A stretch of DNA of 64,000 nt. Origin: Psammoneis japonica. Lineage: Eukaryota. The translations under genes and the position numbers were made by a program. Below, piece after piece: positions 1-64,000 of the stretch. The notes beneath the pieces are model-generated. The model searched no databases, had not been told where the DNA came from, and saw only the letters and a program-made list of their open reading frames with translations. The stretch's first letter is position 1. Every line of letters begins with the position of its first letter. The stretch lies in the NCBI GenBank assembly GCA_008632985.1, contig QPGO01000036.1, positions 186,001 to 250,000 on the forward strand. Reading direction: 5' to 3'.

Positions 1-278
1 GTTCGGGCCTGCAGCCAACAACTCATTCGTTTGGTCAAACCAAAACTCTGTGAACATTTTATTGGGGAAGGCGTGAGATGCTTGCCTTGATGGGCTGTGA
101 CATGTTAGTTTTGCCAGATTGGAGTATCAAAATTTGCGAAGTAAATTCTCACCCCGCTTTGGGATGGGGCACAATGAAGGACGTCGACACTGAGGTCTTT
201 GCGAACCTGATTCGTGATACTCTTGATCTGATTGCAATCAACAAGCTAAGCGAAACGTCAGGGTTTGATAGGTTGTAG
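1..278 (+). CDS. 3' end of a tubulin-tyrosine ligase-like (TTL/ATP-grasp) protein, partial, with an apparent 1-nt deletion at ~82
   Basis: ALMGCDMLVLPDWSIKICEVNSHPAL matches the TTL-family F-x-x-x-G-x-D...EVN-x-x-P motif. Frame 1 (…HFIGEGVRC) joins frame 3 if one T is added (tgc tt[t] gcc = C-F-A). Confidence 0.7.
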
Positions 279-509
279 TGTTCGCACGTCGTTCATTCAA
301 ACGGTAGTAGCTGAGCAACTGACTGTAAAGGAGGAATACCGTTCGTCATCGTAAAAGCTGGGAGCGAGAAAGATCTCGACCTCTGTACAGTCTTGTTGAT
401 AAATTTTACTCAGTGCTACATTCATCATAATTTAGGAACTATGTATAGCAGTTCTATTCTTCTGTTGGCCTGACGGCTTCAGTGTGATGACGAGTTGCTT
501 GGAGTGCAT

Positions 510-2779
510 CTAGAAAGCGACAGCTTTGTTCGTCCCCGAGTGAAATCCGGAACTACGCGGTGAGTACACGTCGCCGTTGTCATGAGATGCCCCAGCAAAG
601 CGCTCTGAATAAACTGGAGAGGAAGCAGCAAAGTCTTCCTCGTATGTCCTTCCTGGTTCTTCGCTCGGATAATCAAATTGCTTTTGTCCGTCATCAACAT
701 AAACTGTTTCTTGCAGTGATGATCGAAGAGTCAGCATCATGAAGGAGGAAAATGCAATTACCAGACAAGCGGACCAAATCCAAGTAATTCCGGTTACAGA
801 GTAGGTGCAAGTGCCTTCGTAGACGGCCTGAGTGTAGATTGGGACGATTCGTGAGCACCGCAAAAGGTCAAGTACCGATGCAGCGTTCTCAAACAGTATT
901 TCCAAGTCTCCACGGATAGACTGTAGCAAAACATCAAGCGGACCAAAGTCTCTCCCACACAGAACGCCTAATTCAGCCACACCAACTGTTTGGAAGGCAT
1001 TGAAGAGATTTCCAACCTGAGATCTTGCGCCCGCCTGTATAGTCAAAAGTCGGAGTATGAGCTAGGTCGGCCCACAGGCGCTACAACAACAACAATCGAC
1101 GAAACAACAAAACTTACAATTTCACCTTCGTATTCACGAATAAATTCCCACGGATCATCAGTTCGACATTGCTGTTAAGAGACAATCAACAATCAACGGA
1201 AAATCATGAGTCGTTCACCAAAAAGAACAGGAAAATTCTTGATGAACTATTACGTACCGAAACATAGAACCCGACGGCCAGGAACACGAGGGATTGTGTA
1301 TCGACGTTTTGGTTAGACATGATTTGAAGAATGGTATTGTCGGGCGAGTTTTCATTCGAAAGATTCTGCACAGAGACAAATTGGGGATCCTGAAACTGAC
1401 TGTTTCCGGAGCACCAATCTTGGAGATGACGGGAGAGCGAACAAAGAAACAAGTACAAAACGTGAGGTGATGGTTCGAAAGAAGATGGAAGAACATTTCC
1501 GTTGCCATTCACACCTGCATTGACTACGGAAGCGATTGCTACGGCTCCCGATCCGACAAAGGCCCCAACTGCAATGAGGATGAAGAGAGGCATAATGATC
1601 CAGTAAATAATGACAGAAAAGACAGGGTTGGAAGCAAATGGAACCTCAAACCACGCCATCATGGCTTGCAACATCAAAATTGTCGGAATGATTGCAATCG
1701 GGATCAAAATAATAAGGGCCTGCCAATCATTGATATCAATGTTTTCGACTCCATTGTCAATATCGCCCGTTGTCCTGCGGGCGGTTTCGACGGCGCTGTC
1801 AAGAGTATCCAACTCGTTGTTTAAGAACCCGTCCAGTGTGTCCAGTAAATCAATCGCCTGACGTGCGAGGTTGTCAAAGTCAAAACCTGTAATGGATTCA
1901 ACATTCGGTTCAGCCGGACAGAAATTGCCTAACGATGATTGCAATTCATTACGAACTATCGCTGTCGATTCCCCAACGGATCGAAGCGACGCAGAAATCT
2001 CAGATGCATCTGTCACCAGCGAGTTTACGGCCTAGAGTGTAATTTCCGAACCGTAACCCAACAGTGTGAGCGTACAGTACTATGCAAGCGAGAATTAGAT
2101 CCAGCAAGGGCACTGTATCGCTTTCACTTACTTGATTGCTTTCGTCCAAAGTGACAATAGTCTCCCGAACATTGGTGACACCTTGCGTCACAAGCAGGAC
2201 ACCAAACACAATTGTGCAAACCCCAGAAATCATAAACGTGAGTCGACATCGAAATGGTCTCTTGAATTTCCTACTTTCGGCACTGTCCACGGTAAATGGA
2301 GCACCAGAAAGAAATCCGACCCTTTCCTGCCCAAGACATTTGAAAACTAGCAGCAAGGCTGCCCACCCAACGAAAATCGATATAATTAGAGCCCCAGCAA
2401 ATATCAAGCCTCCTCCATAGTCCTGTCGGGTTGAGCTATCCTCCGAAAACAGATCCGCAAAGGTGGAGCTGTGTCCGAATCTGTCAATCAGAAGTAACAA
2501 TCAACGATAGATTAGATAACTGTGCAGAACAAACACAGAAAAACCTCAGTTCATATGGATCATAACTACCTACCTGGGCATGGCGTTCATAGCTCTAGTA
2601 GCGCCCACCTATACATGCCAGATATTATGAAAACAGAAAATCAAGGTCAGATATGCTTCAACCATCACTAACTGTAGCGTTCAGGCCATATACAGTAAAC
2701 GACCGTCGATCGTCAGAACCAGCAACACACCGACTTAACGTACTTGTTCATAAATCGAGCGAGATTCAAGGTCGCTCAT
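510..2779 (-). CDS. Tweety (TTYH)-like multi-pass membrane protein, ~7 exons (approx 2779-2744, 2608-2574, 2480-2131, 2032-1516, 1419-1258, 1171-1117, 1036-510)
   Basis: GT-AG introns join the ORF pieces into MSDLESRSIYEQ|VGATRAMNAMPR|FGHSS…, with about five hydrophobic segments. It has a D-W-C motif after a TM pair and a C-terminal LLRCSRIVPIYTQAVYEGTCTYSVTGITW resembling Tweety LLDCRSLHKDYVQAL..LC..G.EGL. A paralog lies at 12621-15018. Confidence 0.7.
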
Positions 2780-3369
2780 GATGTTTCTCAACCAACAAAG
2801 TGCAGAAGCGTAACAAAAATAACAAATAGTAGTCTTTCCCACTTTTTCTCTCGACTAGTAGCAGACGGCAAAGGGGTCAATGTTTCAGTTTCGAAGGCCG
2901 TTCTTCTCGAGCAAGATGGAGCTGTCAATGCCGCGGTTTGCAGGTCGTGTGAAAAATCAATGGAACAACAGTCGCGATTGCGTCAGCGCGGACATCGTCG
3001 GTGCGCGTGCTTTAGTCGTGGTTTACGATTTGAAAGCGACTCCCAAAATTTGATCATTGAATGATATTCAAATTTGGAGGTTATGTGGTCAATATATGTA
3101 TTTAAAATTCTGAATACACGTATGAGACTCCAATTATCATTTTCGTGCGAAGCCGTAGATGTTGATAAACGTGAATTTTTTCTCTGGGGCGATGGTGGAC
3201 AGACAGGCGCCTGAACATGCCGCGTTCAATCTGAGTCGAAATCTCATGGCTCATTCTCAATTCATTCCATTGCATCATTGCATCTCGTCACTCATCCGAC
3301 ACAGCAAAGTCAACGACGACGCTCCCATGTTCGTGCTTCGTGCTGCAATGGGCTCCAAAGACAGGAATG

Positions 3370-4760
3370 TCCAGTGCATGGAACAAGTCGTTTCCGTTCT
3401 TCTCTGCAGAGCGCCAAAGGAGAGACATTGTCGAGCATTGATGCTCCCCGTCCGCTGTGGTTTTGACCACACATGCAATGTGTTCCTTCACCGAGATGAG
3501 CAAGCACACATCAAAAACTGCATCACATTGGCAAATCTGACTCAAACGACTTGTCCAGAGTCTGAAAGTCAAGCGCAAGTTCACATTTTTGAGTGCGACA
3601 ATGCAAAAGAGATTGGAGTTGAAACCGCCTTGGAGCAACTGCTTGGTGACCTTGGACTTTGTGAGCAAAGGCCAGAGACTTAAACCTGGGCAGGTTCAGC
3701 ATGCAAAAGCAAGGCATTGTGACATGGATCAGGAGACCATGCCACTGTGCAGCTGAGCAGCACATGTGAGATGGGTGGGGACGTGCCGTGGTGCAAGAAG
3801 AAGCAACACCGCCATCACCATCAACAAGAGTCTTGCGCATGCTGCAATTGTTTGTGCTCTTTTGATCAAGACCCAAGGAAGCCCTTGTCCCCTGATGAAT
3901 GTAAAGAGAAAGTTGGTTGTGCTGGGGTGACATGCACAAAGTTGTTTGCTGTTTGCAAAAAGCTGGGCACGATGAGTGGAAGGTGTGCATGGAACAAGTC
4001 ATCATTTCCAATCTTCTCTGTGGCACCAAAGGAAAGAAATTGTCAAGCATTGATGCTCCCCATCCACTGCAGTTTTGACCGCCAATGTGCTCATTCATCA
4101 AGATGAGCAACTTTTGGTCAAAAACTGCATCATGATGGTTAACCTGACTCGAACAACTTGTCCGGGGTTGAAAGTCAAGCGCAAGTTCACATTTTTGAGT
4201 GCAACAATGCAAAAGAGATTGGAGTTGAAACCCCTTGGAGCAACTGCTTGGTGACCTTGGACTTAAAACAAAGGCCGGAGACTTGAACCTGGGCAGGTTC
4301 AGCATGTGAAAGCAAGGCAATGTAACACGGATCAGGAGACCATGGGCTGTGTGGCTGAGCAGCACATGTCAGACAGGTGGGGACGTGCTGTGGGTGCAAA
4401 AAGAAGTGACGTGACTGTCTCCATCAATGAGAGACTTGTGCATGCTGCAATTGTTTGTGCTCTTTTTGTCAAGACCCAAGGAAGCCCTTGTCCCTGGATG
4501 AATGCAAAGAGAAAGTTGGCAATGCTGAGGCAATGTGCGCGAAGGTTGCTGTTTGCAAAATGCCAAAACATGACAAGCAGAAGGCATGCATGGAACAAGT
4601 TGTTTCCAATCTTCTCTGTGGCAACAAAAGGAGAGAAAGTGCCAAGCATTGATGCTCCCAGTCTGCTGTGGTTTTGACCGCACATGCAATGTGTTCGTTC
4701 ATCGAGACAAGCAATTCCACATCAAATGCTTTGTCACAACAAACAAACAAAACCTGCGTC
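3370..4760 (+). repeat. Tandem ~600-bp repeat, about 2.3 diverged copies
   Basis: gcatggaacaagt…agcattgatgctccc…ttttgacc recurs at ~3376, ~3987 and ~4588. gaaagtcaagcgcaagttcacatttttgagtgc recurs at ~3564 and ~4170. Confidence 0.85.
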
Positions 4761-5750
4761 ATTGCAAAATGCAAGTGTGAAAGGCACAAGCTTTCAAAGC
4801 ACATTTGAAGTTACCTTTTCAAAAATCTCTGTGTGCCAAACATCCTCACGCAGTCACATTGTTTTCAACCCCAACAGAAAAAATTCGACATGAGAGTTCC
4901 TTGCTTTCATCCAGCAATTTCAATTGCAAGAACAAGGGATGTGTTGGATGCTGACATGAATTTGCAACTTCCAAGTGTTGTTGCACCGTGACAAGATGGA
5001 ACTGCAAGAATTGCAATGGACAACATTTGCTGGACTGCACACTGAATTGACAAAACCTGCATTGCAAGTGCAACAGGTGCGAGCTTGCAACATGTGCATT
5101 TGAACGTGCAGCTCAAAACCTCTGTGCACTTGCCAAATGTTCCTTCTTGCACAACCATGCCATTTTTGTAAAATCCCAACAGAAAACTTTCTGACTGGTG
5201 AAGGCATTGAAATCATCAAGTGCTTCATTGCAGAAACAAGACTGGATCCTTCCGCACTCCAGGTGCCACACTGTCTGCCACAATGGTGCTTTTTGGTCCA
5301 AAATGGAGCACTGAGTCTGTCGTTGAGTTTTCAATCACTCAAAGCTGAATCCAAAAGGTTGAATGTAAAGGTGCGTGTTTCCATGACATGTGCTAAGAAG
5401 CTGCAGGTGCCACAAAGATTCTGTGCTGTCTGCAGAATGTCGCTGCTGCTCACCCAAAACTTTTGGATCGTCACAGACAAAAGCAATGGGACCTTGACAA
5501 TTCACACTGACGGAGCCAGAATGTGGTCAGAAAACTTGCCATCAGATGCTTCCCAAAGCTGCTCTGAGTCAAGCAGACTGCCTTGGAACAATGGAAGTGC
5601 TGCTGTCTGCAATGAGGGAGGGAGGTGCTTGAACGTGCTCTGCTTCTTCTTCTGTTCTGCATCAACCAACAGCCCCTCTGCCCCGTGCTGGTCTGGAAGG
5701 CTCTCATCGCTCATGTTTGAAGGGATCTCTTGCTCTGTTGAAGCACCAAT
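4720..5750 (-). repeat. Dispersed repeat, copy 1 (inverted copy at 24640-26010)
   Basis: The reverse complement aligns with 24640-26010, e.g. EQEIPSNMSDESLPDQHGAEGLLV vs EQEILSDVSNESLPDQHGAEGLLV and gaagcacttgatgattt. Confidence 0.85.
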
Positions 5751-6425
5751 CATGCCTGGTGCACATTTTGTTCCAGAAAACACAAGTCGCGGGGTGGGAC
5801 CCACTGTCACTTGAACCTCGGTGCTTCAACAAAGACTGACTGCCACATCGTTTCAAGTCGGTGGTCGAACCGGGGCACAAAGGGTGCATTTCTATGATGA
5901 CAAAATGGAAGATAAAAAGCAACGTCAGCAAAGATGTCTCGAATGAAAAGAAAAAGACACGAAATTGACTTACGTTGGGGGTGCATTCGAGTGCAATGCA
6001 ACACAATGAGTGCACCCCATGTCATTTTGAATTGCATGACAAACTCGTGCAATGTTGGTGAGTCTTTGATGCACACAAAAGCTGCATTGCACCATGAAAT
6101 GGAAACGAGAAATGCCCCCATGCATGCTCAGTTTCCAATGGTCCAACACAAGCCGTCAATGAGCCCAGTGGAGAATCATGATCCTCGTGCACCACGGATT
6201 GGACATGGAAGACTGCCCGGCTCACCAACCTTGAGCTCAAAGGACAGTTGGTTGTCCTGTTCTTGCGAGACGCACCATACCGATCATCATTTCAATAAAC
6301 TCAGCATTCTCCAAATTTTGACCCTCTCCCACTGGAACAATTTCATGTTGCACTGACCCATTGTCCACAGGCTCTCCCCGTTGTCCATTGGTTCTTCCGC
6401 ACCCAGAGGATCATTCGAGACATTG

Positions 6426-8460
6426 TCAGGCTCCTCGATTGCATTCTCCACAACAGCAGGACTGCTTCCTCCATGCCATCAGTTCCTCATTCGCGGCTGC
6501 AGGTTTCTCACTCAAGGCATCATCAGGCTCCTTGATTGCATTCTCCACAACAGCAGGAACTCCTTCCTCCATGGCCATTGGCTCCTCATTCACAGCTGCC
6601 GGTGCAACCGGTTCCTCACTCAAGGCATCGTCAGGCTCCTCGACTGCATTCTCCACAACAGCAGGAACCACTTCATCCACAGCCATTGGCTTGTCATTCA
6701 CAGCTGCTGGTGCAACCGGCTCCTCATTCAATGCATTGTCAGGCTCCTTGATTGCACCCTCCACAACAGCAGGAACCACTTCCCCCATGGCCAGTTCCTC
6801 GCCAGCTTCAAGAACCAAAACAACTTCCTCCACGGCAATTGGAACGCCAATGCCAGCATCAGCCGGTTTGATGGCTGCTGGAGTCCGCACCTTCCATGCC
6901 AATAATCAACCTTGGATGCGCTTGACATTCACGAATGTGTCGGTCTTGAATGCGGTCAAACTCAAGCCATGCTGCTGCCAATTGCTGATCATTCAGGTGG
7001 GAACGATGCAGGTGCAAGTGGACGTGGATTCCTTGTGGAGAAGCCATGCCAGTTGGGACTGGAGGAGCATCGCCACGTGTGTGTCTTGAACCATCAAGTG
7101 GTCAGGTCTCCATCTGATGCGCCCATCTCTTGGAACAACAACAGCCTCGGCCAGTTCAATGGCTGCTGGAGTCCGCACCCATCCCGCCAATGATCACACC
7201 TTGGATGCGCTTGATGTTCACAAATGTGTCGGTCTTGAGTGCGGCCAAACTCAAGCCACGCCGCAGCCAATTGCGATCATTCAGGGTGGGAATGATGCGG
7301 GTGCAACGTGGGCGTCGGATCACTCGTGGAGCAGCCACGCCAGTTGGGACTGGAGGAGCATCGCCAACGTGTGTGTCTTGAACCATCAAGTGGTCGGGTC
7401 TCCATCCAATGCGCCCATCTCGTGGAACAACAACAGCCTCGGCCGGTTCAATGGCTGCTGGAGTCCTTGCCCATCCTCGCCAATGATCACATCTTGGGTG
7501 AGTTCGACATCCATGAATGCATTGGTTTTGTTTCGAGTCAAACTCAAGCAGCGCCGCAGTCAACTGCTGATCATTCAGGAGGGGAACAACCCGAGTGTAA
7601 CGTGGACATCGAAGAACAGGTTTAGCAACCACGCCGGTTGGGATTGGAGGAAGGTCACCGACAAAGACATTCTTGATCAGGTCTTCATCCGGCAGCCACT
7701 CTAAATGCCGCTGATGATGCTGCCGAGCCAGCTTGTCATGCTTCTCGTCGATTCGTCTCAGTGCAAAGTCCAACCTCTGATCCGACAGCACTGGAATCTT
7801 GGTCGTGTGCTTTGGATGTCGAAGAACTTTTGGAGCAGCCATGCTGGTTGGGACGGGACGATCGTGGGCACCGTACAGGTTCTGCAGTCCGGCGGGTCTC
7901 CATCTGACACGCCCGCGACAAAAGCATTTGCGTTGCAACAACAGCAGCCAAGGGGAAATAAACTGCAGTGTGGCGTGAACATGGTCCATACAACCACTGC
8001 AACCGCGAGAGTAGCCGCAACAGCATCGCACGCTGATCCCAGAGAAGAGTGGTAAGGTCGTCAATTTCCATAATTGGCGGTACAAGAAATAGACAGTGAT
8101 GCCAATCAACTTCAACAAGGAACATACAAACGCCATGGCGAGTAAAGCAAGGAGAGCTGTACAGACCGCAAGCACAAAGGACGCCAATTCCTCAATCATG
8201 CAGCGAATCTCGTCCACGGCAACGCACGAGAAAATCCACAATTCCCAAAGCAAACCGCTGACGATTCGGCCGTGGTTCTGCTTACCGTGAAATACACGTA
8301 GCAGAAGATTCATAAAGAGAATGAGTAGTGCAATGTATGCAATCATAATGGGGGTAATAGTATCAATAAAGATAGATTGGTATGAGTGTGTTTCAATGCA
8401 AGCAAAACTTGAAATTGGTGCGTGAGCGAGACGGTCGCTCGTTGTTGCGGCTTGCACCAT
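6426..8460 (-). pseudogene. Repeat-rich hypothetical gene: N-terminal hydrophobic segments, ~220-290-bp PxPTGxxxP repeats, and ~120-bp VPAVVENAxxEPDDAL repeats; frameshifted and TpA-mutated in its 3' part
   Basis: ORF 7156-8460 continues in fragments 6993-7190, 6859-7047 and 6426-6902. Tandem repeats are visible in both DNA and protein. Confidence 0.55.
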
Positions 8461-11065
8461 TCGTGAATGCGTAGAAACTGTACTGGATAATCCAGTAGAA
8501 AATCCGACGAGTGAGTCCCGCTCACGATTTTCGATTTCACGGGGCTTGGCACGTTTGCATTCGGTTACTCGTAGACTCTAGCTACTCTAGAAAAGAGATA
8601 CCGGTAGAAACAATCAGAGGCCGAGACTGATGTTGGATGTATCCATAATGAATACTATCTATTTTAGAGCTATTCTCTACTATCATATTCCGACAGAGCC
8701 CATTGTAAACACGCTTCAAACATTCGAACGCACTTCGTAAAGGTCGCCAGTCAAAAAGTAGCCTGCAGATTTTGGTGCAGTGTACGAGCCGAACTCAGAA
8801 TATCTTTTTGCTTTGTTGTGGCCACAAGTGTGCAAATGGTTTACTCAGAAGGAGTTACAGAGAAGTACAATCAATCTTTTCAAACCATGCGATTCAAATA
8901 ACACCATTGTGTCCTCCAGGCGCGACGCTACCTATGAAGGCCCATTGCCAGTATTATTTGAAGGGAGCATTGCCGTGAATGATGTGAAAAAATTCGTAAA
9001 AAGGGACGACAGAGCATGATTCCAAGAGAAGGCACGTACCGGGCACTGCCCCAGATCCTCTCTTCTCCGAAAAGATATTCTCTCAAAGCCATGGGCCTCC
9101 CACGCGCCGTCCCAAATAATGATAAATTGTTGTTTCGAAAAGTGATACGATCTCACGATGGTAAGTATGAACTCGTACAGTAGGCCTAGGCAGCCTATTC
9201 TTTCGCTTGATGAAACTTGTTCGTGGGGATCCTTAGCGTCCAGAGCGAATAAACGTGGGCGGTGCCTAGCCAAGAGAGTAGAGTGACAAGAGATCCGCTC
9301 TCTTGAGTAAGGGCAAGATCGTCAACTTTTAGGTACAAGAACGAGAAACGCCACAAAGAAGTAGCAGAGACGCCAATTTGTGAAAGCCTCCGGCATCCAA
9401 CTCCTGCTTGCTTCTTGTCCATACATAGATAGTCATTGCTCTGCACATACCAAGGCTTGGGAGATACGGTCATTAAAATAGCTCCTCAAAACGTCCAATT
9501 CACAAGAATCAACATATTAAGATTTGCTTTCGGAATCAACGTGGAACACGCGCAAACACCGCAACGTTTGCTTCAGACCGTCCTTGTCGACTCATCGCAT
9601 TCTTGCGTCGAACCATATACTTGAGTGTAAGTCCCTAGCCTACCCATGCCACATGCCACCCGCGCTTATCGTGCTCCTTTCCACGCACTCATGGTGTGCA
9701 TCTCCTCTGCATCCCACGCGTGCTCTTCACGGCGCTGTCCAACGTGTTGCGCATAGCTCGCTTCATTTACTGGCACGAATGACGTGCTACCGTGCCACTC
9801 TATTCTGTGGGATGCCGATACTGTTTGTAGCTTTTATCTCTGTAGCCTTCATCGCTCCACCGGTGTCTTGAAGAGACTTGCACCAACAAGTCGAGGCATT
9901 GAGCCGATCCGTATATTCGTACCAGGCATGTTCAAAGCATCAACCAGCTCCCACGACCATTAGATGTATAGGCGCAAATGATGAGAAGGCAGGGCTTCGA
10001 GCTTCTCGTACTTGTACCCGTGGCAGAAGAAGCTTGAATAAGGCGGATGGCTTCGTATCCCAAGCGCGAGGAGTTGGAGATATTTCTTCAAGATACACCG
10101 CAATGACTGATGTAGCAGTAGATGATCTTTTAATCATCGCCTCCAACTTCCCAATATTTTCTCCAGACAACATTGAAAGAATTTGTCCATTGACATGTAA
10201 TGCCTCCCGGTATTTTGTAGCTTTAATGCGTGACGGCCGACAGTGTCAACTTGAACGTGGTCATAGAATCATAGGGTGGAGCCAGTCCATTGGTTTCCTG
10301 TATGGGAACAAATTAGTTACTTGCTGTGCAGTGTCGCTATCTGTAAGAAAGCGACAATCGGGCATCATACCGTATACACATCGATGTTCAGCGGAGGCTC
10401 CCGCTCTTTTAAAAACGGATGAAGCTTAAGAATCGGGCGAGCACGGCGCCAATTGTCAATCCAATCGACGACTTAAGGCACCGCCAATCCCGTTCTCGAT
10501 AGAACAACAATAGACCATAGCTCTTGGTCCATATATGTCCTTGGTGGGTCGCTGCTACGCGTATCTGCGAGACAGCAGCTTGCAAGCTTGCTCCGAGAAT
10601 TATCAGAATGCACGGCCCGGAATAGTTCTTCTTGACACAGGATGCTGCTGCTGCTGTCAAGAACAACAAGATCCTGGGGATACACTCCTTGCCGGAACAT
10701 TTCTTAGAAGCAAAGCGTAAGGAGGATTAATGAAAGCAAGCAAGCAATCGACAACTCCATCAATTGGGCCTTTTTTTTCACTGCCTTTTTGAATTCTACG
10801 TACCATCAAAACGTCATGAGAGACAAAGTAGAAACTTTCAGCTTAAGTACAAGTAGCACCAAATCGAATCCGCTCACGATGAATGACAAATAATCGTCAG
10901 TCACTAGCACCGATGAACCCGTCTCCTGTTTCGAAATTAAGGCTTCGCAATTCCATACGATTGTGCATCATCCTTATCATTCCTGCTCTGCCCCCGTGTA
11001 TCGCACATATCAAAACTCTTCCACTTGAAAATGTTTTCCAGACTTAGCCAAAACGTGATCGCATG

Positions 11066-12229
11066 CTATTCATGAACCGCTGATGCAATCTCAGCAAACA
11101 ACTTGTTGAGAATCGCTTTTGGTTTCTCGGGTTCATAGCTGTCTCTCAAAAATGATTGTTGTTTGCTTTTGTCAAAAGCAATGCCCGATGTTTCCATAAT
11201 GTGACGTACAAGACGTGGCAAATCACGCTCGGTACCACAGCGTTGCGAAGCAACCGCAATACTGGGTTCCAGTCCATATGTTTGATGCCACCAATGTGCA
11301 GGAATCACAAGCAAATCTCCCGTTTGTTGTACAACTGTCCAGAGCTCACTCAAATCAGAAGCGTCGGGTTGCAACTGTGATGTGTCGGCAGCAATAGATT
11401 CCAAAGCCTCCCGCTTTACCGACAGACCCATTTCGTCCAAGGATTGAGCGTTCGGAATACCTTTACCTCGTTTGGCGTATAGGTTGAAGTCACTTTGCCA
11501 TCCAGCGCTCAATGGCACGTCAAATTCATCCCATGCAATAGAGGTGAGGCGATACGAGTTGAGCATTTCATCGACTGCAGTTACGTTGGGGGAAGGTGGA
11601 ACAAATCGCCAAACTTTGCTACCCTCCAAACAAATGCTTGTCCCAGTCCATTCGAGAGGATCACGATGCAAGGTGGAAGTAGCACCCTCTCCCGCAATAA
11701 CAACGCATGATGATGGTTTCACCTGTGGGGGAAAATGTTCAAGACAATCCTCGTCTGAAAACAACGCTTCCTGCACCTCGGCTAATCGTTTTGATATAGA
11801 ACCAAGTGATTCGTCCTTGTCGAGCAAACCTTCCTCAAAAATTAGACGAGAGTCCTGATGATTGGAGTCCATAACAGCAGTGACGCCTTGTATCAAATTG
11901 CAGTGGTATATATCTGTTTCACCTCGTTCTTTTCGTTGGACATCCACGCTTAAATTACTACCGACAGACCACAAGGCATTGCACATTTCTTCGCATTCGG
12001 AAGAACTGATCGCAGCTTTTATGAGCACCGGAGTTTCAAGAAATTTGTCTTTTGGGGAATGAAGATAATGGCTAGCAGCATCAAAGTTCTCTGCATCGAT
12101 TTGTTTCACTTTTTTCATTGTTGATTGCCTCGTAGACAAGGCGGAGCAACCACGTTGCTTACAAGATACCGCAACAACAAGCGTGAAGACAGCAACTAGC
12201 GTCTCCGACAAAACCGTTCTTCTATTCAT
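11066..12229 (-). CDS. JmjC-domain (2-oxoglutarate/Fe(II) oxygenase) protein with predicted signal peptide
   Basis: Single 387-aa ORF. It has STLHRD (HxD), LEGSKVWRFVPP and QQTGDLLVIPAHWWHQTYGLEPSIAV, plus a hydrophobic N-terminus. Confidence 0.9.
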   Translation of the reverse strand: MNRRTVLSETLVAVFTLVVAVSCKQRGCSALSTRQSTMKKVKQIDAENFDAASHYLHSPKDKFLETPVLIKAAISSSECEEMCNALWSVGSNLSVDVQRKERGETDIYHCNLIQGVTAVMDSNHQDSRLIFEEGLLDKDESLGSISKRLAEVQEALFSDEDCLEHFPPQVKPSSCVVIAGEGATSTLHRDPLEWTGTSICLEGSKVWRFVPPSPNVTAVDEMLNSYRLTSIAWDEFDVPLSAGWQSDFNLYAKRGKGIPNAQSLDEMGLSVKREALESIAADTSQLQPDASDLSELWTVVQQTGDLLVIPAHWWHQTYGLEPSIAVASQRCGTERDLPRLVRHIMETSGIAFDKSKQQSFLRDSYEPEKPKAILNKLFAEIASAVHE

Positions 12230-12620
12230 ATTTTAAAAAGAAAAGAAGCTGAGAAGAGCAGAGAAGAAGAGGCACGATTGAGTTAAATTTATCAGCCATT
12301 TGTTTTCGCGGCGAGGAAACCGACGTTTCATCATCGTCCGTCAACAATCAACAAATCAACAGCGTCGTGGCCGATGAGCGATGCTCAGTTGCGGGAGCGG
12401 CGAGCGGCTGGCGGCGCAGGTACGTGCGCCTTACATACGGCAAGACTGGTTGGTGGCGTTTTTACGTCAGCTCACGAGATTTTGAATTTTTGACCGTTGC
12501 ATTGAATGTGGTACCGGTATGTGGCATGTGGCACATGGCACACACATTCAATCGTTGTGCCAATGAGAGATGCTACATGCTACATCATTTTTTCCCCGTC
12601 CACATAGACCAGAGATAAAC

Positions 12621-15018
12621 ATGACCAGTGATCAGGTAGGCCATAATTCAACTAGAATAACCTTCTTGGGAACATATTGGTCGCCGTCGCTTTCTTACAT
12701 GACTGACATACGCTTGTTGTTTCGATTCATTATTTTTTATTCGGTAGGCGTCAACTGTTGCGACGATGCATGCCGCACCAAGGTATGTTGCAGCAAACAA
12801 GGATCAAACGTACTACATGTCATTCGGTGTGGTGCTCACTCGTTGCCGTCGCTAATTCCCTTGGCAGATTCGGGCATTCGTCTAGCATAGCGATTCTTGC
12901 GTCGGAAGACAACGACAAGCAGAAGGACTACGAGAAAGGGGTAAATTTCTCGCCTAACTCTCTATTTTCTATTTTTCGTGTGATTACTTGTTTCTCATAC
13001 TTATCATTTGTTCCCTATTTTACAGATAATTGCGTTCTCCACTTTTTTGCTTGTTCTCTTGACAACCTGGATCTTGGTATTGGTCGTCCTAAAGTGCATG
13101 CCTAAAGAAAAAGTTGGCTGTGCAAATGGAGGTCGAGTGATCGATATCGAGAAACTTCGGCGGAGTGATGCTCCGCGACCTAGATCGAGAGTCATGATTC
13201 GACGAAAGTGGCGACTTCAAGCGGTCTTCTTCGTGTGCTCCCTTCTCATTCCAGTGGCATCGATTCTGTTCCTCCAGAATGGACTGATCGCGATTGAAGA
13301 ATCCTTGCTCGATATTGCAGAGACGATGGAAGTAAGTAGTATTTGCATAAACAAGAAATCACAAACCATGGCTATGGAATGGACGAACTCAGTTGTTTGC
13401 CTCTGGTTCAATCTGTTGTAAAGGGGGTCAAAGAACTTGCTTATGAAGGAGAAGATATTGTTTCAGAGTTGATTTCCTCTCACATCGAGATGAAGCGTTT
13501 GGATGTCATCGCGTTCATGGATATTATATCTTATTGTCCAAAGTCGACCTCAAGCAAGTTTATTGATGATCTAGGCTTGGTCTCCATTGGGAGTGATATT
13601 ACGCTTGCACTGGAGGAATCCAGTAATTTCCTCAACATAAATGTGCTAAACGCCAAACGCGGCATTGATAGAGCTCTAAATGTGACCAACGCGGTTGATC
13701 AGAAAATCGAGTGGGTGTATGCAAATGATTGGAGGCCAAAAATGTTCCTGCTATTCCTCAATGTATTCAACTTCTTTTTGGTCACCGGGGCTTGCTTGTC
13801 GAAGCATGACAAGGTCCACTATCCGTTTCATTGCCTCTTGTCGTACCTACTTGTTCCCGGGTTTCTGATTATGCTGGTTTTGTCTGTGCTGGCTACCTGT
13901 GGCTTTGCCGTGGGAGCGCTGATGAACGCAGGTAAAGATTTCCTAATCCATACGCTCTCACAAATTTCGCAATAGCTGACAAAAATGTTTTGTTTCTGCT
14001 GTAGATTTGTGTTCAGGAGGAGAGGGAAGTCTAGAGGGAACTATTGGAGAAATCATGACCGAACGCGGAATCGAGAGAAGTGACTTACCATACCAGATGT
14101 TCGAGTTTTACCAAAATGTAAGCCTGGCGATTCGAATCCCTGTGTCTTCCGAGGTTCCGAATCTCTGACCTTTGACTATTTTCGGATTAGAATTGCGACA
14201 CAGAAAACCCAATCAACTCCTTTGCGCCGGACGAGGAGGAAATGCTTTCTGCCATCAACCATGGCTACGAGTTTTTATCTACCGCGGAGTCATACAACAG
14301 CAGTCTTCTTACGGAGGAATGTGGAGCGGATATTGGGCCCCTTACATCTGCAGCAAATACCGCCCTTAAGAATCTTGGAGTACTGATCACCCAGATACGT
14401 CGAGTTAAGCTCTTGACTGGTTGTTACAAAGTCAATCCGGTCCGGAAACAGATTTTGACTGGATCTACTTGTAACGAATCAATGGATGGAATTACGTGGA
14501 TGTTCTCAACAATGCTGGTTCTGTCTATTTGCTCTTTGACAATGATGTCGGTCCGTGCATCTTTGTACAACGCAGTAATCATGCCTTCCAAGGAGAATCA
14601 GGCTGACGCCGAATGGCAGGACTACAAAGATTTCATGAGAAAATACTTTGTAGATGTGGATACCTGGAAGAGAAATCCATCTCCCACACAGGAAAGTGCA
14701 GAGAAAAAAGATTATGATGATGATGTAGGGAATGTGGGGAGCTTTGAAACAGAGATTACTGCAGGGCCGTCCACAGATTCTTCTGAGTGCGCAGTCTTGC
14801 CGAGTGAACACCTCGACTTTGAGGAGGAAAGTAGAGTCGGCAACGTAGTGCCACCATTGCAGACGCCAGCGCGATTATCGGTTTTTTCAGAGAAAACTCG
14901 AGATCTTCTACACGTATTGGACGAAGAAATCCTTCCGCTGTCCCCGGAACCTGTCCCGCTGGCGCCGAAGAAGAAGTTTGTAGCTTTACAACGGACAAAT
15001 CGAGGCAAGCTGTGCTAA
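12621..15018 (+). CDS. Tweety (TTYH)-like membrane protein, paralog 2, ~7 exons
   Basis: Reads MTSDQ|ASTVATMHAAPR|FGHSSSIAIL…, ALMNA|DLCSGG and LLTGCYKVNPVRKQILTGSTCNESMDGITWMF. Several intron positions match the gene at 510-2779. Confidence 0.7.
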
Positions 15019-15224
15019 GTACGGACGACACGTGCTCTCGAGTCGCTAGTTTCATGCAGTTGTGAAAAAGAAATCCAAGTTTCATAATATGTATAGTAGC
15101 ATTCTATATTTTTAGCATGGAACCACGTCGGCGTGACGTGCATTATTGCTGTTCATTCGGTTGTAACACGCAGTGTCACTAGCATGTGGTAGTCTATGAT
15201 ATTTGTACAGTGTTCCGGCATGAA

Positions 15225-15542
15225 TCACAATTCGAGCTCAAACACTTCTCCGTATGCAGAGTCTTCGGTTAGGGTGTCAGCAGACTCGGCCTCCATGGCG
15301 CGGCCTGCACGGTTTTCCTTTAGCGAAGTCAACTTGCCGAGTTTCCTCTGAGACAGGCGGAACCGCTTCTCCAACTTGGGATCGGGCCGTGCAATGGGCA
15401 CAACCTTTCTGGATGATACAATCCGATGGTACATTTGCCACGTGGCATAGTCGTACATTCTTTCGTCGTAGGAGGCATCGCTTTGGCTCGAAGTATCGTT
15501 CCGCTTGACTGGAATGCTTTTCGACTTGGTCTTCGGTCGCAT
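15225..15542 (-). CDS. Small conserved diatom-type hypothetical protein (YDxATWxMYxRI motif, C-terminal VFELEL)
   Basis: ATG at 15542 and normal codon usage. YDYATWQMYHRIV and the terminal GEVFELEL resemble, from memory, a recurrent small-protein family in diatoms. Confidence 0.65.
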   Translation of the reverse strand: MRPKTKSKSIPVKRNDTSSQSDASYDERMYDYATWQMYHRIVSSRKVVPIARPDPKLEKRFRLSQRKLGKLTSLKENRAGRAMEAESADTLTEDSAYGEVFELEL

Positions 15543-15846
15543 TTTCGTCGTGGTCACGTCGTTGTCCGAGGACGCATGGCCATGGTCTCGTCCCCTTCCA
15601 TACTACGACGAACTGGGGTTTGAGTGGAGCCTCGATTACTTGCACGTCTCGAACGCAATGATTGATTAGTCGTTGTTGTTCTTGCTGCTGCAATGGGCGT
15701 TCCACCACTCACAATTCCTGCGCTGTGTGACGACTCAATGGCCATTGGAATTCCTGCATTATAGGATAAACAGTGCGTAAGAAAATCATAAAGAATCTTC
15801 ACAAATATCATACATAAGTACCGTGTAGAATAGACGAAGAATACTG

Positions 15847-16624
15847 TGACGTGTTCGTAGATGCATTGCCCTCGTTGCCCTGTCTCTAAGCATTCAAAAT
15901 GCCGAGCGACATTACGGAAGCAAGTGTGACGTAGCACTCACCTTTTCTCTTGGTGGTCTGACCGTCCTGCGGCGATGATGTTTCAAGTGGTTGGCGACGA
16001 TATGGCTGTCGGAATGCCGCCGGTATTGGCATCCAACATGGCTCACGCTGCTCTCCGTCATGCGACAACGATACACACATGTCAAAGTCACAAGCGTCGT
16101 GGTTGAATTCAAACGAAAGCGCATCTAAATCACCGTCATGTTTGATTCCAGAAGCGCGGCGAGCTGCGACTTGCGGCGTTCGATGGGACGGCGTCCCGAC
16201 GCGAGCATCTTTTCGGAGGAGACGCATTCTTTCTAACGCCTAAATTGACCACAACGGCAACGCTGACAGAGTCTTTGACGTGCGAAGTAGCGTTGCGAGA
16301 TGAGAGAGTGGGATTTGACCGCAACAAAACGCAAGTTGCAAAAAAAAAATACAGTAGTCGCGCAAACGAGATGCGATGCGAATGAGAGAGAGAAAGCGTT
16401 CGGAGTTCGGTGAGCGAAAATATTAGCCGTCCAATATGATGTGAGTTGACCTTTAGACGTCACGTTACTTAAAGTTACTAAACACGTCAGTGAACTTTGA
16501 TGTCAAGGGCAGCTGGCTTATGAGGTCGTCAATGATACAGGAAGCTTCAGTCACTTAGAAGAGATAAAAATGCTGTAGAGAAAAATTGGTGCCCGCTTTT
16601 TCAAGAAGTTCTGCCGCCACGTCA
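15847..16624. promoter_or_regulatory. Cluster of six TGACGT/ACGTCA bZIP (aureochrome-type) sites upstream of the small gene
   Basis: TGACGT at 15847, 15927 and 16276; ACGTCA at 16457, 16484 and 16619. Confidence 0.4.
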
Positions 16625-17049
16625 TCGATGCGCATGACCTTGCGGTCCGCCACACTAACTTCCGCACAGGGCGGGGGTGAATTGAGTGCAACTTCTGTGG
16701 CTAGCTGGCTAGATTAAGCTAATGCCAAGCCCATTGCACAACCAACTGTCCTCAAAGAACTCGTTTGGAGATGATGAAAAGCTAGGAAATGTGAAGAAAT
16801 GGTCAGTTCAAGGCCAATGATGGACAAAAAATGGCCAATCAACACATGGCAAAAACAACGGCTCAATTGAGTTTTTTGCTGGCACACTGCCATCGCTTCT
16901 TCTCGCTTCCGGGGCAGGGACCAGACTGGCGCGCATAGCAGGGTGCCCAGACAGGCCATGTTTGTTCCTTGCCAGGTGGCCAAATCAGTTGCCAGTGGTG
17001 TGCCTCCCCCACTTCAGAGGCGCAACCCGCCCCGCAGCATGTTTGCAGC

Positions 17050-18500
17050 GACTTGAGCTTGTGATGCACCACATGCCAGACACTTTGTCTTTCTGACAGG
17101 ACTGAGTTTGGCCCAGCAACCACCCCACCCCCCCTGCAGAGACCTGCAGAGACAAGAAGGAGCCAATTTGTGCAACAGCGCAAGTGCTCCGTTGTCTTGG
17201 GGCGGCTTTTGGCAGCTCCATTGTGTCCCAGGGGAGCCAACAACAACCATGGTTGGGAGGGAAGCAAAGGCTTTGTCTTGTGCCAATGCAGCACTTTGCA
17301 TCTCTGACTGGACTGGCTGGGTTAGGCCCAGCCTCCCCACCTGCTGCAGAGACAAGAAAACCATCTGTGCAACAGCACAAGCAAGTTCTCTGTTGTCTTG
17401 GGATGGCCTTGGATGACTCCATTGGGTCCCAGAGGACACAACAACAACAATGGTTGGGAAGCAAAGGCCTTGTCTTGTGTCAACTCAGCACCTTGTCTCT
17501 CTGACAGGACTGGGTTTGGCCCAGCCACACCCCACCTGCAGAAACAAGAAGAAAGCACCATTTGTGCAATGGTGCAAGTGCTCCACTGTCTTTGGACGGC
17601 TTTTGGTGACTCCATTTAATCACAGGAGTGCCAGCAGCAACAATGGCTGGGAAGCAAAGGCCTTGTCTTGTGTCAATGCAGCACCTTGCAGAGACAAGAA
17701 AGCCATTTGTGCAACAGTGCAAGTGCTCCATTGTCTTGGGATGGCTTTTGGTGGCTCCATTTAATCACAGGAGAGCCAGCAGCAACAATGGCTGGGAAGC
17801 AAAGTCCTTGTGTCAACACAGCACCTTGTCTTTTTCTGACATGACTGGGTTTGGTCCAGCCAGCCAGCCAACCTGCTGCAAAGACAAGGGAACCATCTTT
17901 GTGACAGTGCAAGCACTTGGTTGTCTGAGACTCCATTGGGTCCCAGGGAAGGCAAAAACAACAACTGTTGGGAAGGAAAAGCCTTGCCTTGGGCCAATGC
18001 AGCCCCTTTTTTTCTGATGTGAGACTGGCTTGCTTTGGCCCAGCCACCCCACCTGCAGAGACAAGGGAGCTTTCTGTGTGACAGCGCAAGTGCCCAGTCA
18101 TCTTTGGATGGCCTTGGTTAACTCCATTGTGTCTCAGCAGGGGAGCCAGAAACAACTGTGTTGGGAGTCAAAAGCCTTGAATTGTGCCAACACATCCCCC
18201 CTTTTCTTTCTCACATGAGTGGCTTTGGCACCACAGCCACCCCACCTGCAGAGACAAGGGAGATTTCTGTGTGACAATGAAAGTGCCCAGTTGTCTTTGG
18301 ATGGCCTTGGGTGACTCCATTGTGTCCCTGGGCAGCCAACAACAACCTTGGTTGGGGAGCAAAGACCTTGTCTTGTGTCAATGCAGCCCCTTTCTTTCTG
18401 TCATGACTGGCTTTGGCCCATCCAGCACACCCTTGCAGAGACCAGGGAGCCATCTGTGTGACAGCACAAAGGAGACTCCATTGGGTGCCAGGGGATGCAA
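17050..18500 (+). repeat. Tandem array of ~170-215-bp units (~8 copies)
   Basis: tttggcccagcc..cccacctgcagagacaag…caagtgc…ctccatt…aaggccttgtcttgtg recurs at about 17108, 17325, 17516, 17690, 17850, 18034, 18224 and 18413. Confidence 0.9.
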
Positions 18501-19449
18501 CAACAATCACGGGAATCTTGTGGCAATGCATGAGAAATTTGAGATCTTTGGGTGCAATGGAGACTGGATGAGAGTGGGGGTCATGGGCCACATTGGCACA
18601 GCGCTTTGTTGTTGATGGAGGCAGCAGCAGTGACAGAAATTGCTGGGTCAACAGCTGGTGCTGCAGCAGCTCTAGTGACAGAGCCTTGGCTTCTCTGAGT
18701 GCTCCTCCTGGTGGGCTCTTGTGGCTGAGGTTGAGCTTGAGATCTGCCAGCCCCACCTGTGTCACCTTGGCCAAAACCACCGCCGGTGTTGGAATGCTTG
18801 GCAGCACAAAGATGGCCACCACTGCCTCTGCAGGGGGGCAGCTCAATGTGTTTGGCAGTGTCATTGCAACACACCAAAAAGAAAATGTGGTTGTGAGGGC
18901 ATCAAGCAGATTGTGGAGATTGAAGTCCCAGAACATTGAAAAGATGGTGTGTGGCAGCAAGACACTGTGAAAATTTCCATCTTAACAAGAACACACCAAC
19001 ATGACAAAAAATGAGAAATTGCCCAACTGCAGACACACATGCAAAACTCATGACTTGATGATTCATTCAAGTCATTTCAAATCAATCAAACCTTCAAAAC
19101 TGAGTGTGAGTGTGGAATTTTTAAAAAACTGTCTTTTAAAACAGCAATGCCAACAGGAATTGCCAGGCAGACATGCTTGACATTGCCACAAGAACACAAG
19201 TCATCATTGACTTACAAGACACCACAAAACACAGGGCTCACCCAACATCATGACAATGACCACAGCAGCAAGGGAGGCAACAGAAGAGCAAGGGGGGGAC
19301 AATGCGGACCAACACCAGGTGAGAGAAAGGCAGGAACCAGTGGGAGTGCACAGAGCTCAGGCAACAATGCAAGCAACTGATGCTTTTGCCAATCTTTGAC
19401 TCAGACATGTTGACATGCAAGGAGAGCCAGAAGGGAAGACGTCCCTGCA

Positions 19450-19700
19450 GGGGTCACACAAAGGTGAGCAGAGTCAGCATTTGTCCCACCAAGCACATTC
19501 AAAAAAAGAACACACACAATGCTCTCATCTTCTGTGCACTCTTTTCTCTTTTTTGCAGGTGACACTTTTGCAAACCAGTGCAAAAAATGAAAGAAACAAA
19601 GTCGCACACAAAGGTGAGCAGAGGCGCCATTTGTGCCAAGCCAAGCCCACTCAAAACAAAAGACACACAATGCTCTGAACTGTTGCAAGCTCTTTTCTCT
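19450..19700 (+). repeat. Two-copy ~150-bp tandem repeat
   Basis: cacacaaaggtgagcagag…catttgt…acacacaatgctct occurs at ~19455 and ~19605. Confidence 0.75.
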
Positions 19701-22700
19701 TCTTTGCAGGCAATGCTTTGGCAAACCAGCATGATGAGCAAAAGAGACAAGGTCATGACATGGAACAAACAACGCAGCTGTGGTGAGCAAGTGCAGTTGC
19801 AAGGGATGGCGCAATGAGCAAACCATCACACCATCATGTGAAGACAGAGAGTGCTGTGGCACAGAAGCACTGGCAGGAGACAGGACAAAACCAAGGAGGA
19901 AAGAGCAAGAAACAGGAAGCACAAACACATTCACTGCAGAAATGACAAAACACAGCCAGCACAAATCACATTGCAAACAGCACACAGCCAATGCACAAGC
20001 ATCTCAATGAGATGAATGATGTTGCTGTTGTCAGAAATGAGAAATGTCAGAAAGCAGCTGCAATTGCACCCCCTTGTCAAGAACAAACAATTCATCAATT
20101 GTCATTTCCAGCTTTGCATGTTTGTTCAATTGTGGACACAAACCAAGTCATGTCAAAATTGTTGTGGCTGCAATCTTGTCAAGACAAATGAACAGTGCGA
20201 CACACAGATTGAGCATGTTTCCTGTTTGGAGTGTCAGAACAATCTTCAAATTTGCTTTGTTCAAATTGGCTGGCACTTGTTGAGAACCCAGGTTCTGATT
20301 TGGCACAGATGACTTCTGAACAAGAGCCACAACATTTTCAGATGCAACAGCTGTGCATGTGTGTTTTGCACTTGGTTCCACAGCACCACACTTCCTGCAG
20401 CACCAGCACTGGTCATCACAGCCCAGCCCAGGTGGAGCCACCAGTGTGTCATGCAGTGCTCTTTGGCTGTCCACCAAAGGAGCTTTTGCTCTCATTCCTC
20501 TGTCTGTCTGCCAACTCTGCATGACTTGATTCTGGTGAGTTGACTGCCTTGCATGGGAGAGGAGCTCTGAATGTGCCACTCTTCTCAGCAGCTGTGGCTT
20601 TGTGATCTTTGCAAAACTGTGGAACATCATGGGCTCCAGAGTGGACAGACTTGTGCAGAGGAAAACAAACCAACTGCTTCTGCATGAGATCACACTTTCC
20701 TTGCAAAACAGCAAAGAGAGCTTGCCTTGCTTGCAGATCACAGATCATGACATGTGTCAAGTCATTGATGATGAGAAAACCAGTCCACATGGGCTGGACG
20801 GCTCTCATGAGCATGAGCTCAAAAACAACACATGATGCATCTTTGAAGTGGGTCAGTCGTTTCTCCTCATCTCATTTTTGCTGTTCATGACACGTGTTGC
20901 CCAATGCCAAGTGCTGTGCCAAGCCAGTCACATCACACTGGTTGTCCCAGTTGCAAGAACAACAAGCTGTCTTTTTCTTCTCTTTTTTTTTTTATGTCAA
21001 CTGCACTCTGGGCATCATCCAGCATCTTCTTTTGCGTGTCCATTGTGCTCAAGGTGTTAGATTGAGAAGTGTGCCATCAATTGAAAACCTCAGCTCTTTT
21101 GTGGTTTCTGACTCACTTGTGAGAGTGATGAGGCAACATGCCCCCAATGTTTGACAGTGTGCTCACAGAAAACAAAACAGAAAAAGAGCACCTCATGTCT
21201 GGAGCATGCTGTGTGTTGGGCCTCTCAGGGAAGGAACCTGCTAGAGGAGCACCCAGATTGAGAAATGATGACCAGCCACATGCCCCATTTCAAGTTTTGA
21301 GTTTGAGTTTGGCTCTTCAACAATGGGGTTTGTTCTTCAGCAAAGAAAACAACTGACCCATGAGATTTTTTTATTTTGTCAATTGGACTGATTGGTGAGG
21401 GCCTGAAGCACTGTTCAAAACATGCCTCCTTCATGGCATGGCTCAGTTTTTGAGACAAATGGATCAGAGATGAAACAAAGCAAATTGTTGAAAAGATCAG
21501 GTCACATCCTTTGAAACATGGGTTGGTGTCTCAGCAAACTAAATTTTTACATGACTTTTTACAGCAGTGGTGGGCCAGCCATGATGCCATGGATTGTCCA
21601 CTTTCTTTTGCTGTGTTGTGGGAAAGTTGATGGTTTTTTGGTGAGCACACTGGTTGGCTTGGTTGGCGGTGTGGCACAACCATTGAGAGAGACCACCATT
21701 TTGACCACTTTTCTTGATGTTTTTGTTTTTGATGTGTGCTGTGTGATGCTGCTGCACCATCCTTTGATGCTGGGAGGTGCGCCGAAACAGGGATGTCAAT
21801 GTGTGACATTTTGACAACTCAGCAGGAAGGCAGTTTTTGAACAATCCATGAGGCTTTCTTGTGTTTCTGCAGCTGCCTCTTGTGCAAGAACAGCGCCACA
21901 CACTGTGCAAGAAATTGAGCTCTGAAGCAACAATGTCATTTTTTTCATGTCTTGCACTGCAGCCACAAGCTGTGCACATCAAAATGGTGCTGTGCACTGC
22001 TGCCTTAAATTTGCCCATTCATGAACCAACTGCCATCACAGGGCTGCAATGGCAAAATGTTGTGATGGGTCACAACTGCCTGCCTGCACTCAATGTGGTG
22101 CTTTGATTGAAATTTTGGGTTTTGCAGTTTCTGTGCTTTGTGGAGAGAGCCTTTCAACTCATGGCTTTTGTGTGTGGCACCTCACTTTACAAGCATTGTC
22201 AAGGAGGAGCACCATTTTGATGGTGCATCTGCTTTTCTTCAAGATGATTGATTGGCAAGGAGCAAGGTGATTGGCGCAGAGTTGTTTTTGACCAAGAACA
22301 AATTGCAGACATCTTGCTTCTTGCTCCTGCAAGATTTGGTCTGCATGTGCCATGCATTGCAGATAAACTTGAAAATGGTGTGCTGGGATGAAAAAGCTGT
22401 GCTCAACAAGATGCACATGGCCCACAAGGCCTGAATCTTCCCAACCCTGCCTCTCTTCCTGTCAAGCCCTTGATCATGGATTTGGACAGAGACATGGCAC
22501 TGGATCTCAAGACTTGGCTGCCCCAACAAGAGTGAATTTGATGTCAAGAACCACTTAAATTTTGACAGAAGCCCAACACAGAAGGATGCTTGAGGGGAAG
22601 CCATGGCCAAAAAATGGCTGGTTTGCAGCAGGAGGTCAGTGGATGCACAATGCGGTGAAGAGGGTGGCTGTGTGTCTTTTGGCTTGCACTGCACACGCAC

Positions 22701-24639
22701 AGTGCTGCTGCTCCAGAGGATGATGATGTCGGGAGTGATGGCAAAGTCATTGGCATGTCCACAGCAACAATCAGCATGATGACGCATCCTGCTCTGATGC
22801 TGAATTGATGCAGGAGACTCCCAAAGCTGGCAAATCCCAACCCAAGGTTCCACACAAGAGTGGAGACACTGAGCAGACTCACTTGGCAGCAGGACAAAGC
22901 AAGAGCAGACCTTGTTTTGCAGCAGCACTTAATCAACCAAGGGATGTCAAAGAATGGAAGCCCACAGTCTGCACTGGTGGTCTGCTCAGCGGCACTCAGG
23001 AAAACAGTTTGTCGGTGCTTGAGCAAGTGGTGAAATGAGCCACTGGTGGGCCAAAGCCAAACTTTTTGCTGGAGCATGTGAAGCCAGCTGCAGCAGGGCC
23101 AAATGAATGTTGCCTTCATCTTTCCAAGGTGCCTCGGATGTTTTGATGCCATCACCCAAAGGTGATGTGAGCCTCCTCAGAAAGAGACCTGTCAGGCCAA
23201 AGACAAGGACTTGACACACCTGTGAAGTCTCACAATTTTGATCAGTTTCTCTTGTTGAAACAATGGGTTTGCAATGTTTCACACATTTTCACAAAATTAA
23301 TTGATTTTTGGTGATTGGACATTTTGACAAATGATGTTGTGGTGTGACACCCTTGCAGCTCTCTTTGACAATTCCGTCATGCAAAAAGCAAACCTTTCTT
23401 CCTTTGCGAACAAAATCTCAGCACAAAAGACCACACAATTCACAATGCTTTCACAATCAATCAAATCCACAATGTGCAAACAAACATGAGATGCAATTGC
23501 TCCACCCAGGCCATTCCAATGGAAGCCATGGGCCAAGCTCCAATGACATGAAAGACTTCCAAGGGGAGGGAAAAAAGAAGGTGCCAATGGATGCAGTGCT
23601 TGACATTGCATGCAGCTTTCAAGAATCGGGAGTCCTCCGAAACGCAATGGCATCCGCTCGCTCAGGTGACTGCTGTTCCGAACAAGCACGACACCTCCGG
23701 TGTGCACTTGCTTGACAAATTGATGAACTCAGCCACCTTGGGATCACACTCACCATCCAAAGGCAGTTCAAGACCATCATTTTTGAAGGATTGGCTGGAG
23801 CTTTCTGGATGGTTGCCAATTCGCATGGGTGCAAATGAATCAAGGCTGCTCCAGTGTTGGAATGAACACTCCCAATGCAATCACTTAGCAAGTGTCATGC
23901 AACGCATTGCAGCCAGTCTTTGAATGAATGCCTCTTGTCAATGAGTGCTTGGGTGACAAGAGAAAATGCCCAAACAACAGGGAGTGTGTCCCGCTGCTGT
24001 GGTGGCGGTGCTTCTAGTCTTGGGGAGAGTGGCGACCAAGGAAGCAGTCATTCTTCTTCCACGCTGGATCTCATGCTTCAAAACCTCTGCCCAAAGACCA
24101 TTTGTGTCCCAAGGAAAAGTTGAATGAACTCACACTCCAAGCCTGGTCATTCCTTGTTGTTTGTGGAGCACTTTGCAGCCCAAAAATCTTTGGATGCATG
24201 GTTGCAGACACCTTTTCTGGCGTGAAGAGAGAGTCCTCAACCAAATGCTGCATCCTTGAAACCACATCTGATCATTTGTGATGACAATGAAGTGAGTGCA
24301 GGTCTTGACATCAGCTCCAGTCCTGAGTGGGAAGTCAGAGAGCAAGTCGCATTGCACCGCATCATCCGCACTGTCATTCCATCCCACCTTTTTAACTGAC
24401 CATTGACTGACACTTGTTTCCACTTTACTCCACAACCACAGTCCACAACTGAGCAGTCCACTCAACATGAGCCATCTGCCGTTGCATCCACTGGTGCTGC
24501 AACGGAGTTTCCTTTTGACAAAAGCAACTCATTTGGTTTGGATGAGGATCACATCCAAGCAGTGGCCACCCCTGCAGTGGTGTCAACGGCGCAAGAATCC
24601 CTCACAGTGGATGACCGTGCCTCTGAGACATTGTTGGCA

Positions 24640-26010
24640 TTGGTGTCTTCAGAGCAAGAGATCCTTTCTGACGTGAGCAATGAGAGCCTTCCAGACCAGC
24701 ATGGTGCAGAGGGGCTGTTGGTCCACACAGAACAGGGGCAGAAGAAGCAGAGCACGTTCAAGCACCCACCTCCCTCATTGTGCACAGCAGTGCTTTGTTC
24801 CAACTTGACTCAGAGCAGCTTTGGGAAGCGCGCGTGTTCTTTCCACTGATGGGCAAACTGTTCAAAGGTTGCCAGAATCTTGAATCATCAAGGTGGTGCA
24901 GCGGGACAGTTTGAGTGCTTGCGGGAACAAAAAATGCCCGCAAAGAGAGAAGAGCAGGAGTCAGAGAGAGACACAGAACAGAGAGAGGAGCAACTTGGAG
25001 AGAGAGAGAGAGAGAGAGAGAGATGGGGAGCAGAGCACACAGAAAAGAGAAAGCGTGATTTGCAGAGTCCCAGAGAGGTTGAGAGAGGAAGAAAATGAAT
25101 TCAGGGAAATGGCGAGGCAAGAAGAAGATTGATTTTGGCAAGGACTGCAGGCAGCAACCTCCACTTGCTTTTGCTTGCTTCAGTGGTTCTGCGTGGATGA
25201 GTTGAGTCTGGCAGCAAGCTTTCTGACCACATTCAGCTCAGTGAGTGTGAGTGATCAAGATCCTGTTGCTTTTGTGTGCAATGATTGGCAAGTTTTGGGT
25301 GAGCAGCGACATTCTGTTGACAGAGCAGAATCTTCATGGCACCTGCAGTTTGGCACATGTCATGCACAACACGCACCTTTGCATTCGACATTTCGGATTC
25401 AGCTTGAGGGGTTGAAACCTTGAACGCAGACTTGACATTCCATTTTGGACCAAAAAGCACCATTTGTGGTGGACAGTGTGCACTTGGAGTGCAGACAGAT
25501 CCAGTCTTGTTTCTGCAATGAAGCACTTGATGATTTTAACACCTTTGCCAGTTGGAAGGTTTTCTTTGGGATTTCACAAAAACAGCATGGTTGTGTTGGG
25601 AACATTTTGCAGGGCACCGGTGCAGAGAGTTTTCAAGCTCCTGCATGTTCAATTGCGCATGGTGGAAACTTGCCTTTCACACTCACAACATGGCCTTTGT
25701 AATTCAGTGTGTGTTCCAGCAAGCACAGCCCTGTGAAATTCTTGCGTTTCCATCTCATTGTCAACCAGTGCCAACAGGTGCAACAATGCTTGGAATTTGC
25801 AAATTCTTGTCAGCATCCCTTGCTTGCAATGGCTTGATCAAGAATCTGTCAATGTTTCTGTCAGGGTTGAAAGCAATGTGACTTTGTCAGGATGTCATGT
25901 GTGCAGAGAGTTTTGAAGCTGCCAGCTCAAATGTGCTTTGAAAGCTTGCACCTTTGCACCCAACTTGCACAACAGGCTTTGTTCATTCAGTTTCTAGCCC
26001 ACCAAGCATT
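24640..26010 (+). repeat. Dispersed repeat, copy 2, interrupted by a ~380-bp insertion (24829-25206) containing a GA microsatellite
   Basis: Inverted homology to 4720-5750 breaks after gcagctttgggaagc and resumes at tctggcagcaagctttctgaccacatt. Confidence 0.8.
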
Positions 26011-29000
26011 TAACTGTTTTGCAAAAGGCATCCTGATTGATTGTTCCTCAGAACACATCTTGCCAAGATTCATGCTGTGTGGTGGTGGGCAAGCTGGATC
26101 TCAATGCATTGTTCTTTGGCACAGTAATTGATGGGGTTGCATTTGAAATGGATGTTGACAAATGACACATCTGAGAGGCACTGGGCAAGAGAAACATTTG
26201 CAAGCCATCACCCCTCCCAATGCATCATTTTCATGCCACTCACAGCAGCTCACAAAGCTCCCTGACCTTGCCCTCCTTAGAAATCAAGCAAACTGTTGAC
26301 AAATGATCGAACAAATGAGTGTTTGTCCAGAATGAGATGTTGAGGCAACACACCAGGTGCTCGCATGCCGCATCATCCAATTTCCAGAATGACAAGGATT
26401 GATTTTTTGTGATGCTGCGATTGGATCACAAATGAAAAACTGAGGTGAGAGGCACACTCGATCAAAGCTGCAACATCTTAAGCAGCACTGAATTCAGCAA
26501 AAGTTGGCATGTTCAGAAAATCACACAACCAAGGATGCCTGCTGGAAGTTGGGAAGAAGAAGAGTTGGCTGCATGCAACATTTGACCAAAAGACACAATG
26601 AGATATTGCAACCTGTGGGGCTTCTTCCAAGTGGCCACTTGCAACAGATCCCATGTGAGACATGTCTCTCATCCTCATTGAGTGTGGTTCCCATCCATCA
26701 GTTCAATGAGTCTGGCAGTCCAGCAGCAGTCAGCAGTCCAAAAAATCAACAAGCTCGGCAAAGGGATCGGGATCTGACGTCACAACGCAACCAATCAGCC
26801 AACCATGTTTGGTTGTCAGTCTTACATGGTCTCTGGGGCCCTGTGCATGAAAACAGATGAGTGAAGGGAAATCATTTTTTAGAGTGCAGGCCAGAGCCCA
26901 TTTTGAATTCTTTGCTTCATCTGGAGTGTGCAGGAGTTGTTGGATCACCAGTGCCTGGCGCAAAGTTGCAATGAAATGCGCGCAATGACAGGACACAAAT
27001 TCTTGCTCTGGCAGAGTCCAACATCCCTTGTTTTGGCTGAAAACCCACCCCATCCACATGAGTTTGCAGGATGGAGACTGAGAGACAGAAATTCAATGGC
27101 TGATCCAGCGTGTGAGCAAGTCCTTTTGAACAATTTCTCATGTTTCTCAGCAGATTCAAAAACAAATGGTGCCAACAAAAAAATGCCATCACTTGGTCAA
27201 TTTGGACAAGTGCTGGTGCTTGTTTGCAAGAGCCTTTGTTTCTGCAATCTGTGGTTTGATCATTTTCATCATTTTGTCATTGAGCCGGTGTGGTTTTGGG
27301 CTTGCATCCCTGCCAATTTCATCTTTTCCCAGTGGCTGGATGACTCCACATGGCACCCAATGTGGTCAAGCCACTGGGATTGGATGAAGTTTGATCCATG
27401 CAGATTTGTGCAAAAGTTGTTGTAGACAATGAAGACTGGGTGCAGTGGGTGTCAACCAAGTCTTGTTTCTTGTTCTCGATGGCTTTTTTAAGTTTCCACA
27501 TGGCAATGATTTGAGAGGAAAAGTCCAAAAGAGAGAGAGACAGGATTTCAAAATTGTGTCTGCAGCATGGATCCAGGTTGTTCTTCAGGAGATGCTGACA
27601 TGTTGCCATTGGAAATGTTGCTGAACAAAAAGATGATGATGCACACAAAGGTGCATGAGGTGCTGTGATTGAGCTGCATGGGAGGGAGTTTGCTGAGAAT
27701 GATGAGTTCAAAAAGACTCCTGAATGAGCATGGTTTGTTTGGTTTCTCATGTTTGGTGCAGACTTCAATTTCTCATCAATTTAATTGTCAAGAAGCCTCT
27801 CATCTGGGAGTGTCATGATTGTTGCTGCAGTTTCAACTCTGACACATTGTGCTTGCTCATTGCTGGGTGTGGACTGGGCTCAGACAGTTGACAAGCCACT
27901 CACTTCTATGAACATGTGCTGGTTTGTTGCCAACAAGGTGCTCTTCTTTGTTGACTTGACACCAGCTGCAAAGAGTCTTGGTGGTGCACTGGATTGTTTT
28001 TGCATGCACGTGTGCACTTTTGGCAATCTCATGGGTGATGACACCATTGCTTTGGTGATGGTGAGAGATCAAGAAGCACCCATTTTGGCATGGACAAAGA
28101 AAGAGTGACTCTGTTTGCTGTGAGGGTGTGCAACAATTGGGAAGCCCACAGACACACAAAACAGGCCTCATGTTGTGAAAAGCAGAACAACGACTTTGGC
28201 AGCGCCCCAGCTTCCCCTGATGGCTGTGATTTTGCCTGTTTCTGCAATGCAGAAATTTGTCATGGGGAGTGTGAGACAATGAAGAAGCCTGTGCACAAGT
28301 GTGACAAGCTTTGTGTTGCAAACAGAGCAACAGCAGGTGAGTGATGGCTTGGTTTTGTGGTCACACTTTGCTTTGTTGTGAGGCAGAGATTCTCTTGTTT
28401 GCCACCACCGCTGCCTTTGGCTGGCACTTGCTTGTGCCAACATCAGCCAACATTGTCAAGCACACTTTCAAGCAGTGGATTCAATGAAAATGGTGCTGCT
28501 GCACAGGAAATCCTAAATCTGAGGAGCTGATGCATTGGCTGACAGTTGCAGGTGCAGTGCCAGCATGAAAAATGATGAGACATGGGCTCAGTTCTTGAAG
28601 AAGTGCCCCTCACCGCCAATGGTGCTGTTTGCTTTGAACGTCAAGCTCCATTGTTTTCCAGATGCCAATTTTTGCCCTCTTGGTGAAAACCACTTTTTGC
28701 CAACAGTGCAAAAGAAAGTGTGCCAGGCAGCTTTTGAGGCAGCCCCTTTGTGGGTTGGAAACACCAAAAAACTCAAAGTGAAGCTCAAAAGTGCTTCCCA
28801 GGGAGGTGATGCAGTGTTGCTGCACTTGCTGTGCAAACAATGGGAGGGGGTGGAGCTGAGGCTGGCTGCCCCCCATGTTGTCCTTGCTTGCCACTCCTCA
28901 TGCCCAAAATCTCTCTTTTGTGGTGACGAGAGTGTCCTTGCTTCCTTGCCGCAACTTTGCCATGCACTTTGGCTGGGGGGCACAGCCTTGCCTCTGGGCT

Positions 29001-30739
29001 CACACAGTGCAGCCAGACAACCCCCACCCCCTTTTCCCACATTGTTGCTGCACTCACAGCAGAGAGCTCTCGCAGCTCTTGGAAAGCTCTCCCAGCATTG
29101 TGCATGCAAGAAAAGATGAAGGGGGGGAAAGAAAGAGACAGCCAGTGCACAGGAAAGAGCAGCTGTTGCCACCACTCTGACAGCTGCTTGCACACCTTCT
29201 TGGCATCACTTGCCTGCACCTGGGCACCAGCCAGCAGATCCCACCCTTGAGCCAAGGCAGGCTGTGTGGTGCTCTGTTGCATTTTTTCTGTTGTGACAGG
29301 CTTGCAACACAACTGCCAACAAAAGCACAAAATTCTCAACCAATGCCCTTCAGAGCTGCACAAATGACAATGTGCATGTCATCAACAGCGTGGGCCTCTC
29401 TCCAACAAACAATGTCTCTGTCACCTGGACAACACAGCTGCTCTTGTCAAGAGTTGAAAAACTTGCTTGATGGGAAGCCTGTGCATTGTTGTCAAGTGCT
29501 CCTTCATTGTGAACAAATGGCTTTTCACAATTGACTGAGTTGGCAAGTGGGGCCAGACTTCTTGAGGAAGTTTGGTCTCACACCAGTGCATGGGCTTTGA
29601 CAAGACTCATTTTGAACTTCTTGGCCACAGTGCAACAAGCAACTGCAAATGAAACATGGCTCATTTTTTTGCATGCACACTCAAGACAATCTCATCATCA
29701 ATTGTTGTTGTTGTTGGCTGGAGCATGCTGACAATTCGATTCATTTTTTTGTCAAACGGGTGAATTTTGCAATTTTGGCTTCTTCTGACAATGTTCACTT
29801 TCTGCCCTGGCTGGCAATTTTTGACTTTTGGCACATTGCTCTTGTTCCACACTGTCACTCTGTTCCTTTGCTCCCTCTGTTCTTTGAGCTGCTGTCCCTT
29901 TGTCTCTTGCAGCAGTCTGTCTTGCACATTGGTGGTCTTGGCTGTGCTGGCATTGCACCTTGTTCCAATCTTTTGTGCTTCAAAAAGAGTCAGTTTTTGT
30001 GACAGCTTTTCTCATTGTGAGATGTGGCAGCAATCCCTGGCAGAACAGCAGAGAAGTTGTCAGCTTGGCATGTTTTCTTTGGTGCATGGCACAATCATGC
30101 TGCTTTTTCTGCTTGCCTGTGTGTGATGTTGCAGCACTCAATTGACTGAGTTTCAAGAAATCAACAAAGAACAAAAGAAAGGCACATCAATTTGTTGTTT
30201 GCTGCAAGCAGCCTGCTCCTGCACCACACTTCTGACCTCTTGTCTTTCCCACAGCTTTGTTTGTTGGTGTGTGCAGAGTCTGGGTTTTGTTGGTGCCTTC
30301 CTGCAATGTCATCATTCTTTGTGCATGCTGCTGCTTGGGTGCCATCCTGCATTTTGTGTTGCTTTGTGTGTGGTGGTGATGTGCCTTTTTGCACTGGCTG
30401 GTGATCATTGCCTGTGTCCTTTTGCAAGTGTTTTTTTTTAACAGCCTTTTGTCACAGGTGTTTTGAAGTTTCAAGTCATTTGAGTCAACCAAATGAATTC
30501 ACTGATGGTCTCATTGCCAGTGCATTTTGGTTGTGAGCTGTCATTTGTTCAGCAGCTGGGTGTTGAAAATTGTTTCAATCAAATGCAGCAGCCATTCACA
30601 TGGGAACAACAACCTTGTTGCTGTTGTGTTCTCAACATGGTTGAAACTTGCAGGGAGGAGGTCAGAAGAAATTGCAGTGGAGTGGACTGCACAGGTGAGT
30701 GTGGTTGCAGACAGAGGCAACTGTCTCCAGCAAGTTGAT

Positions 30740-31740
30740 GCAGACATGTTGAGCTTCCCAGCTTCAGAGCGAAGTGGCCCCATGATGGCACCAGCCAACT
30801 CAACAAGCCACAGCAGGCTGAGAATGTTGGTGGTCTCTGGCAGACCCCAGGTGGGCCCCAGGTGACACTCTGGGAGCTGTGGTCAAGCACTGCTGAGCAG
30901 CAAAGGCCAGCACCGCTGTGCAGTTGTGGTGACCTGTCATGTCTGCCCAGCTAAAAGAACACTTCAAACTCACAACTCCAGAATGAAAAAACACCATGAT
31001 GTCACCAACCAACCTGACAACAACAAGCTGAGAGCATTGGTGGTCTGTTGTGGTTCCCAGGCAATGCTGCAACAACTGTGGTTGAGCAGTGCAAGAAGGC
31101 CTGCTGTCTTGTGTGGTTGTGGCCCCATGTCACCTTGTCACACAGAAGGAGCAGACTTGAACTTCCCAACTCCATGGTGACAGGGCCACATGGAGGTGCC
31201 AACCAATCCAACAGTTGCAGGGTGAGGACGACACCTGTGACATCTGGCAAACCACAGGCAAAGGCCCAATGTCACCTTGTCCTGGCAGCAGCAGACTTTT
31301 GAACTTCTAAACTCCAGAGTGAAAGGACCCCATGGTGGTTTCAACCAAGCTGAAAATGGCAAGCTGAGGGCACTGGTGGTGTCAGGTGAACCCCAGGAGA
31401 GACTGTCAGAGCTGTGGATGAGCATTTTGCAAGATTGATCTGGTGTTGTTGTGGCCCCATGACACCTTGTCCTCAACAGCAGCAGAGACTTGACTTTTGC
31501 AGCAATTCCAGAGTGAAAGAGCCCCATGACATTGCTGACAACAGCAAGCTGAGGACATTGACCATGTCTGGTGGGCCCCAGAGGAGACTTTGTCAACAAC
31601 TGAGGTTTGGTGCTGCAAGGTTGAGCTTGTGGCATTGTGGCCCCATGTGACCATGTCCCAACAGCGCCAGACTTGACTTGCTCCCCCAACTCCAGAGTGA
31701 AAGGACCCCATGACAGCACCAACTGAGCCAACCTGAAATT
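30740..31740 (+). repeat. Tandem array of ~140-215-bp units (~6 copies)
   Basis: aactccagagtgaaagg.ccccatg…caagctgag…gtggccccatg.caccttgtc…gcagactt recurs at about 30750, 30970, 31165, 31310, 31505 and 31688. Confidence 0.85.
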
Positions 31741-33832
31741 TGAAAAGCAATGCACTGGGAATGCCAGAGACATGGAGAGGGTTTTTGCAGTGGCAAAATG
31801 GCTTGAGGAGAATGATGAAGAGTTTCAGCTGCTTTTTGAAGCAAGTTTCTTTTTGTTGGAAGCAGCAACATGAAGAACTGTGACAAGCAGACAGGCCATC
31901 TTCCTTTTTACCCTGATCTAAAACTCAAGCAAGAGTGGATTTGTGAGAGGGCTGGCTGGGATGTGAGCCAGAAATGTGAAACCAAGCTTTCTGGTTCTTG
32001 CAAGCCACACAACATTTGGAGACTTGCAGCCCTTGTCAAGCTTTCTGCCATGGGGCTGTCAAGTTGGCCTTTGCAGCTGATCTTGTTGGCAGCACAGTTG
32101 TTGCAGTGTGTGGCTTCAATTGTTTGTGCTGCTGACCTTGCACAAAGTGTCAACATCAAATGAGTTTTCTGTCACCACCAGCACCTTGGCTGCAGCTGCC
32201 ACTCATGAGTCTGGGTCCCAGACTTGGGCGCTTGGACAACACTCACCCTTCTCTCTGAGCAACAAGCAAATTGGTGCATGCACTTCAACAAGCATGATGT
32301 CCAAACCACCCTCTGCAATCTTCTTTGAGAGACAAAACTGGTGCATTCACTGAGCAACAAGGGAGGGCTGCCAGACAATCACCAGCAGAAATTCTCTGCC
32401 ACAGTCGCCACAGCCAGAAAACAGAGTGCAATGCATGCACATGGAACAGGAGCAACAAAAACACAAAATCAAATTGCAGCAACATTGGCTCTGATGACTT
32501 GGCACCCCAAAAAGTGTTCGCAGCACATTTGTTGTCAATCAACAGCTTCAAAGAGGTGTTGAGTGAAGCAAAACTGACCCACACTGTGGCCTGAGTTGAT
32601 GTTGGAATTTGTCAAAGTGCAATGTTTTGACAAGGTTGAGAGTGGCTGCACAGGCGTTTTTGGATGAGACACAACATTTTTTGCGCCCAGTTCTTCACAG
32701 CGCATCTGGACATTTGTTGTCTAAATTCTAGCACAGCATGCTGAAGGTCATTTTCAGGCTCACTCATCAAACACTTGTGCTCCAGCACCTTCCACATGAG
32801 ATTGCATTTGAGCTCACAACCCAGTGTCCTGGCTCTGCTGTCATCAGATCATGCAGCAACAGATGGGGTCAACTTTGCCACAAATCTTGTTTTGCTCATC
32901 ATTGTGAGCAACTGCCTGCAGTTCAGAGGTGACAAATTTGCTGAACAAACAACAAACAAGACATGGGTTGACAACTTTGATCATCTCCAGACCATGCAAA
33001 AGGCAGTGCAAGCTGCCAAGTTCTTGGAGTTGGTGACAATGACAAATTTTCTTGACAGGGCTAAAACTTGAACAAGAACACTTCTGAAATCTGAATGTCA
33101 CAAAGGATGCTCAAATTCTTGGGAATGTTTTGACAAGTGAGTTGACAACAAATTGCAACCTGGCCATCCAACAAGCCTCCATGTTTGATTCATTAGCTTC
33201 TACCTGTAATCTCATTGAATGACAGTGCCATGTGCTCTTTGATCCCTGTTGTTCCTCTGCTGCAAACAGTTCATTCAGGGTGCTTCTCCACTGCCAGGAT
33301 GGCAAATGTAAACTGCAGTCCTTGCCACTGCAAACAACGTGGTTCTCTTGCAATTCTTTGCATAGCTCCAGCTCATTGGTGGGTCAAGATCCTCATCATG
33401 TGCCTTGTGATCCTCGTCATATGTGCCTGCATGGAGGGACTGCCTCTGCTACGTGAGATGGATGATGGACGACAGTACGGACAGAACGACAACTAAAATC
33501 CATAGATGTGATGCTGAGCGACGCCTCGGAGTGATGCACACATTTCTCAGAACAAAACGATCTCTGCAGAGTTTTTGCTTAACAGAAGCACTTAGTACCC
33601 CACACCAATGACCGTCTAAATCTACCTTTTCAGTCACTGCTGCAGATGGAGCGAACAAGACAAGCCTAGAAAGATCACACTTTTGGCAATTGGAATTCTA
33701 AAGATATATGCTGACGATGCTACAATACTTGAAATTCATCGAAATGTTCAAAATCGATAGTTTTTCCGGAACTACTTGTTTCCAATGCACCATTTATTGC
33801 TAACCCATGATTGAAACTTCCCCCCTTGTGGA

Positions 33833-34621
33833 TTACAACGTAGCTTGCTGCTTGCCTTCGCGGAGAGCTGCAGGTCCAATATCCACAAAGCAGACGTCTG
33901 ACAGCCTCAAGAGATAAATCGCCACATCGGCAAACTCTTGCGACATATGATCCGTCTCCTCTTCTGAAAATACTTCCAAACTGTCGTCGGGTCCGTCTCC
34001 CTTCCATTGGAATAGCTCGGCCAACTCACCAAGCTCGCCCATAAGCGCAAGGACAATGTTGCGCGGAGTATGATACCTGAGCCAATTTCGAGCAATAGCA
34101 AACTCCCGGATGGCGACTGTCGTTACAGTAACCTTGCGCGTATCGCTTTCAGCACTCGTTGGCTTGGTAGGACTCGTAGACGGACTGCGAGTCGACTGCC
34201 CTGAAGTCTTGGTAATGCCCGTATGGTTAGAGTATAAGGTGTACTTTCCAGCTTTGCCTTTGCAGAGCTCCACGGGGTATTTCCGTCCGTTAAGCTCCAT
34301 TTTAGAGGCAATGACGGTGTGTAAGTCAATGTCGACTACGTGTGAGGCAAGGCACAGTCCAAACAGGAGCCGACCCATGGCTACGGCGATTCGATTCTTT
34401 TCCTCCGACTCTTGCTGCCAGAACTCGTCTTCGCAGCTGTCAACTGGTGGAGCATAGGCCAGCATGTTTGAGCAGAGATCTCCCACGAGCATCCCAAGCT
34501 TCAAGACAAGAGAACGAGGACGAAAATCTTCAGGCCTGTCTTGCTGATGAACTTGAATGCATCGTGCTGCCTCTTCGTGGAGAGCATCAAATGTCACGGA
34601 GCGTGATGTTTTAGCGACCAT
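33833..34621 (-). CDS. dCTP pyrophosphatase 1-like (MazG-fold) protein with two MazG-like units
   Basis: C-terminal FAIARNWLRYHTPRNIVLALMGELGELAELFQW…EFADVAIYLLRLSDVC. N-terminal degenerate unit PRSLVLKLGMLVGDL…KMELNGRKYPVELCKG. Confidence 0.88.
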   Translation of the reverse strand: MVAKTSRSVTFDALHEEAARCIQVHQQDRPEDFRPRSLVLKLGMLVGDLCSNMLAYAPPVDSCEDEFWQQESEEKNRIAVAMGRLLFGLCLASHVVDIDLHTVIASKMELNGRKYPVELCKGKAGKYTLYSNHTGITKTSGQSTRSPSTSPTKPTSAESDTRKVTVTTVAIREFAIARNWLRYHTPRNIVLALMGELGELAELFQWKGDGPDDSLEVFSEEETDHMSQEFADVAIYLLRLSDVCFVDIGPAALREGKQQATL

Positions 34622-34919
34622 CCTTCGACAAGTGGTGGAGACAATCGAGATCTTAGGCCTACTTGAGATACCCTCTACCCAGGTAAATAAGTCCAGTTAG
34701 GTCTACAGAATGAAATGGTAGGATGTCGAAAAGCAACAAAAAGGAGACTGCGACTTTGCCCTGCAACGCGAGCAGCCATCGAGAGAAATAAAAAAAATGC
34801 CGTCGGCCTCGAGGTTCGAGATAAAATGCCGGGTGGACGCACGGAAGATCGATTGGCGCGCCATTTTTTCAAAGGTATTTTATAACATATTCATTCTCTA
34901 AGCTTTATTTAGTTTGAAT

Positions 34920-35000
34920 ACGTCATTCATGTCAATTGTTGACGGCGTTTACCACGTCACGCAAGACTGATCATACCATCTGACTCACAAAATGACTCAC
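34920..35000. promoter_or_regulatory. bZIP-type motifs (ACGTCA x2, TGACTCA x2) in the divergent DCTPP1/LHC promoter
   Basis: ACGTCA at 34920 and 34954; TGACTCA at 34981 and 34993. Confidence 0.3.
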
Positions 35001-35095
35001 AGAACCACGACATCACCGCTAAAACGCCTTTCTTCCATCCAATCTTCCAAAATATGTCATAAAACAACGTCGACGTCTTTTTTAATACAACCAAA

Positions 35096-35885
35096 ATGAA
35101 GTTCACTGCCACCGCCTCTGCTCTCCTCTTCGCCGCAAGCGCTAATGCCTTTGCACCTGCTAACACAAACAGCAGATCTTCATCGTCCCTCAACATGGAT
35201 TCGGGCGACCAAGAAATGTCCAAGGCTCTTCCGTTCCTCTCGCGTCCCAAGCTTTTGGATGGAACTCTCCCTGGAGACGTTGGATTCGAGTAAGTCCCCT
35301 TTTGATACGTTCCATGCTAGTTTTGCGATAATCTGTGTGCACAGTAGTCCCTCACTTTTTTCGTCTGGAATGCTCTTCTTTTTAATTAGCCCCTTCAACT
35401 TGGCTGGAGAAGATATGAAGAGTCTGATTAGCATGCGCGAGGCTGAAATTAAGCACGGCCGATTGGCAATGCTTGCTGTTGTAGGATGGCCCCTGGCCGA
35501 ACTCTTTGATGGTCCTCTTGCGAGTGCCGCTGGATTGCCATCCCTATTGACCAATTCTGGATCATCCCCGTCGGTGCTCAACGGTGGACTCGACAAGATT
35601 GATGTCGAATACTGGGCTCTCGTTGTCGCTTTGGCAGGAGTTGTCGAAATTGAAAGCAACAAGATGCAAAAGGAGAAGAAAGACAAATACATACCCGGTG
35701 ACTGCAATTTCGACCCGCTCGGTCTTTTCCCCGAGGACAAGCAAGGGCAACTCGCCATGCAAACAAAGGAAATCAAACATGGACGTATCGCAATGATGGC
35801 ACTTTTGGGATTTGTTGTCCAAGAAGCTCTGTACAGGGTTCCCGTTGTTCAGGAGACTCCTTTCTTTTTCAAGCCCCTCTTCTAA
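35096..35885 (+). CDS. Light-harvesting (fucoxanthin-chlorophyll a/c binding) protein, possibly Lhcz-type; intron 35290-35389
   Basis: Bipartite presequence [57 protein letters not shown]. Confidence 0.95.
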
Positions 35886-36106
35886 GCTAGTGCTACGGTA
35901 TGTAAACTTTTCATAACGATTTTTGACAATACCTTACTCTGTCTTCTACCTATATCGATTCTATCCATGCAATCAAGCATGAGAGCCTCACTTGAACGCA
36001 TGCCCTTCGATACCTTCTATCTATAGTAGAGCCTGGAGTTTAACTCATTACTTGCGTGAAATGCAGTGGCTGTGTCGAGCGAGAAGTGCGTAACAGTTTC
36101 GAGCGT

Positions 36107-36822
36107 TTAACTGAGGAGGTAGTCGGTTATATCCACCACCTCGCCGTTATCTGTCCAAATCCCGTCACAGTCTTCTATATCAACGTCCTGTTGTTCGATG
36201 TCCTCCGTGGACCTGCTGTCGTTTGCGAGCCACCAGATCGTTTCACTATGGCACACGACAACAACAATTTCGTACTCATGGATTGATAGGAGTTGCTCTT
36301 TGAATTGCTCCATTCGCTTTAGAACCATTTCTTTGGTCTCACGCCCGCCCTCCTTTCGGTGTCTCATTTGTTCCCATGTGTCTTCGCGGCTCTTGTGAAA
36401 GGGCCACCAACAATGTTCTTCGCCGCCGCCTTGCAACAAGTCTGTAAAATCAAACTCGGGGAATTCCACTTGAAGCCTGGAGGGAACCGTTCCGATATCA
36501 CATGCGTCCATCATAATTTCTGCACACTTTTTATCAACTCGGATTGACGTTGGACAAAATTCGGGACAAGTGCTTTCCTTCATGCATTGTGCTGTTTGCA
36601 AAGCTCGTCGCAAGGGCGATACTATCCACAAAATTCTATTGATACCGTTCCTCTGAGACGCTGGATTCTTTCGCCTGCTTGATATAATTTCTTGAACACT
36701 TTTAGCTGCCTGTTGGCTTTGCTGTATTCCTTTTTCAGTCATGTCACAGTCGGGTGTGTACATGGCAAAACATTCCATTCGGATTCGCCATGGCGTACTG
36801 CCAATATCAAGCGTGGTGGCAT
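36107..36822 (-). CDS. Histidine phosphatase (phosphoglycerate mutase-like) protein; apparent 1-nt deletion at 36767-36770
   Basis: MPPRLILAVRHGESEWN (catalytic RHG) lies in one frame. DMTEKGIQQ…VSPLRRALQTA…VVCHSETI lies in the adjacent frame. Adding one T to a T4 run joins them. Confidence 0.85.
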
Positions 36823-37185
36823 CCTTGATGATAACGGAAGCAAAACACACAATAACACGATAAGGTTCCCAGAACAGGTAAGGTAGCATCACGTCTGAAT
36901 TCGCTTTGTTTTTTGAGAGATGAGCGGGAGTGAGGAGTACGGTAGGCTAGGGGGGGTAGGGAGGGAGTCAATGGAATCGATGGCCCGGATGGGCCACTGT
37001 ATAATACCTCCTGCGAGACTTTTTAGTTTTCTCGTCATTTCTCGATCGTGACGATGATAAAGGAATGATAGCACATCGCCATGGCGCCTTCGTCCCAATC
37101 CAACACAACCTTGTCTCAAGATGCAATTCATGCCATGATAAGTGGGGAGGCATTTGTTAATCCTCTTGTTGTTCGGCTTTTCAAG

Positions 37186-39242
37186 ATGGATGAAGCCGTC
37201 ACTGACACTTCGAATCTTGGCCTTGAGTTCCTCGTTGTGTCGGTGTGTGACCGTGTGCACTCTGCAATGGCATTATTGCCCGCAAATTTGACTGATTTTC
37301 TAAGCAAGAAGTGCAATAGCAACAGTTCGACTATATCATAGCTGTCGAAGGATACGTAACGAGTGCAGCAAATACCTACAAGCCAGTTTTGATTCTGTCA
37401 AACGTAAAGGTACTCGAACACACGGCACCACTTGCAGCATCGGAAAGACTGTCACTCCAACCAATCAAGTACCAACCCAAGCATGTTCAAGGAGGAAACG
37501 CTGGATCATTTTTTGCTGAATCGCTGGAATCCTATTCAGACGCTGATTTGGCCGGTTCGAATGCGGTTGCGACGTTTGCATCGAAATCCGACTTGGTTCA
37601 CGAGCAACTTGGCGAGGTTTCGAAACTACTCGCACAGCACTCGGCCCACATGACCTTGCACAGTCACGCTACCACGGAGAGCAACAATTCCAGTCCAGAA
37701 TCTTCAGTGACAAATTACATTGTGGCCGTCAAGGAGTTCTCATCTTCGCAATTGGACCGACAAGAAGCAAGTTTAGTGACCCACATTGAGAGGGCGCAAA
37801 AGGCTGAGGAAGTCGTTCAACGCCATACGGCAGCATTGCAAGCTGCAATTAGCTACAAGGGAGACCTAACACCCGAAATACTTTGTCAGTGGCATTCGTT
37901 ACTCATGAGTGACGGAAAGAATAATGACGCGGGAAGGTTTAGACAAAAGGCTGTACGAGCAGGTCGTACTCGTTTTGCTCCTGTGGACCAGATTCAGACG
38001 CAAGTCGAGAAACTCTGTCTTGGCGCACGGACGTTGGCTTCTCGGCTTCGGCACAAGAGTGAGGATAGCGAAACTTGTTGTCTTGACAAGATTACGTTTG
38101 TTACGATTGTAATGTTTGCTCTCGTCGACGTACACCCGTTTAGCGACGGAAACGGACGCATGGCACGAATTTCCGCCAATTGGGCACTTTCCAAAGTCGG
38201 GTTCCCCTTTTCGATACAGTTATTTGCGACGCGAACTCAACGTCAAGAGTACCTTCAAGCGCTGCAAGATACAAGAAGAAACACGCGATTGGTGATACGT
38301 GGTAACGTTGGTGACAAATCTCAGGCCTCTTGTGTTCTTAACGAGTCTTTTTGTTCCGTGGGACTCATGTTGCCGGTGGTCAGACTGTTGCTGGACCGCG
38401 TGTCCAAGGCATGCCATGAGTTGCAAGAAGTCGTCTCGTCAAAAAATCTGTTGGTATCGGAAGAGGCAGAAGCAAGAGCAGCTCGACGATTTCGGGAGAA
38501 GGCAGCAGAAGGGAATTGTATTATCTGCTTTGATGAAAAGCCAAACATTGCAACCTTGTGCTGTGGCAAAGCTGTTCATCTCAATTGTATTGCACAGTGG
38601 CTATCGTCGAAAGATTCCTGCCCGCAATGCCGAGCACAAATGCCCACAATGGAACGTGTTGCGCCTGCGGCACCTCCGCCAATAGATGAGCAAGCTGAAA
38701 CTACGACGGAATTCGAGGTCGGCTTTGATGATACTACGACGGAGGATTCATATAATGAAACTACAGTTGATGACCATTATGACCATACGACGGAAGAGGA
38801 GCTGGAAATTCCAGTGGATGTTCAACATAGTGATGTAGAAGAAGAAGAAGAAGACACCACAAGCGACCACTCTACAATTGTTGTTGATGACGGCGAGGAG
38901 CCCGACGCCGAGGACGACGATGCCAATAATGATCATTACAGTACCACAACAGACGACGAGACAATGATTGTTGAACAAGGCACAACCACCGTTGATGAGA
39001 CGACGACAATGGACGATGCAGAAGACGACCACCACGAAACAACCACAACCGACAGCTTCGATTCAACAACAGAAGAGGACACAGAAGCAGCCTCGCCACC
39101 GACCCAGCAACTTCATCCACCCATTTGCAGCCATCCCCACTGCAGAAATCGATCTGCTCTAGGATGTACTAACAATCTATGTGGCAGATGCTGTGTCCTT
39201 GATGGCTATTATCGCTGCGATAGGCACAGTCAAAATTATTGA
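37186..39242 (+). CDS. Fic-domain (AMPylase) / RING finger / acidic tract / SHI-STY-like Zn finger fusion protein; first exon tentative (37186-37242)
   Basis: Canonical Fic motif HPFSDGNGRMAR. RING CIICFD…CCGKAVHLNCIAQW…CPQCR. D/E/T-rich linker. C-terminal CSHPHCRNRSALGCTNNLCGRCCVLDGYYRCDRH. Confidence 0.85.
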
Positions 39243-39292
39243 TGATACCTCAGTACGGTAAACATAGCTGACTAGATGCACGCAACCATAAT

Positions 39293-40075
39293 TCAATCTG
39301 AAAGCGCAGCAACTAGATTTTCAGAATCTGTCACCGATCCAAAGATACCCCCCTGTGCTGTGATCATTTGTAGTGCGACCCGATGAAACTCATCAAAGAA
39401 CGAAGCACAGGCATCCGAAACTACGATGCAATGGTAGCCACGATCATTTGCTTCTCGCACAGTGGTATGTACACAAACTTCAGTTGTCACACCACATACC
39501 AACAGTGTTTGAATGTTTCTGGCTCGCAGCATTGTTTCTAGGTCAGTCGCATAGAAAGATCCCTTGCCTGGCTTGTCGACAATAGGTTCTCCGGGCTGCG
39601 GATACAATTTTTCAATTATATCATGACCCGGTTCACCTCGAATCAAAATACGTCCCATCGGCCCAGGTTCTCCAATGCTCCGTCGAATAGATCCGTCCTT
39701 TTGTTTCTTTTCGTTTTTGTGTGCATAAACATCCGACATGCACGGTCGATGGCCCTCTCGGGTGTGAATGATTAGCAATGCAGCTTGCCGTGCTGCCGCT
39801 AGAACTTTTCTGCATGGTTCAACCGCGGCTTGCAATTTACTCACGTCGTTACCAAGGATTTCACCAAAACCCCCCGCCTCCAAGAAATCGCGCTAAAATA
39901 GAAAAAGAACACAAAGAGAACGCCTCCCCTACCTGTGAGACTCATCGATTTCCATGACATTGGTTCACCCACTACCCACCTGCATGTCAATTACTATGAG
40001 TGCGGTACGAGAAGTATCAATGGATCCATCAACTGGTTCCATTGACAAGTCTACGATACGGCTTTCGTTTACCAT
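39293..40075 (-). CDS. Isochorismatase-family cysteine hydrolase, triuret/biuret hydrolase (TrtA/BiuH)-like; intron ~39979-39893
   Basis: TALIVIDMQ|RDFLEAGGFGEILGNDV, HTREGHRP, GPMGRILIRGEPGHDII, DKPGKGSF, GVTTEVCVHTTVREANDRGY and AQGGIFG. The D-K-C triad is present. Confidence 0.88.
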
Positions 40076-41510
40076 CTTGGCTAACCCTTATCGGCTGCCA
40101 GCTTAGCTGCCGGCGGAGTTGACAGAACTTTTAACTTTTGTGATCAATCCTCTCCTGTCCTCTCCGCGCCGCTTTCCGTCCCAGCTCTGTGATGGGTTTT
40201 GGGGGGGTTAGTGACTCCAAGAGAGGGGGGGAGGGGAGAGGAGAAAGAAGGAGGAAGAGGGGAGAAAGAAAGGGAGAGAGGAAGGGGTTGCGAGTGCAGC
40301 GAGCTTGATCTATAATGTGGAAGTGGTTTTGAGAGCAATTCTCACAATTCTTTCTCCATTTTCGCAACCCGATGTGTCAGATCTCCGGGTGACTCGCATG
40401 TTGAAGTAAATTCGTGCGAGGCACTGACACGGACATTGTGGTGTTGAAGTACTCATGGTATGATTTCTACGTAGAAATCTACGTCGTGTCAGTCGTTTCC
40501 CTCCGACACAACACAAAAAAATCGACCATGACAGCCACAAGAGCCGGCAGTCGACATTGCCGCCGTCACTTGTGCTGCTGCTGTACCAACAAAGCACGCA
40601 TTACAATTCTCTATGATAAATGAATATGTGAAAAGAAAGGTATGAAAAACGCAAAAAATGGATGAGAAATGCCTTGGCACTTTTTCCATTTGTAGAACTC
40701 GTCACTCACCTCTTGTGTTGCAATTTCTGTTCGTTCTTGACAGATTGAAGAGCCCTCCTTAAAGCTTAGAGTATTTTGGCATCCCTCTTTCTATGGTTTG
40801 TATTGAAACCATTGTGGCTCCAGTCTAATCTTCACCCGTCGTCAATGAGCGTTAGCTAGCCATTGGAGCGGTGTTTCAGGATTATTGGAAATGGTGCTGC
40901 GAGGGGCGTTGCCGCAGGCGCTATTGAAACTCGATTTGAAGGGATTGACAGCCATGTGTTGGTTATGGTTGCGGTTTGTGTCGGTTGGTAATCTACAATC
41001 TACCACTTTTGGAAAAGTCCGTGTATAAGCGGCAGACGAGGTAGCCCTCGTCTATAAATGACACGGGCTACTGCCGAGGTTGCTGACTGCAGCAGCGCCT
41101 CGGTAATTTTTTTCTGCAATGATGTTCATGTGGCCCCACCTCTGAACATTGAGACGGCCAACGAGAGCCAAGGGGTGGCTCCCCGGTGAGGCGTTGACTG
41201 GTGCTTCCAAGGACGGGAGTGCCTTCAACCGCCGCAGACCCGAATCTCTGGTGCGATAGGGTTCACCTGCCCTTGAAAGGTGGTGGTTGGGTGTGGTATT
41301 GTGATGAAGTATGTGGAGGACACAACAACCAACAGTTATAGAAGTGTGGTAGACAAGAAATAAAAAAGTGAATTCACATAACTCATGGAAACTCAGCTCT
41401 GTTTCGAAAACAATGCTGTGCGTCTCTAGGCTAGATCGCTTCTAGCAGCTATCTCACGAGAACGTCAACATCAGTAGCAATACATAAAATATACCTATTA
41501 ATGATAATAT

Positions 41511-44500
41511 CTACCTCCTTGACTGCTGTCTCTTTGGGCAATCCTTAGAATGTGCGGGTCGACCTCTTGGTCGGCACCCCGCCACACTGTAGCTTTGCTG
41601 CAGCTTGCATTGTAGGAAGACAGGACAACAGTACGGGTCAATGTCCTGCTTCCTTTGATCCCGTATCGGATCATTAAGAATTGAAAGAGCTGGTTGCACT
41701 TGATGTGGAACAGATGGGAGGGCTGCACTCATGCTCGATGCAAAAGCAAGCTGCTGTGATAGGGTGCTTCTCATGGCCTGCAGCATGTTGAACTGCTTCT
41801 CGACTTGAACATGAGCCGCATTAAGCAATGGAGTGTCATCCATACACACAGGTTCAACCACCACCTCGGGAGCCATCGCAATTTCCACAACACCACATGT
41901 AGGTTCAACGGTTGTCGCCGCTGCGGTTTCCTCGTCGTCACGGTTTCCAGCTTCTGATCTTGTTGTTCGCTTGTATGGATTTACGACCGGTTTTGTCCCA
42001 CAGAGATTGCACATACATCGATCTGTCTCGGGGTGTGGAGCAATTGTTTCATTTCTGGCATTCTGCTCCAGCAGGTACTGGGACAAGAAACGCTCGCCGG
42101 TGTCCCCCTCGAGTTCCCTCACATGCGGATATGGTGCTTTCTTCCCCTTCTTTAATGCAAGGTTGTTGACTTCAATTAGATCAAGTACATTCCGATGAGT
42201 AACCACACCCCGAAAGTCATATGGAATCTTGGCTCGCGCCGTTGCATCCATTTTCTCGATTCGCTCCTTCTCTTCGATTGTTTCATTGTACAAAACTAAT
42301 CCCTCCAAAGTAAGCAAGTCCATCAATGAATGTCTCATTCCACAATTTCCATAATGTGCCAGTGAATCGTGTGCCTTCTCCAATTTGGATTCGGGTCCTA
42401 GTGGCGTTCGCCACTTCACCAGTTTTGCTTTCGACCGCAGGGACGGCGCTACAGGCCAGCACTGCTCCGACTTCGGCACTGGAGTGTCCAATCCCTTCGA
42501 GGTTTCTTTAGCATTCAAAACTGCATCCTTTGTGTCGGTTGTAAATGGCGACAGTCCACTGTCTGGATCTAGACGCCCTCCAGCAGCGGGGGCTCCGTCA
42601 GAGGCAGTACACTTGTATCGAGCAAACCAATCCTCGAGCAACGTGAGCCTTTTCTCCAGCGGGTGCCTCCAGAGACGAATGCATTCCTGGTAGTGCTTCC
42701 ACCTTGAAGAGTGTATGATGTCGTGTGTCTCCTCATCAGAATGCTTCTTGTTGTTTAGCGTGCCATCCTTCAAGGCTTGTATCACAGCTTGGCGGTCGGA
42801 CCATTCGGCATATGATGCGGTTGCTTTGAGATCACTGACAGCTTGCCAATAATCAGCATGTTCTTTTCGGAGCGTTCTTGCAATTCGGTGCATCCAATGA
42901 AAGAGCCCAAGGAGACAGATTGTGTTCATTCCGAATGTCGTCTTCCACAACTCCGACTTGTTCGGCCAGGTGTCGCTGCAGTGGAGTTTTGGGCGTACGT
43001 TCTTTCGCCTGGCAAACTGTTCTGCCGCGTGAGCAAAATCTTTTGCTTCCAATGTTGGGGTTGGGCAAGCGGTTCCCACCTGCCCCTTTTCGTTGCACAT
43101 GGTGAACAGGCCTGCTGCTCCGCCTGCTTTCTTTGAGCAGTTTTTGAGAATTTGAAAAGTGTGGTCGGATGCGACGCTCACGGCGGCTCCAACCATCTGC
43201 AACAATCTCGTGCACCTGTCACACGAGGACGTGTCAAGAGCCGTCAATTTCGATTTGCCAGATTCGTCATAAAGATCAAGAAGTGCTGAGGGTGATGGGC
43301 TGCACCCGCCCATCCAATCCTCGAAAGACACCCACTCTTCGCTTTTGTCGATGGCTCGGCAGTGGTGCTCTTTCTGGAGGTCCACGAAATGGGCGGCTCG
43401 CATTTGGTGCAGCATGTGCGAGAACTTGTCCCCATTTGCGTGCGTGACAATAAAGGACTCAAGGAGTCTTGCAGTTTCCTTGGTGAGATGCCACTTGTTG
43501 CTTGCACTAGCATGCTCAGGCAATGTTGGACATGCTGACTGCAGGCTTTTTGGCAGCTTGTGCAGAAGTCGACCGTCGTCACCCTTGCATCGAATTTTGC
43601 ATTTGTTGCATTCGTGCCACATTGACACCGCCACACGCGTCTTCCCGCTGATGCAATGTGTTGGTGTCGCCCCACCATGTCGAGCAAAGTCCGTACGATC
43701 ATGAATCATTTCCCCGTCGCACTCTCCGTCAATGCAGGAGAGATAGATGTTAGGACAGTTCAGCTCCCAACAAACGATGCACACTGTCATGCCTTGCAGC
43801 TGATGGCAGCAACAATCAGGCGGTGAAGTGCAGTCATCCTTGGGAACTTGAAAAGACATTGCACCAGGAGGAAAAGCACCATCCTTGACCTCCAGAATCT
43901 CATTGAGCTTGGGGCTTTTTGCTGCAGCAACAGGACACTTGTTGCTGCCTTGCTCGAATCTCGGCTTGACAGAATCCAACAGACAACTGACAAGAGCACT
44001 CGCTGCAGCCGGGCACTTCGTCCTCTCCTCTGAGTTCTCACACTTTTTCACGTGTGCTCGAATCTCTCGTTTCAAAGTCTCAACCGAAAATTTAGCATCA
44101 GTGGCCGACTTGTGGGTATTCTCGGCGCGCTCCATGGGGCCTGCAGCATCAGCCACCCCCGAATTCACCGGCTTGCATGTGTTGGCAACACCTGGAGGAG
44201 GCAACACAGCTTGAGCTGCAGGTTTCTGTTTTCCAAAATGGTCTCGTATGGTTGACACTCCCTTTTCTGGAGCATCCGGAATCGTGTTGTTTGTTTCGTG
44301 AAGCTCTTTGTCACGTCGCTCTGCATCCATGGTGGCTTTGGTGACGTTCACTTGCAAGTGCCTCTTTGAAAATTTGCATGTGGGATCATGGCCATGATGA
44401 CATGTAGGACCTTTGTCACATCTCTTGCATGTCTTCGTTCCGTCGTCTACTCTTGGCACCTTGCGCCCACTAAAATCGCTCTGATGCGTCCGCTTCTGGC

Positions 44501-44642
44501 GTGTGTGCGCTTGGCTTTTGCTCGTTTTGATGGAGCCTTTGCGTTTCTGGGATTGAACTCCCATGTTGCTAAAGAAAGGATGCAGCTGCCGCTCTGCAGC
44601 CACTTTTGTTGGAGCAGATTCTTCGGTTACGTCCGTCATCAT
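41511..44642 (-). mobile_element. DDE transposase-like ORF (MULE-related / DUF6729-type), 1043 aa, partly hypermutated at TpA
   Basis: Motifs SDHTF (D1), NEKGQV, SDTWP (D2), LGLFHWMHR (MULE-like xxH) and SKLEKAH…LEGLVLYN (E). N-terminal CxxC-H-H-C and C-terminal Cys/His clusters. Element termini were not identified. Confidence 0.72.
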
Positions 44643-46398
44643 CGAAGCACCAGTAGAGATTTACTTTTCTCTCTCGTGGGTTTTTTTTGTGAGAGAATTT
44701 TTCTCATCGCGTGAGAAGTCTGTGTTGTTGTGATTTTCCGTGGCGCGAAAGGAAGAGATTGTCGGTCTCCGCATCATTCTGATTCTTGTGTCTGCTTTTG
44801 GAGAGCTGTCTCAACCTCCTCGTCCCTAAGTGATTGCGTCAGATTTTCCAAAAAAATGTTAATTAATTGATCGGAAAGTCGAGGACTTTCCGAGAGTCTC
44901 CTCTAAGTAGAAATCCCAAATGCTGAATTCTGATTGGCTCTCGTAGCGCCATTCCTAATCCTCCCTGCGGACACGTGTGCTGTAGAAATTAACCCCCGTT
45001 TTTAACCAAATACCCACCTCGATCGACTAACAGTATACAGATACGAAGTTCATCACACTTTTGGGGGCCTAGAATGGGGGTGGACGTTAGTTACTTGCCA
45101 ATCACTGAATGTTGACTCTCGCACTTGCCCGTGTAATAAAGGTGCTCCACGAAAAGTTAGTTCTATTTTGAAATACCAGATACCATGAACAATACATACC
45201 TATTACAATCTCGCAAGACATCGGTTTAAAGAGTATGAGACCGATAATGCTCATATCTTGTGTATTTTGTGGCTCTAGAGCGGGGGTCAAAGTTGGAAGT
45301 CTAGCTAATTCTTCCAAAAAATTTGAGTCGAGTGGTTCATGCGGGATTCAAGACACGTGACTCACCTTACGTGAAGGGAAATTGACCCTTTCTCGACAAC
45401 GAGATTAGAAGATGATAACATCAACACAAGACCTCTTTCATGGCTATATTCTATTCTCTAATCCATGGCTGGCCTCGTGACAACTATATTTGACCTCTTT
45501 CATGCTATAGATAGGCCAAGTAATCCATAAAAACTCATTACAGGCAACACACTTCTGTTTTCACATTTGACATTTGTGTCTTTGCGATCAATCTAGAGTA
45601 GATACGAGCAAGGGAGGAGCTCTATTCACTACTATTTATCATTCTATAGAATGGAAGCATCAGAATAATATTGTCAACGTTGTTTGACTGCTTTTTTCTT
45701 GAACCGTACGCCAACTTCATTCTGCATTTTCACTGCCATCCGCCCGACTCTCCCCCATTCAAGAATACTTGGCTGAATGCGTTACAGTTGCTTTATCAAA
45801 GTCTTATAAATATTCGTCTGTTCAATACCATTGATCAAATGGGATAGATGATATGACGACGACGTTGGATTCGTTCATGTGCTCATGCTAGGAAAGACAA
45901 CAAGAATTGTCTGCGGCGGCAAGAGAGTTGAGTGAGACAACAAGTGGTGAGCCTTGGACATGTTGATAACACAATTTTGATTTTAAATTTACTTGCCTTT
46001 TTATAAACTCGGACTTTAACACATCGGGGTCCGAAAATCCGGCAAATGGTGAGTTGATGCGTTGTGTGCATGCAACATGGCGTCACGACAAAGCGAAGCG
46101 GTATGTTTCAATATTTCTCGCCAAAATGAACGTCTCCGAATGGACAATTACAACCGTATATCAATGAGGGTCTAATAGAGCTTCTGTTGTAATGGTCCAA
46201 AAAACGACGAATGTTTAGACACCTTATCTACCGCGTCAATGTCATCGTCGGCTCCGGCTCCGGCGGGTTTTTGACAATTTCTCCGTGTTGTCACCACGGG
46301 GATGGTCTGTACGCTCATCCGGAGCGCGCCGGCCATGCCAGTTTGAAGTTACAGTACTGTACGTACAGTTTAGTAGAGTATGGTAGGCCATACCCAAC

Positions 46399-46441
46399 AA
46401 GGAACCCGGATCCAAGGCATTGCCTTGGATCCGGGTTCCTT
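46399..46441. repeat. Perfect 43-bp palindrome (21-bp arms, 1-nt centre)
   Basis: aaggaacccggatccaaggca-t-tgccttggatccgggttcctt. Confidence 0.95.
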
Positions 46442-47302
46442 TTCGGCACAATAGAGCGCGCGAGGCCCTTTTTCTTTGAGTCTGTCCGCCATCAAAACTT
46501 CCCGTGCTTTTAGTAGTGCGAGAAAAAACAGAAAACAGCAACCAACCATGGAGAATACATCGTTTGCGAAGGCGTATGCATTCAAGTCTGAGTTGGTATC
46601 ATAGCAGTAATCTCTCTTATGGCACTGTGTAAAGGTTATGGTAAGTTGGTATCAACGGAGACTTGCAACGACAAGGCTATTTTTTGAAACTTCAACTGAC
46701 AGCACGTTTTCCCTCGTTGTTGTTGCTTCCATACCGTCGGACATTGTTTGCAGTGGCCAAAATTCATGGCATCGTGTAGTGTAACAATACTTCATCAATC
46801 TCTCAAGCGCAACTCGCCCATCATGCCTGCAGCACGGAATTGACGACGTATCTGTGTTGTGAGGAAATGAGCGATGGCGAAAGATGGAGAGCGTCGACAG
46901 CAATGCGGGGCGCTAACATAAACGGCGTTCCGAGTTACAGCAATCCCTCTATACTAAATCAGTTTTACAATATTGCATCAAAGATTTTCTCTCACTCCGT
47001 CTTCGCTTCAGACGAGACCGTCCTTGGCATCAAACGTTGGCAGTTCAATTTTCTCACAGTGTTCCCCTAATCCACTACTTCCAGTTGAGCTGTGATTCAT
47101 TACTCCATTTGCATTCCTTGTAAACGAGTTCCCTTTTACTCGCTCAACTAAAGCGACTCGAGGTGGAGGAGCATGCGACACTCGAAAGCCGAAGGGCGAA
47201 GCAAGGCCACAGACGTAGCCCTACTACTCTCTAGAGAGACCTCCCAGTTGGGAGTGGGCGAAGGCTGGAAGGCGGCGGGCCAGGAAGCATACCGGTACCT
47301 GA

Positions 47303-48694
47303 ATGATGAACCAAACGAACACCGGCAACCGGAGCCCTAAGAAGCACCATCGACCAGCAACGGATGAAGTGTTGCCCTTGATGAATTCTATTTTCGTGGG
47401 TAGCTTCAATATGAACAACGAGGACTTATCATACAACGATGCTGCAAGTTGGTTGCAAGAGGCGAAACATGCCGATCTAGTCGTGCTCGCCATGCAGGAA
47501 TGCGGTTCATGCCGCTTGGACGGCTCCATGCCGTTGCCAGAGAATCAGGAACAGCAAGACAGCTGGTGTCGAAAACCTCAGCTGGATCGAAGCGATACTC
47601 TTCTCCACAGCATACAAGATGCATTGAATGACGGCTACAAAATTGTTGCTGATGTTGCCATGGGCGAAAGCGCGACAGGGAGAAAAGTTGCGATTGACGG
47701 GGAACCCGATACGGAGTGGTATGGATACATACGAATGATTGTTCAGCTAGGACAGGTATGTGATAAGACCGTCTTCATCTCATTTCGATACCTTTTCTTG
47801 TTCACAATTCTTCTTTCTTTCATGAAGAACTCGCAGACAAATTATCGCGCCAATGTAGGACGCTGGTCTGTCCTGTAGGGTCCAAGCCATCGGTTGATTC
47901 TCTTACATCTCAGTTACCAGATTATCCTGTTGATGCGAGTCCTGATAAGGGTGCCGTTTGCGTAGCTTTAGGAAGCGACTTGTGGCTCGTCAATGTTCAC
48001 CTCGCTGGTACAAACCAGTACAATGTGAACGAGGAGCACTTTGATGAAATCAGAAAGTACCAGTTAACGCGGATACATGAAATGTGTCAACCTTACGGGC
48101 ATTGTATTGTTGCTGGGGACTTTAATTTTCGATGCGAAATCCATCCGAATGAAAAGAGTCGTGGCGGACTAGACTTTCAGGCTGTCCACGAGATTGTCAA
48201 GTCAGCTGATTGTGAGGCTATTGGCAACTTGTATCGTAAGCATGATCGACTTATTCAGCTCGTCAATAGCAATGACAATACCCGTTACTTTTGAAGGACA
48301 CAAGTAATTCCTTTTGTTACGGATTCAAGGAGAATGAGTACGTCATGCCTACATTCACTTTTACACGGGATCTGAAGCGAGAAGAGAAGAGCGGCAAGAA
48401 TTGCCGATCCTACTCAGATAAGCGTACGCCATCGTGGACAGATCGAGGTAGGTGGGCTCAGTTTCAAAATTCCCCTTGATGGTTTTCTGTGTCCGTAAGG
48501 TCTCACCAACCAGTCGCACTATTTCTTGTGTACGTCCTCAAACAGTTCTGTTCTCGAACTCGTTGCGAGACAAGCAGGGATTTTATATCATACCGGTATC
48601 CGTCAAAACTCACCCCGATATTGTGATAAGTGACCATATTCCGGTACATTGTCTGTTCACTCACTCGAGAAGCACTTCAAACCAGCTGGAATGA
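47303..48694 (+). CDS. Inositol polyphosphate 5-phosphatase-like (EEP superfamily), 2 introns, apparent 1-nt deletion at 48289-48292
   Basis: IFVGSFNMN, DLVVLAMQEC, DKGAV, VNVHL, AGDFNFR, PTFTF, RTPSWTDR|VLF and SDHIPV motifs. Confidence 0.88.
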
Positions 48695-49337
48695 AGTCGG
48701 AGGAGCGAGATTTCTAGTCGGATGTGGCACGCTTCGGACAAACAAAAAAATTCCAGGACTCCATCGGACAATTGTTGCTGCTCCAATCCTGTCAATCGAG
48801 TCTATTTCGCCTCGTTCGGATTCCCTCCTCTCGGCCACTTACTTCGGTCTTCCGCGCCTTTCGGAGCAAGTGCTTCTGCAATGATAAGCAGCGAGACAGT
48901 TGGTACAGAAGTCAAAGCCGCAGTCACCGCAAGTTGCCTTTTCTGCAGCTCCCTTTTCGCTGCGAGCGACTATCCAACTGCAGGTTTCATTTGGGCATCG
49001 TGCGTATTCTGACGGGTCCTTACCGAGAGCTTGGTCACGCTTTAACGTATCAATCTCAATAAAAAGGGGGTGACATTCGATTTTTCTCAGTATTCAATCC
49101 CTGGTTACTCTCTAGGGCTGTTGGAGGTTGTGGATGGTAACTAGTCGTGGCTTTCGGTGGATGAGGTTCAACTGTATGCCTCATTTGGCTACATGAGGTG
49201 CCCGTTCCTGCTTTCTTTTACCTTGCAAGGTGATTCTGAATTTTTTGCTTGGCTTTGAATGTGAGGGTACCGTAGTTGCTGGTCGACCGTGAATTTCCAT
49301 TCGTGCATTGACAGTTGGTAATAGTGTGGGGTAATCT

Positions 49338-49410
49338 GTAGCTAGAGCTTAGCTACTAGTAGAGCTAGTTCCTACTCTATGGCTACCGGTAGCTAGCTCT
49401 AGAGAGAGAG
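49338..49410. repeat. TAG/CTA-rich low-complexity island
   Basis: gtagctagagcttagctactagtagagctagttcctactctatggctaccggtagctagctctagagagagag. Confidence 0.8.
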
Positions 49411-49670
49411 TCGAAGAGATTCGATGATGATGATTCGTCGACCTGGAGACCGTCTAGCTACGGTATGATACAAAGAACCTCGACGACCGGGGGACAGACG
49501 ATCTACCACTTCCTACGTTCGTGAGTGTATGTAGAGACTGTACCACGGAGTACGTAATGTTATCAGCACCCACGGCGCACATCCGCATTGGGAATGAACG
49601 CATTGCGGTTGATAGTGTTCGTTGTTGTTGTTGTCGTCGTCGTCGTTGTTGTTTTCGTTGATAACTTACC

Positions 49671-51522
49671 ATGCGTTTACAACTTACCGATGAAGTCTGG
49701 AAAAAGCTTGAATGCATGGGCATTGTTTGGGGCGAGACGGTGGATCAGAAGCTGCGAGCCGACCTGGACCGCGCCGTGGCGAACTTTACGCCTAATAATT
49801 ATTACTATTTTCCTCCTGATGAGCTCTACGATGCTTTGATGGACCGCCTTTCGCATCCGAATCCACCAACTTCAGCCAGAGAAAGGAATGTCTACTTGCT
49901 TGAAGGTTTCCATCCTCAGGACAACGATGATTTTTACGATGGGCACCTCAACACTACCAACGCACAGGATCGCAAGACGTGGTACAAACATTTTGTCAAA
50001 CGTGTTCTTCCACACCTCAGTGTTCACACAGACACTGAGGGCAAGTATAGATTGCTGTACAGGAATCCGCAAGACCATCGTATCTTGGCGTACAGACACG
50101 AAGCTTACAACGCAACATATGTTCTCGGTCGCGCATCCTGCTTGGTGGAACTCTACCTTTTCTGTGTTGGACACTCCGCAACACACATCTTGGCTGAAAA
50201 CAGCCAATTGAGGACCACCCACGCATGCGGCAAAGAGTTCCTTAAGATTTTGATGAATAAGGTCATGATGAGCTCGGGAGGAGCGGTCGGGGAACTTGGA
50301 CTTGGCATCTTCGTGCCGTCTAAGTCTTTCTTTGTTTCCAAGTTTCACAAGTCAGCTTTCGAGCCGAGTGGGCCGCCGAGTGTGCAGCGGAGCGTGCAGC
50401 CAAACGTGACGCCTGCACGTCAGCATCAAGGCCCCAATGACGAGGTTTTCAGGGGGGCGATGGGCCTTTTACATCAGATGAGCATTGAAAGACAAAAAGA
50501 CGCTGATGCCGACAAGGAATCCGCTCTGGCCTTAAAGGTCAACGCTCAGGCCTCAAGGGAACGGGGGGCACAGAGAAGAGAGGTGACCGAGATCCTCAAA
50601 AATTTACTGTAAGTCTTTGTGCTTGTTGTTGCATCATTCAGAGTGCTGCTCACTCACGCTTTTTGTCCCCAATGCGACACCCCAGCACCCCGCAGAGCAG
50701 ATTTGGCACTCCTCCCGGTCAAGATGTCGAGGATGAAGACGATGATCAAGGCCACAATGAAACCAATGAAAGCTTGCGATCATCGTTTTTGGTAATGCAG
50801 GATTCCATGCAAGCTGCGGATGATGATGACGCTTCGGCAGCTGGCCTCAATGCCACCGGTGATGCAATCATGCTTGGTGCCGATTGGTCAACGAGCCGCC
50901 GGCTGCCGACAGCTCTTTGTTGTTGAACAACAGCTCTTCGTTGAACATTTCTTTTTCTTCTGATGGAGTGCTTCCTGTGGCCCAAGGGCATCGTGCGGCT
51001 CAAAGGACGGATCCCAACAACTCCTTTTTGAACACTTCGCAGGATTCTAGTTTTACTTGTGGAGCGCGTCCAGCAGCTCAAGTGCATCCTACGGCTCAAG
51101 GGCCTCCTGGTACCTCCGTGTTGAACAATTCACAGGGTTCTCTTTTTTCATCTGGAGCACGTCCTGCAGCTCAAGCTCCGGATCCCAACAGCTCCTTGAA
51201 CACTTCGCAGTTTTCTGCATCTTCTTTTGGAGCGCCTGCTGCAGCTCAAGGGCCTCCTGTGGCTCAAGGGCCTCCTCCTGCTGCTCAAATGCGTTCAACT
51301 GCAACTGTGGCTCCTGCGGTTCATGTGCCGCCTGTGGCTCAAGGGCCTCGTGAGGCTCGACTGACGATCAAGGAAGTGCAGAAACGTATTCGTGCTGCTC
51401 CCTTAGCGGATGGAGAAAAGCAAGAACTTCTGTTTAAAGCCCAATTGAACCCTCGAAATGCGTTGAAGGCTCTTCAAGCAGCCATCGCGTCCAAAGAGTT
51501 GAACGCGGATGGTAACCCCTAA
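49671..51522 (+). CDS. Hypothetical protein with AQGP/LNxSQ repeats; intron from 50609, apparent 1-nt deletion at ~50884
   Basis: The 313-aa ORF ends at donor GTAAGT and continues …TPQSRFGTPP…GAD[L]VNEPP… to a stop at 51522. No recognisable domain. Confidence 0.55.
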
Positions 51523-52319
51523 GTGATGGTGGGACAGACCATGCAAGAGTATGACAACCTCGAAGGCATGGTGGGACGGGCCATGCAGCTGTTTGTAGTT
51601 TGGGCCTTTGCATGCCGGTACATGGGGATTCGTTCGGTTGCTAAGGCTTGATTGTTTGCCATTTGACGTTTCGTATTTGTTGTGTACTGTCGAAGTAGTA
51701 CAGTACAACTAGAGAGAAATACTATAGTACGTGTTGTTTTCTGTTCTACGACTACACTGGTTTCCTTTGAAATTTTGGACTCATTGTGTATTACATATAT
51801 TGTAGAGTGGGAAGCGGTACGGTAGCGGTATGAAGCACATCCAGTACGACTAGAGACAAATGACAAAGTACTTGTTTTCAGTTCTTGGACTCTTCGTAGA
51901 GAGTGGGAAGCGGTCTGGGGTGCGGGAGCGGTAGCACTGAGCACATACAGGTTATACTTACCCATGGTCGTCAGTAAGTTGGCAGGGCAGACGCGTGACC
52001 ATTGGCGCTAAGTATGTAGGGCCCCAGTTTGGACGATTGTACTTCTGTATCATGTTGAACGCCGAACGACTCATCGGCTTTGAAACTTGAGATGCTAGTG
52101 TCTTTTGTTCTCAAAACTAGTGGTGCGAGTAGTTATACTTGAAGCGATTGTTAAATGCGCTCGCGGTAGTGTACATAAGCCATGGAAGACTCTAATACAA
52201 CTACAGTAGCAGCACACAGTCAACCATGGAAGATATTTGTAGCATCCTTGCGATCCTTGCGACCCTTGCTGATAGGTTGATTGTTTACGCCGTCTAAATG
52301 AAGTGGAAATACAATAATT

Positions 52320-53050
52320 GTAAGAGATGTCAACAAATGAACCACACTTATACATGTAAAACATTCGTATTACCTAATGTCAGAACTCTTGCACCGGTTG
52401 TATCAAGCTATGGTTGACTAGTAACATCAATCTTGTCGGCGTCGGAGAACGAAACGACGGCACAGTCCATCTAAATAACGGAATACAAATACATTAATTT
52501 TAAGACACATCAACAAAGCAACAACATTATCATACTCAACACGTTCGCATTACCTTATATCATAACTCTTGGACCAATCGCATCATGTTACGGTCGACTA
52601 GCGACTACTCCTACAGTAGTACAGTAGCATCAATTCATCGTAGTAAATCGCGTGAGATAGTGCTATCGTAGTTTTGATTTTTGGAACACGATAGCCATGT
52701 GAACGTAACACGATAGCCACACAAACATTATTACCTGTTGCAACACGTACAGTGGGAACCGTGTGGGGTGTTCTAGTTGCCTGAATGGTGCTGAGTGCTT
52801 TGACATTCGTTATGGTACCTGTGGGAGGCGCTGTAGCGTGCCGAAAAATAGCGTGAGATGGTGCGATCCTAGTTTTAATATTTTGGGAACACGAGAGCCA
52901 TAGAAAAATTATTACCTGATGCAACACGTACAGCAGGGACCGTGTACGTAGGCTGTGGTAGTTGCCTGAATGGTGAAGACTGCATTGCATTCACTATGGT
53001 GCCTATCGGTGGCGCTGGAGCGTGCCGAATAATAGCGTGAGTTTGTAGCA
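52320..53050. repeat. Two pairs of diverged ~180-190-bp tandem duplications, TpA retained
   Basis: cattcgtattacc…aactctt…gactag at ~52362 and ~52541. attacctg.tgcaacacgtacag..gg.accgtgt…tagttgcctgaatggtg at ~52730 and ~52911. Confidence 0.75.
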
Positions 53051-53639
53051 AATAATTTTGTCGGTACTGTAGCTGGACAAGGAGAGGCAAAGCACCATGG
53101 TCACCTCTTGAATCAGGCGCATCAGGAATAGCATGGGGCATGGTAGTCACGGGAAGGGCAGCCACGGTGTTTTCATTCATAACAGAAGCTACTGCAGGCA
53201 ACGGAGCGTGAGAAACAGAATGTCAGTAAACATGCTCTAATTTTGGCAGCAATGGGCGTGCGACGGCCATAGAAACGACATTACCTGTTGTGCTAGAGGA
53301 ATTGGTAAATGAATAAAGTGGTGACGCATCAGGGGAAGGTGATGGAGACGAACATTTTGAAACCATCATGGTCGACTTATGTTGTGTTGACAACGACTTC
53401 GTCTTGACGCGTGCTTTTTTGTTGGTTTCGCGGTGCTCGCGAACACTGATACATTCAAGCAAAGATAAGTCTTGTATGTGTGATGCACTTTATATTTTTA
53501 TTCAAATCTGAAAAGGTTGGGTAATGATAATGTCGTTTGCAATCTTCAGGACTTAATAAATCTGAATACATAATGCACTCGAGACTGCGTCTGGCCGTGG
53601 GGAGTGGGGGAACCTGATGGCCGACAGACGTGGTTAGCA

Positions 53640-56620
53640 TTATTTTTTGGTGCACACAATGTCCCCACTTGTGCACAGATGGTCGCTGCATTAAACTCCA
53701 CATGTTTGCACCAGGAAAATGCACCTCCAACCTGTCCAGCAGGTGTGAGAAACATTTCATGCACGAGAAAGAGTTTCGCAAAGACAAGCAGTGTGGCACT
53801 CATCGATTGACGTCACGTGCACAGCTGGCAGAATCAGCACAAAGTTTTGCACCAGCATTTGACAAAGCACCAAAACAAGCAGCGCACCACTTGTGAAACA
53901 AGATGGCTTTTCTGACTGCTGCAATCTCACACCGGTGGTCAAAAAGATGATGTTCTTCACCGCTGCAATCATATGTGGCTGTCCCTGGTTCATGATGGAT
54001 GGGTGACAGTGCACAAAGCATGTGCACCACACACCAGCAATTGGTCGCTCCCTGTTTTTCCTGTTGTTACGGCACATTGGCGAATCTTGAAAGCATGGGA
54101 AAAACAAGTTGTGACATGCACAGCAGTTCTCACCACAAGTGATGATGAGTCATTGTGGCATGAGTCCCTTCATGGGCATGCTCTTGTGGCTTGAAAGCCA
54201 AATGTTCAAAGCACTTGACAGCATGGTGGTGGCGGAGAGTGGATTGAGCAAAACAGAGAGAACACCAACTGTTGCACAGTGCAGTCTGTGAAGCATGGCT
54301 GCAGAACATCTGTCATGTGTGACACTCTTGCAGTTTGCGTGCTCTCCTTGTCTTTTTCCTTGAATGTGGTCTTCTTGCACAAACTGAAGCAACTCTGGTT
54401 GGCTGTTCTGCCGGAAATGTCTCTGTTGCACAATTGCATGGATGGTTGCAAACATTCCTGACACAGAAACAATGGCGCCACTTGTCCCTCAATGATGATG
54501 CTGGTGCATCAAACAACACATGAAATTGCTGCACCCATGCTGTTGCACTCACTCAGCCAGACAACCACACCATGCCCAAACATCATCATTGCAGACAAGG
54601 TCCAAACACAAGTGCAGCCAAAGCACCTCACTTGACTCCCACAGTGCTGGCAATGGTGGGCCAATCTCAAACAAGCTGCATGTCCAAAATCAGCAAAAGC
54701 ACATTGCACGAACATTAAATTGATGCCAACACACACAACGCAAAGTCTTGTTTTGACAGGGTGGCTCACCCAATGGAGGGGATCAGCCTCAGGAGGGCAT
54801 GCACATCTGGGGAGCCCATTGACATGATGTTTTTTTGACTCTGGAATGCTTGACACTACACTGCGCATGCACCCACTGCAAGGTGTTGAAGATTTGCTTT
54901 GGCGGGCCATGAATGCCAAAAATTCCCAGGGTTGGCCAAGGGAGCATCTGGGCAGCTGTCAGAACACTGGCACCAAAGATGCTCCAATCATGGAGGAAAT
55001 GAGCACAATTTTTTGTTTCTTGGATGACTTTGATGGCCTCCAGTGCAGTGGAGAATGAAAAAGGGGGAGGCGGCATGGTGAAAACAATTGATCACAAAAT
55101 GCAGGAGACCAGCAACTTGTGGGAAGTGGGGATCCAAGCATCCGGTGGTGGCACAGCCCCAGAGAAGAACCTGTGTTGTCCAGCGGGAATCAAGTGGAAA
55201 CAAGGAAAGTGGAGTTGCATGAAGATGGATGAATTGAGTTGCAACTTTGGCACAAAGGGCCCAAACAGAGAACAGCAGCTGACCCAACAAATGGGTGTTG
55301 ATGAAACAGAGAGAGAGTGCTGGGTGTTCAACTGGTGGCCAGTGGGAATGACTGGACAGAGGTCAAATGCTTGGGCTTGGTGACTGAAGCATGGGTGGAG
55401 AAAGCAAGGGCTGGCCACCAGTTGTCTCAATGCTGTCAATGGCCCCTGTCCTGTGACTCACATGTGTGACTTGTGGCACTGCAGTGAAAAAATTGTGCGT
55501 GTTGAGTTGCAGTTGTGTGCATCTCACGGCACAGTGTCATGTTTTGATGTTTTTGGGGGTGTTGTTGTTGCTTGCCCTTGTCTTGCTCACAGTCATTCAT
55601 TTCATCTCGTGTTCTGGAGCAAGGCATTGGTGCCCCCATGTTTGCATTGTTGATGCCTTGTGAGCAACATGGGCTGAGCTGTGGATTGTGGGATTGACCT
55701 TGGCAACCAGCGCTGCTGATCAATCTGGAGTGTGTGGGGAGCTGCTTTTTGTTGTCAATGAAATTGTTGGTTGTGCGCAACAGCTGGACTTTTCAAAACA
55801 CCTGGGTTGGCTTGCATGCAACAATTTGGGCTGATGTCAGGTGTGTGATTTGTTTGATCATGATGTGTCTTTGCAGTTGAGCATGACCAGCCTTGCACTC
55901 ATCCTCATTGTTGGGTGTGCTGGGAACTGCTTTTGTGTCATTGATGTGCCGGTGCAATGGCTGGCCTTGGAAATTGACAAAGATGCCTGGACTGGCTTCT
56001 CTTGTGTGCAACAGCATTGGACCACCATGATTGTGTGCTTGAGTTGAGCATGATCAATCTTGCACTCGCCCTCATTGTTGGGTGGATTGGAGCCACTTTT
56101 CTTGCGTCATTGCTGTGCAATGGCTGACCTTGGAAATTGACAAAAATGCCTGGAATGGCTTTTGCGCAACAATTTTGGACCATTGATTTGTGTTTGATTT
56201 GTTTGGTCTTGCATCCTTGTGGTTGAGCATGATCAATCTCATGCTCATCCTTCTTGTTGGGTGCATTCAAGCTGCTTTTGCATCATTTGTGTGCAATGGC
56301 TGGCCTTGGAAATCAACAAAAATGCCTGGAATGGCCTTCACATGACACTTTTTGACCATCATTTTGTGTTTGATTGGTTTGGTCTTGCACTCCTCTTGGA
56401 GCTGAGCATGATCAATTTTGTGCTCATCCTTGTTGTTGGGCATGCTGGATGCACCCCCTTGTTGTTTGCACACAGCGGCTCTGCTTGGAACTCAACAAAA
56501 CACCTGGTTGGGCTTTTGTGCAACACTTTTGGTTTGTTGTTGTGTGTTTGATCCATTTGGTCATGCACCCTTGTGTGTGCGCTGGTCGAGAGGAGAAGTT
56601 ATGTCAAAACGAATGACACT
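53640..56620. mobile_element. Degenerate TpA-depleted domain D
   Basis: Very few TA between ~53700 and ~56600, with TG/CA excess. Flanked by TA-normal DNA. Confidence 0.65.
55780..56530 (+). repeat. Tandem array of ~165-180-bp units (~4 copies)
   Basis: tgagcatga.ca…ctcatcc…tgttggg…gtgcaatggctg.ccttggaaat..acaaa.atgcctgga recurs at about 55878, 56045, 56224 and 56403. Confidence 0.85.
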
Positions 56621-57349
56621 GCACTGTATCGCGTGCATCTGACCTGCTTTAACAACTTGAACATGGTGAGCAGGCGACCGAGCGAACTAAGCAAAACGCA
56701 TTTCTATCATCCCGACCCACAAGAACTCTACTACACAACGAGATGAAACGGCAAAGAAGTGTGTCAGCGAAGTAAATAAAGACATGGCGACTAGACGGGG
56801 CAAAAATTAAGACCCACCTATTCACTGCGTGGTGCACTGCACCGGGTGCTCTTCTTGCTGCACGAAGAGACCCAGCGCTGAACGAAGTGTCCGAATGAGA
56901 AGCCGGCTTTACATTATCTAACTTCATCAATGATTTTTATATCTGATAGGAAAGTTTGGGTATTAGCAAGTATTGAAAATGGAACCCGCACAGTCCAAAA
57001 GCTAGGGCCCTAGGGTGAGCTCGCCATTGGCGTGAACGGAACCCCAGCCGAATGTGACGACTTGTTGTCACTGGCTTCGTCCGAATCTCCGTTCTCTTCA
57101 GATAACACCTCTGTTCCTTGCACTCAAGATCCTTGCTCAGAGAGTCAACAAACGCAAAGTACTCGGTGCTGTGTACACGGCTCAGAAGCGCAAAATCTGC
57201 CTTAGAGAGATACCGTACTTGGAGGAACGAGAGGAAAACCCTTGTCGATCCGACCAAACGACTTGTATTCTTGCAAACGACATTTGATATTAATGAGAGC
57301 CATTATAGATCTAATTCGCAACGAGAACGAGACGATCGATTCACCTTTT

Positions 57350-57900
57350 GCAGAGTTATGATGCAACCATCGCGAATAAAGACGACGATGTGACTTCCCT
57401 CAAATTATGGGGCGAGTCAAGCCGTCGACAGTGATGATGGATCGAGCTGGTTTTACATTCATGACAACCTGTTTCATGATGTAGATGGTCTCAAAATGGA
57501 TCATGGTGGCCACGGCAGTGCCTTTGAAGACAATCTTGTGATTTGAAAATCAATGCGTCGGAGTTGGACGTTTCAAGCCTGGCCACAGGCATGGGTCTGT
57601 CGACGGAACAAGTGTATTGTTGGACTTACGGGTAGTGAAACAGCAGAGGTCGCTTTCATCGAGCATTGTGGAGACGGGAACATGGGGATGTTTCGGAACA
57701 ACTATTTCACAGTCAACGGGACTGCGCTCTTCAGATGTGGGGAGGACACTGCCGAGAATTCGCTCCACGATGTGCAATCGAATTATGGTCTCGAAGCACA
57801 CTCTACGAGTAAGACCATTCCGGCAGACGACGTCATTCTTAAGTGGACAAAGGATAAAATACTTTAAACGATGAACGATATTGACACGCCATACAAGACC
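57350..57900 (+). pseudogene. Disrupted fragment of a right-handed parallel beta-helix (pectin lyase-like) protein
   Basis: NYGASQAVDSDDGSSWFYIHDNLFHDVDGLKMDHGGHGSAFEDNLV* resembles the DNDDGSS..HDN…K.D.GGH motif. Stops and frameshifts lie on both sides. Confidence 0.45.
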
Positions 57901-58057
57901 GAAAACACCACCATGACGGTTTTTCCGACCGAAGATTGAAGCGACTCGAGCGCACTGTTGGTTTCGAACGGATGAGCATACAGTCCTTTCTTGGTTTGTG
58001 CCACTAAGCCCCTTATTACCAATGACAAGCCCACTCAGTTTCGTGCCTCTGCTCAGA

Positions 58058-58411
58058 TCAATTGTTGATGGACCATGTATGTTTACATTTCGGACATTCC
58101 AGAAATACAGTTTGTCCCTCATCGACGGATCGCAATTGCACCGTGTAAAAACCCACTTCTAGAGCACCACACTTCACGCAAGGCTCCTCTACAGTTGCAC
58201 GGGTAGGTTCTTGATTAGCACGTAGCACTGCCTGTTCCGCGTCACTCTTGGCCCACAGAGGTACCGGTCGATTCGACGAAATGGTTGTTGAGGTGGGCAA
58301 CGACGAGAGATTGGCCAGATTTGATCGGTATGGACAAACAACGCATTCTATGGAACCAGAACTGTCTACCTTTAACGTCGCACGACAACCGGGACAAAAT
58401 GGCCAAGGCAT
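58058..58411 (-). CDS. RPA12: RNA polymerase I subunit A12
   Basis: Two Zn ribbons: FCPGC…CVVC, and EEPCVKCG…QLRSVDEGQTVFLECPKC…NN. Confidence 0.92.
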   Translation of the reverse strand: MPWPFCPGCRATLKVDSSGSIECVVCPYRSNLANLSSLPTSTTISSNRPVPLWAKSDAEQAVLRANQEPTRATVEEPCVKCGALEVGFYTVQLRSVDEGQTVFLECPKCKHTWSINN

Positions 58412-58729
58412 CTTTGACTCGGATACGGCATAATTTGTAGCTAGTAGAGCAGAAGACGAGCAAGGTGCGATACCATGATTGTGGGGTCTTCTTGTGGTCC
58501 AGGTTCAAGGTCGTGGCGTCGTGATCGTAGCGGCGCGTGGCGGGCATGCATGGGCGGGATGCGATGGATGGAAACCGAGCGACCGCGACCATGCATCATA
58601 CTGTACCGTCCGTCGGTCCTTCTCCTGTGTCATGACGTCATTGTAAAAGGAAGAGGAACCCGGATCCGTCGTTTTTTTCAAAAAAACGACGGAGATTCGC
58701 AAGCGTTGATGAAACTGTGCCAGTGCCGG

Positions 58730-58872
58730 TATTCCTAGATCGATAGAGCACCCGGTGCCGGTAGGGCCTCTCTAACTAAAGAGAGTATGTAGAGAGTAGA
58801 GAGCGTTGCTAGCAGAGTAGCCACCATGCATAATGTAGGTCATCTCTCTCTAGAGAGTACAAAGTAGCTAAC
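58730..58872. repeat. TAG/CTA-rich low-complexity island
   Basis: ctagatcgatagag…tagagagtagagagcgttgctagcagagtagc…ctctagagagtacaaagtagcta. Confidence 0.7.
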
Positions 58873-59318
58873 TGATGTTAAGCCACGGGTAGAGTGTGGA
58901 GCATAGAAGAGGAAGAGTGGATCCGCCATCTAAAACCTTCCCAAGGATCTGATTTGTTGCTACCAACCCCCATAGTTTCCCCAGTGAAACGTTTTGTTCA
59001 TAACAGTGATCTTGTGGTCATGGCCCGCCATTCCTTCTTCATCAGTCAGCACTATGGGTGATGCCAGTGACTTGATGATTTCACTGCCGTGGATAAGCCC
59101 ACTTCATAATGAAAAACCAAATACTAGATAGTAAACGAAAAAGATTATCTCTAGCTAGACTGCCGCCGTCTTCCGCGCTGACGCAGACCGAAGACAACCA
59201 TGCCAGACAATCAAAATGCAAAAATATAAAATTTGAAATGCACAGATCAAACCAATGATTCGGGAAGTTCAACGTGACCTGAACCACAACAAATAAATAT
59301 GGGAGGGAATTGAGGAAA

Positions 59319-61786
59319 CTAGGGTTCGTACTCCTCGTTAGCTTCCACACCAGACTCCTCCACAGCTGACTCCATATAAACTTCCTCTTCAGATGGTTCG
59401 GCGGGATCGACACCTTCCATGTCTTTGACAGCTTCACTTTCACCTTCGGCATCTTCATCCGTTTCTTCTGAAGTATCCTTGTAAGCATCCTTGAACCAGT
59501 CATCAAATGCATGCGCCGTTTCATCATCAATGGGTTCCTTGAGGCTGGAGTCAAACCTCTTCGCAACCTGCACGCAGAGGAAGAACCCACCAAGCATACA
59601 ATAAGCCACGAAATACATCCATTGGTATCCAAACTCCCAGCAGTTATCCGCAGACCTGCATTGCTCCCAAAGAGGAGAGTTAAAATTGTCAAAACCTGCT
59701 CGGCATCACGGCGAAAATGTATGAGCAGGTGATAACATACAAACGAATGATTTGTTGAGATCTCGAGGGTTCCCGAGCAAATGAACTCACCTGCTTCTGG
59801 CATATGGATGATTCCGAAAACGGCAAATGTAGCACCGATGCCTGCCCAGAGTGTTGCTGAATACCACTTGCGGTCAATAATCATGACAATCATTGCCACC
59901 CAAATCATAGACACGAGAATCGCTCCTCGTTTCCATGCAAGAACACCGTACCAATTGCTCAGCGTGCCTTCGAGGTTAGAATTGCCACCAGTCTCAAAGT
60001 CGAGAAGAGGAGAACGACCGGAGACATTGACAACCCAATCATAGAGGGAAGGGAACAAACCCACCACGTAGGCAGGGTAATGGCGAGACGGGATGAAGTT
60101 GAGAGTTTCCTCGTTGATCTGAAGACCTACGAACAAAACAATGGGGCCGATCGTAGCTTGATTTACAATGGATTGCATCAGAGCAAGGATACCGAACCAA
60201 GAGAGAATCAGGTAGATCCATCCGTTGAAGAGAGAGTATCCAACAAGCGCTCCAGATCTCTTGTAGGCAGGGTGTCCGATGTACTTAAGAAGAAAATGAG
60301 TTTTCACGGGGTGAGAGTCGACACAAGAATAGCGAAAAAATCACAAAACGCAGGACAAACATACCACTACAGTACCAAAAGGCGACCCGAAGAAGGAAGC
60401 AAGCATCGTACCAATGCCATCAAAGATCATGGTCTCTCGAACTGGGTACGGGTCGCCGGCCTGCTGCGCGCTCACAAGGCACATGAGAGTCGTCGCGGTG
60501 GCAGAAATACCAATAGGAATGATGATTCCCAGGTAATCTTTGACAAGGCTGAAGTTCCTGAACATCTCATCTGCGGACCAAGCGGGGCCAACCCATCCGA
60601 CTAACTTTGCAGCTTCGCTGACCCTGTCTCCTGTATTTAGTCCTGTTGCCCAACCGAGGGCTACACCGATGAGAATCACTTGGAGAGCTTCGGGACACCT
60701 ATACTTCCCCCAGCCAATTCTGTTTCCAAAAAATGGAAGCGGTTCAAGCAACGAGACAGTTAGAAAATGCATTGCCTGAGTAACACCAATGTGAAGTCAG
60801 TCACAATCTCACCGAACCCCCGAATACCATCCCAAGAACACCCAAACAATCGCAGGATATCCAACAATGGGAGCGGCGATACTGTTCGAGACCTGCTCAA
60901 TACCGAGAAACGCCACACCGATACCGGCAATGGGCACAAGGAGAGCGGCGGGTGGCACAAGCCTGAGAATAAGAGGACCAAAGAAGCCAAGCACAATGCT
61001 GATGATCCCGGTAATGAAGTTTGCACCAAGTGCGACGCCAAATGCCTCTGCGAAGGCAGCGGAGGGGCCTTTGGAGTCCACCAAACTGAAGTAGACGGGG
61101 TCTGAAACGGAATCAAGACAGAAAAAAGTGAGCCTGAATCTCGGAAGCGACGTCGTTACTGTTGAATTATTTCGAACACGAGCCAGCTTCACTTACAGAT
61201 AATGTTGAAAACAAAAGAAAAGGCAGCCGGAGTGTTCAACCCGTACGGCTGCGCAGTGTACGGGCGGCCGCACTTCTTTGCAAGGCGAATTGCCATCCAC
61301 GTGTAATAGGTATTACCAATTACCAAGGTCATCCCCACACCCGGAACAATGTTCTCAAACACCACCTTGTTGATTTCGTCAATGCTGACGCCGAAGTTCT
61401 CCATATCCTGAATGGCAAAAAGAGCTCCTAGCAACGTCGAAAGGTTATCAAAGAACAGCTGCGTAGTGCTTCCCCAGTCGCCAGGTGTCATGCGGTATCC
61501 TTCTTTGAAATCATAGAGTTCCTTCACGAAGATACAGAAAACAAAATAGAGGGGAAACCTGTCAGTGCCGTTGCCTCATTCAGAAAGCGTTCAAAAGTGT
61601 AAACAAACACACAATCGATGTTCTCACCTGAACAACACGGCTTCCCGCCCGGGACCACACTGGCTGGCGGATGCTGTTCTTGGTACTCTCGCCGCTGTAT
61701 CCTCTATCTAGATGAGGAACGGAACCGGTGGGCTCAGGCCGGGAATCGTCAACATCTTGCGCGACCGCTTCTTCAGTCGCCGACAT
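59319..61786 (-). CDS. NCS2/AzgA-like nucleobase (xanthine/uracil-type) permease, ~6 exons
   Basis: PGDWGSTTQLFFDNL, AQPYGLNTP, LLVPIAGIG, SAQQAGDPYPVRETM, GSPFGTVV|YIGHPAYKRSGA. More than 10 TM segments, GT-AG introns and an acidic tail. Confidence 0.85.
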
Positions 61787-62377
61787 GGTGAAGAAAGATC
61801 CCAGTCGTCAGAGAAGAAAATGAATGAGGGTCGGTTCAGGAATAACGGAGACCATTTCCATCGCTCCGCGCGCTTCGTGGGAATTTTTGAAATTTTGAAA
61901 TGTCCAAGCCACGCAGACTTCCGTTGAAGCGGTACATTGTGATGGGAAAATCTTTCTGACGTGACACGAAGTTGAGTTTCTCCGCGTGCGATTGACACAC
62001 AAAAAATCTATTTCTATCGTTTATATATGTTATTAGACACCTCTAATACACAATGAAGTTATTTTTCTGATTTATGATTGGAGCTAAGGAGTAAATGTGC
62101 TGTTGGAACTTCCGTTCGAAACTTCAGAACAAGAATCCTTGACTACGGCTGCGTGTCACAGGATACTTTGAAATCATTTCTGAATATATAAATGCTCAAC
62201 TTATGAAAAAATTAGTTTATTATAATGAATAATAACTTTATTGAACAATAAGATGCTGGATATAAGTATTATTTTCAACGCTCCCTCCGACATTCCGACA
62301 TCGCGCACCTCACAATTTACAATTTGTGGCAGAGCAAGAGCAGGAAGAGTTTTGGCTTCTATCATTGTCGAGAGGAC

Positions 62378-63642
62378 ATGATGTTTTCAAATCGTTATCA
62401 TCAACTCTTTCGAAAACGGAAGATGCATCCTCTTTTAAGTTCAATAGTGCGGATCCTGGTGGTGGTGTACGGGATCCAAGTGTTAGTGTCAAGAGAATAC
62501 ATGGAAGGAATAAAATCGCGAGTGATCCGTGCTTCCGAAAAGCCTCTTTTAGTTCTGTATCCAGGGCCACGATACATGCAAACAGCACATCTCTTAGACA
62601 CTCTATCTTTGTATCGGAAAGAGCTAAAAGAAGATGGATATACATTGGATATCGACAACATGCATCGTCCCTTGCTTGGAACCTATTGTCGCAAGCACGT
62701 TTCATGTTGTGGCGGCTGCGAAATGGACAGCTTCAACATGACGAAATTGAACGAAATAGATTGTATTCAAGATCTCATTAACAAATCCAAGGAAGAGATC
62801 GAGCAGAATCATAATGTCATGATCGTTAGCGATCTGATGGGCGACATCCAAGCGAAATTTCCGGGGAAAGCACGATGCCCAACGCACTGGAAAATATGGG
62901 AGCACGTCTTGAAAGACTGGCGAGTCAAAGTCGTAGTGGGGTATCGGCGGTACTTTGAATGGCTTATCGCGCGAAAGATAGGAGAGGACGTTCCCGCGAG
63001 GTATCGAAATTTCAAAGAGTGGCCTGACCATCGCGGCACAACGATCCTCCCGATTTGGGACCATTTAATGGGTGTGCTTCACGGGAATGCTACCTTTTAC
63101 CCGTTTCCTTTTACTACCGACATTGTGGATGCCTTCCAAAATCATTTTGATGTCAGTGTGTGGAATATGCACGATTCATTCATCTGTAACGAGCTACCAA
63201 GTGCTAACCATGCATGTCAAGCATATTCTTTGAATGGCACCGTAGCTCCATCCACGCTGTTTTCAGAGAAATCTACTCACAAATATTCTACGACTTGATC
63301 GCGGTTGCAGCGCATGATGGAGGTATTGTTAATAGCTCGCTTTCAAGACCATTCGTAGTCAGCGAAGTAAAGCGTCGACAGGAAATCGATTTGGGGTTGC
63401 GGCCGAAGGACTTTCCTCTGAGTTGTCCGTCAGGAGATGAGCTTGAACAGAACCTCCTCTCTGTGTCCCTTGAGTACGAAAAGCAACTACTACCAGATTT
63501 TTTTGCGTCTTCTTTAGGGGAGGCAGCGCATCGTAAAGCCTTTTCGGATGCAGTGGATCGACAAGTGTTTTGCACAGTTGATCTAGACGCCGTGTTACAA
63601 GATCCAGAATGGCAAGAGTTTCTGCATTCCCTTGTTGCTTAA
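62378..63642 (+). CDS. Diatom-type hypothetical protein (degenerate P-loop/sulfotransferase-like), signal anchor, apparent frameshift at ~63260
   Basis: LVLYPGPRYMQTAHL, VVVGYRRYFEWL, FICNELPSANHAC, then FYDLIAVAA…FCTVDLDAVL in the next frame. Start codon uncertain. Confidence 0.6.
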
Positions 63643-63719
63643 TGGGAAACATGGAACTAAAGTGCTATGCTGTTCTACCATAGGTTTGGCTATTGTTTTG
63701 GCCTATGGATGCCTAAGTA

Positions 63720-63925
63720 TCGTAATAGCTCTCCGGCTCCCTACGGTACTCTCTAATCTAGAGCTACTACTCTCTACGGTAGTAGCTAGTCTACTCTAGA
63801 GCTACTACTCTCTAGTAGCTAGAGTAGCTCTACTAGAGCTAGAGTAGCTCTCTACTACTTGTAGCTCTGTTAGCTCTCTCTAGCTAGCTAGCTAGTAGAG
63901 AGTACTTCTAGTAGAGAGTAGAGGT
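63720..63925. repeat. TAG/CTA-rich low-complexity island
   Basis: ctagagctactactctcta occurs twice, plus tagctagctagctagtagagagtac. Confidence 0.85.
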
Positions 63926-64000
63926 CCTATCGTGAGAGGCCTCGTGCGCGCAACGCAACCGAAACCCGGCATCGGCATGGCCGGCCACTGGCCGCCGGAG

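Follow-up and report, generated by a model that had tools for sequence, protein, structure and literature searches.

The window, that is, the whole 64-kb stretch of diatom DNA analysed here, contains four discrete domains, A to D, that are nearly devoid of the dinucleotide TA (Table 1). Dinucleotide counts place all four where the first-pass annotation had put them. The remaining 38,006 bases served as background (TA o/e 0.63, CG 0.97, TG/CA 1.17), and TA o/e across the four domains is 0.03-0.16. For domain B the annotation had given about 50 TA in 16.4 kb against roughly a thousand expected, and the counts agree; the deficit relative to the background expectation has Poisson P = 2e-227. The reported excess of TG and CA is also seen in domain B (TG 1870 occurrences, o/e 1.79; CA 1854, o/e 1.85), and domains A, C and D show the same picture of TA loss. 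AA, AT and TT had been described as abundant. This holds for AA, which is not depleted in any domain (o/e 1.18-1.31), but AT is moderately low in domain B (0.75). The concurrent, strong depletion of CpG had been overlooked: B and D fall to an o/e of 0.13 and 0.21, A and C to 0.52 and 0.78. The edges of domain B are sharp. Dense TA stops at 16783 on the left, with no further TA before 16936; on the right, sparse TA runs out at 33062 and dense TA is back at 33194. The TA-sparse run of domain D covers 53693-56649.

Table 1. Features of the window. TA counts are given as observed / expected from composition / expected at the background o/e of 0.63; CG counts as observed / expected.
Feature	Position	Strand	Description
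Domain A	3170-8000	.	TA 21 / 305 / 192; CG 156 / 298
Tandem repeats of domain A	within 3170-8000		units of ~600, 108 and 290 bp
Shared A/B segment, A copy	4770..5750	+	partner of the domain B segment 24639..25969
Domain B	16800-33190	.	TA 50 / 1113 / 701; CG 123 / 938
Tandem array, ~195-bp unit	17081..18506	.	left end of B; copies 66-76% alike
Multi-copy part of B	18601..20202	.	summed k-mer depth 482-1200 in run X1
Shared A/B segment, B copy	24639..25969	-	inverted relative to 4770-5750 of domain A; 73-81% identity
Multi-copy part of B	29815..32484	.	summed depth 243-1107 in X1; internal repeats 30974-31715
P0121, 1049-codon ORF	41514..44660	-	large uncharacterised diatom repeat-protein family
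Domain C	42850-44640	.	TA 16 / 101 / 64; CG 93 / 120
Domain D	53640-56620	.	TA 7 / 200 / 126; CG 36 / 171
Tandem repeats of domain D	55795-56575		~170-bp unit; near the right end of D

Tandem repeats were found in domains A, B and D, and one segment is common to A and B. Multi-copy parts were called against a single-copy flank depth of about 60 in the public DNA run X1, and roughly half of B is near this single-copy depth (X1 k-mers, at least 85% likeness). No protein family, transposon domains included, was found in 30 ORFs of domain B. The description of all four domains as repeat- or TE-derived is supported by the tandem repeats, the A/B segment, the multi-copy parts of B and the family ORF in domain C. 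A repeat or TE origin of the domains is established in part, and repeats are the putative target.

Domain C includes the N-terminal 604 codons of P0121, and the TA-poor block lies inside the 5' 60% of this open reading frame. The protein has 893 homologs at E<=0.001, with named members from Cylindrotheca closterium and a Bacillariaceae MAG. Per 300 bp, TA o/e is 0.06-0.25 from position 43014 on; elsewhere in the ORF it is 0.34-0.49. Columns with tyrosine in at least 30% of 35 homologs were considered conserved, giving 18 in the TA-poor part and 16 in the rest. At the former, P0121 has Cys six times, His six times and Tyr only twice; at the latter, Cys or His occurs in 5 of 16. Given this second figure, the edge of the domain within the ORF is a gradient and not a step. 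Among the 127 columns of the TA-poor part conserved at 60% or more, Tyr to Cys (4) and Tyr to His (4) top the list of 43 substitutions, whereas by the same threshold they make up one of 29 in the TA-normal part. Of 29 tyrosine positions in P0121, 5 read Tyr, 5 Cys and 7 His. The C. closterium relative keeps Tyr at 23 of 30 (Cys 0, His 1), and, as a control, only one Tyr position reads Cys over all 18 family members examined. Conserved TAY codons thus read TGY or CAY while intact diatom relatives keep tyrosine, which shows that the loss of TA is mutational and does not reflect native composition. The first-pass annotation had named equally TA-free intact TE consensus sequences as a refutation; intact relatives are neither TA-free nor Tyr-free, and the reading of a loss stands.

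Erased blocks recur in other diatom-type contigs. TA o/e falls to 0.02-0.08 and TG+CA rises to 1.67-1.85 in 1-kb windows of 4 of the 55 metagenome loci holding the P0121 family; no nucleotide similarity to the window was found in these four loci. Proteins predicted from public data have Cys or His at 7 of 9 (P0270), 7 of 10 (P0200) and 6 of 11 (P0224) tyrosine positions. Over 54 metagenome loci, the share of Cys and His at tyrosine positions climbs as TA o/e drops (Spearman -0.49, P = 1.4e-4).

The total of TA, CG, TG and CA is preserved: together they account for 24.35% of background dinucleotides and for 23.8-25.9% within the four domains. Simulated conversion of 93% of TA and 86% of CG, with the genic background of the window standing in for the actual ancestor of the repeats, yields CA 1.86 and TG 1.88 (1.85 and 1.79 seen in B) and G+C 0.465 (0.479 measured). 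The misfits in B are AT (0.75 observed, 0.95 simulated), GC (1.26 and 1.09) and TT (1.33 and 1.14). In five alignments of copy against copy, CA<->TG is the top dinucleotide mismatch (55), and there are 320 transitions and 176 transversions. The same difference ranks first between the A and B copies of the shared segment, with 31 cases over 935 aligned columns. Comparison of X1 contigs with the window gives 557 transition and 223 transversion places, and 4 adjacent TG<->CA pairs occur among the 40 differences listed. The replaced tyrosines, the preserved total with its matching simulation and the CA<->TG differences bear out the direction initially proposed, and support a conversion of TpA to TpG or CpA on both strands within discrete repeat-rich domains. 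This evidence consists of end states, and no de novo event was observed in the diatom.

The surviving TA are not random with respect to their neighbours. Of 93 survivors in the four domains, 70 lie in TTA or TAA; for background TA the figure is 648 of 1684 (P = 5e-12, odds ratio 4.9). Relative to the genic background, again not the true ancestor, survival is 0.03 for VTAB, 0.12 for both VTAA and TTAB, and 0.47 for TTAA; a strand-wise model with two rates predicts 0.45 for the last. The product excesses per kb are as this model predicts, TTGB exceeding TCAB (12.7 and 3.1) and VCAA exceeding VTGA (9.7 and 4.1), with VTGB and VCAB equal (21.6 and 22.6). The metagenome segments (n=4) reproduce the rule weakly (27 of 45 survivors in TTA or TAA, against 42%; P = 0.02). 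The counts agree with a target of 5'-TAB-3' read strand by strand, a rule that rests on 93 surviving sites. A Pol eta-like WA bias, one of the chemistries first suggested, is unlikely because AA is not depleted.

TA and CpG losses end at the same edges in B and D. However, TA loss is separable from CpG loss. TA is lost with CpG nearly intact in domain C (TA 0.16, CG 0.78) and in positions 1501-2000 of metagenome locus L012 (TA 0, CG 0.81), and domain A is intermediate in CpG (TA 0.07, CG 0.52). Diatom transposons are CpG-methylated through DNMT5a (PMC9998398). Deamination of 5-methylcytosine in such transposons would account for the CpG to TpG/CpA half and for its slower, variable progress. 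It cannot remove TpA, the loss of which is deeper here than that of CpG.

Overall, the domains probably result from targeted TpA to TpG/CpA hypermutation accompanied by a separable loss of CpG in silenced repeat DNA. The blocks would be repeats or transposon-derived sequence that a pennate diatom has silenced, and a locally targeted, DNA-level hypermutation would convert their TpA to TpG or CpA, near saturation. The base changed would be the A of 5'-TA-3', whichever strand carries it, by an A:T->G:C transition. The target would comprise at least three bases, read strand by strand, 5'-TAB-3' (B = C, G, T) being changed about four times faster than 5'-TAA-3', so that TTAA survives best. A slower decay of CpG to TpG or CpA would affect the same blocks, the simplest candidate being 5-methylcytosine deamination in methylated transposon DNA. 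Since both changes feed TG and CA and cancel in G+C, base composition would stay normal, while tyrosine codons, TAA and TAG stops and signals containing TA would be destroyed. The process may serve genome defence.

The first-pass annotation knew of no described eukaryotic system of this kind. However, the same signature arises de novo in Bigelowiella natans (Mettrop et al., bioRxiv 2026; 10.64898/2026.01.13.699255). In mutation-accumulation lines, 230 of 231 changes in two integrated viral regions were A->G/T->C, all at TpA, at a rate about 1000x background; the targets are integrated NCLDV and virophage DNA. In both organisms only TpA is struck, the product is TpG or CpA depending on the strand, and discrete blocks of non-host or selfish DNA have normal neighbours. 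The old footprint in B. natans consists of TpA-poor, CpA+TpG-rich clusters enriched in transposon-type domains. By this analogy, the two processes may be the same. On the other hand, B. natans is a chlorarachniophyte (Rhizaria) and the diatom a stramenopile. The former shows live mutations, with an active NCLDV region at Rho 0.45, the latter an end state; viral inserts there correspond to tandem repeats and a repeat-protein family here. No C->T hypermutation was seen in B. natans, and CpG goes unmentioned in the available text of the preprint, whereas CpG is lost in the diatom; therefore the two cases may differ in process. The refractory TAA/TTA context has no counterpart in that text, where the words "trinucleotide" and "flanking" are absent. 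Thus this kind of process is already described, in B. natans only, and the diatom adds an unrelated lineage. No report of TpA hypermutation in diatoms was found in the literature.

RIP in Neurospora and other ascomycetes is likewise a transition hypermutation of duplicated or selfish DNA in a dinucleotide context, with sharp limits and destroyed coding capacity. However, it acts in the opposite direction, CpA to TpA, and raises A+T, whereas the diatom loses TpA with G+C unchanged. RIP is also premeiotic and homology-triggered, and neither feature is known for the diatom process. The RIP factor RID has relatives in diatoms, the DNMT4 enzymes (PMC9998398).

ADARs and TadA/ADAT tRNA adenosine deaminases change A to G with T or U directly 5' of the edited A. 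Their substrate is RNA, whereas in the diatom it must be or become genomic DNA in place. An ADAT2-like deaminase is proposed by the B. natans authors (10.64898/2026.01.13.699255). Adenine deamination by an ADAT2/TadA-like polynucleotide deaminase is, taken alone, a tentative assignment for the diatom; no deaminase gene was found within the 64-kb window. TA is palindromic, so sequence alone does not distinguish an attack on A from one on T. Attack on T would involve, for instance, a thymine oxidised or modified by a TET/JBP-like enzyme (5-hydroxymethyluracil type) that then mispairs with G or is repaired to C. All sequence results fit it equally, including the context rule, which would become a disfavoured T after T, and the product asymmetry. 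In dinoflagellates, much thymine is replaced by 5-hydroxymethyluracil. However, this base normally pairs with A, no sign of it or of such an enzyme in diatoms was seen in this analysis, and U before A is a fixed context of tRNA A34 deaminases. With the preprint favouring adenine deamination as well (10.64898/2026.01.13.699255), attack on T seems unlikely.

A single deaminase of dual specificity, acting on A at TpA and on C at CpG in the same chromatin, would explain the common edges in B and D, and, according to work cited in the preprint, ADAT2 enzymes have been reported to act on A as well as C in DNA (10.64898/2026.01.13.699255). We consider it quite improbable, as the degrees of the two losses are uncoupled in domains A and C and in L012, the changes in B. 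natans are nearly exclusively A/T->G/C (same source), the context lies 3' of C in CpG and 5' of A in TpA, and CpG methylation of diatom transposons alone predicts CpG decay (PMC9998398).

An RNA route, in which an ADAR-like enzyme edits A to I in double-stranded repeat transcripts that are then reverse-transcribed and reinserted, has little in its favour beyond a preference for 5' U/T and a symmetry of outcome that resemble ADAR hypermutation (10.64898/2026.01.13.699255). The erased blocks hold satellite-like tandem arrays and sequence without recognisable coding capacity, one fades as a gradient inside P0121, and block edges coincide with adjacent single-copy genes. ADARs are metazoan and are not known outside animals. 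In B. natans, a single-copy insert mutated in place while the cells grew vegetatively (10.64898/2026.01.13.699255), and editing of RNA is very improbable.

Native avoidance of TA and CG, for example against a TA-cutting nuclease or TA-targeting transposon insertion, is scarcely credible, as highly conserved tyrosines were swapped for the one-step products Cys and His, intact relatives retain Tyr and normal TA, the degree of loss is continuous among copies, and copies settled the same site differently as CA or TG. Nanopore consensus does have systematic transition errors at methylated motifs, but miscalling of a modified heterochromatin base is equally hard to credit, and no support for such an artefact was found: the first-pass annotation had called for a search for TA in amplified short reads, and domain B was recovered with the same erased letters in accurate k-mer contigs of X1 (word depths 35-60), other species' metagenome contigs show identical blocks, and P0270, P0200 and P0224 carry the same replacements. 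The X1 data, whose sequencing technology is not on record and which possibly come from the same sample as the assembly, gave 870 aligned contig pieces, 147 of them at least 99% alike to the window, and a flank contig of 6747 bases that differs in 1 letter in 1120. Several of the metagenome contigs with erased blocks bear SPAdes-style NODE names.

All 16 dinucleotides were scanned in 1-kb steps and counted exactly in the 64-kb window. The four blocks almost devoid of TA that had been noticed in the first-pass annotation were confirmed (domains A to D in the table; o/e is the ratio of observed to expected dinucleotide counts, with expectation from base composition), and its estimate by eye of about 50 TA in domain B proved exact (50 counted). 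The background, that is, the remaining 38,006 bases, has TA o/e 0.63, CG 0.97 and TG/CA 1.17; at this TA ratio domain B would be predicted to contain 701 TA (Poisson P = 2e-227). TG and CA are in excess in domain B (1870, o/e 1.79, and 1854, o/e 1.85, respectively), and the G+C content is unchanged (0.479 vs 0.470 in the background). The borders of this domain are sharp within approximately 150 bases: dense TA ends at 16783 and restarts at 33194. Genes with normal TA content adjoin the sharp-edged blocks, as had been noted from the sequence by eye. The TA loss and the TG/CA gain of the initial dinucleotide picture stand; it overlooked the loss of CpG, and AT, described there as abundant, is somewhat reduced in domain B (o/e 0.75). 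AA is not depleted in the domains, and a Pol-eta-like model with WA bias is rejected on this ground. A weaker TA-poor stretch was observed at 50243-51048 (1-kb TA o/e 0.28, TG+CA 1.35), adjoined by tandem repeats of approximately 170 bp at 50964-51276 that lie inside an ORF at 50863-51519. This stretch may be a fifth block, partly converted.

TA-poor blocks, repeats within them and neighbouring genes in the window, and TA-erased segments of metagenome loci (counts are observed/expected from composition)
Feature	Location	Strand	TA	CG	Remarks
Domain A	3170-8000		21/305, o/e 0.07	156/298, o/e 0.52	
Domain B	16800-33190		50/1113, o/e 0.04	123/938, o/e 0.13	
Domain C	42850-44640		16/101, o/e 0.16	93/120, o/e 0.78	
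Domain D	53640-56620		7/200, o/e 0.03	36/171, o/e 0.21	
Tandem arrays, ~600, 108 and 290 bp	domain A				
Tandem array, ~195 bp	17081-18506				domain B
Smaller tandem arrays	19455-19729 and 30974-31715				domain B
Tandem array	55795-56575				domain D
Repeat common to A and B, ~1 kb	4770-5750 (A) vs 24639-25969 (B)				inverted, 73-81% identity
JmjC/cupin-like protein gene	11069-12232	-	normal		
ORF with weak MazG-like match	33836-34696	-	normal		650 bases from domain B edge
Histidine phosphatase gene	36110-36946	-	normal		
Metagenome locus L012	~1500-2500				TA-erased 1-kb windows
Metagenome locus L021	11001-12500				TA-erased 1-kb windows
Metagenome locus L031	~3500-5000				TA-erased 1-kb windows
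Metagenome locus L051	whole locus				TA-erased 1-kb windows

The summed share of TA, CG, TG and CA among all dinucleotides is 24.35% in the background and 24.6, 23.8, 24.4 and 25.9% in domains A, B, C and D, respectively. In a simulation, 93% of the TA and 86% of the CG dinucleotides of the window background, which is genic and only a stand-in for the true ancestor of the repeats, were randomly converted to TG or CA 50 times. This yielded CA 1.86 and TG 1.88 (domain B, 1.85 and 1.79) and G+C 0.465 (domain B, 0.479), and lowered the squared misfit over the 16 dinucleotides from 2.14 to 0.18, the misfits left being those of AT, GC, TT and TC.

Five copy-versus-copy alignments within the window contain 320 transitions vs 176 transversions, and the top dinucleotide mismatch is CA<->TG (55). 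Judging from these alignments, the copies settled identical sites differently. By arithmetic, saturating conversion alone would leave two copies approximately 10% different, given that TA and CG make up approximately 9.8% of dinucleotides, half of them are resolved differently, and each difference involves two letters. Contigs built from k-mers of a public DNA run, X1, were compared with positions 18601-34600 of the window; at likeness of at least 85% there are 557 transition and 223 transversion places. Among the 40 listed of the 781 differing places, eight make up four adjacent TG<->CA pairs, four change a residual CG of the window to TG or CA, one changes a residual TA to TG, and two have TA in the other contig and CA in the window. 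The stretch 23430-23853 is covered twice in X1, by contigs of the same depth (35.8 and 35.5, summing to approximately the single-copy depth), one with 4 and the other with 42 differences from the window. They could be alleles of an erased block approximately 10% apart, and could equally be paralogues; if they are alleles, homologous chromosomes would mutate independently.

The ancestral state of erased sites can be seen in the tyrosine codons of a protein family. Domain C sits within an open 1049-codon ORF, P0121 (41514-44660, minus strand), of which codons 1-604 form the TA-poor part. An exhaustive HMMER search yielded 893 relatives at E<=0.001, of which 206 reach E<=1e-30; they are mostly of approximately 1000 residues and have 30-38% identity; a word-based protein search with P0121 gave no match. 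The named members of the family come from Cylindrotheca closterium and a Bacillariaceae MAG. In one step, by TA->TG or TA->CA, a TAY codon can change to exactly two products, TGY and CAY. In the TA-poor part there are 18 columns with Tyr in at least 30% of 35 long relatives, and P0121 has Cys in 6, His in 6, Tyr in 2 and other residues in 4 of them; at the nine columns with Tyr in at least 69%, Cys or His occurs in eight. The TA-normal part contains 16 columns with Tyr in at least 30%, with Tyr in 4, Cys in 3, His in 2 and other residues in 7. When all columns conserved at 60% or more are considered, P0121 retains the conserved residue at 84 of 127 in the TA-poor part, where the 43 substitutions are headed by Y->C (4) and Y->H (4); in the TA-normal part it retains 74 of 103, with a single Y->C among 29 substitutions. 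P0121 has 9 Cys/His at the 19 columns with Tyr in at least 50% among the 150 listed relatives, the median relative having none. In the controls, 18 further family members, Cys replaces Tyr at only one position altogether. The protein of C. closterium has retained Tyr at 23 of 30 positions, with no Cys and one His; of 29 positions in P0121, 5 have Tyr, 5 have Cys and 7 have His. These replacements bear out the earlier claim of TA->TG/CA transitions on both strands in repeat-rich blocks. TA->TG/CA changes never make an in-frame stop, and therefore the open P0121 reading frame is no sign of selection.

Six public predicted proteins of the family (P0270, P0200, P0224, P0212, P0190, P0182) also have Cys or His in place of Tyr at conserved Tyr columns (between 7 of 9 and 7 of 19); the overall Tyr content of P0224 is 0.3%. 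Therefore, erased copies of the family are annotated as genes in public data. The sole Pfam match, in one of nine family proteins, is a sub-threshold one to DUF6729, and no PDB structure was matched by Foldseek at E<=0.001. The AlphaFold model of the family protein P0122 is poor (mean pLDDT 54), and a wide structural search (VIA) produced helical-bundle matches only (Z<=7.5, residues 583-720). The motifs conserved in the family, DHT.E..KNY and MYSDTWP among them, suggest an enzyme, possibly an undescribed transposase.

TA erasure is not an artefact. Among the 870 X1 pieces aligned to the window, likeness is 99% or more for 147 and 95-99% for 170; X1 may be the sample behind the assembly itself. 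The pieces inside domain B have word depth 35-46, and over 340-560 bases they differ at 2-14 places; a 6747-base contig of the flank differs by one letter in 1120. Such word depths need accurate reads. Thus the basecalling error considered in the first-pass annotation finds no support: contigs from accurate reads carry the erased letters, and metagenome contigs are likewise TA-erased. The metagenome evidence is independent of X1: the family search of JGI/ENA metagenome contigs produced 55 loci, none of which has nucleotide similarity to the window. Four of them contain 1-kb windows with TA o/e 0.02-0.08, TG+CA 1.67-1.85 and CpG 0.21-0.61. Several of the 55 loci have SPAdes-style NODE names, which suggests that these are short-read assemblies. 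In the 54 loci with at least eight testable Tyr positions (one locus with six was dropped), the lower the TA o/e, the larger the share of Tyr positions reading Cys or His (Spearman -0.49, P = 1.4e-4); in L051, Tyr is kept at none of 23 positions.

The two strands are hit equally, as seen from TG vs CA in domain B (1870 vs 1854), and Cys 6 vs His 6 at the P0121 Tyr columns fits attack on both strands. No strand-coordinated runs of TG vs CA were observed beyond background (runs z -1.83 vs -0.66 to -2.85 in controls). Surviving TA are concentrated in TTA/TAA, which accounts for 70 of 93 TA in the four domains; of the 1684 background TA, 648 have this context (odds ratio 4.9, P = 5e-12). The length-scaled survival is 0.03 for VTAB (23 in domains vs 1036 in background), 0.12 for both VTAA (25 vs 307) and TTAB (23 vs 273), and 0.47 for TTAA (22 vs 68). 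One possibility is that each strand is attacked independently at 5'-TA-3', with rate k before C, G or T and rate k' before A. VTAB and VTAA survival give k'/k of approximately 0.23, and with this ratio the arithmetic of the model gives TTAA survival of 0.45, vs 0.47 observed. This strand-wise two-rate model also predicts the observed product excess. For TTAB sources, the favoured product TTGB is in excess by 12.7 per kb and the disfavoured TCAB by 3.1; for VTAA sources, the favoured VCAA by 9.7 and the disfavoured VTGA by 4.1; for VTAB sources, where no preference is predicted, VTGB by 21.6 and VCAB by 22.6. The base preceding Tyr->His codons is other than T in 7 of 8 cases. In the four metagenome segments the survivor bias has the same direction and is weak (27 of 45 vs 42%, P = 0.02).

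CpG is also lost in all four blocks (o/e 0.13-0.78), TA loss being deeper than CG loss in each. The two losses are separable: TA is lost with CpG nearly intact in domain C (CG 0.78) and at 1501-2000 of L012 (TA 0, CG 0.81). Since its extent is not coupled to that of TA loss, CpG loss is probably a second, ordinary process. As in CpG decay by 5mC deamination, CG is depleted (123/938 in domain B) and TpG/CpA are gained. The copies in domain A differ at CA/CG (34) and CG/TG (17), and by this comparison CpG decay there appears to be still ongoing. Diatom transposons are CpG-methylated via DNMT5a, according to the accessible part of PMC9998398, and putative CpG methylation alone would suffice for the CpG half of the signature. 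As the source of the whole signature 5mC deamination is rejected, since it cannot remove TA, the deeper loss in all four domains. At the left end of domain B, some 400 bases (16800-17203) contain no TA yet 13 CpGs, the rest of the domain having approximately 7 per kb. Therefore, the left edges of TA loss and CpG loss are not exactly identical.

The proposed repeat origin of the blocks holds for parts of them, namely the tandem arrays, the repeat common to A and B, the P0121 family and regions of high X1 depth; for the remaining DNA it is plausible. Over 18601-20202 of domain B the summed word depth of X1 contigs is 482-1200, and over 29815-32484 it reaches 243-1107, compared with approximately 60 in the single-copy flank and mostly 50-140 in the middle of the domain (20203-29814). 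A Pfam scan of 30 stop-to-stop ORFs of domain B revealed no family at E<=0.01 and no transposon or viral domain.

The statement that no eukaryotic system of this kind had been described is superseded by one preprint on another lineage, Bigelowiella natans (Mettrop et al., bioRxiv 10.64898/2026.01.13.699255). According to its accessible part, 231 of 302 new single-nucleotide mutations in 15 mutation-accumulation lines fell in two integrated viral regions, and 230 of these 231 were transitions, A->G or T->C; every one of the 230 lay at TpA, and their rate was approximately 1000 times that of the background. The genome has 124 clusters of windows poor in TpA and rich in CpA+TpG, transposon-type domains are over-represented in its TpA-depleted CDS, and an ADAT2-like deaminase was proposed as the enzyme. 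Diatoms, CpG and flanking context are not mentioned in this part of the preprint. Its 211 mutations, 6169 TpA and 3132 generations give, as a rough estimate, 1e-5 per TpA per generation, and 95% erasure would take approximately 3e5 generations.

The window would share with B. natans an A:T->G:C change restricted to TpA (TA o/e 0.03-0.16, matching TG/CA gain, constant total of TA, CG, TG and CA). Conserved TAY codons read TGY or CAY, AA is undepleted, and both TpG and CpA products occur, on both strands. Confinement to silent foreign or selfish DNA, as in B. natans, may apply; the blocks are discrete and sharp-edged and lie beside genes with normal TA, repeat origin is shown for parts of them, and in domain B no transposon or viral domain was found. 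Unlike B. natans, which has no G:C->A:T hypermutation, CpG loss accompanies TA loss in the blocks. Fungal RIP is C->T at CpA, makes TpA and raises A+T, whereas the blocks lose TpA and gain CpA; the other literature matches in open-access papers and bioRxiv all concern fungal RIP, with its opposite direction. No report of TpA loss or A-to-G repeat hypermutation in diatoms was found in the open-access and bioRxiv literature. Many diatoms carry RID-related DNMT4 enzymes, whose function is given as unknown in the accessible part of PMC9998398. RNA hypermutation of the ADAR type, with an edited copy arising via double-stranded RNA and reverse transcription, is highly improbable; the evidence against it is indirect, namely that the erased blocks include satellite arrays and that there is a gradient of TA loss inside an ORF.

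Tentatively, and somewhat on the doubtful side, diatoms and chlorarachniophytes, perhaps SAR protists generally, might share a vegetative, chromatin- or homology-guided defence by DNA adenine deamination, acting at 5'-TAB-3' on each strand and ridding selfish DNA of every Tyr codon, TAA/TAG stop and TA-containing signal in roughly 10^5 generations. It would be a mirror image of RIP that leaves G+C untouched, and would therefore be overlooked by genome surveys of GC content. New here are the occurrence in diatoms, including environmental relatives, the saturated footprint, the strand-wise TAB>TAA rule and the separable CpG decay. If the process in the window is as it appears, a second major algal lineage has targeted A:T->G:C hypermutation against selfish DNA, and a single-species curiosity becomes a genome defence that is potentially widespread among eukaryotes. 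Genetic manipulation is feasible in some diatoms. The saturated footprint supplies a strand-wise trinucleotide rule binding on any candidate enzyme, and base-editing research would also have an interest in a natural DNA adenine deaminase of defined context. GC-based RIP detectors are blind to a TA->TG/CA process, homology-based transposon annotation fails on erased DNA (0 of 30 domain B ORFs with a Pfam family), and, with TAA and TAG lost, gene predictors will report spurious ORFs of great length. Diatom transgene arrays might face the same process.

An FCP-type light-harvesting gene is located at 35100-35882, 1.9 kb from domain B (Pfam PF00504, E = 7e-32). Its top matches are from diatoms, Cylindrotheca, Staurosira, Entomoneis, Nitzschia and others, with 70-76% identity. 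Since these and the named members of the P0121 family are diatom sequences, the window is of diatom origin, and probably comes from a pennate species. Finally, a 640-codon ORF at 37320-39239 on the plus strand joins a Fic/DOC domain (E = 2e-14) and a RING finger (E = 3e-7).

Follow-up and report, generated by a model that had tools for sequence, protein, structure and literature searches.

An intact open reading frame (ORF) from the diatom Psammoneis japonica raises the question of how a gene can lose most of the conserved tyrosines from one of its parts, with cysteine or histidine in their place, and still be read from start to stop without interruption. The DNA analysed is a stretch of 64,000 nt, referred to here as the window (assembly GCA_008632985.1, contig QPGO01000036.1, positions 186,001-250,000 of the forward strand). 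The initial annotation, which was made without knowledge of the source, had read the ORF as a diatom transposase in the course of mutation, and the diatom host is supported. In our view, the tyrosine-poor part of this ORF is very probably the product of hypermutation of TpA to TpG or CpA, which struck a multi-copy DDE transposon in a diatom genome. The features concerned are listed in Table 1.

Table 1. Positions of the transposase ORF, the element that carries it and the TpA-depleted regions of the window (o/e, observed/expected).
Feature	Position	Strand	Value or basis
IS256/Mutator-like DDE transposase ORF (predicted), intact, 1043 aa, TAG stop	41511..44642	-	ORF call and fold
TpA-depleted patch: codons 1 to ~598 and ~150 nt upstream of the ATG	42850..44800		TA o/e 0.16
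3' part of the ORF, less affected	41511..42849	-	TA o/e 0.46
Span of the presumed catalytic-triad codons	42390..43166	-	D493 43164-43166; D557 42972-42974; E751 42390-42392
Multi-copy element with the ORF, ends approximate	40200..46400		Contig word depth
Saturated TA-depleted block	17001..33000		TA o/e 0.00-0.10, TG/CA 1.6-2.0, CG 0.03-0.31
Second strongly TA-depleted block	3001..8000		TA o/e 0.05-0.22
Third strongly TA-depleted block	54001..56000		TA o/e 0.00-0.05

The ORF has 13 homologs in the alignment set and 893 relatives in a wider search, the nearest homologs being 28-38% identical. A Pfam scan of the ORF yielded no family at E ≤1 except the irrelevant PIN_TASOR (0.12), and a PDB-sequence profile search with the ORF family returned nothing relevant, its sole match being irrelevant as well (E 0.03). 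Since both searches were uninformative, the identification as a transposase is taken from the fold. The AlphaFold model of residues 260-900 (pLDDT 93.1) has as its top structural match the transposase ISCth4 of the IS256 family (Foldseek E 2e-4; VIA Z 12.2, rmsd 5.3, 343 of 402 ISCth4 residues aligned); retroviral integrase cores reach Z ~9, and the integrase and transposase cores match model residues 226-581. The residues D493, D557 and E751 (D234, D298 and E492 of the model) are all retained, are invariant across 14 and across 84 sequences, and are located in the RNase-H-like core of the model; we infer that they map onto the catalytic positions and constitute the putative DDE triad. The fold supports a predicted IS256/Mutator-like DDE transposase, belonging to a family without a Pfam model. 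IS256 is kin to the eukaryotic Mutator elements. The word transposase in the initial annotation is thus upheld by the fold and not by Pfam. As for the DUF6729 and MULE families that it had named for alignment, the nearest protein-atlas clusters are DUF6729 (score 0.96), with Mutator/MULE lower down, whereas Pfam found DUF6729 in one of 14 family members, below the cut-off (E 0.0058), and MULE in none of the 14. A literature search on “DUF6729” found no paper. The family possesses conserved Cys/His motifs of its own, namely C345, C348, H385 and a CxC...C near residues 876-881.

The ORF lies in repeated DNA. The contig word depth, ~60 in the flank (38001-40226), reaches 590-4060 across positions 40001-46400, and the copy number of the transposon in the diatom genome is put at roughly 15-65. 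Copies were compared on the contigs of sequencing runs, three runs from one sample, none of which is recorded as RNA. Other copies contain internal joints (40193/44993 and 41538/43931), so copies of the element do rearrange. Among the 40 copy-to-copy differences listed, of ~700, 6 lie in the patch, and only 3 of these 6 are TG/CA in the window versus TA elsewhere, numbers too small for polarising the patch. Within the window, neither blastn nor tblastn with 9 homologs found a second copy of the element or its family. A weak candidate terminal inverted repeat of 20 nt with 90% identity (40358-40377 and 46019-46038) lies off the depth-defined ends at ~40200 and ~46400.

The first ~600 codons of the ORF are poor in TpA and rich in its transition products. 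Positions 42850-44642 contain 16 TA and 329 TG+CA. The corresponding counts are 37 and 224 for 41511-42849 (Fisher p 6e-5) and 921 and 3009 for three gene-bearing control stretches of the window (p 3e-20), and TG/CA o/e is 1.4-1.6 in the 5' 1800 nt of the ORF. Counted per 200-nt bin, there are 0-4 TA in the patch, 4-7 at 41601-42800 and 9-17 at 44801-46400; at the edges of the patch, the last closely spaced TA are left at 42811 and 42850, and TA is dense again from 44827. In most gene-bearing 1-kb intervals of the window TA o/e is ~0.5-0.9, and in those with host genes (JmjC/cupin, LHC, His phosphatase, Fic-RING) it is ~0.47-0.69.

Three further blocks are strongly depleted, and only 48 TA are left in the 16 kb of the largest. 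The saturated blocks hold 80 TAA+TAG versus 807 TGA, they are poor in CpG as well as TpA, and their GC content of 0.44-0.55 is not lowered; a Pfam search on 70 stop-free segments across the three gave no match. We applied to each 1-kb interval the cut-offs given in the main text of a preprint on Bigelowiella natans, a Rho of ≤0.43 for TpA and of ≥1.52 for CpA+TpG (Mettrop et al., bioRxiv 10.64898/2026.01.13.699255, 2026). Of 64 intervals 25 qualified, with consecutive runs at 3001-8000 (5 intervals), 17001-33000 (16) and 54001-57000 (3), and the interval 43001-44000 inside the patch qualified singly (0.11 and 1.55), without qualifying neighbours. The largest block is the saturated end-state of the process seen in the patch, which outside the patch has run to saturation in no fewer than three blocks of the window, the largest included.

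The composition of the patch is reflected in the protein. The skew reported at the outset, 2 Tyr in about the first 600 residues and 12 in the rest, is reproduced when the cut is set at residue 597; there are 3 Tyr in residues 1-600 and 11 in the last 443 (positions 300, 458, 598, 611, 651, 676, 764, 785, 808, 838, 856, 890, 1004 and 1018). The first of these parts has 32 Cys and 31 His, the second 14 of each, and the peptide motifs quoted in the initial annotation all occur in the translation. At the 18 columns with Tyr in at least 70% of the 13 homologs, the ORF carries Cys or His, encoded by TGY or CAY, in 10 cases, as opposed to 10 of 247 in the pooled homologs (p 1.5e-8), so that Cys and His at these columns are not a property of the homologs, which have Tyr there. 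Back-mapping of the 28 columns with Tyr in at least half of the homologs, a check proposed with the original observation, gave 7 His, 7 Cys and 5 Tyr in the ORF, all 14 Cys and His codons being TGY or CAY. Most conserved Tyr codons of the patch are now of these two types (Cys/His at 10 of 15 majority-Tyr columns). Over the whole ORF the affected columns include Y502, Y555 and Y728, with Tyr in 13 or 12 of the 13 homologs. The loss is concentrated in the 5' half, as had been claimed, but the 3' half is not untouched, with Cys/His at 4 of 13 majority-Tyr columns (H634, C654, C728, C1012) and Tyr kept at 4.

The patch contains no TAC, TTA or CTA codon. The TA shortage is also found at synonymous positions and at codon junctions, where T-A occurs 9 times versus 61 T-G and 71 C-A, which counts against ordinary protein divergence. 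The ancestral TA states of this ORF are deduced from homologs of only 28-38% identity. The reading of Cys and His as former aromatic residues does not hold for C288 and C291 of the motif TVCIVC, which stand at Leu and Asp columns. In TACPTP, P527 (CCA at a Leu column) agrees with the predicted change, as does T569 (ACA at a Leu/Ile column) elsewhere in the ORF, but neither C526 nor T528 can arise from TA in one step. With Tyr-to-Cys/His changes left out, 41% of the conserved columns differ in the patch and 26% in the remaining ORF, and the excess includes changes that TA cannot yield in one step, such as F296C, L288C, V526C and G576C.

At the codon level, a TpA transition on the coding strand would convert Tyr TAY to Cys TGY and one on the opposite strand would convert it to His CAY, and the same transitions would also alter ATA, CTA, GTA and NNT-ANN junctions. 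Enumeration of all sense-codon pairs gave no case in which TA to TG or TA to CA creates a stop, which confirms the earlier argument that reading frames stay open under this process, unlike under repeat-induced point mutation (RIP). As there is no route from sense to stop, the frame remains open while conserved residues are destroyed; although its ORF is intact, the gene in the window is most likely dead.

The direction of change can be seen in close family copies from diatom-derived short-read (SPAdes “NODE”) and JGI metagenome assemblies. The pair counts given here refer to isolated differences and omit those next to another difference (2 in L031/L055, 5 in L030/L065, 2 in L020/L021, 2 in L019/L021 and 201 in L016/L029). 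In the pair L031/L055, which is 97.6% identical, 21 of 36 differences are TA in L031 and TG or CA in L055, with none in reverse, the remainder being 7 CpG changes, 3 other transitions and 5 transversions. The TA-type share is 21 of 26 in L030/L065, 15 of 30 in L020/L021 and 14 of 26 in L019/L021, and in four pairs of ~98-99% identity it amounts to 50-81% of the isolated differences. By direction, the TA-type differences divide into 15 versus 6 in L030/L065, 12 versus 3 in L020/L021, 8 versus 6 in L019/L021 and 74 versus 12 in L016/L029. Exceptions without TA dominance are L015/L042 (4 TA-type versus 13 CpG-type of 26) and L024/L057 (33 of 164). As a rough proxy for the rate, 21 of 54 TA sites changed between L031 and L055, as opposed to 15 other isolated differences in 1567 columns. 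The predicted codon changes (TAY to TGY or CAY, ATA to ACA or ATG, GTA to GCA) are seen directly and in one direction in close copies: from L031 to L055, Y>H 4, Y>C 2, I>T 2, I>M 1 and T>A 3 of 25 differences, and from L016 to L029, Y>C 17, Y>H 6, I>M 8 and V>A 5 of 256, with no C>Y or H>Y seen in either pair. Across 74 family loci with TA o/e of 0.24-0.67, the correlation of TA o/e is positive with Tyr content (Spearman 0.86) and negative with Cys+His (-0.70), and other members range from unmutated to more heavily mutated.

The same copies reveal the sequence context. The changed A prefers a following pyrimidine (5'-TAY-3'): the mutated share is 12% before C, 9% before T, 3% before A and 2% before G (p 7e-14, six pairs pooled), and there is no clear preference at -2 of the changed A (p 0.07). 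In the saturated blocks of the window, the residual TA stand in YTAR in 42 of 85 cases versus 160 of 921 in the control stretches (p 2e-10); the patch itself retains 18 TA, of which 5 stand in this context, which is not significant. The events are clustered: in L030/L065 a stretch of 170 nt holds 9 of them and one of 50 nt holds 4, differently placed in the two copies. Strand-coordinated runs of events numbered 11 by hand count, as opposed to ~11.5 expected, and lend no added support to a processive single-strand deaminase. The difference between the N- and C-terminal TA share has a median of +0.025 in 60 family loci, and the copy in the window, at -0.108, is the most extreme of them, so that the TA-poor 5' patch is particular to this copy. 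Transcription-coupled, AID-like targeting of 5' ends was rejected as a general rule, as in these loci TA is slightly more frequent in the 5' than in the 3' part.

Other explanations must be weighed against these data. It is hardly credible that the lineage simply evolved Cys/His-rich N-terminal motifs, for example a zinc-binding module, by ordinary divergence and without a special mutation process. The family does have Cys/His motifs of its own and its nearest homologs are distant, but the changes affect invariant or nearly invariant Tyr columns, the shortage of TA extends to codon junctions and ~150 nt beyond the ATG, and Tyr content follows TA o/e across the family from unmutated to heavily mutated members. 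A mosaic, in which recombination or gene conversion joined a heavily mutated 5' part to a less mutated 3' part, is unlikely in our judgement. It would involve the same mutation process, but the copy would not have been caught partway through it, and patchy mutation and a recombinant mosaic predict the same half-and-half picture. The mosaic is favoured by the internal joints in other copies of this multi-copy element, by the fairly sharp left edge of the patch, where the TA spacing passes from ~40 nt to ~150 nt near 42811-42996, and by the greater divergence of non-Tyr conserved columns in the patch, as would be expected of an older history. However, close pairs such as L030/L065 contain local clusters of events, and as the process itself clusters locally, patches need no recombination; the 3' part is moreover partly mutated itself.

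The pattern could also lie in the data or in the chemistry. Modified TA (and CG) in silenced repeats might have been miscalled as TG or CA by a long-read base-caller and left uncorrected, in which case the real gene would keep its tyrosines. Polishing is at its weakest in repeats such as the depleted blocks, TA and CG, the two palindromic YR dinucleotides, are both lost from the saturated blocks, all runs that match the window were made from a single sample and may be the very data behind the assembly, and at several positions of the patch every run contig compared differs from the window. We nevertheless consider such an artefact very improbable. The same directional changes of TA to TG/CA and of Tyr to Cys/His separate family copies in short-read metagenome assemblies, and that these copies differ mainly in this way speaks against base-calling; their trinucleotide preference agrees with the context of the surviving TA in the window, the unique flank of the window equals the run contigs with 0 differences over 2226 bases, and the B. 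natans process is described in the main text of the preprint as de novo mutations in Illumina data (10.64898/2026.01.13.699255). A different chemistry is conceivable but rather unlikely: the thymine of 5'-RTA-3' could be modified, for instance to 5-hydroxymethyluracil, and pair with G, or the products of ADAR-like RNA editing could be copied back. In favour of the former, the saturated blocks are also without CpG, which points to base-modified silenced chromatin, and 5'-TAY-3' is 5'-RTA-3' on the other strand, so sequence data are blind to which base is attacked. In dinoflagellate DNA, 5-hydroxymethyluracil favours TpA, but we know of no thymine modification in diatoms. RNA editing is difficult to reconcile with a DNA transposon, which has no reverse-transcription step, and as ADAR prefers a 3' G, the base least favoured after the changed A here, an ADAR-type editor is disfavoured.

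Under hypermutation of TpA, the reading we prefer, A:T to G:C transitions have removed from the ~2-kb patch about two thirds to three quarters of the TpA it once had, and the process also acts on other members of the transposon family in other diatom-derived assemblies. It may be carried out locally by a DNA adenine deaminase with the motif 5'-T-A-Y-3', aimed at silenced or repeated DNA, the resulting inosine being copied as G. The data themselves show the direction of the changes and their restriction to one dinucleotide, the preference for a pyrimidine at +1, the patchy distribution and the repeat context; we infer the enzyme, DNA rather than RNA as its substrate, the targeting signal and the timing in the life cycle. 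Whether the process amounts to a RIP-like defence of diatoms with the opposite chemistry, in which a TadA/ADAT-type deaminase attacks chromosomal DNA at 5'-TAY-3' and, patch by patch (0.05-2 kb), clears transposons of TpA altogether, is a more tentative proposal, which we regard as plausible but slightly short of probable.

Targeted mutation of mobile DNA is established mainly in fungi (RIP) and in animals (APOBEC and ADAR, acting on retroelements and viruses). A TpA-specific process was first described in a 2026 preprint for one chlorarachniophyte; with its full signature in a diatom transposon family, it would now extend to another algal lineage, which is unrelated to the first and dominant in ecological terms. 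The copy in the window is informative because it is only partly mutated and its homologs are still recognisable; it provides the signature codon by codon and the size of a patch, and the TAY preference narrows the search for the enzyme. As TAA and TAG are removed and stops are never created, mutated repeats come to contain long ORFs, which gene callers then list as proteins. Several database members of the family, for example P0089, P0113 and P0072, bear the same load of Tyr-to-Cys/His changes, and ghosts of this kind may often account for hypothetical proteins in protist and metagenome catalogues that are poor in Tyr and rich in Cys/His. If the proposed diatom defence is real, it and the chlorarachniophyte example would make the editing of TpA in invading DNA an immune mechanism that is widespread, or has evolved repeatedly, among marine protists, and “ghost” ORFs that lack stops and Tyr and abound in Cys/His would be scattered through public protein sets.

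Among known systems, RIP of ascomycetes is similar in that dinucleotide-specific transitions riddle repeated and mobile DNA and the strong skew is confined to repeats. RIP converts CpA/TpG to TpA (C to T at CpA, G to A at TpG), which makes the DNA AT-rich and creates stops. The direction is opposite here, TpA being destroyed, CpA/TpG and GC raised and no stops created, and the RIP signature is absent from the affected DNA (TA o/e 0.00-0.16, TG/CA 1.5-2.0, GC not lowered). APOBEC3 (C to U), ADAR (A to I) and AID likewise produce clustered, context-specific transitions on invading nucleic acid in patches of up to a kilobase. APOBEC acts on C in TC or CC and ADAR on A before G, whereas the target here is the A of TAY within a chromosomal DNA transposon, and unlike with AID there is no 5'-of-gene rule across the 60 family loci. 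The transposase itself resembles those of IS256/Mutator (MULE) in its predicted fold and the invariant D, D and E, but has no membership of the Pfam families MULE, Transposase_mut or DUF6729.

The closest parallel is the TpA to TpG/CpA hypermutation of integrated viral DNA in B. natans (Mettrop et al., bioRxiv 10.64898/2026.01.13.699255, 2026). According to the main text of that preprint, mutation-accumulation lines acquired these changes de novo, TpA-poor clusters are enriched in DDE and RT domains, and an ADAT2-like candidate was proposed. A process of this type is marked by new mutations that exceed the background rate by orders of magnitude. In both cases only A:T to G:C changes at TpA are involved, TpA falls and CpA+TpG rises in clusters of 1-kb intervals, and foreign or mobile DNA is targeted locally and irregularly, the host-gene intervals being spared here. 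The words “trinucleotide”, “tyrosine”, “stop codon” and “diatom” do not occur in the preprint's main text, although its supplementary tables might list extended context, and no account of TpA hypermutation in a diatom came up in full-text literature searches. The systems differ in host, a diatom (stramenopile) as opposed to a chlorarachniophyte (rhizarian), and in target, a multi-copy DNA transposon as opposed to the NCLDV region described as hypermutable and single-copy; in addition, the mutations of B. natans were observed in real time, while those reported here are deduced from sequence comparison. Relative to the main text of the preprint, the present locus adds the preference for a pyrimidine at +1, the Tyr-to-Cys/His signature, the stop-free consequence and a patch size below that of the element.

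The transposase reading frame carries a TA-poor patch in its first 1800 nt, where the observed/expected (o/e) ratio of TA is 0.16 as opposed to 0.46 in the remainder, together with an excess of TG (o/e 1.59) and CA (o/e 1.39). In plus-strand coordinates, 42850-44642 contains 16 TA and 329 TG+CA, which differs both from 41511-42849 (37 and 224; p = 6e-5) and from three gene-bearing control stretches (921 and 3009; p = 3e-20). The end of the TA-poor stretch lies such that it reaches about 150 nt beyond the ATG. The codons TAC, TTA and CTA are absent from the patch, codon junctions read T/A in 9 cases as opposed to T/G in 61 and C/A in 71, and the CG o/e of this partly mutated segment is about 0.7. 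In the protein, Tyr is found at residues 300, 458 and 598 and then at 11 further positions from residue 611 on, while residues 1-600 contain 32 Cys and 31 His as opposed to 14 of each thereafter. Table data for the features of the window are listed below.

Features of the window and their surroundings
Feature	Coordinates	Strand	Remarks
Transposase open reading frame	41511-44642	minus	1043 aa
TA-poor patch	~42811/42850 to ~44662/44827		limits in 200-nt bins
Light-harvesting protein gene	35145-35885		intronless; named relatives diatoms only, 65-78% identity
Fic/DOC and RING finger ORF	37389-39242	plus	617 aa; Fic/DOC domain (E 2e-14), RING finger (E 3e-7)
Palindrome, near-perfect	46394-46446		26 nt, 92%, 1-nt spacer
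ORF without Pfam match	49671-50612		313 aa

The initial annotation had described a Tyr-poor 5' half with Cys and His at positions where aromatic residues are expected, and the homologs bear this out. A word-indexed search returned 13 homologs (28-37% identity) and an exhaustive search 893. In an alignment of 14 sequences, half or more of the homologs have Tyr at 28 columns, and at these the ORF has His in 7, Cys in 7, Tyr in 5 and another residue in 9, the His and Cys codons always being CAY or TGY. The condition under which the initial annotation would have been refuted, namely that the homologs likewise carry Cys or His, does not hold: at columns with at least 70% Tyr, the ORF has these residues in 10/18 cases and the 13 homologs pooled in 10/247 (Fisher p = 1.5e-8), each homolog scored in the same way having 0-3. 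C502, C555 and C728 occupy columns in which 13/13 or 12/13 homologs have Tyr. Within residues 1-598, 10 of the 15 majority-Tyr columns are now Cys or His and Tyr is kept in one; within residues 599-1043, the change affects 4 of 13 and Tyr is kept in 4. All peptide strings quoted in the initial annotation are found in the translation, although its individual examples fare unevenly: P527 (CCA, Leu column) and T569 (ACA, Leu/Ile column) agree with the proposed Leu to Pro and Ile to Thr changes, no single TA change yields C526 or T528, and the Cys of TVCIVC, read as former Tyr, occupy Leu and Asp columns.

The ORF had no match in Pfam, and 14 family members gave almost none (DUF6729 in 1/14, E 0.006). 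With an alignment of 84 sequences as input, AlphaFold modelled residues 260-900 confidently (pLDDT 93.1, pTM 0.91); the top Foldseek match of the model is the IS256-family transposase of ISCth4 (E 2e-4), which a second structural aligner superimposed with Z 12.2 and an rmsd of 5.3 over 343/402 residues, followed by retroviral integrase cores (Z about 9, model residues 226-581). The invariant acidic residues D493, D557 and E751 are all retained. IS256 is akin to the Mutator elements. Because of the fold match and the three acidic residues, the predicted product is an IS256/Mutator-type DDE transposase whose family lacks a curated model. In the only sample that contains the window, contigs cover the unique flank 38001-40226 to a depth of about 60 and match it with 0 differences, as opposed to a depth of 590-4060 across 40001-46400; the ORF thus belongs to an element present in roughly 15-65 copies. 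Within the window, no further copy of the element or family was found. Depth is highest over the 44800-46400 end (3290-4060, as opposed to about 950-2080 over the ORF) and returns to flank level exactly at the palindrome. Contigs of the same sample show deleted relatives with joints 40193/44993, where 40193 is joined straight to 44993, and 41538/43931, where one contig omits 2392 bases within the ORF as an internally deleted copy. Abundant non-autonomous derivatives without the transposase gene probably share the 44800-46400 end. The neighbouring ORF with the unusual pairing of Fic/DOC and RING finger domains adjoins the transposon and is without TA loss. The host is a diatom, as indicated by the light-harvesting protein gene, which has diatom genes as its only named relatives.

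For comparison between copies, 79 family loci (L numbers) were taken from metagenome contigs, SPAdes short-read assemblies among them. One adjoins a glutathione-reductase-like gene for which every named relative comes from a diatom (best Seminavis, 84%), and another, L025, has a piggyBac-like DDE_Tnp_1_7 transposase (239-1699, minus strand; E 4e-23) beside the family member. The loci span TA o/e values of 0.24-0.67; a higher ratio goes with more Tyr (1.1% to 5.7%; Spearman 0.86, n = 74) and with less Cys+His (Spearman -0.70). Pairs of related loci were scored for isolated differences, excluding those that neighbour another difference.

Isolated differences between pairs of family loci (TA-type: TpA to TpG or CpA, counted in one direction + the opposite direction)
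Pair	Isolated	TA-type	Other classes	Excluded neighbours	Alignment
L031/L055	36	21+0	7 CpG, 3 other transitions, 5 transversions	2	97.6% identical, 1567 columns
L030/L065	26	15+6	3 CpG, 2 other transitions, 0 transversions	5	
L020/L021	30	12+3		2	
L019/L021	26	8+6		2	
L016/L029	337	74+12		201	82% identical

From L031 to L055, the 25 codon differences include Y>H 4, Y>C 2, I>T 2, I>M 1 and T>A 3, and from L016 to L029, the 256 include Y>C 17, Y>H 6, I>M 8 and V>A 5; the reverse changes C>Y and H>Y were not seen in either. These codon changes and the directional TA-type differences support the TA to TG/CA process proposed in the initial annotation. Two pairs fit less well, L015/L042 with 4 TA-type and 13 CpG-type among 26 differences and L024/L057 with 33/164 TA-type; here, TA-type changes are in the minority and CpG transitions or ordinary substitutions prevail, and not all copies or genomes are equally affected. 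Among database proteins of the family (P numbers), Tyr columns are now Cys or His in 7/8 for P0089, 7/9 for P0113 and 7/16 for P0072, as opposed to a mean share of 0.06 over the 144 scored members that include them. In P0089, P0113, P0072, P0079, P0080 and P0029, Cys or His occupies 38-88% of the conserved Tyr columns and Tyr content falls as low as 0.3%; these proteins resemble hypermutated copies translated without a stop.

Pooling of six pairs, with TA as the assumed ancestral state, showed that the proportion of changed sites depended strongly on the base after A (C 62/519, 12%; T 50/533, 9%; A 15/580, 3%; G 8/454, 2%; p = 7e-14), with no effect of the base at -2 of the changed A (p = 0.07). 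This pyrimidine bias at +1 makes 5'-TAY-3' the target, which coincides with the Tyr codon when read in frame. The survivors in the window independently agree: TA remains in YTAR, a context unfavourable on both strands, in 42/85 cases in three saturated, strongly TA-depleted blocks (3001-8000, 17001-33000 and 54001-56000) as opposed to 160/921 in controls (odds ratio 4.6, p = 2e-10). The ten Tyr to Cys/His sites of the ORF at columns with at least 70% Tyr also fit the rule, giving Cys in 3/4 after a pyrimidine and His in 4/6 and Cys in 2/6 after a purine. Clusters are local and arise independently per copy; in L030/L065, 9 events fall within 170 nt and 4 within 50 nt, and runs of events on one strand do not exceed the length expected by chance (11 runs, about 11.5 expected).

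It is thus highly probable that a TpA to TpG/CpA transition process preferring TAY explains the pattern. Since TA-type changes are present in family copies whose assemblies are short-read, miscalled bases in long reads are unlikely to explain the phenomenon across the family. Inherited family composition does not account for the patch either: the 5' minus 3' TA share has a median of +0.025 over 60 loci and is most extreme in the window copy (-0.108), so that the patch is a property of this copy, and a general rule of 5'-end mutation was rejected because the 5' part of the family is if anything TA-richer. As for how the two halves of the ORF arose, the 'mid-mutation' state named in the initial annotation, a patchy hit and a recombinant mosaic look alike and cannot be told apart. 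Conserved non-Tyr columns are changed in 41% of cases in the patch and 26% elsewhere (ratio 1.75, as opposed to 0.43-1.55 in 13 controls); other TA-derived changes account for only part of this excess, which is compatible with a hit on the segment that was older or repeated, or else with a mosaic origin. Chemically, a TadA/ADAT-type enzyme could convert adenine in DNA to inosine by deamination, a mechanism we consider about half as probable as the transition process itself. The natural tRNA substrate of TadA has UAC, of which the +1 pyrimidine preference is reminiscent, and ADARs prefer a 3' G, to which it is opposed. An attack on the thymine of 5'-RTA-3' instead of the adenine would be compatible with the data.

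Scored in 1-kb steps, the window falls into two states: gene-bearing stretches for the most part show a TA o/e of about 0.45-0.9 and a CG value of about 1, and the saturated blocks have TA 0.00-0.22, TG/CA 1.5-2.0 and CG 0.03-0.46 in 22/23 one-kb windows (0.77 in 7001-8000). CpG to TpG/CpA and TpA to TpG/CpA changes, both repeat-directed, seem to run in parallel, all YR steps finishing as TG/CA. Locally and in patches, the TpA process affects a multi-copy transposon and other repeat-like blocks, and spares neighbouring host genes. Enumeration confirmed that TA to TG/CA converts no sense codon into a stop (0 cases), as the initial annotation had claimed, while TAA and TAG are removed; the 16-kb block contains 80 TAA+TAG and 807 TGA, as opposed to 305 and 293 in an 8-kb control. 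Pfam found 0 domains in 70 stop-free segments of the saturated blocks, so that, within the window, only the transposase ORF allows the process to be traced by comparison with homologs. The isolated window 50001-51000 (TA o/e 0.28, TG/CA 1.36), overlapped by the 313-aa ORF, may be a further partly mutated patch.

Full-text literature searches returned no report of TpA hypermutation in diatoms. Fungal RIP is a functional analogue, but its chemistry is opposite in direction, and the process seen here is not RIP. Among known systems, Bigelowiella natans comes closest: its integrated giant-virus and virophage DNA undergoes TpA hypermutation, for which the main text of a preprint describes de novo mutations in mutation-accumulation lines and 124 TpA-poor clusters genome-wide, and suggests TadA/ADAT-type deamination for the same TpA signature (10.64898/2026.01.13.699255). 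By the cut-offs of that paper, 25/64 one-kb windows pass here. A term search of its main text gave no mention of trinucleotide context, tyrosine, stop codons or diatoms. The present finding therefore adds to a very recently described kind of process: the dinucleotide signature is the same, and, compared with that main text, the host lineage and the target, a multi-copy DNA transposon, are new, as are the TAY preference, the protein signature, the patch size and the stop-free ghosts.
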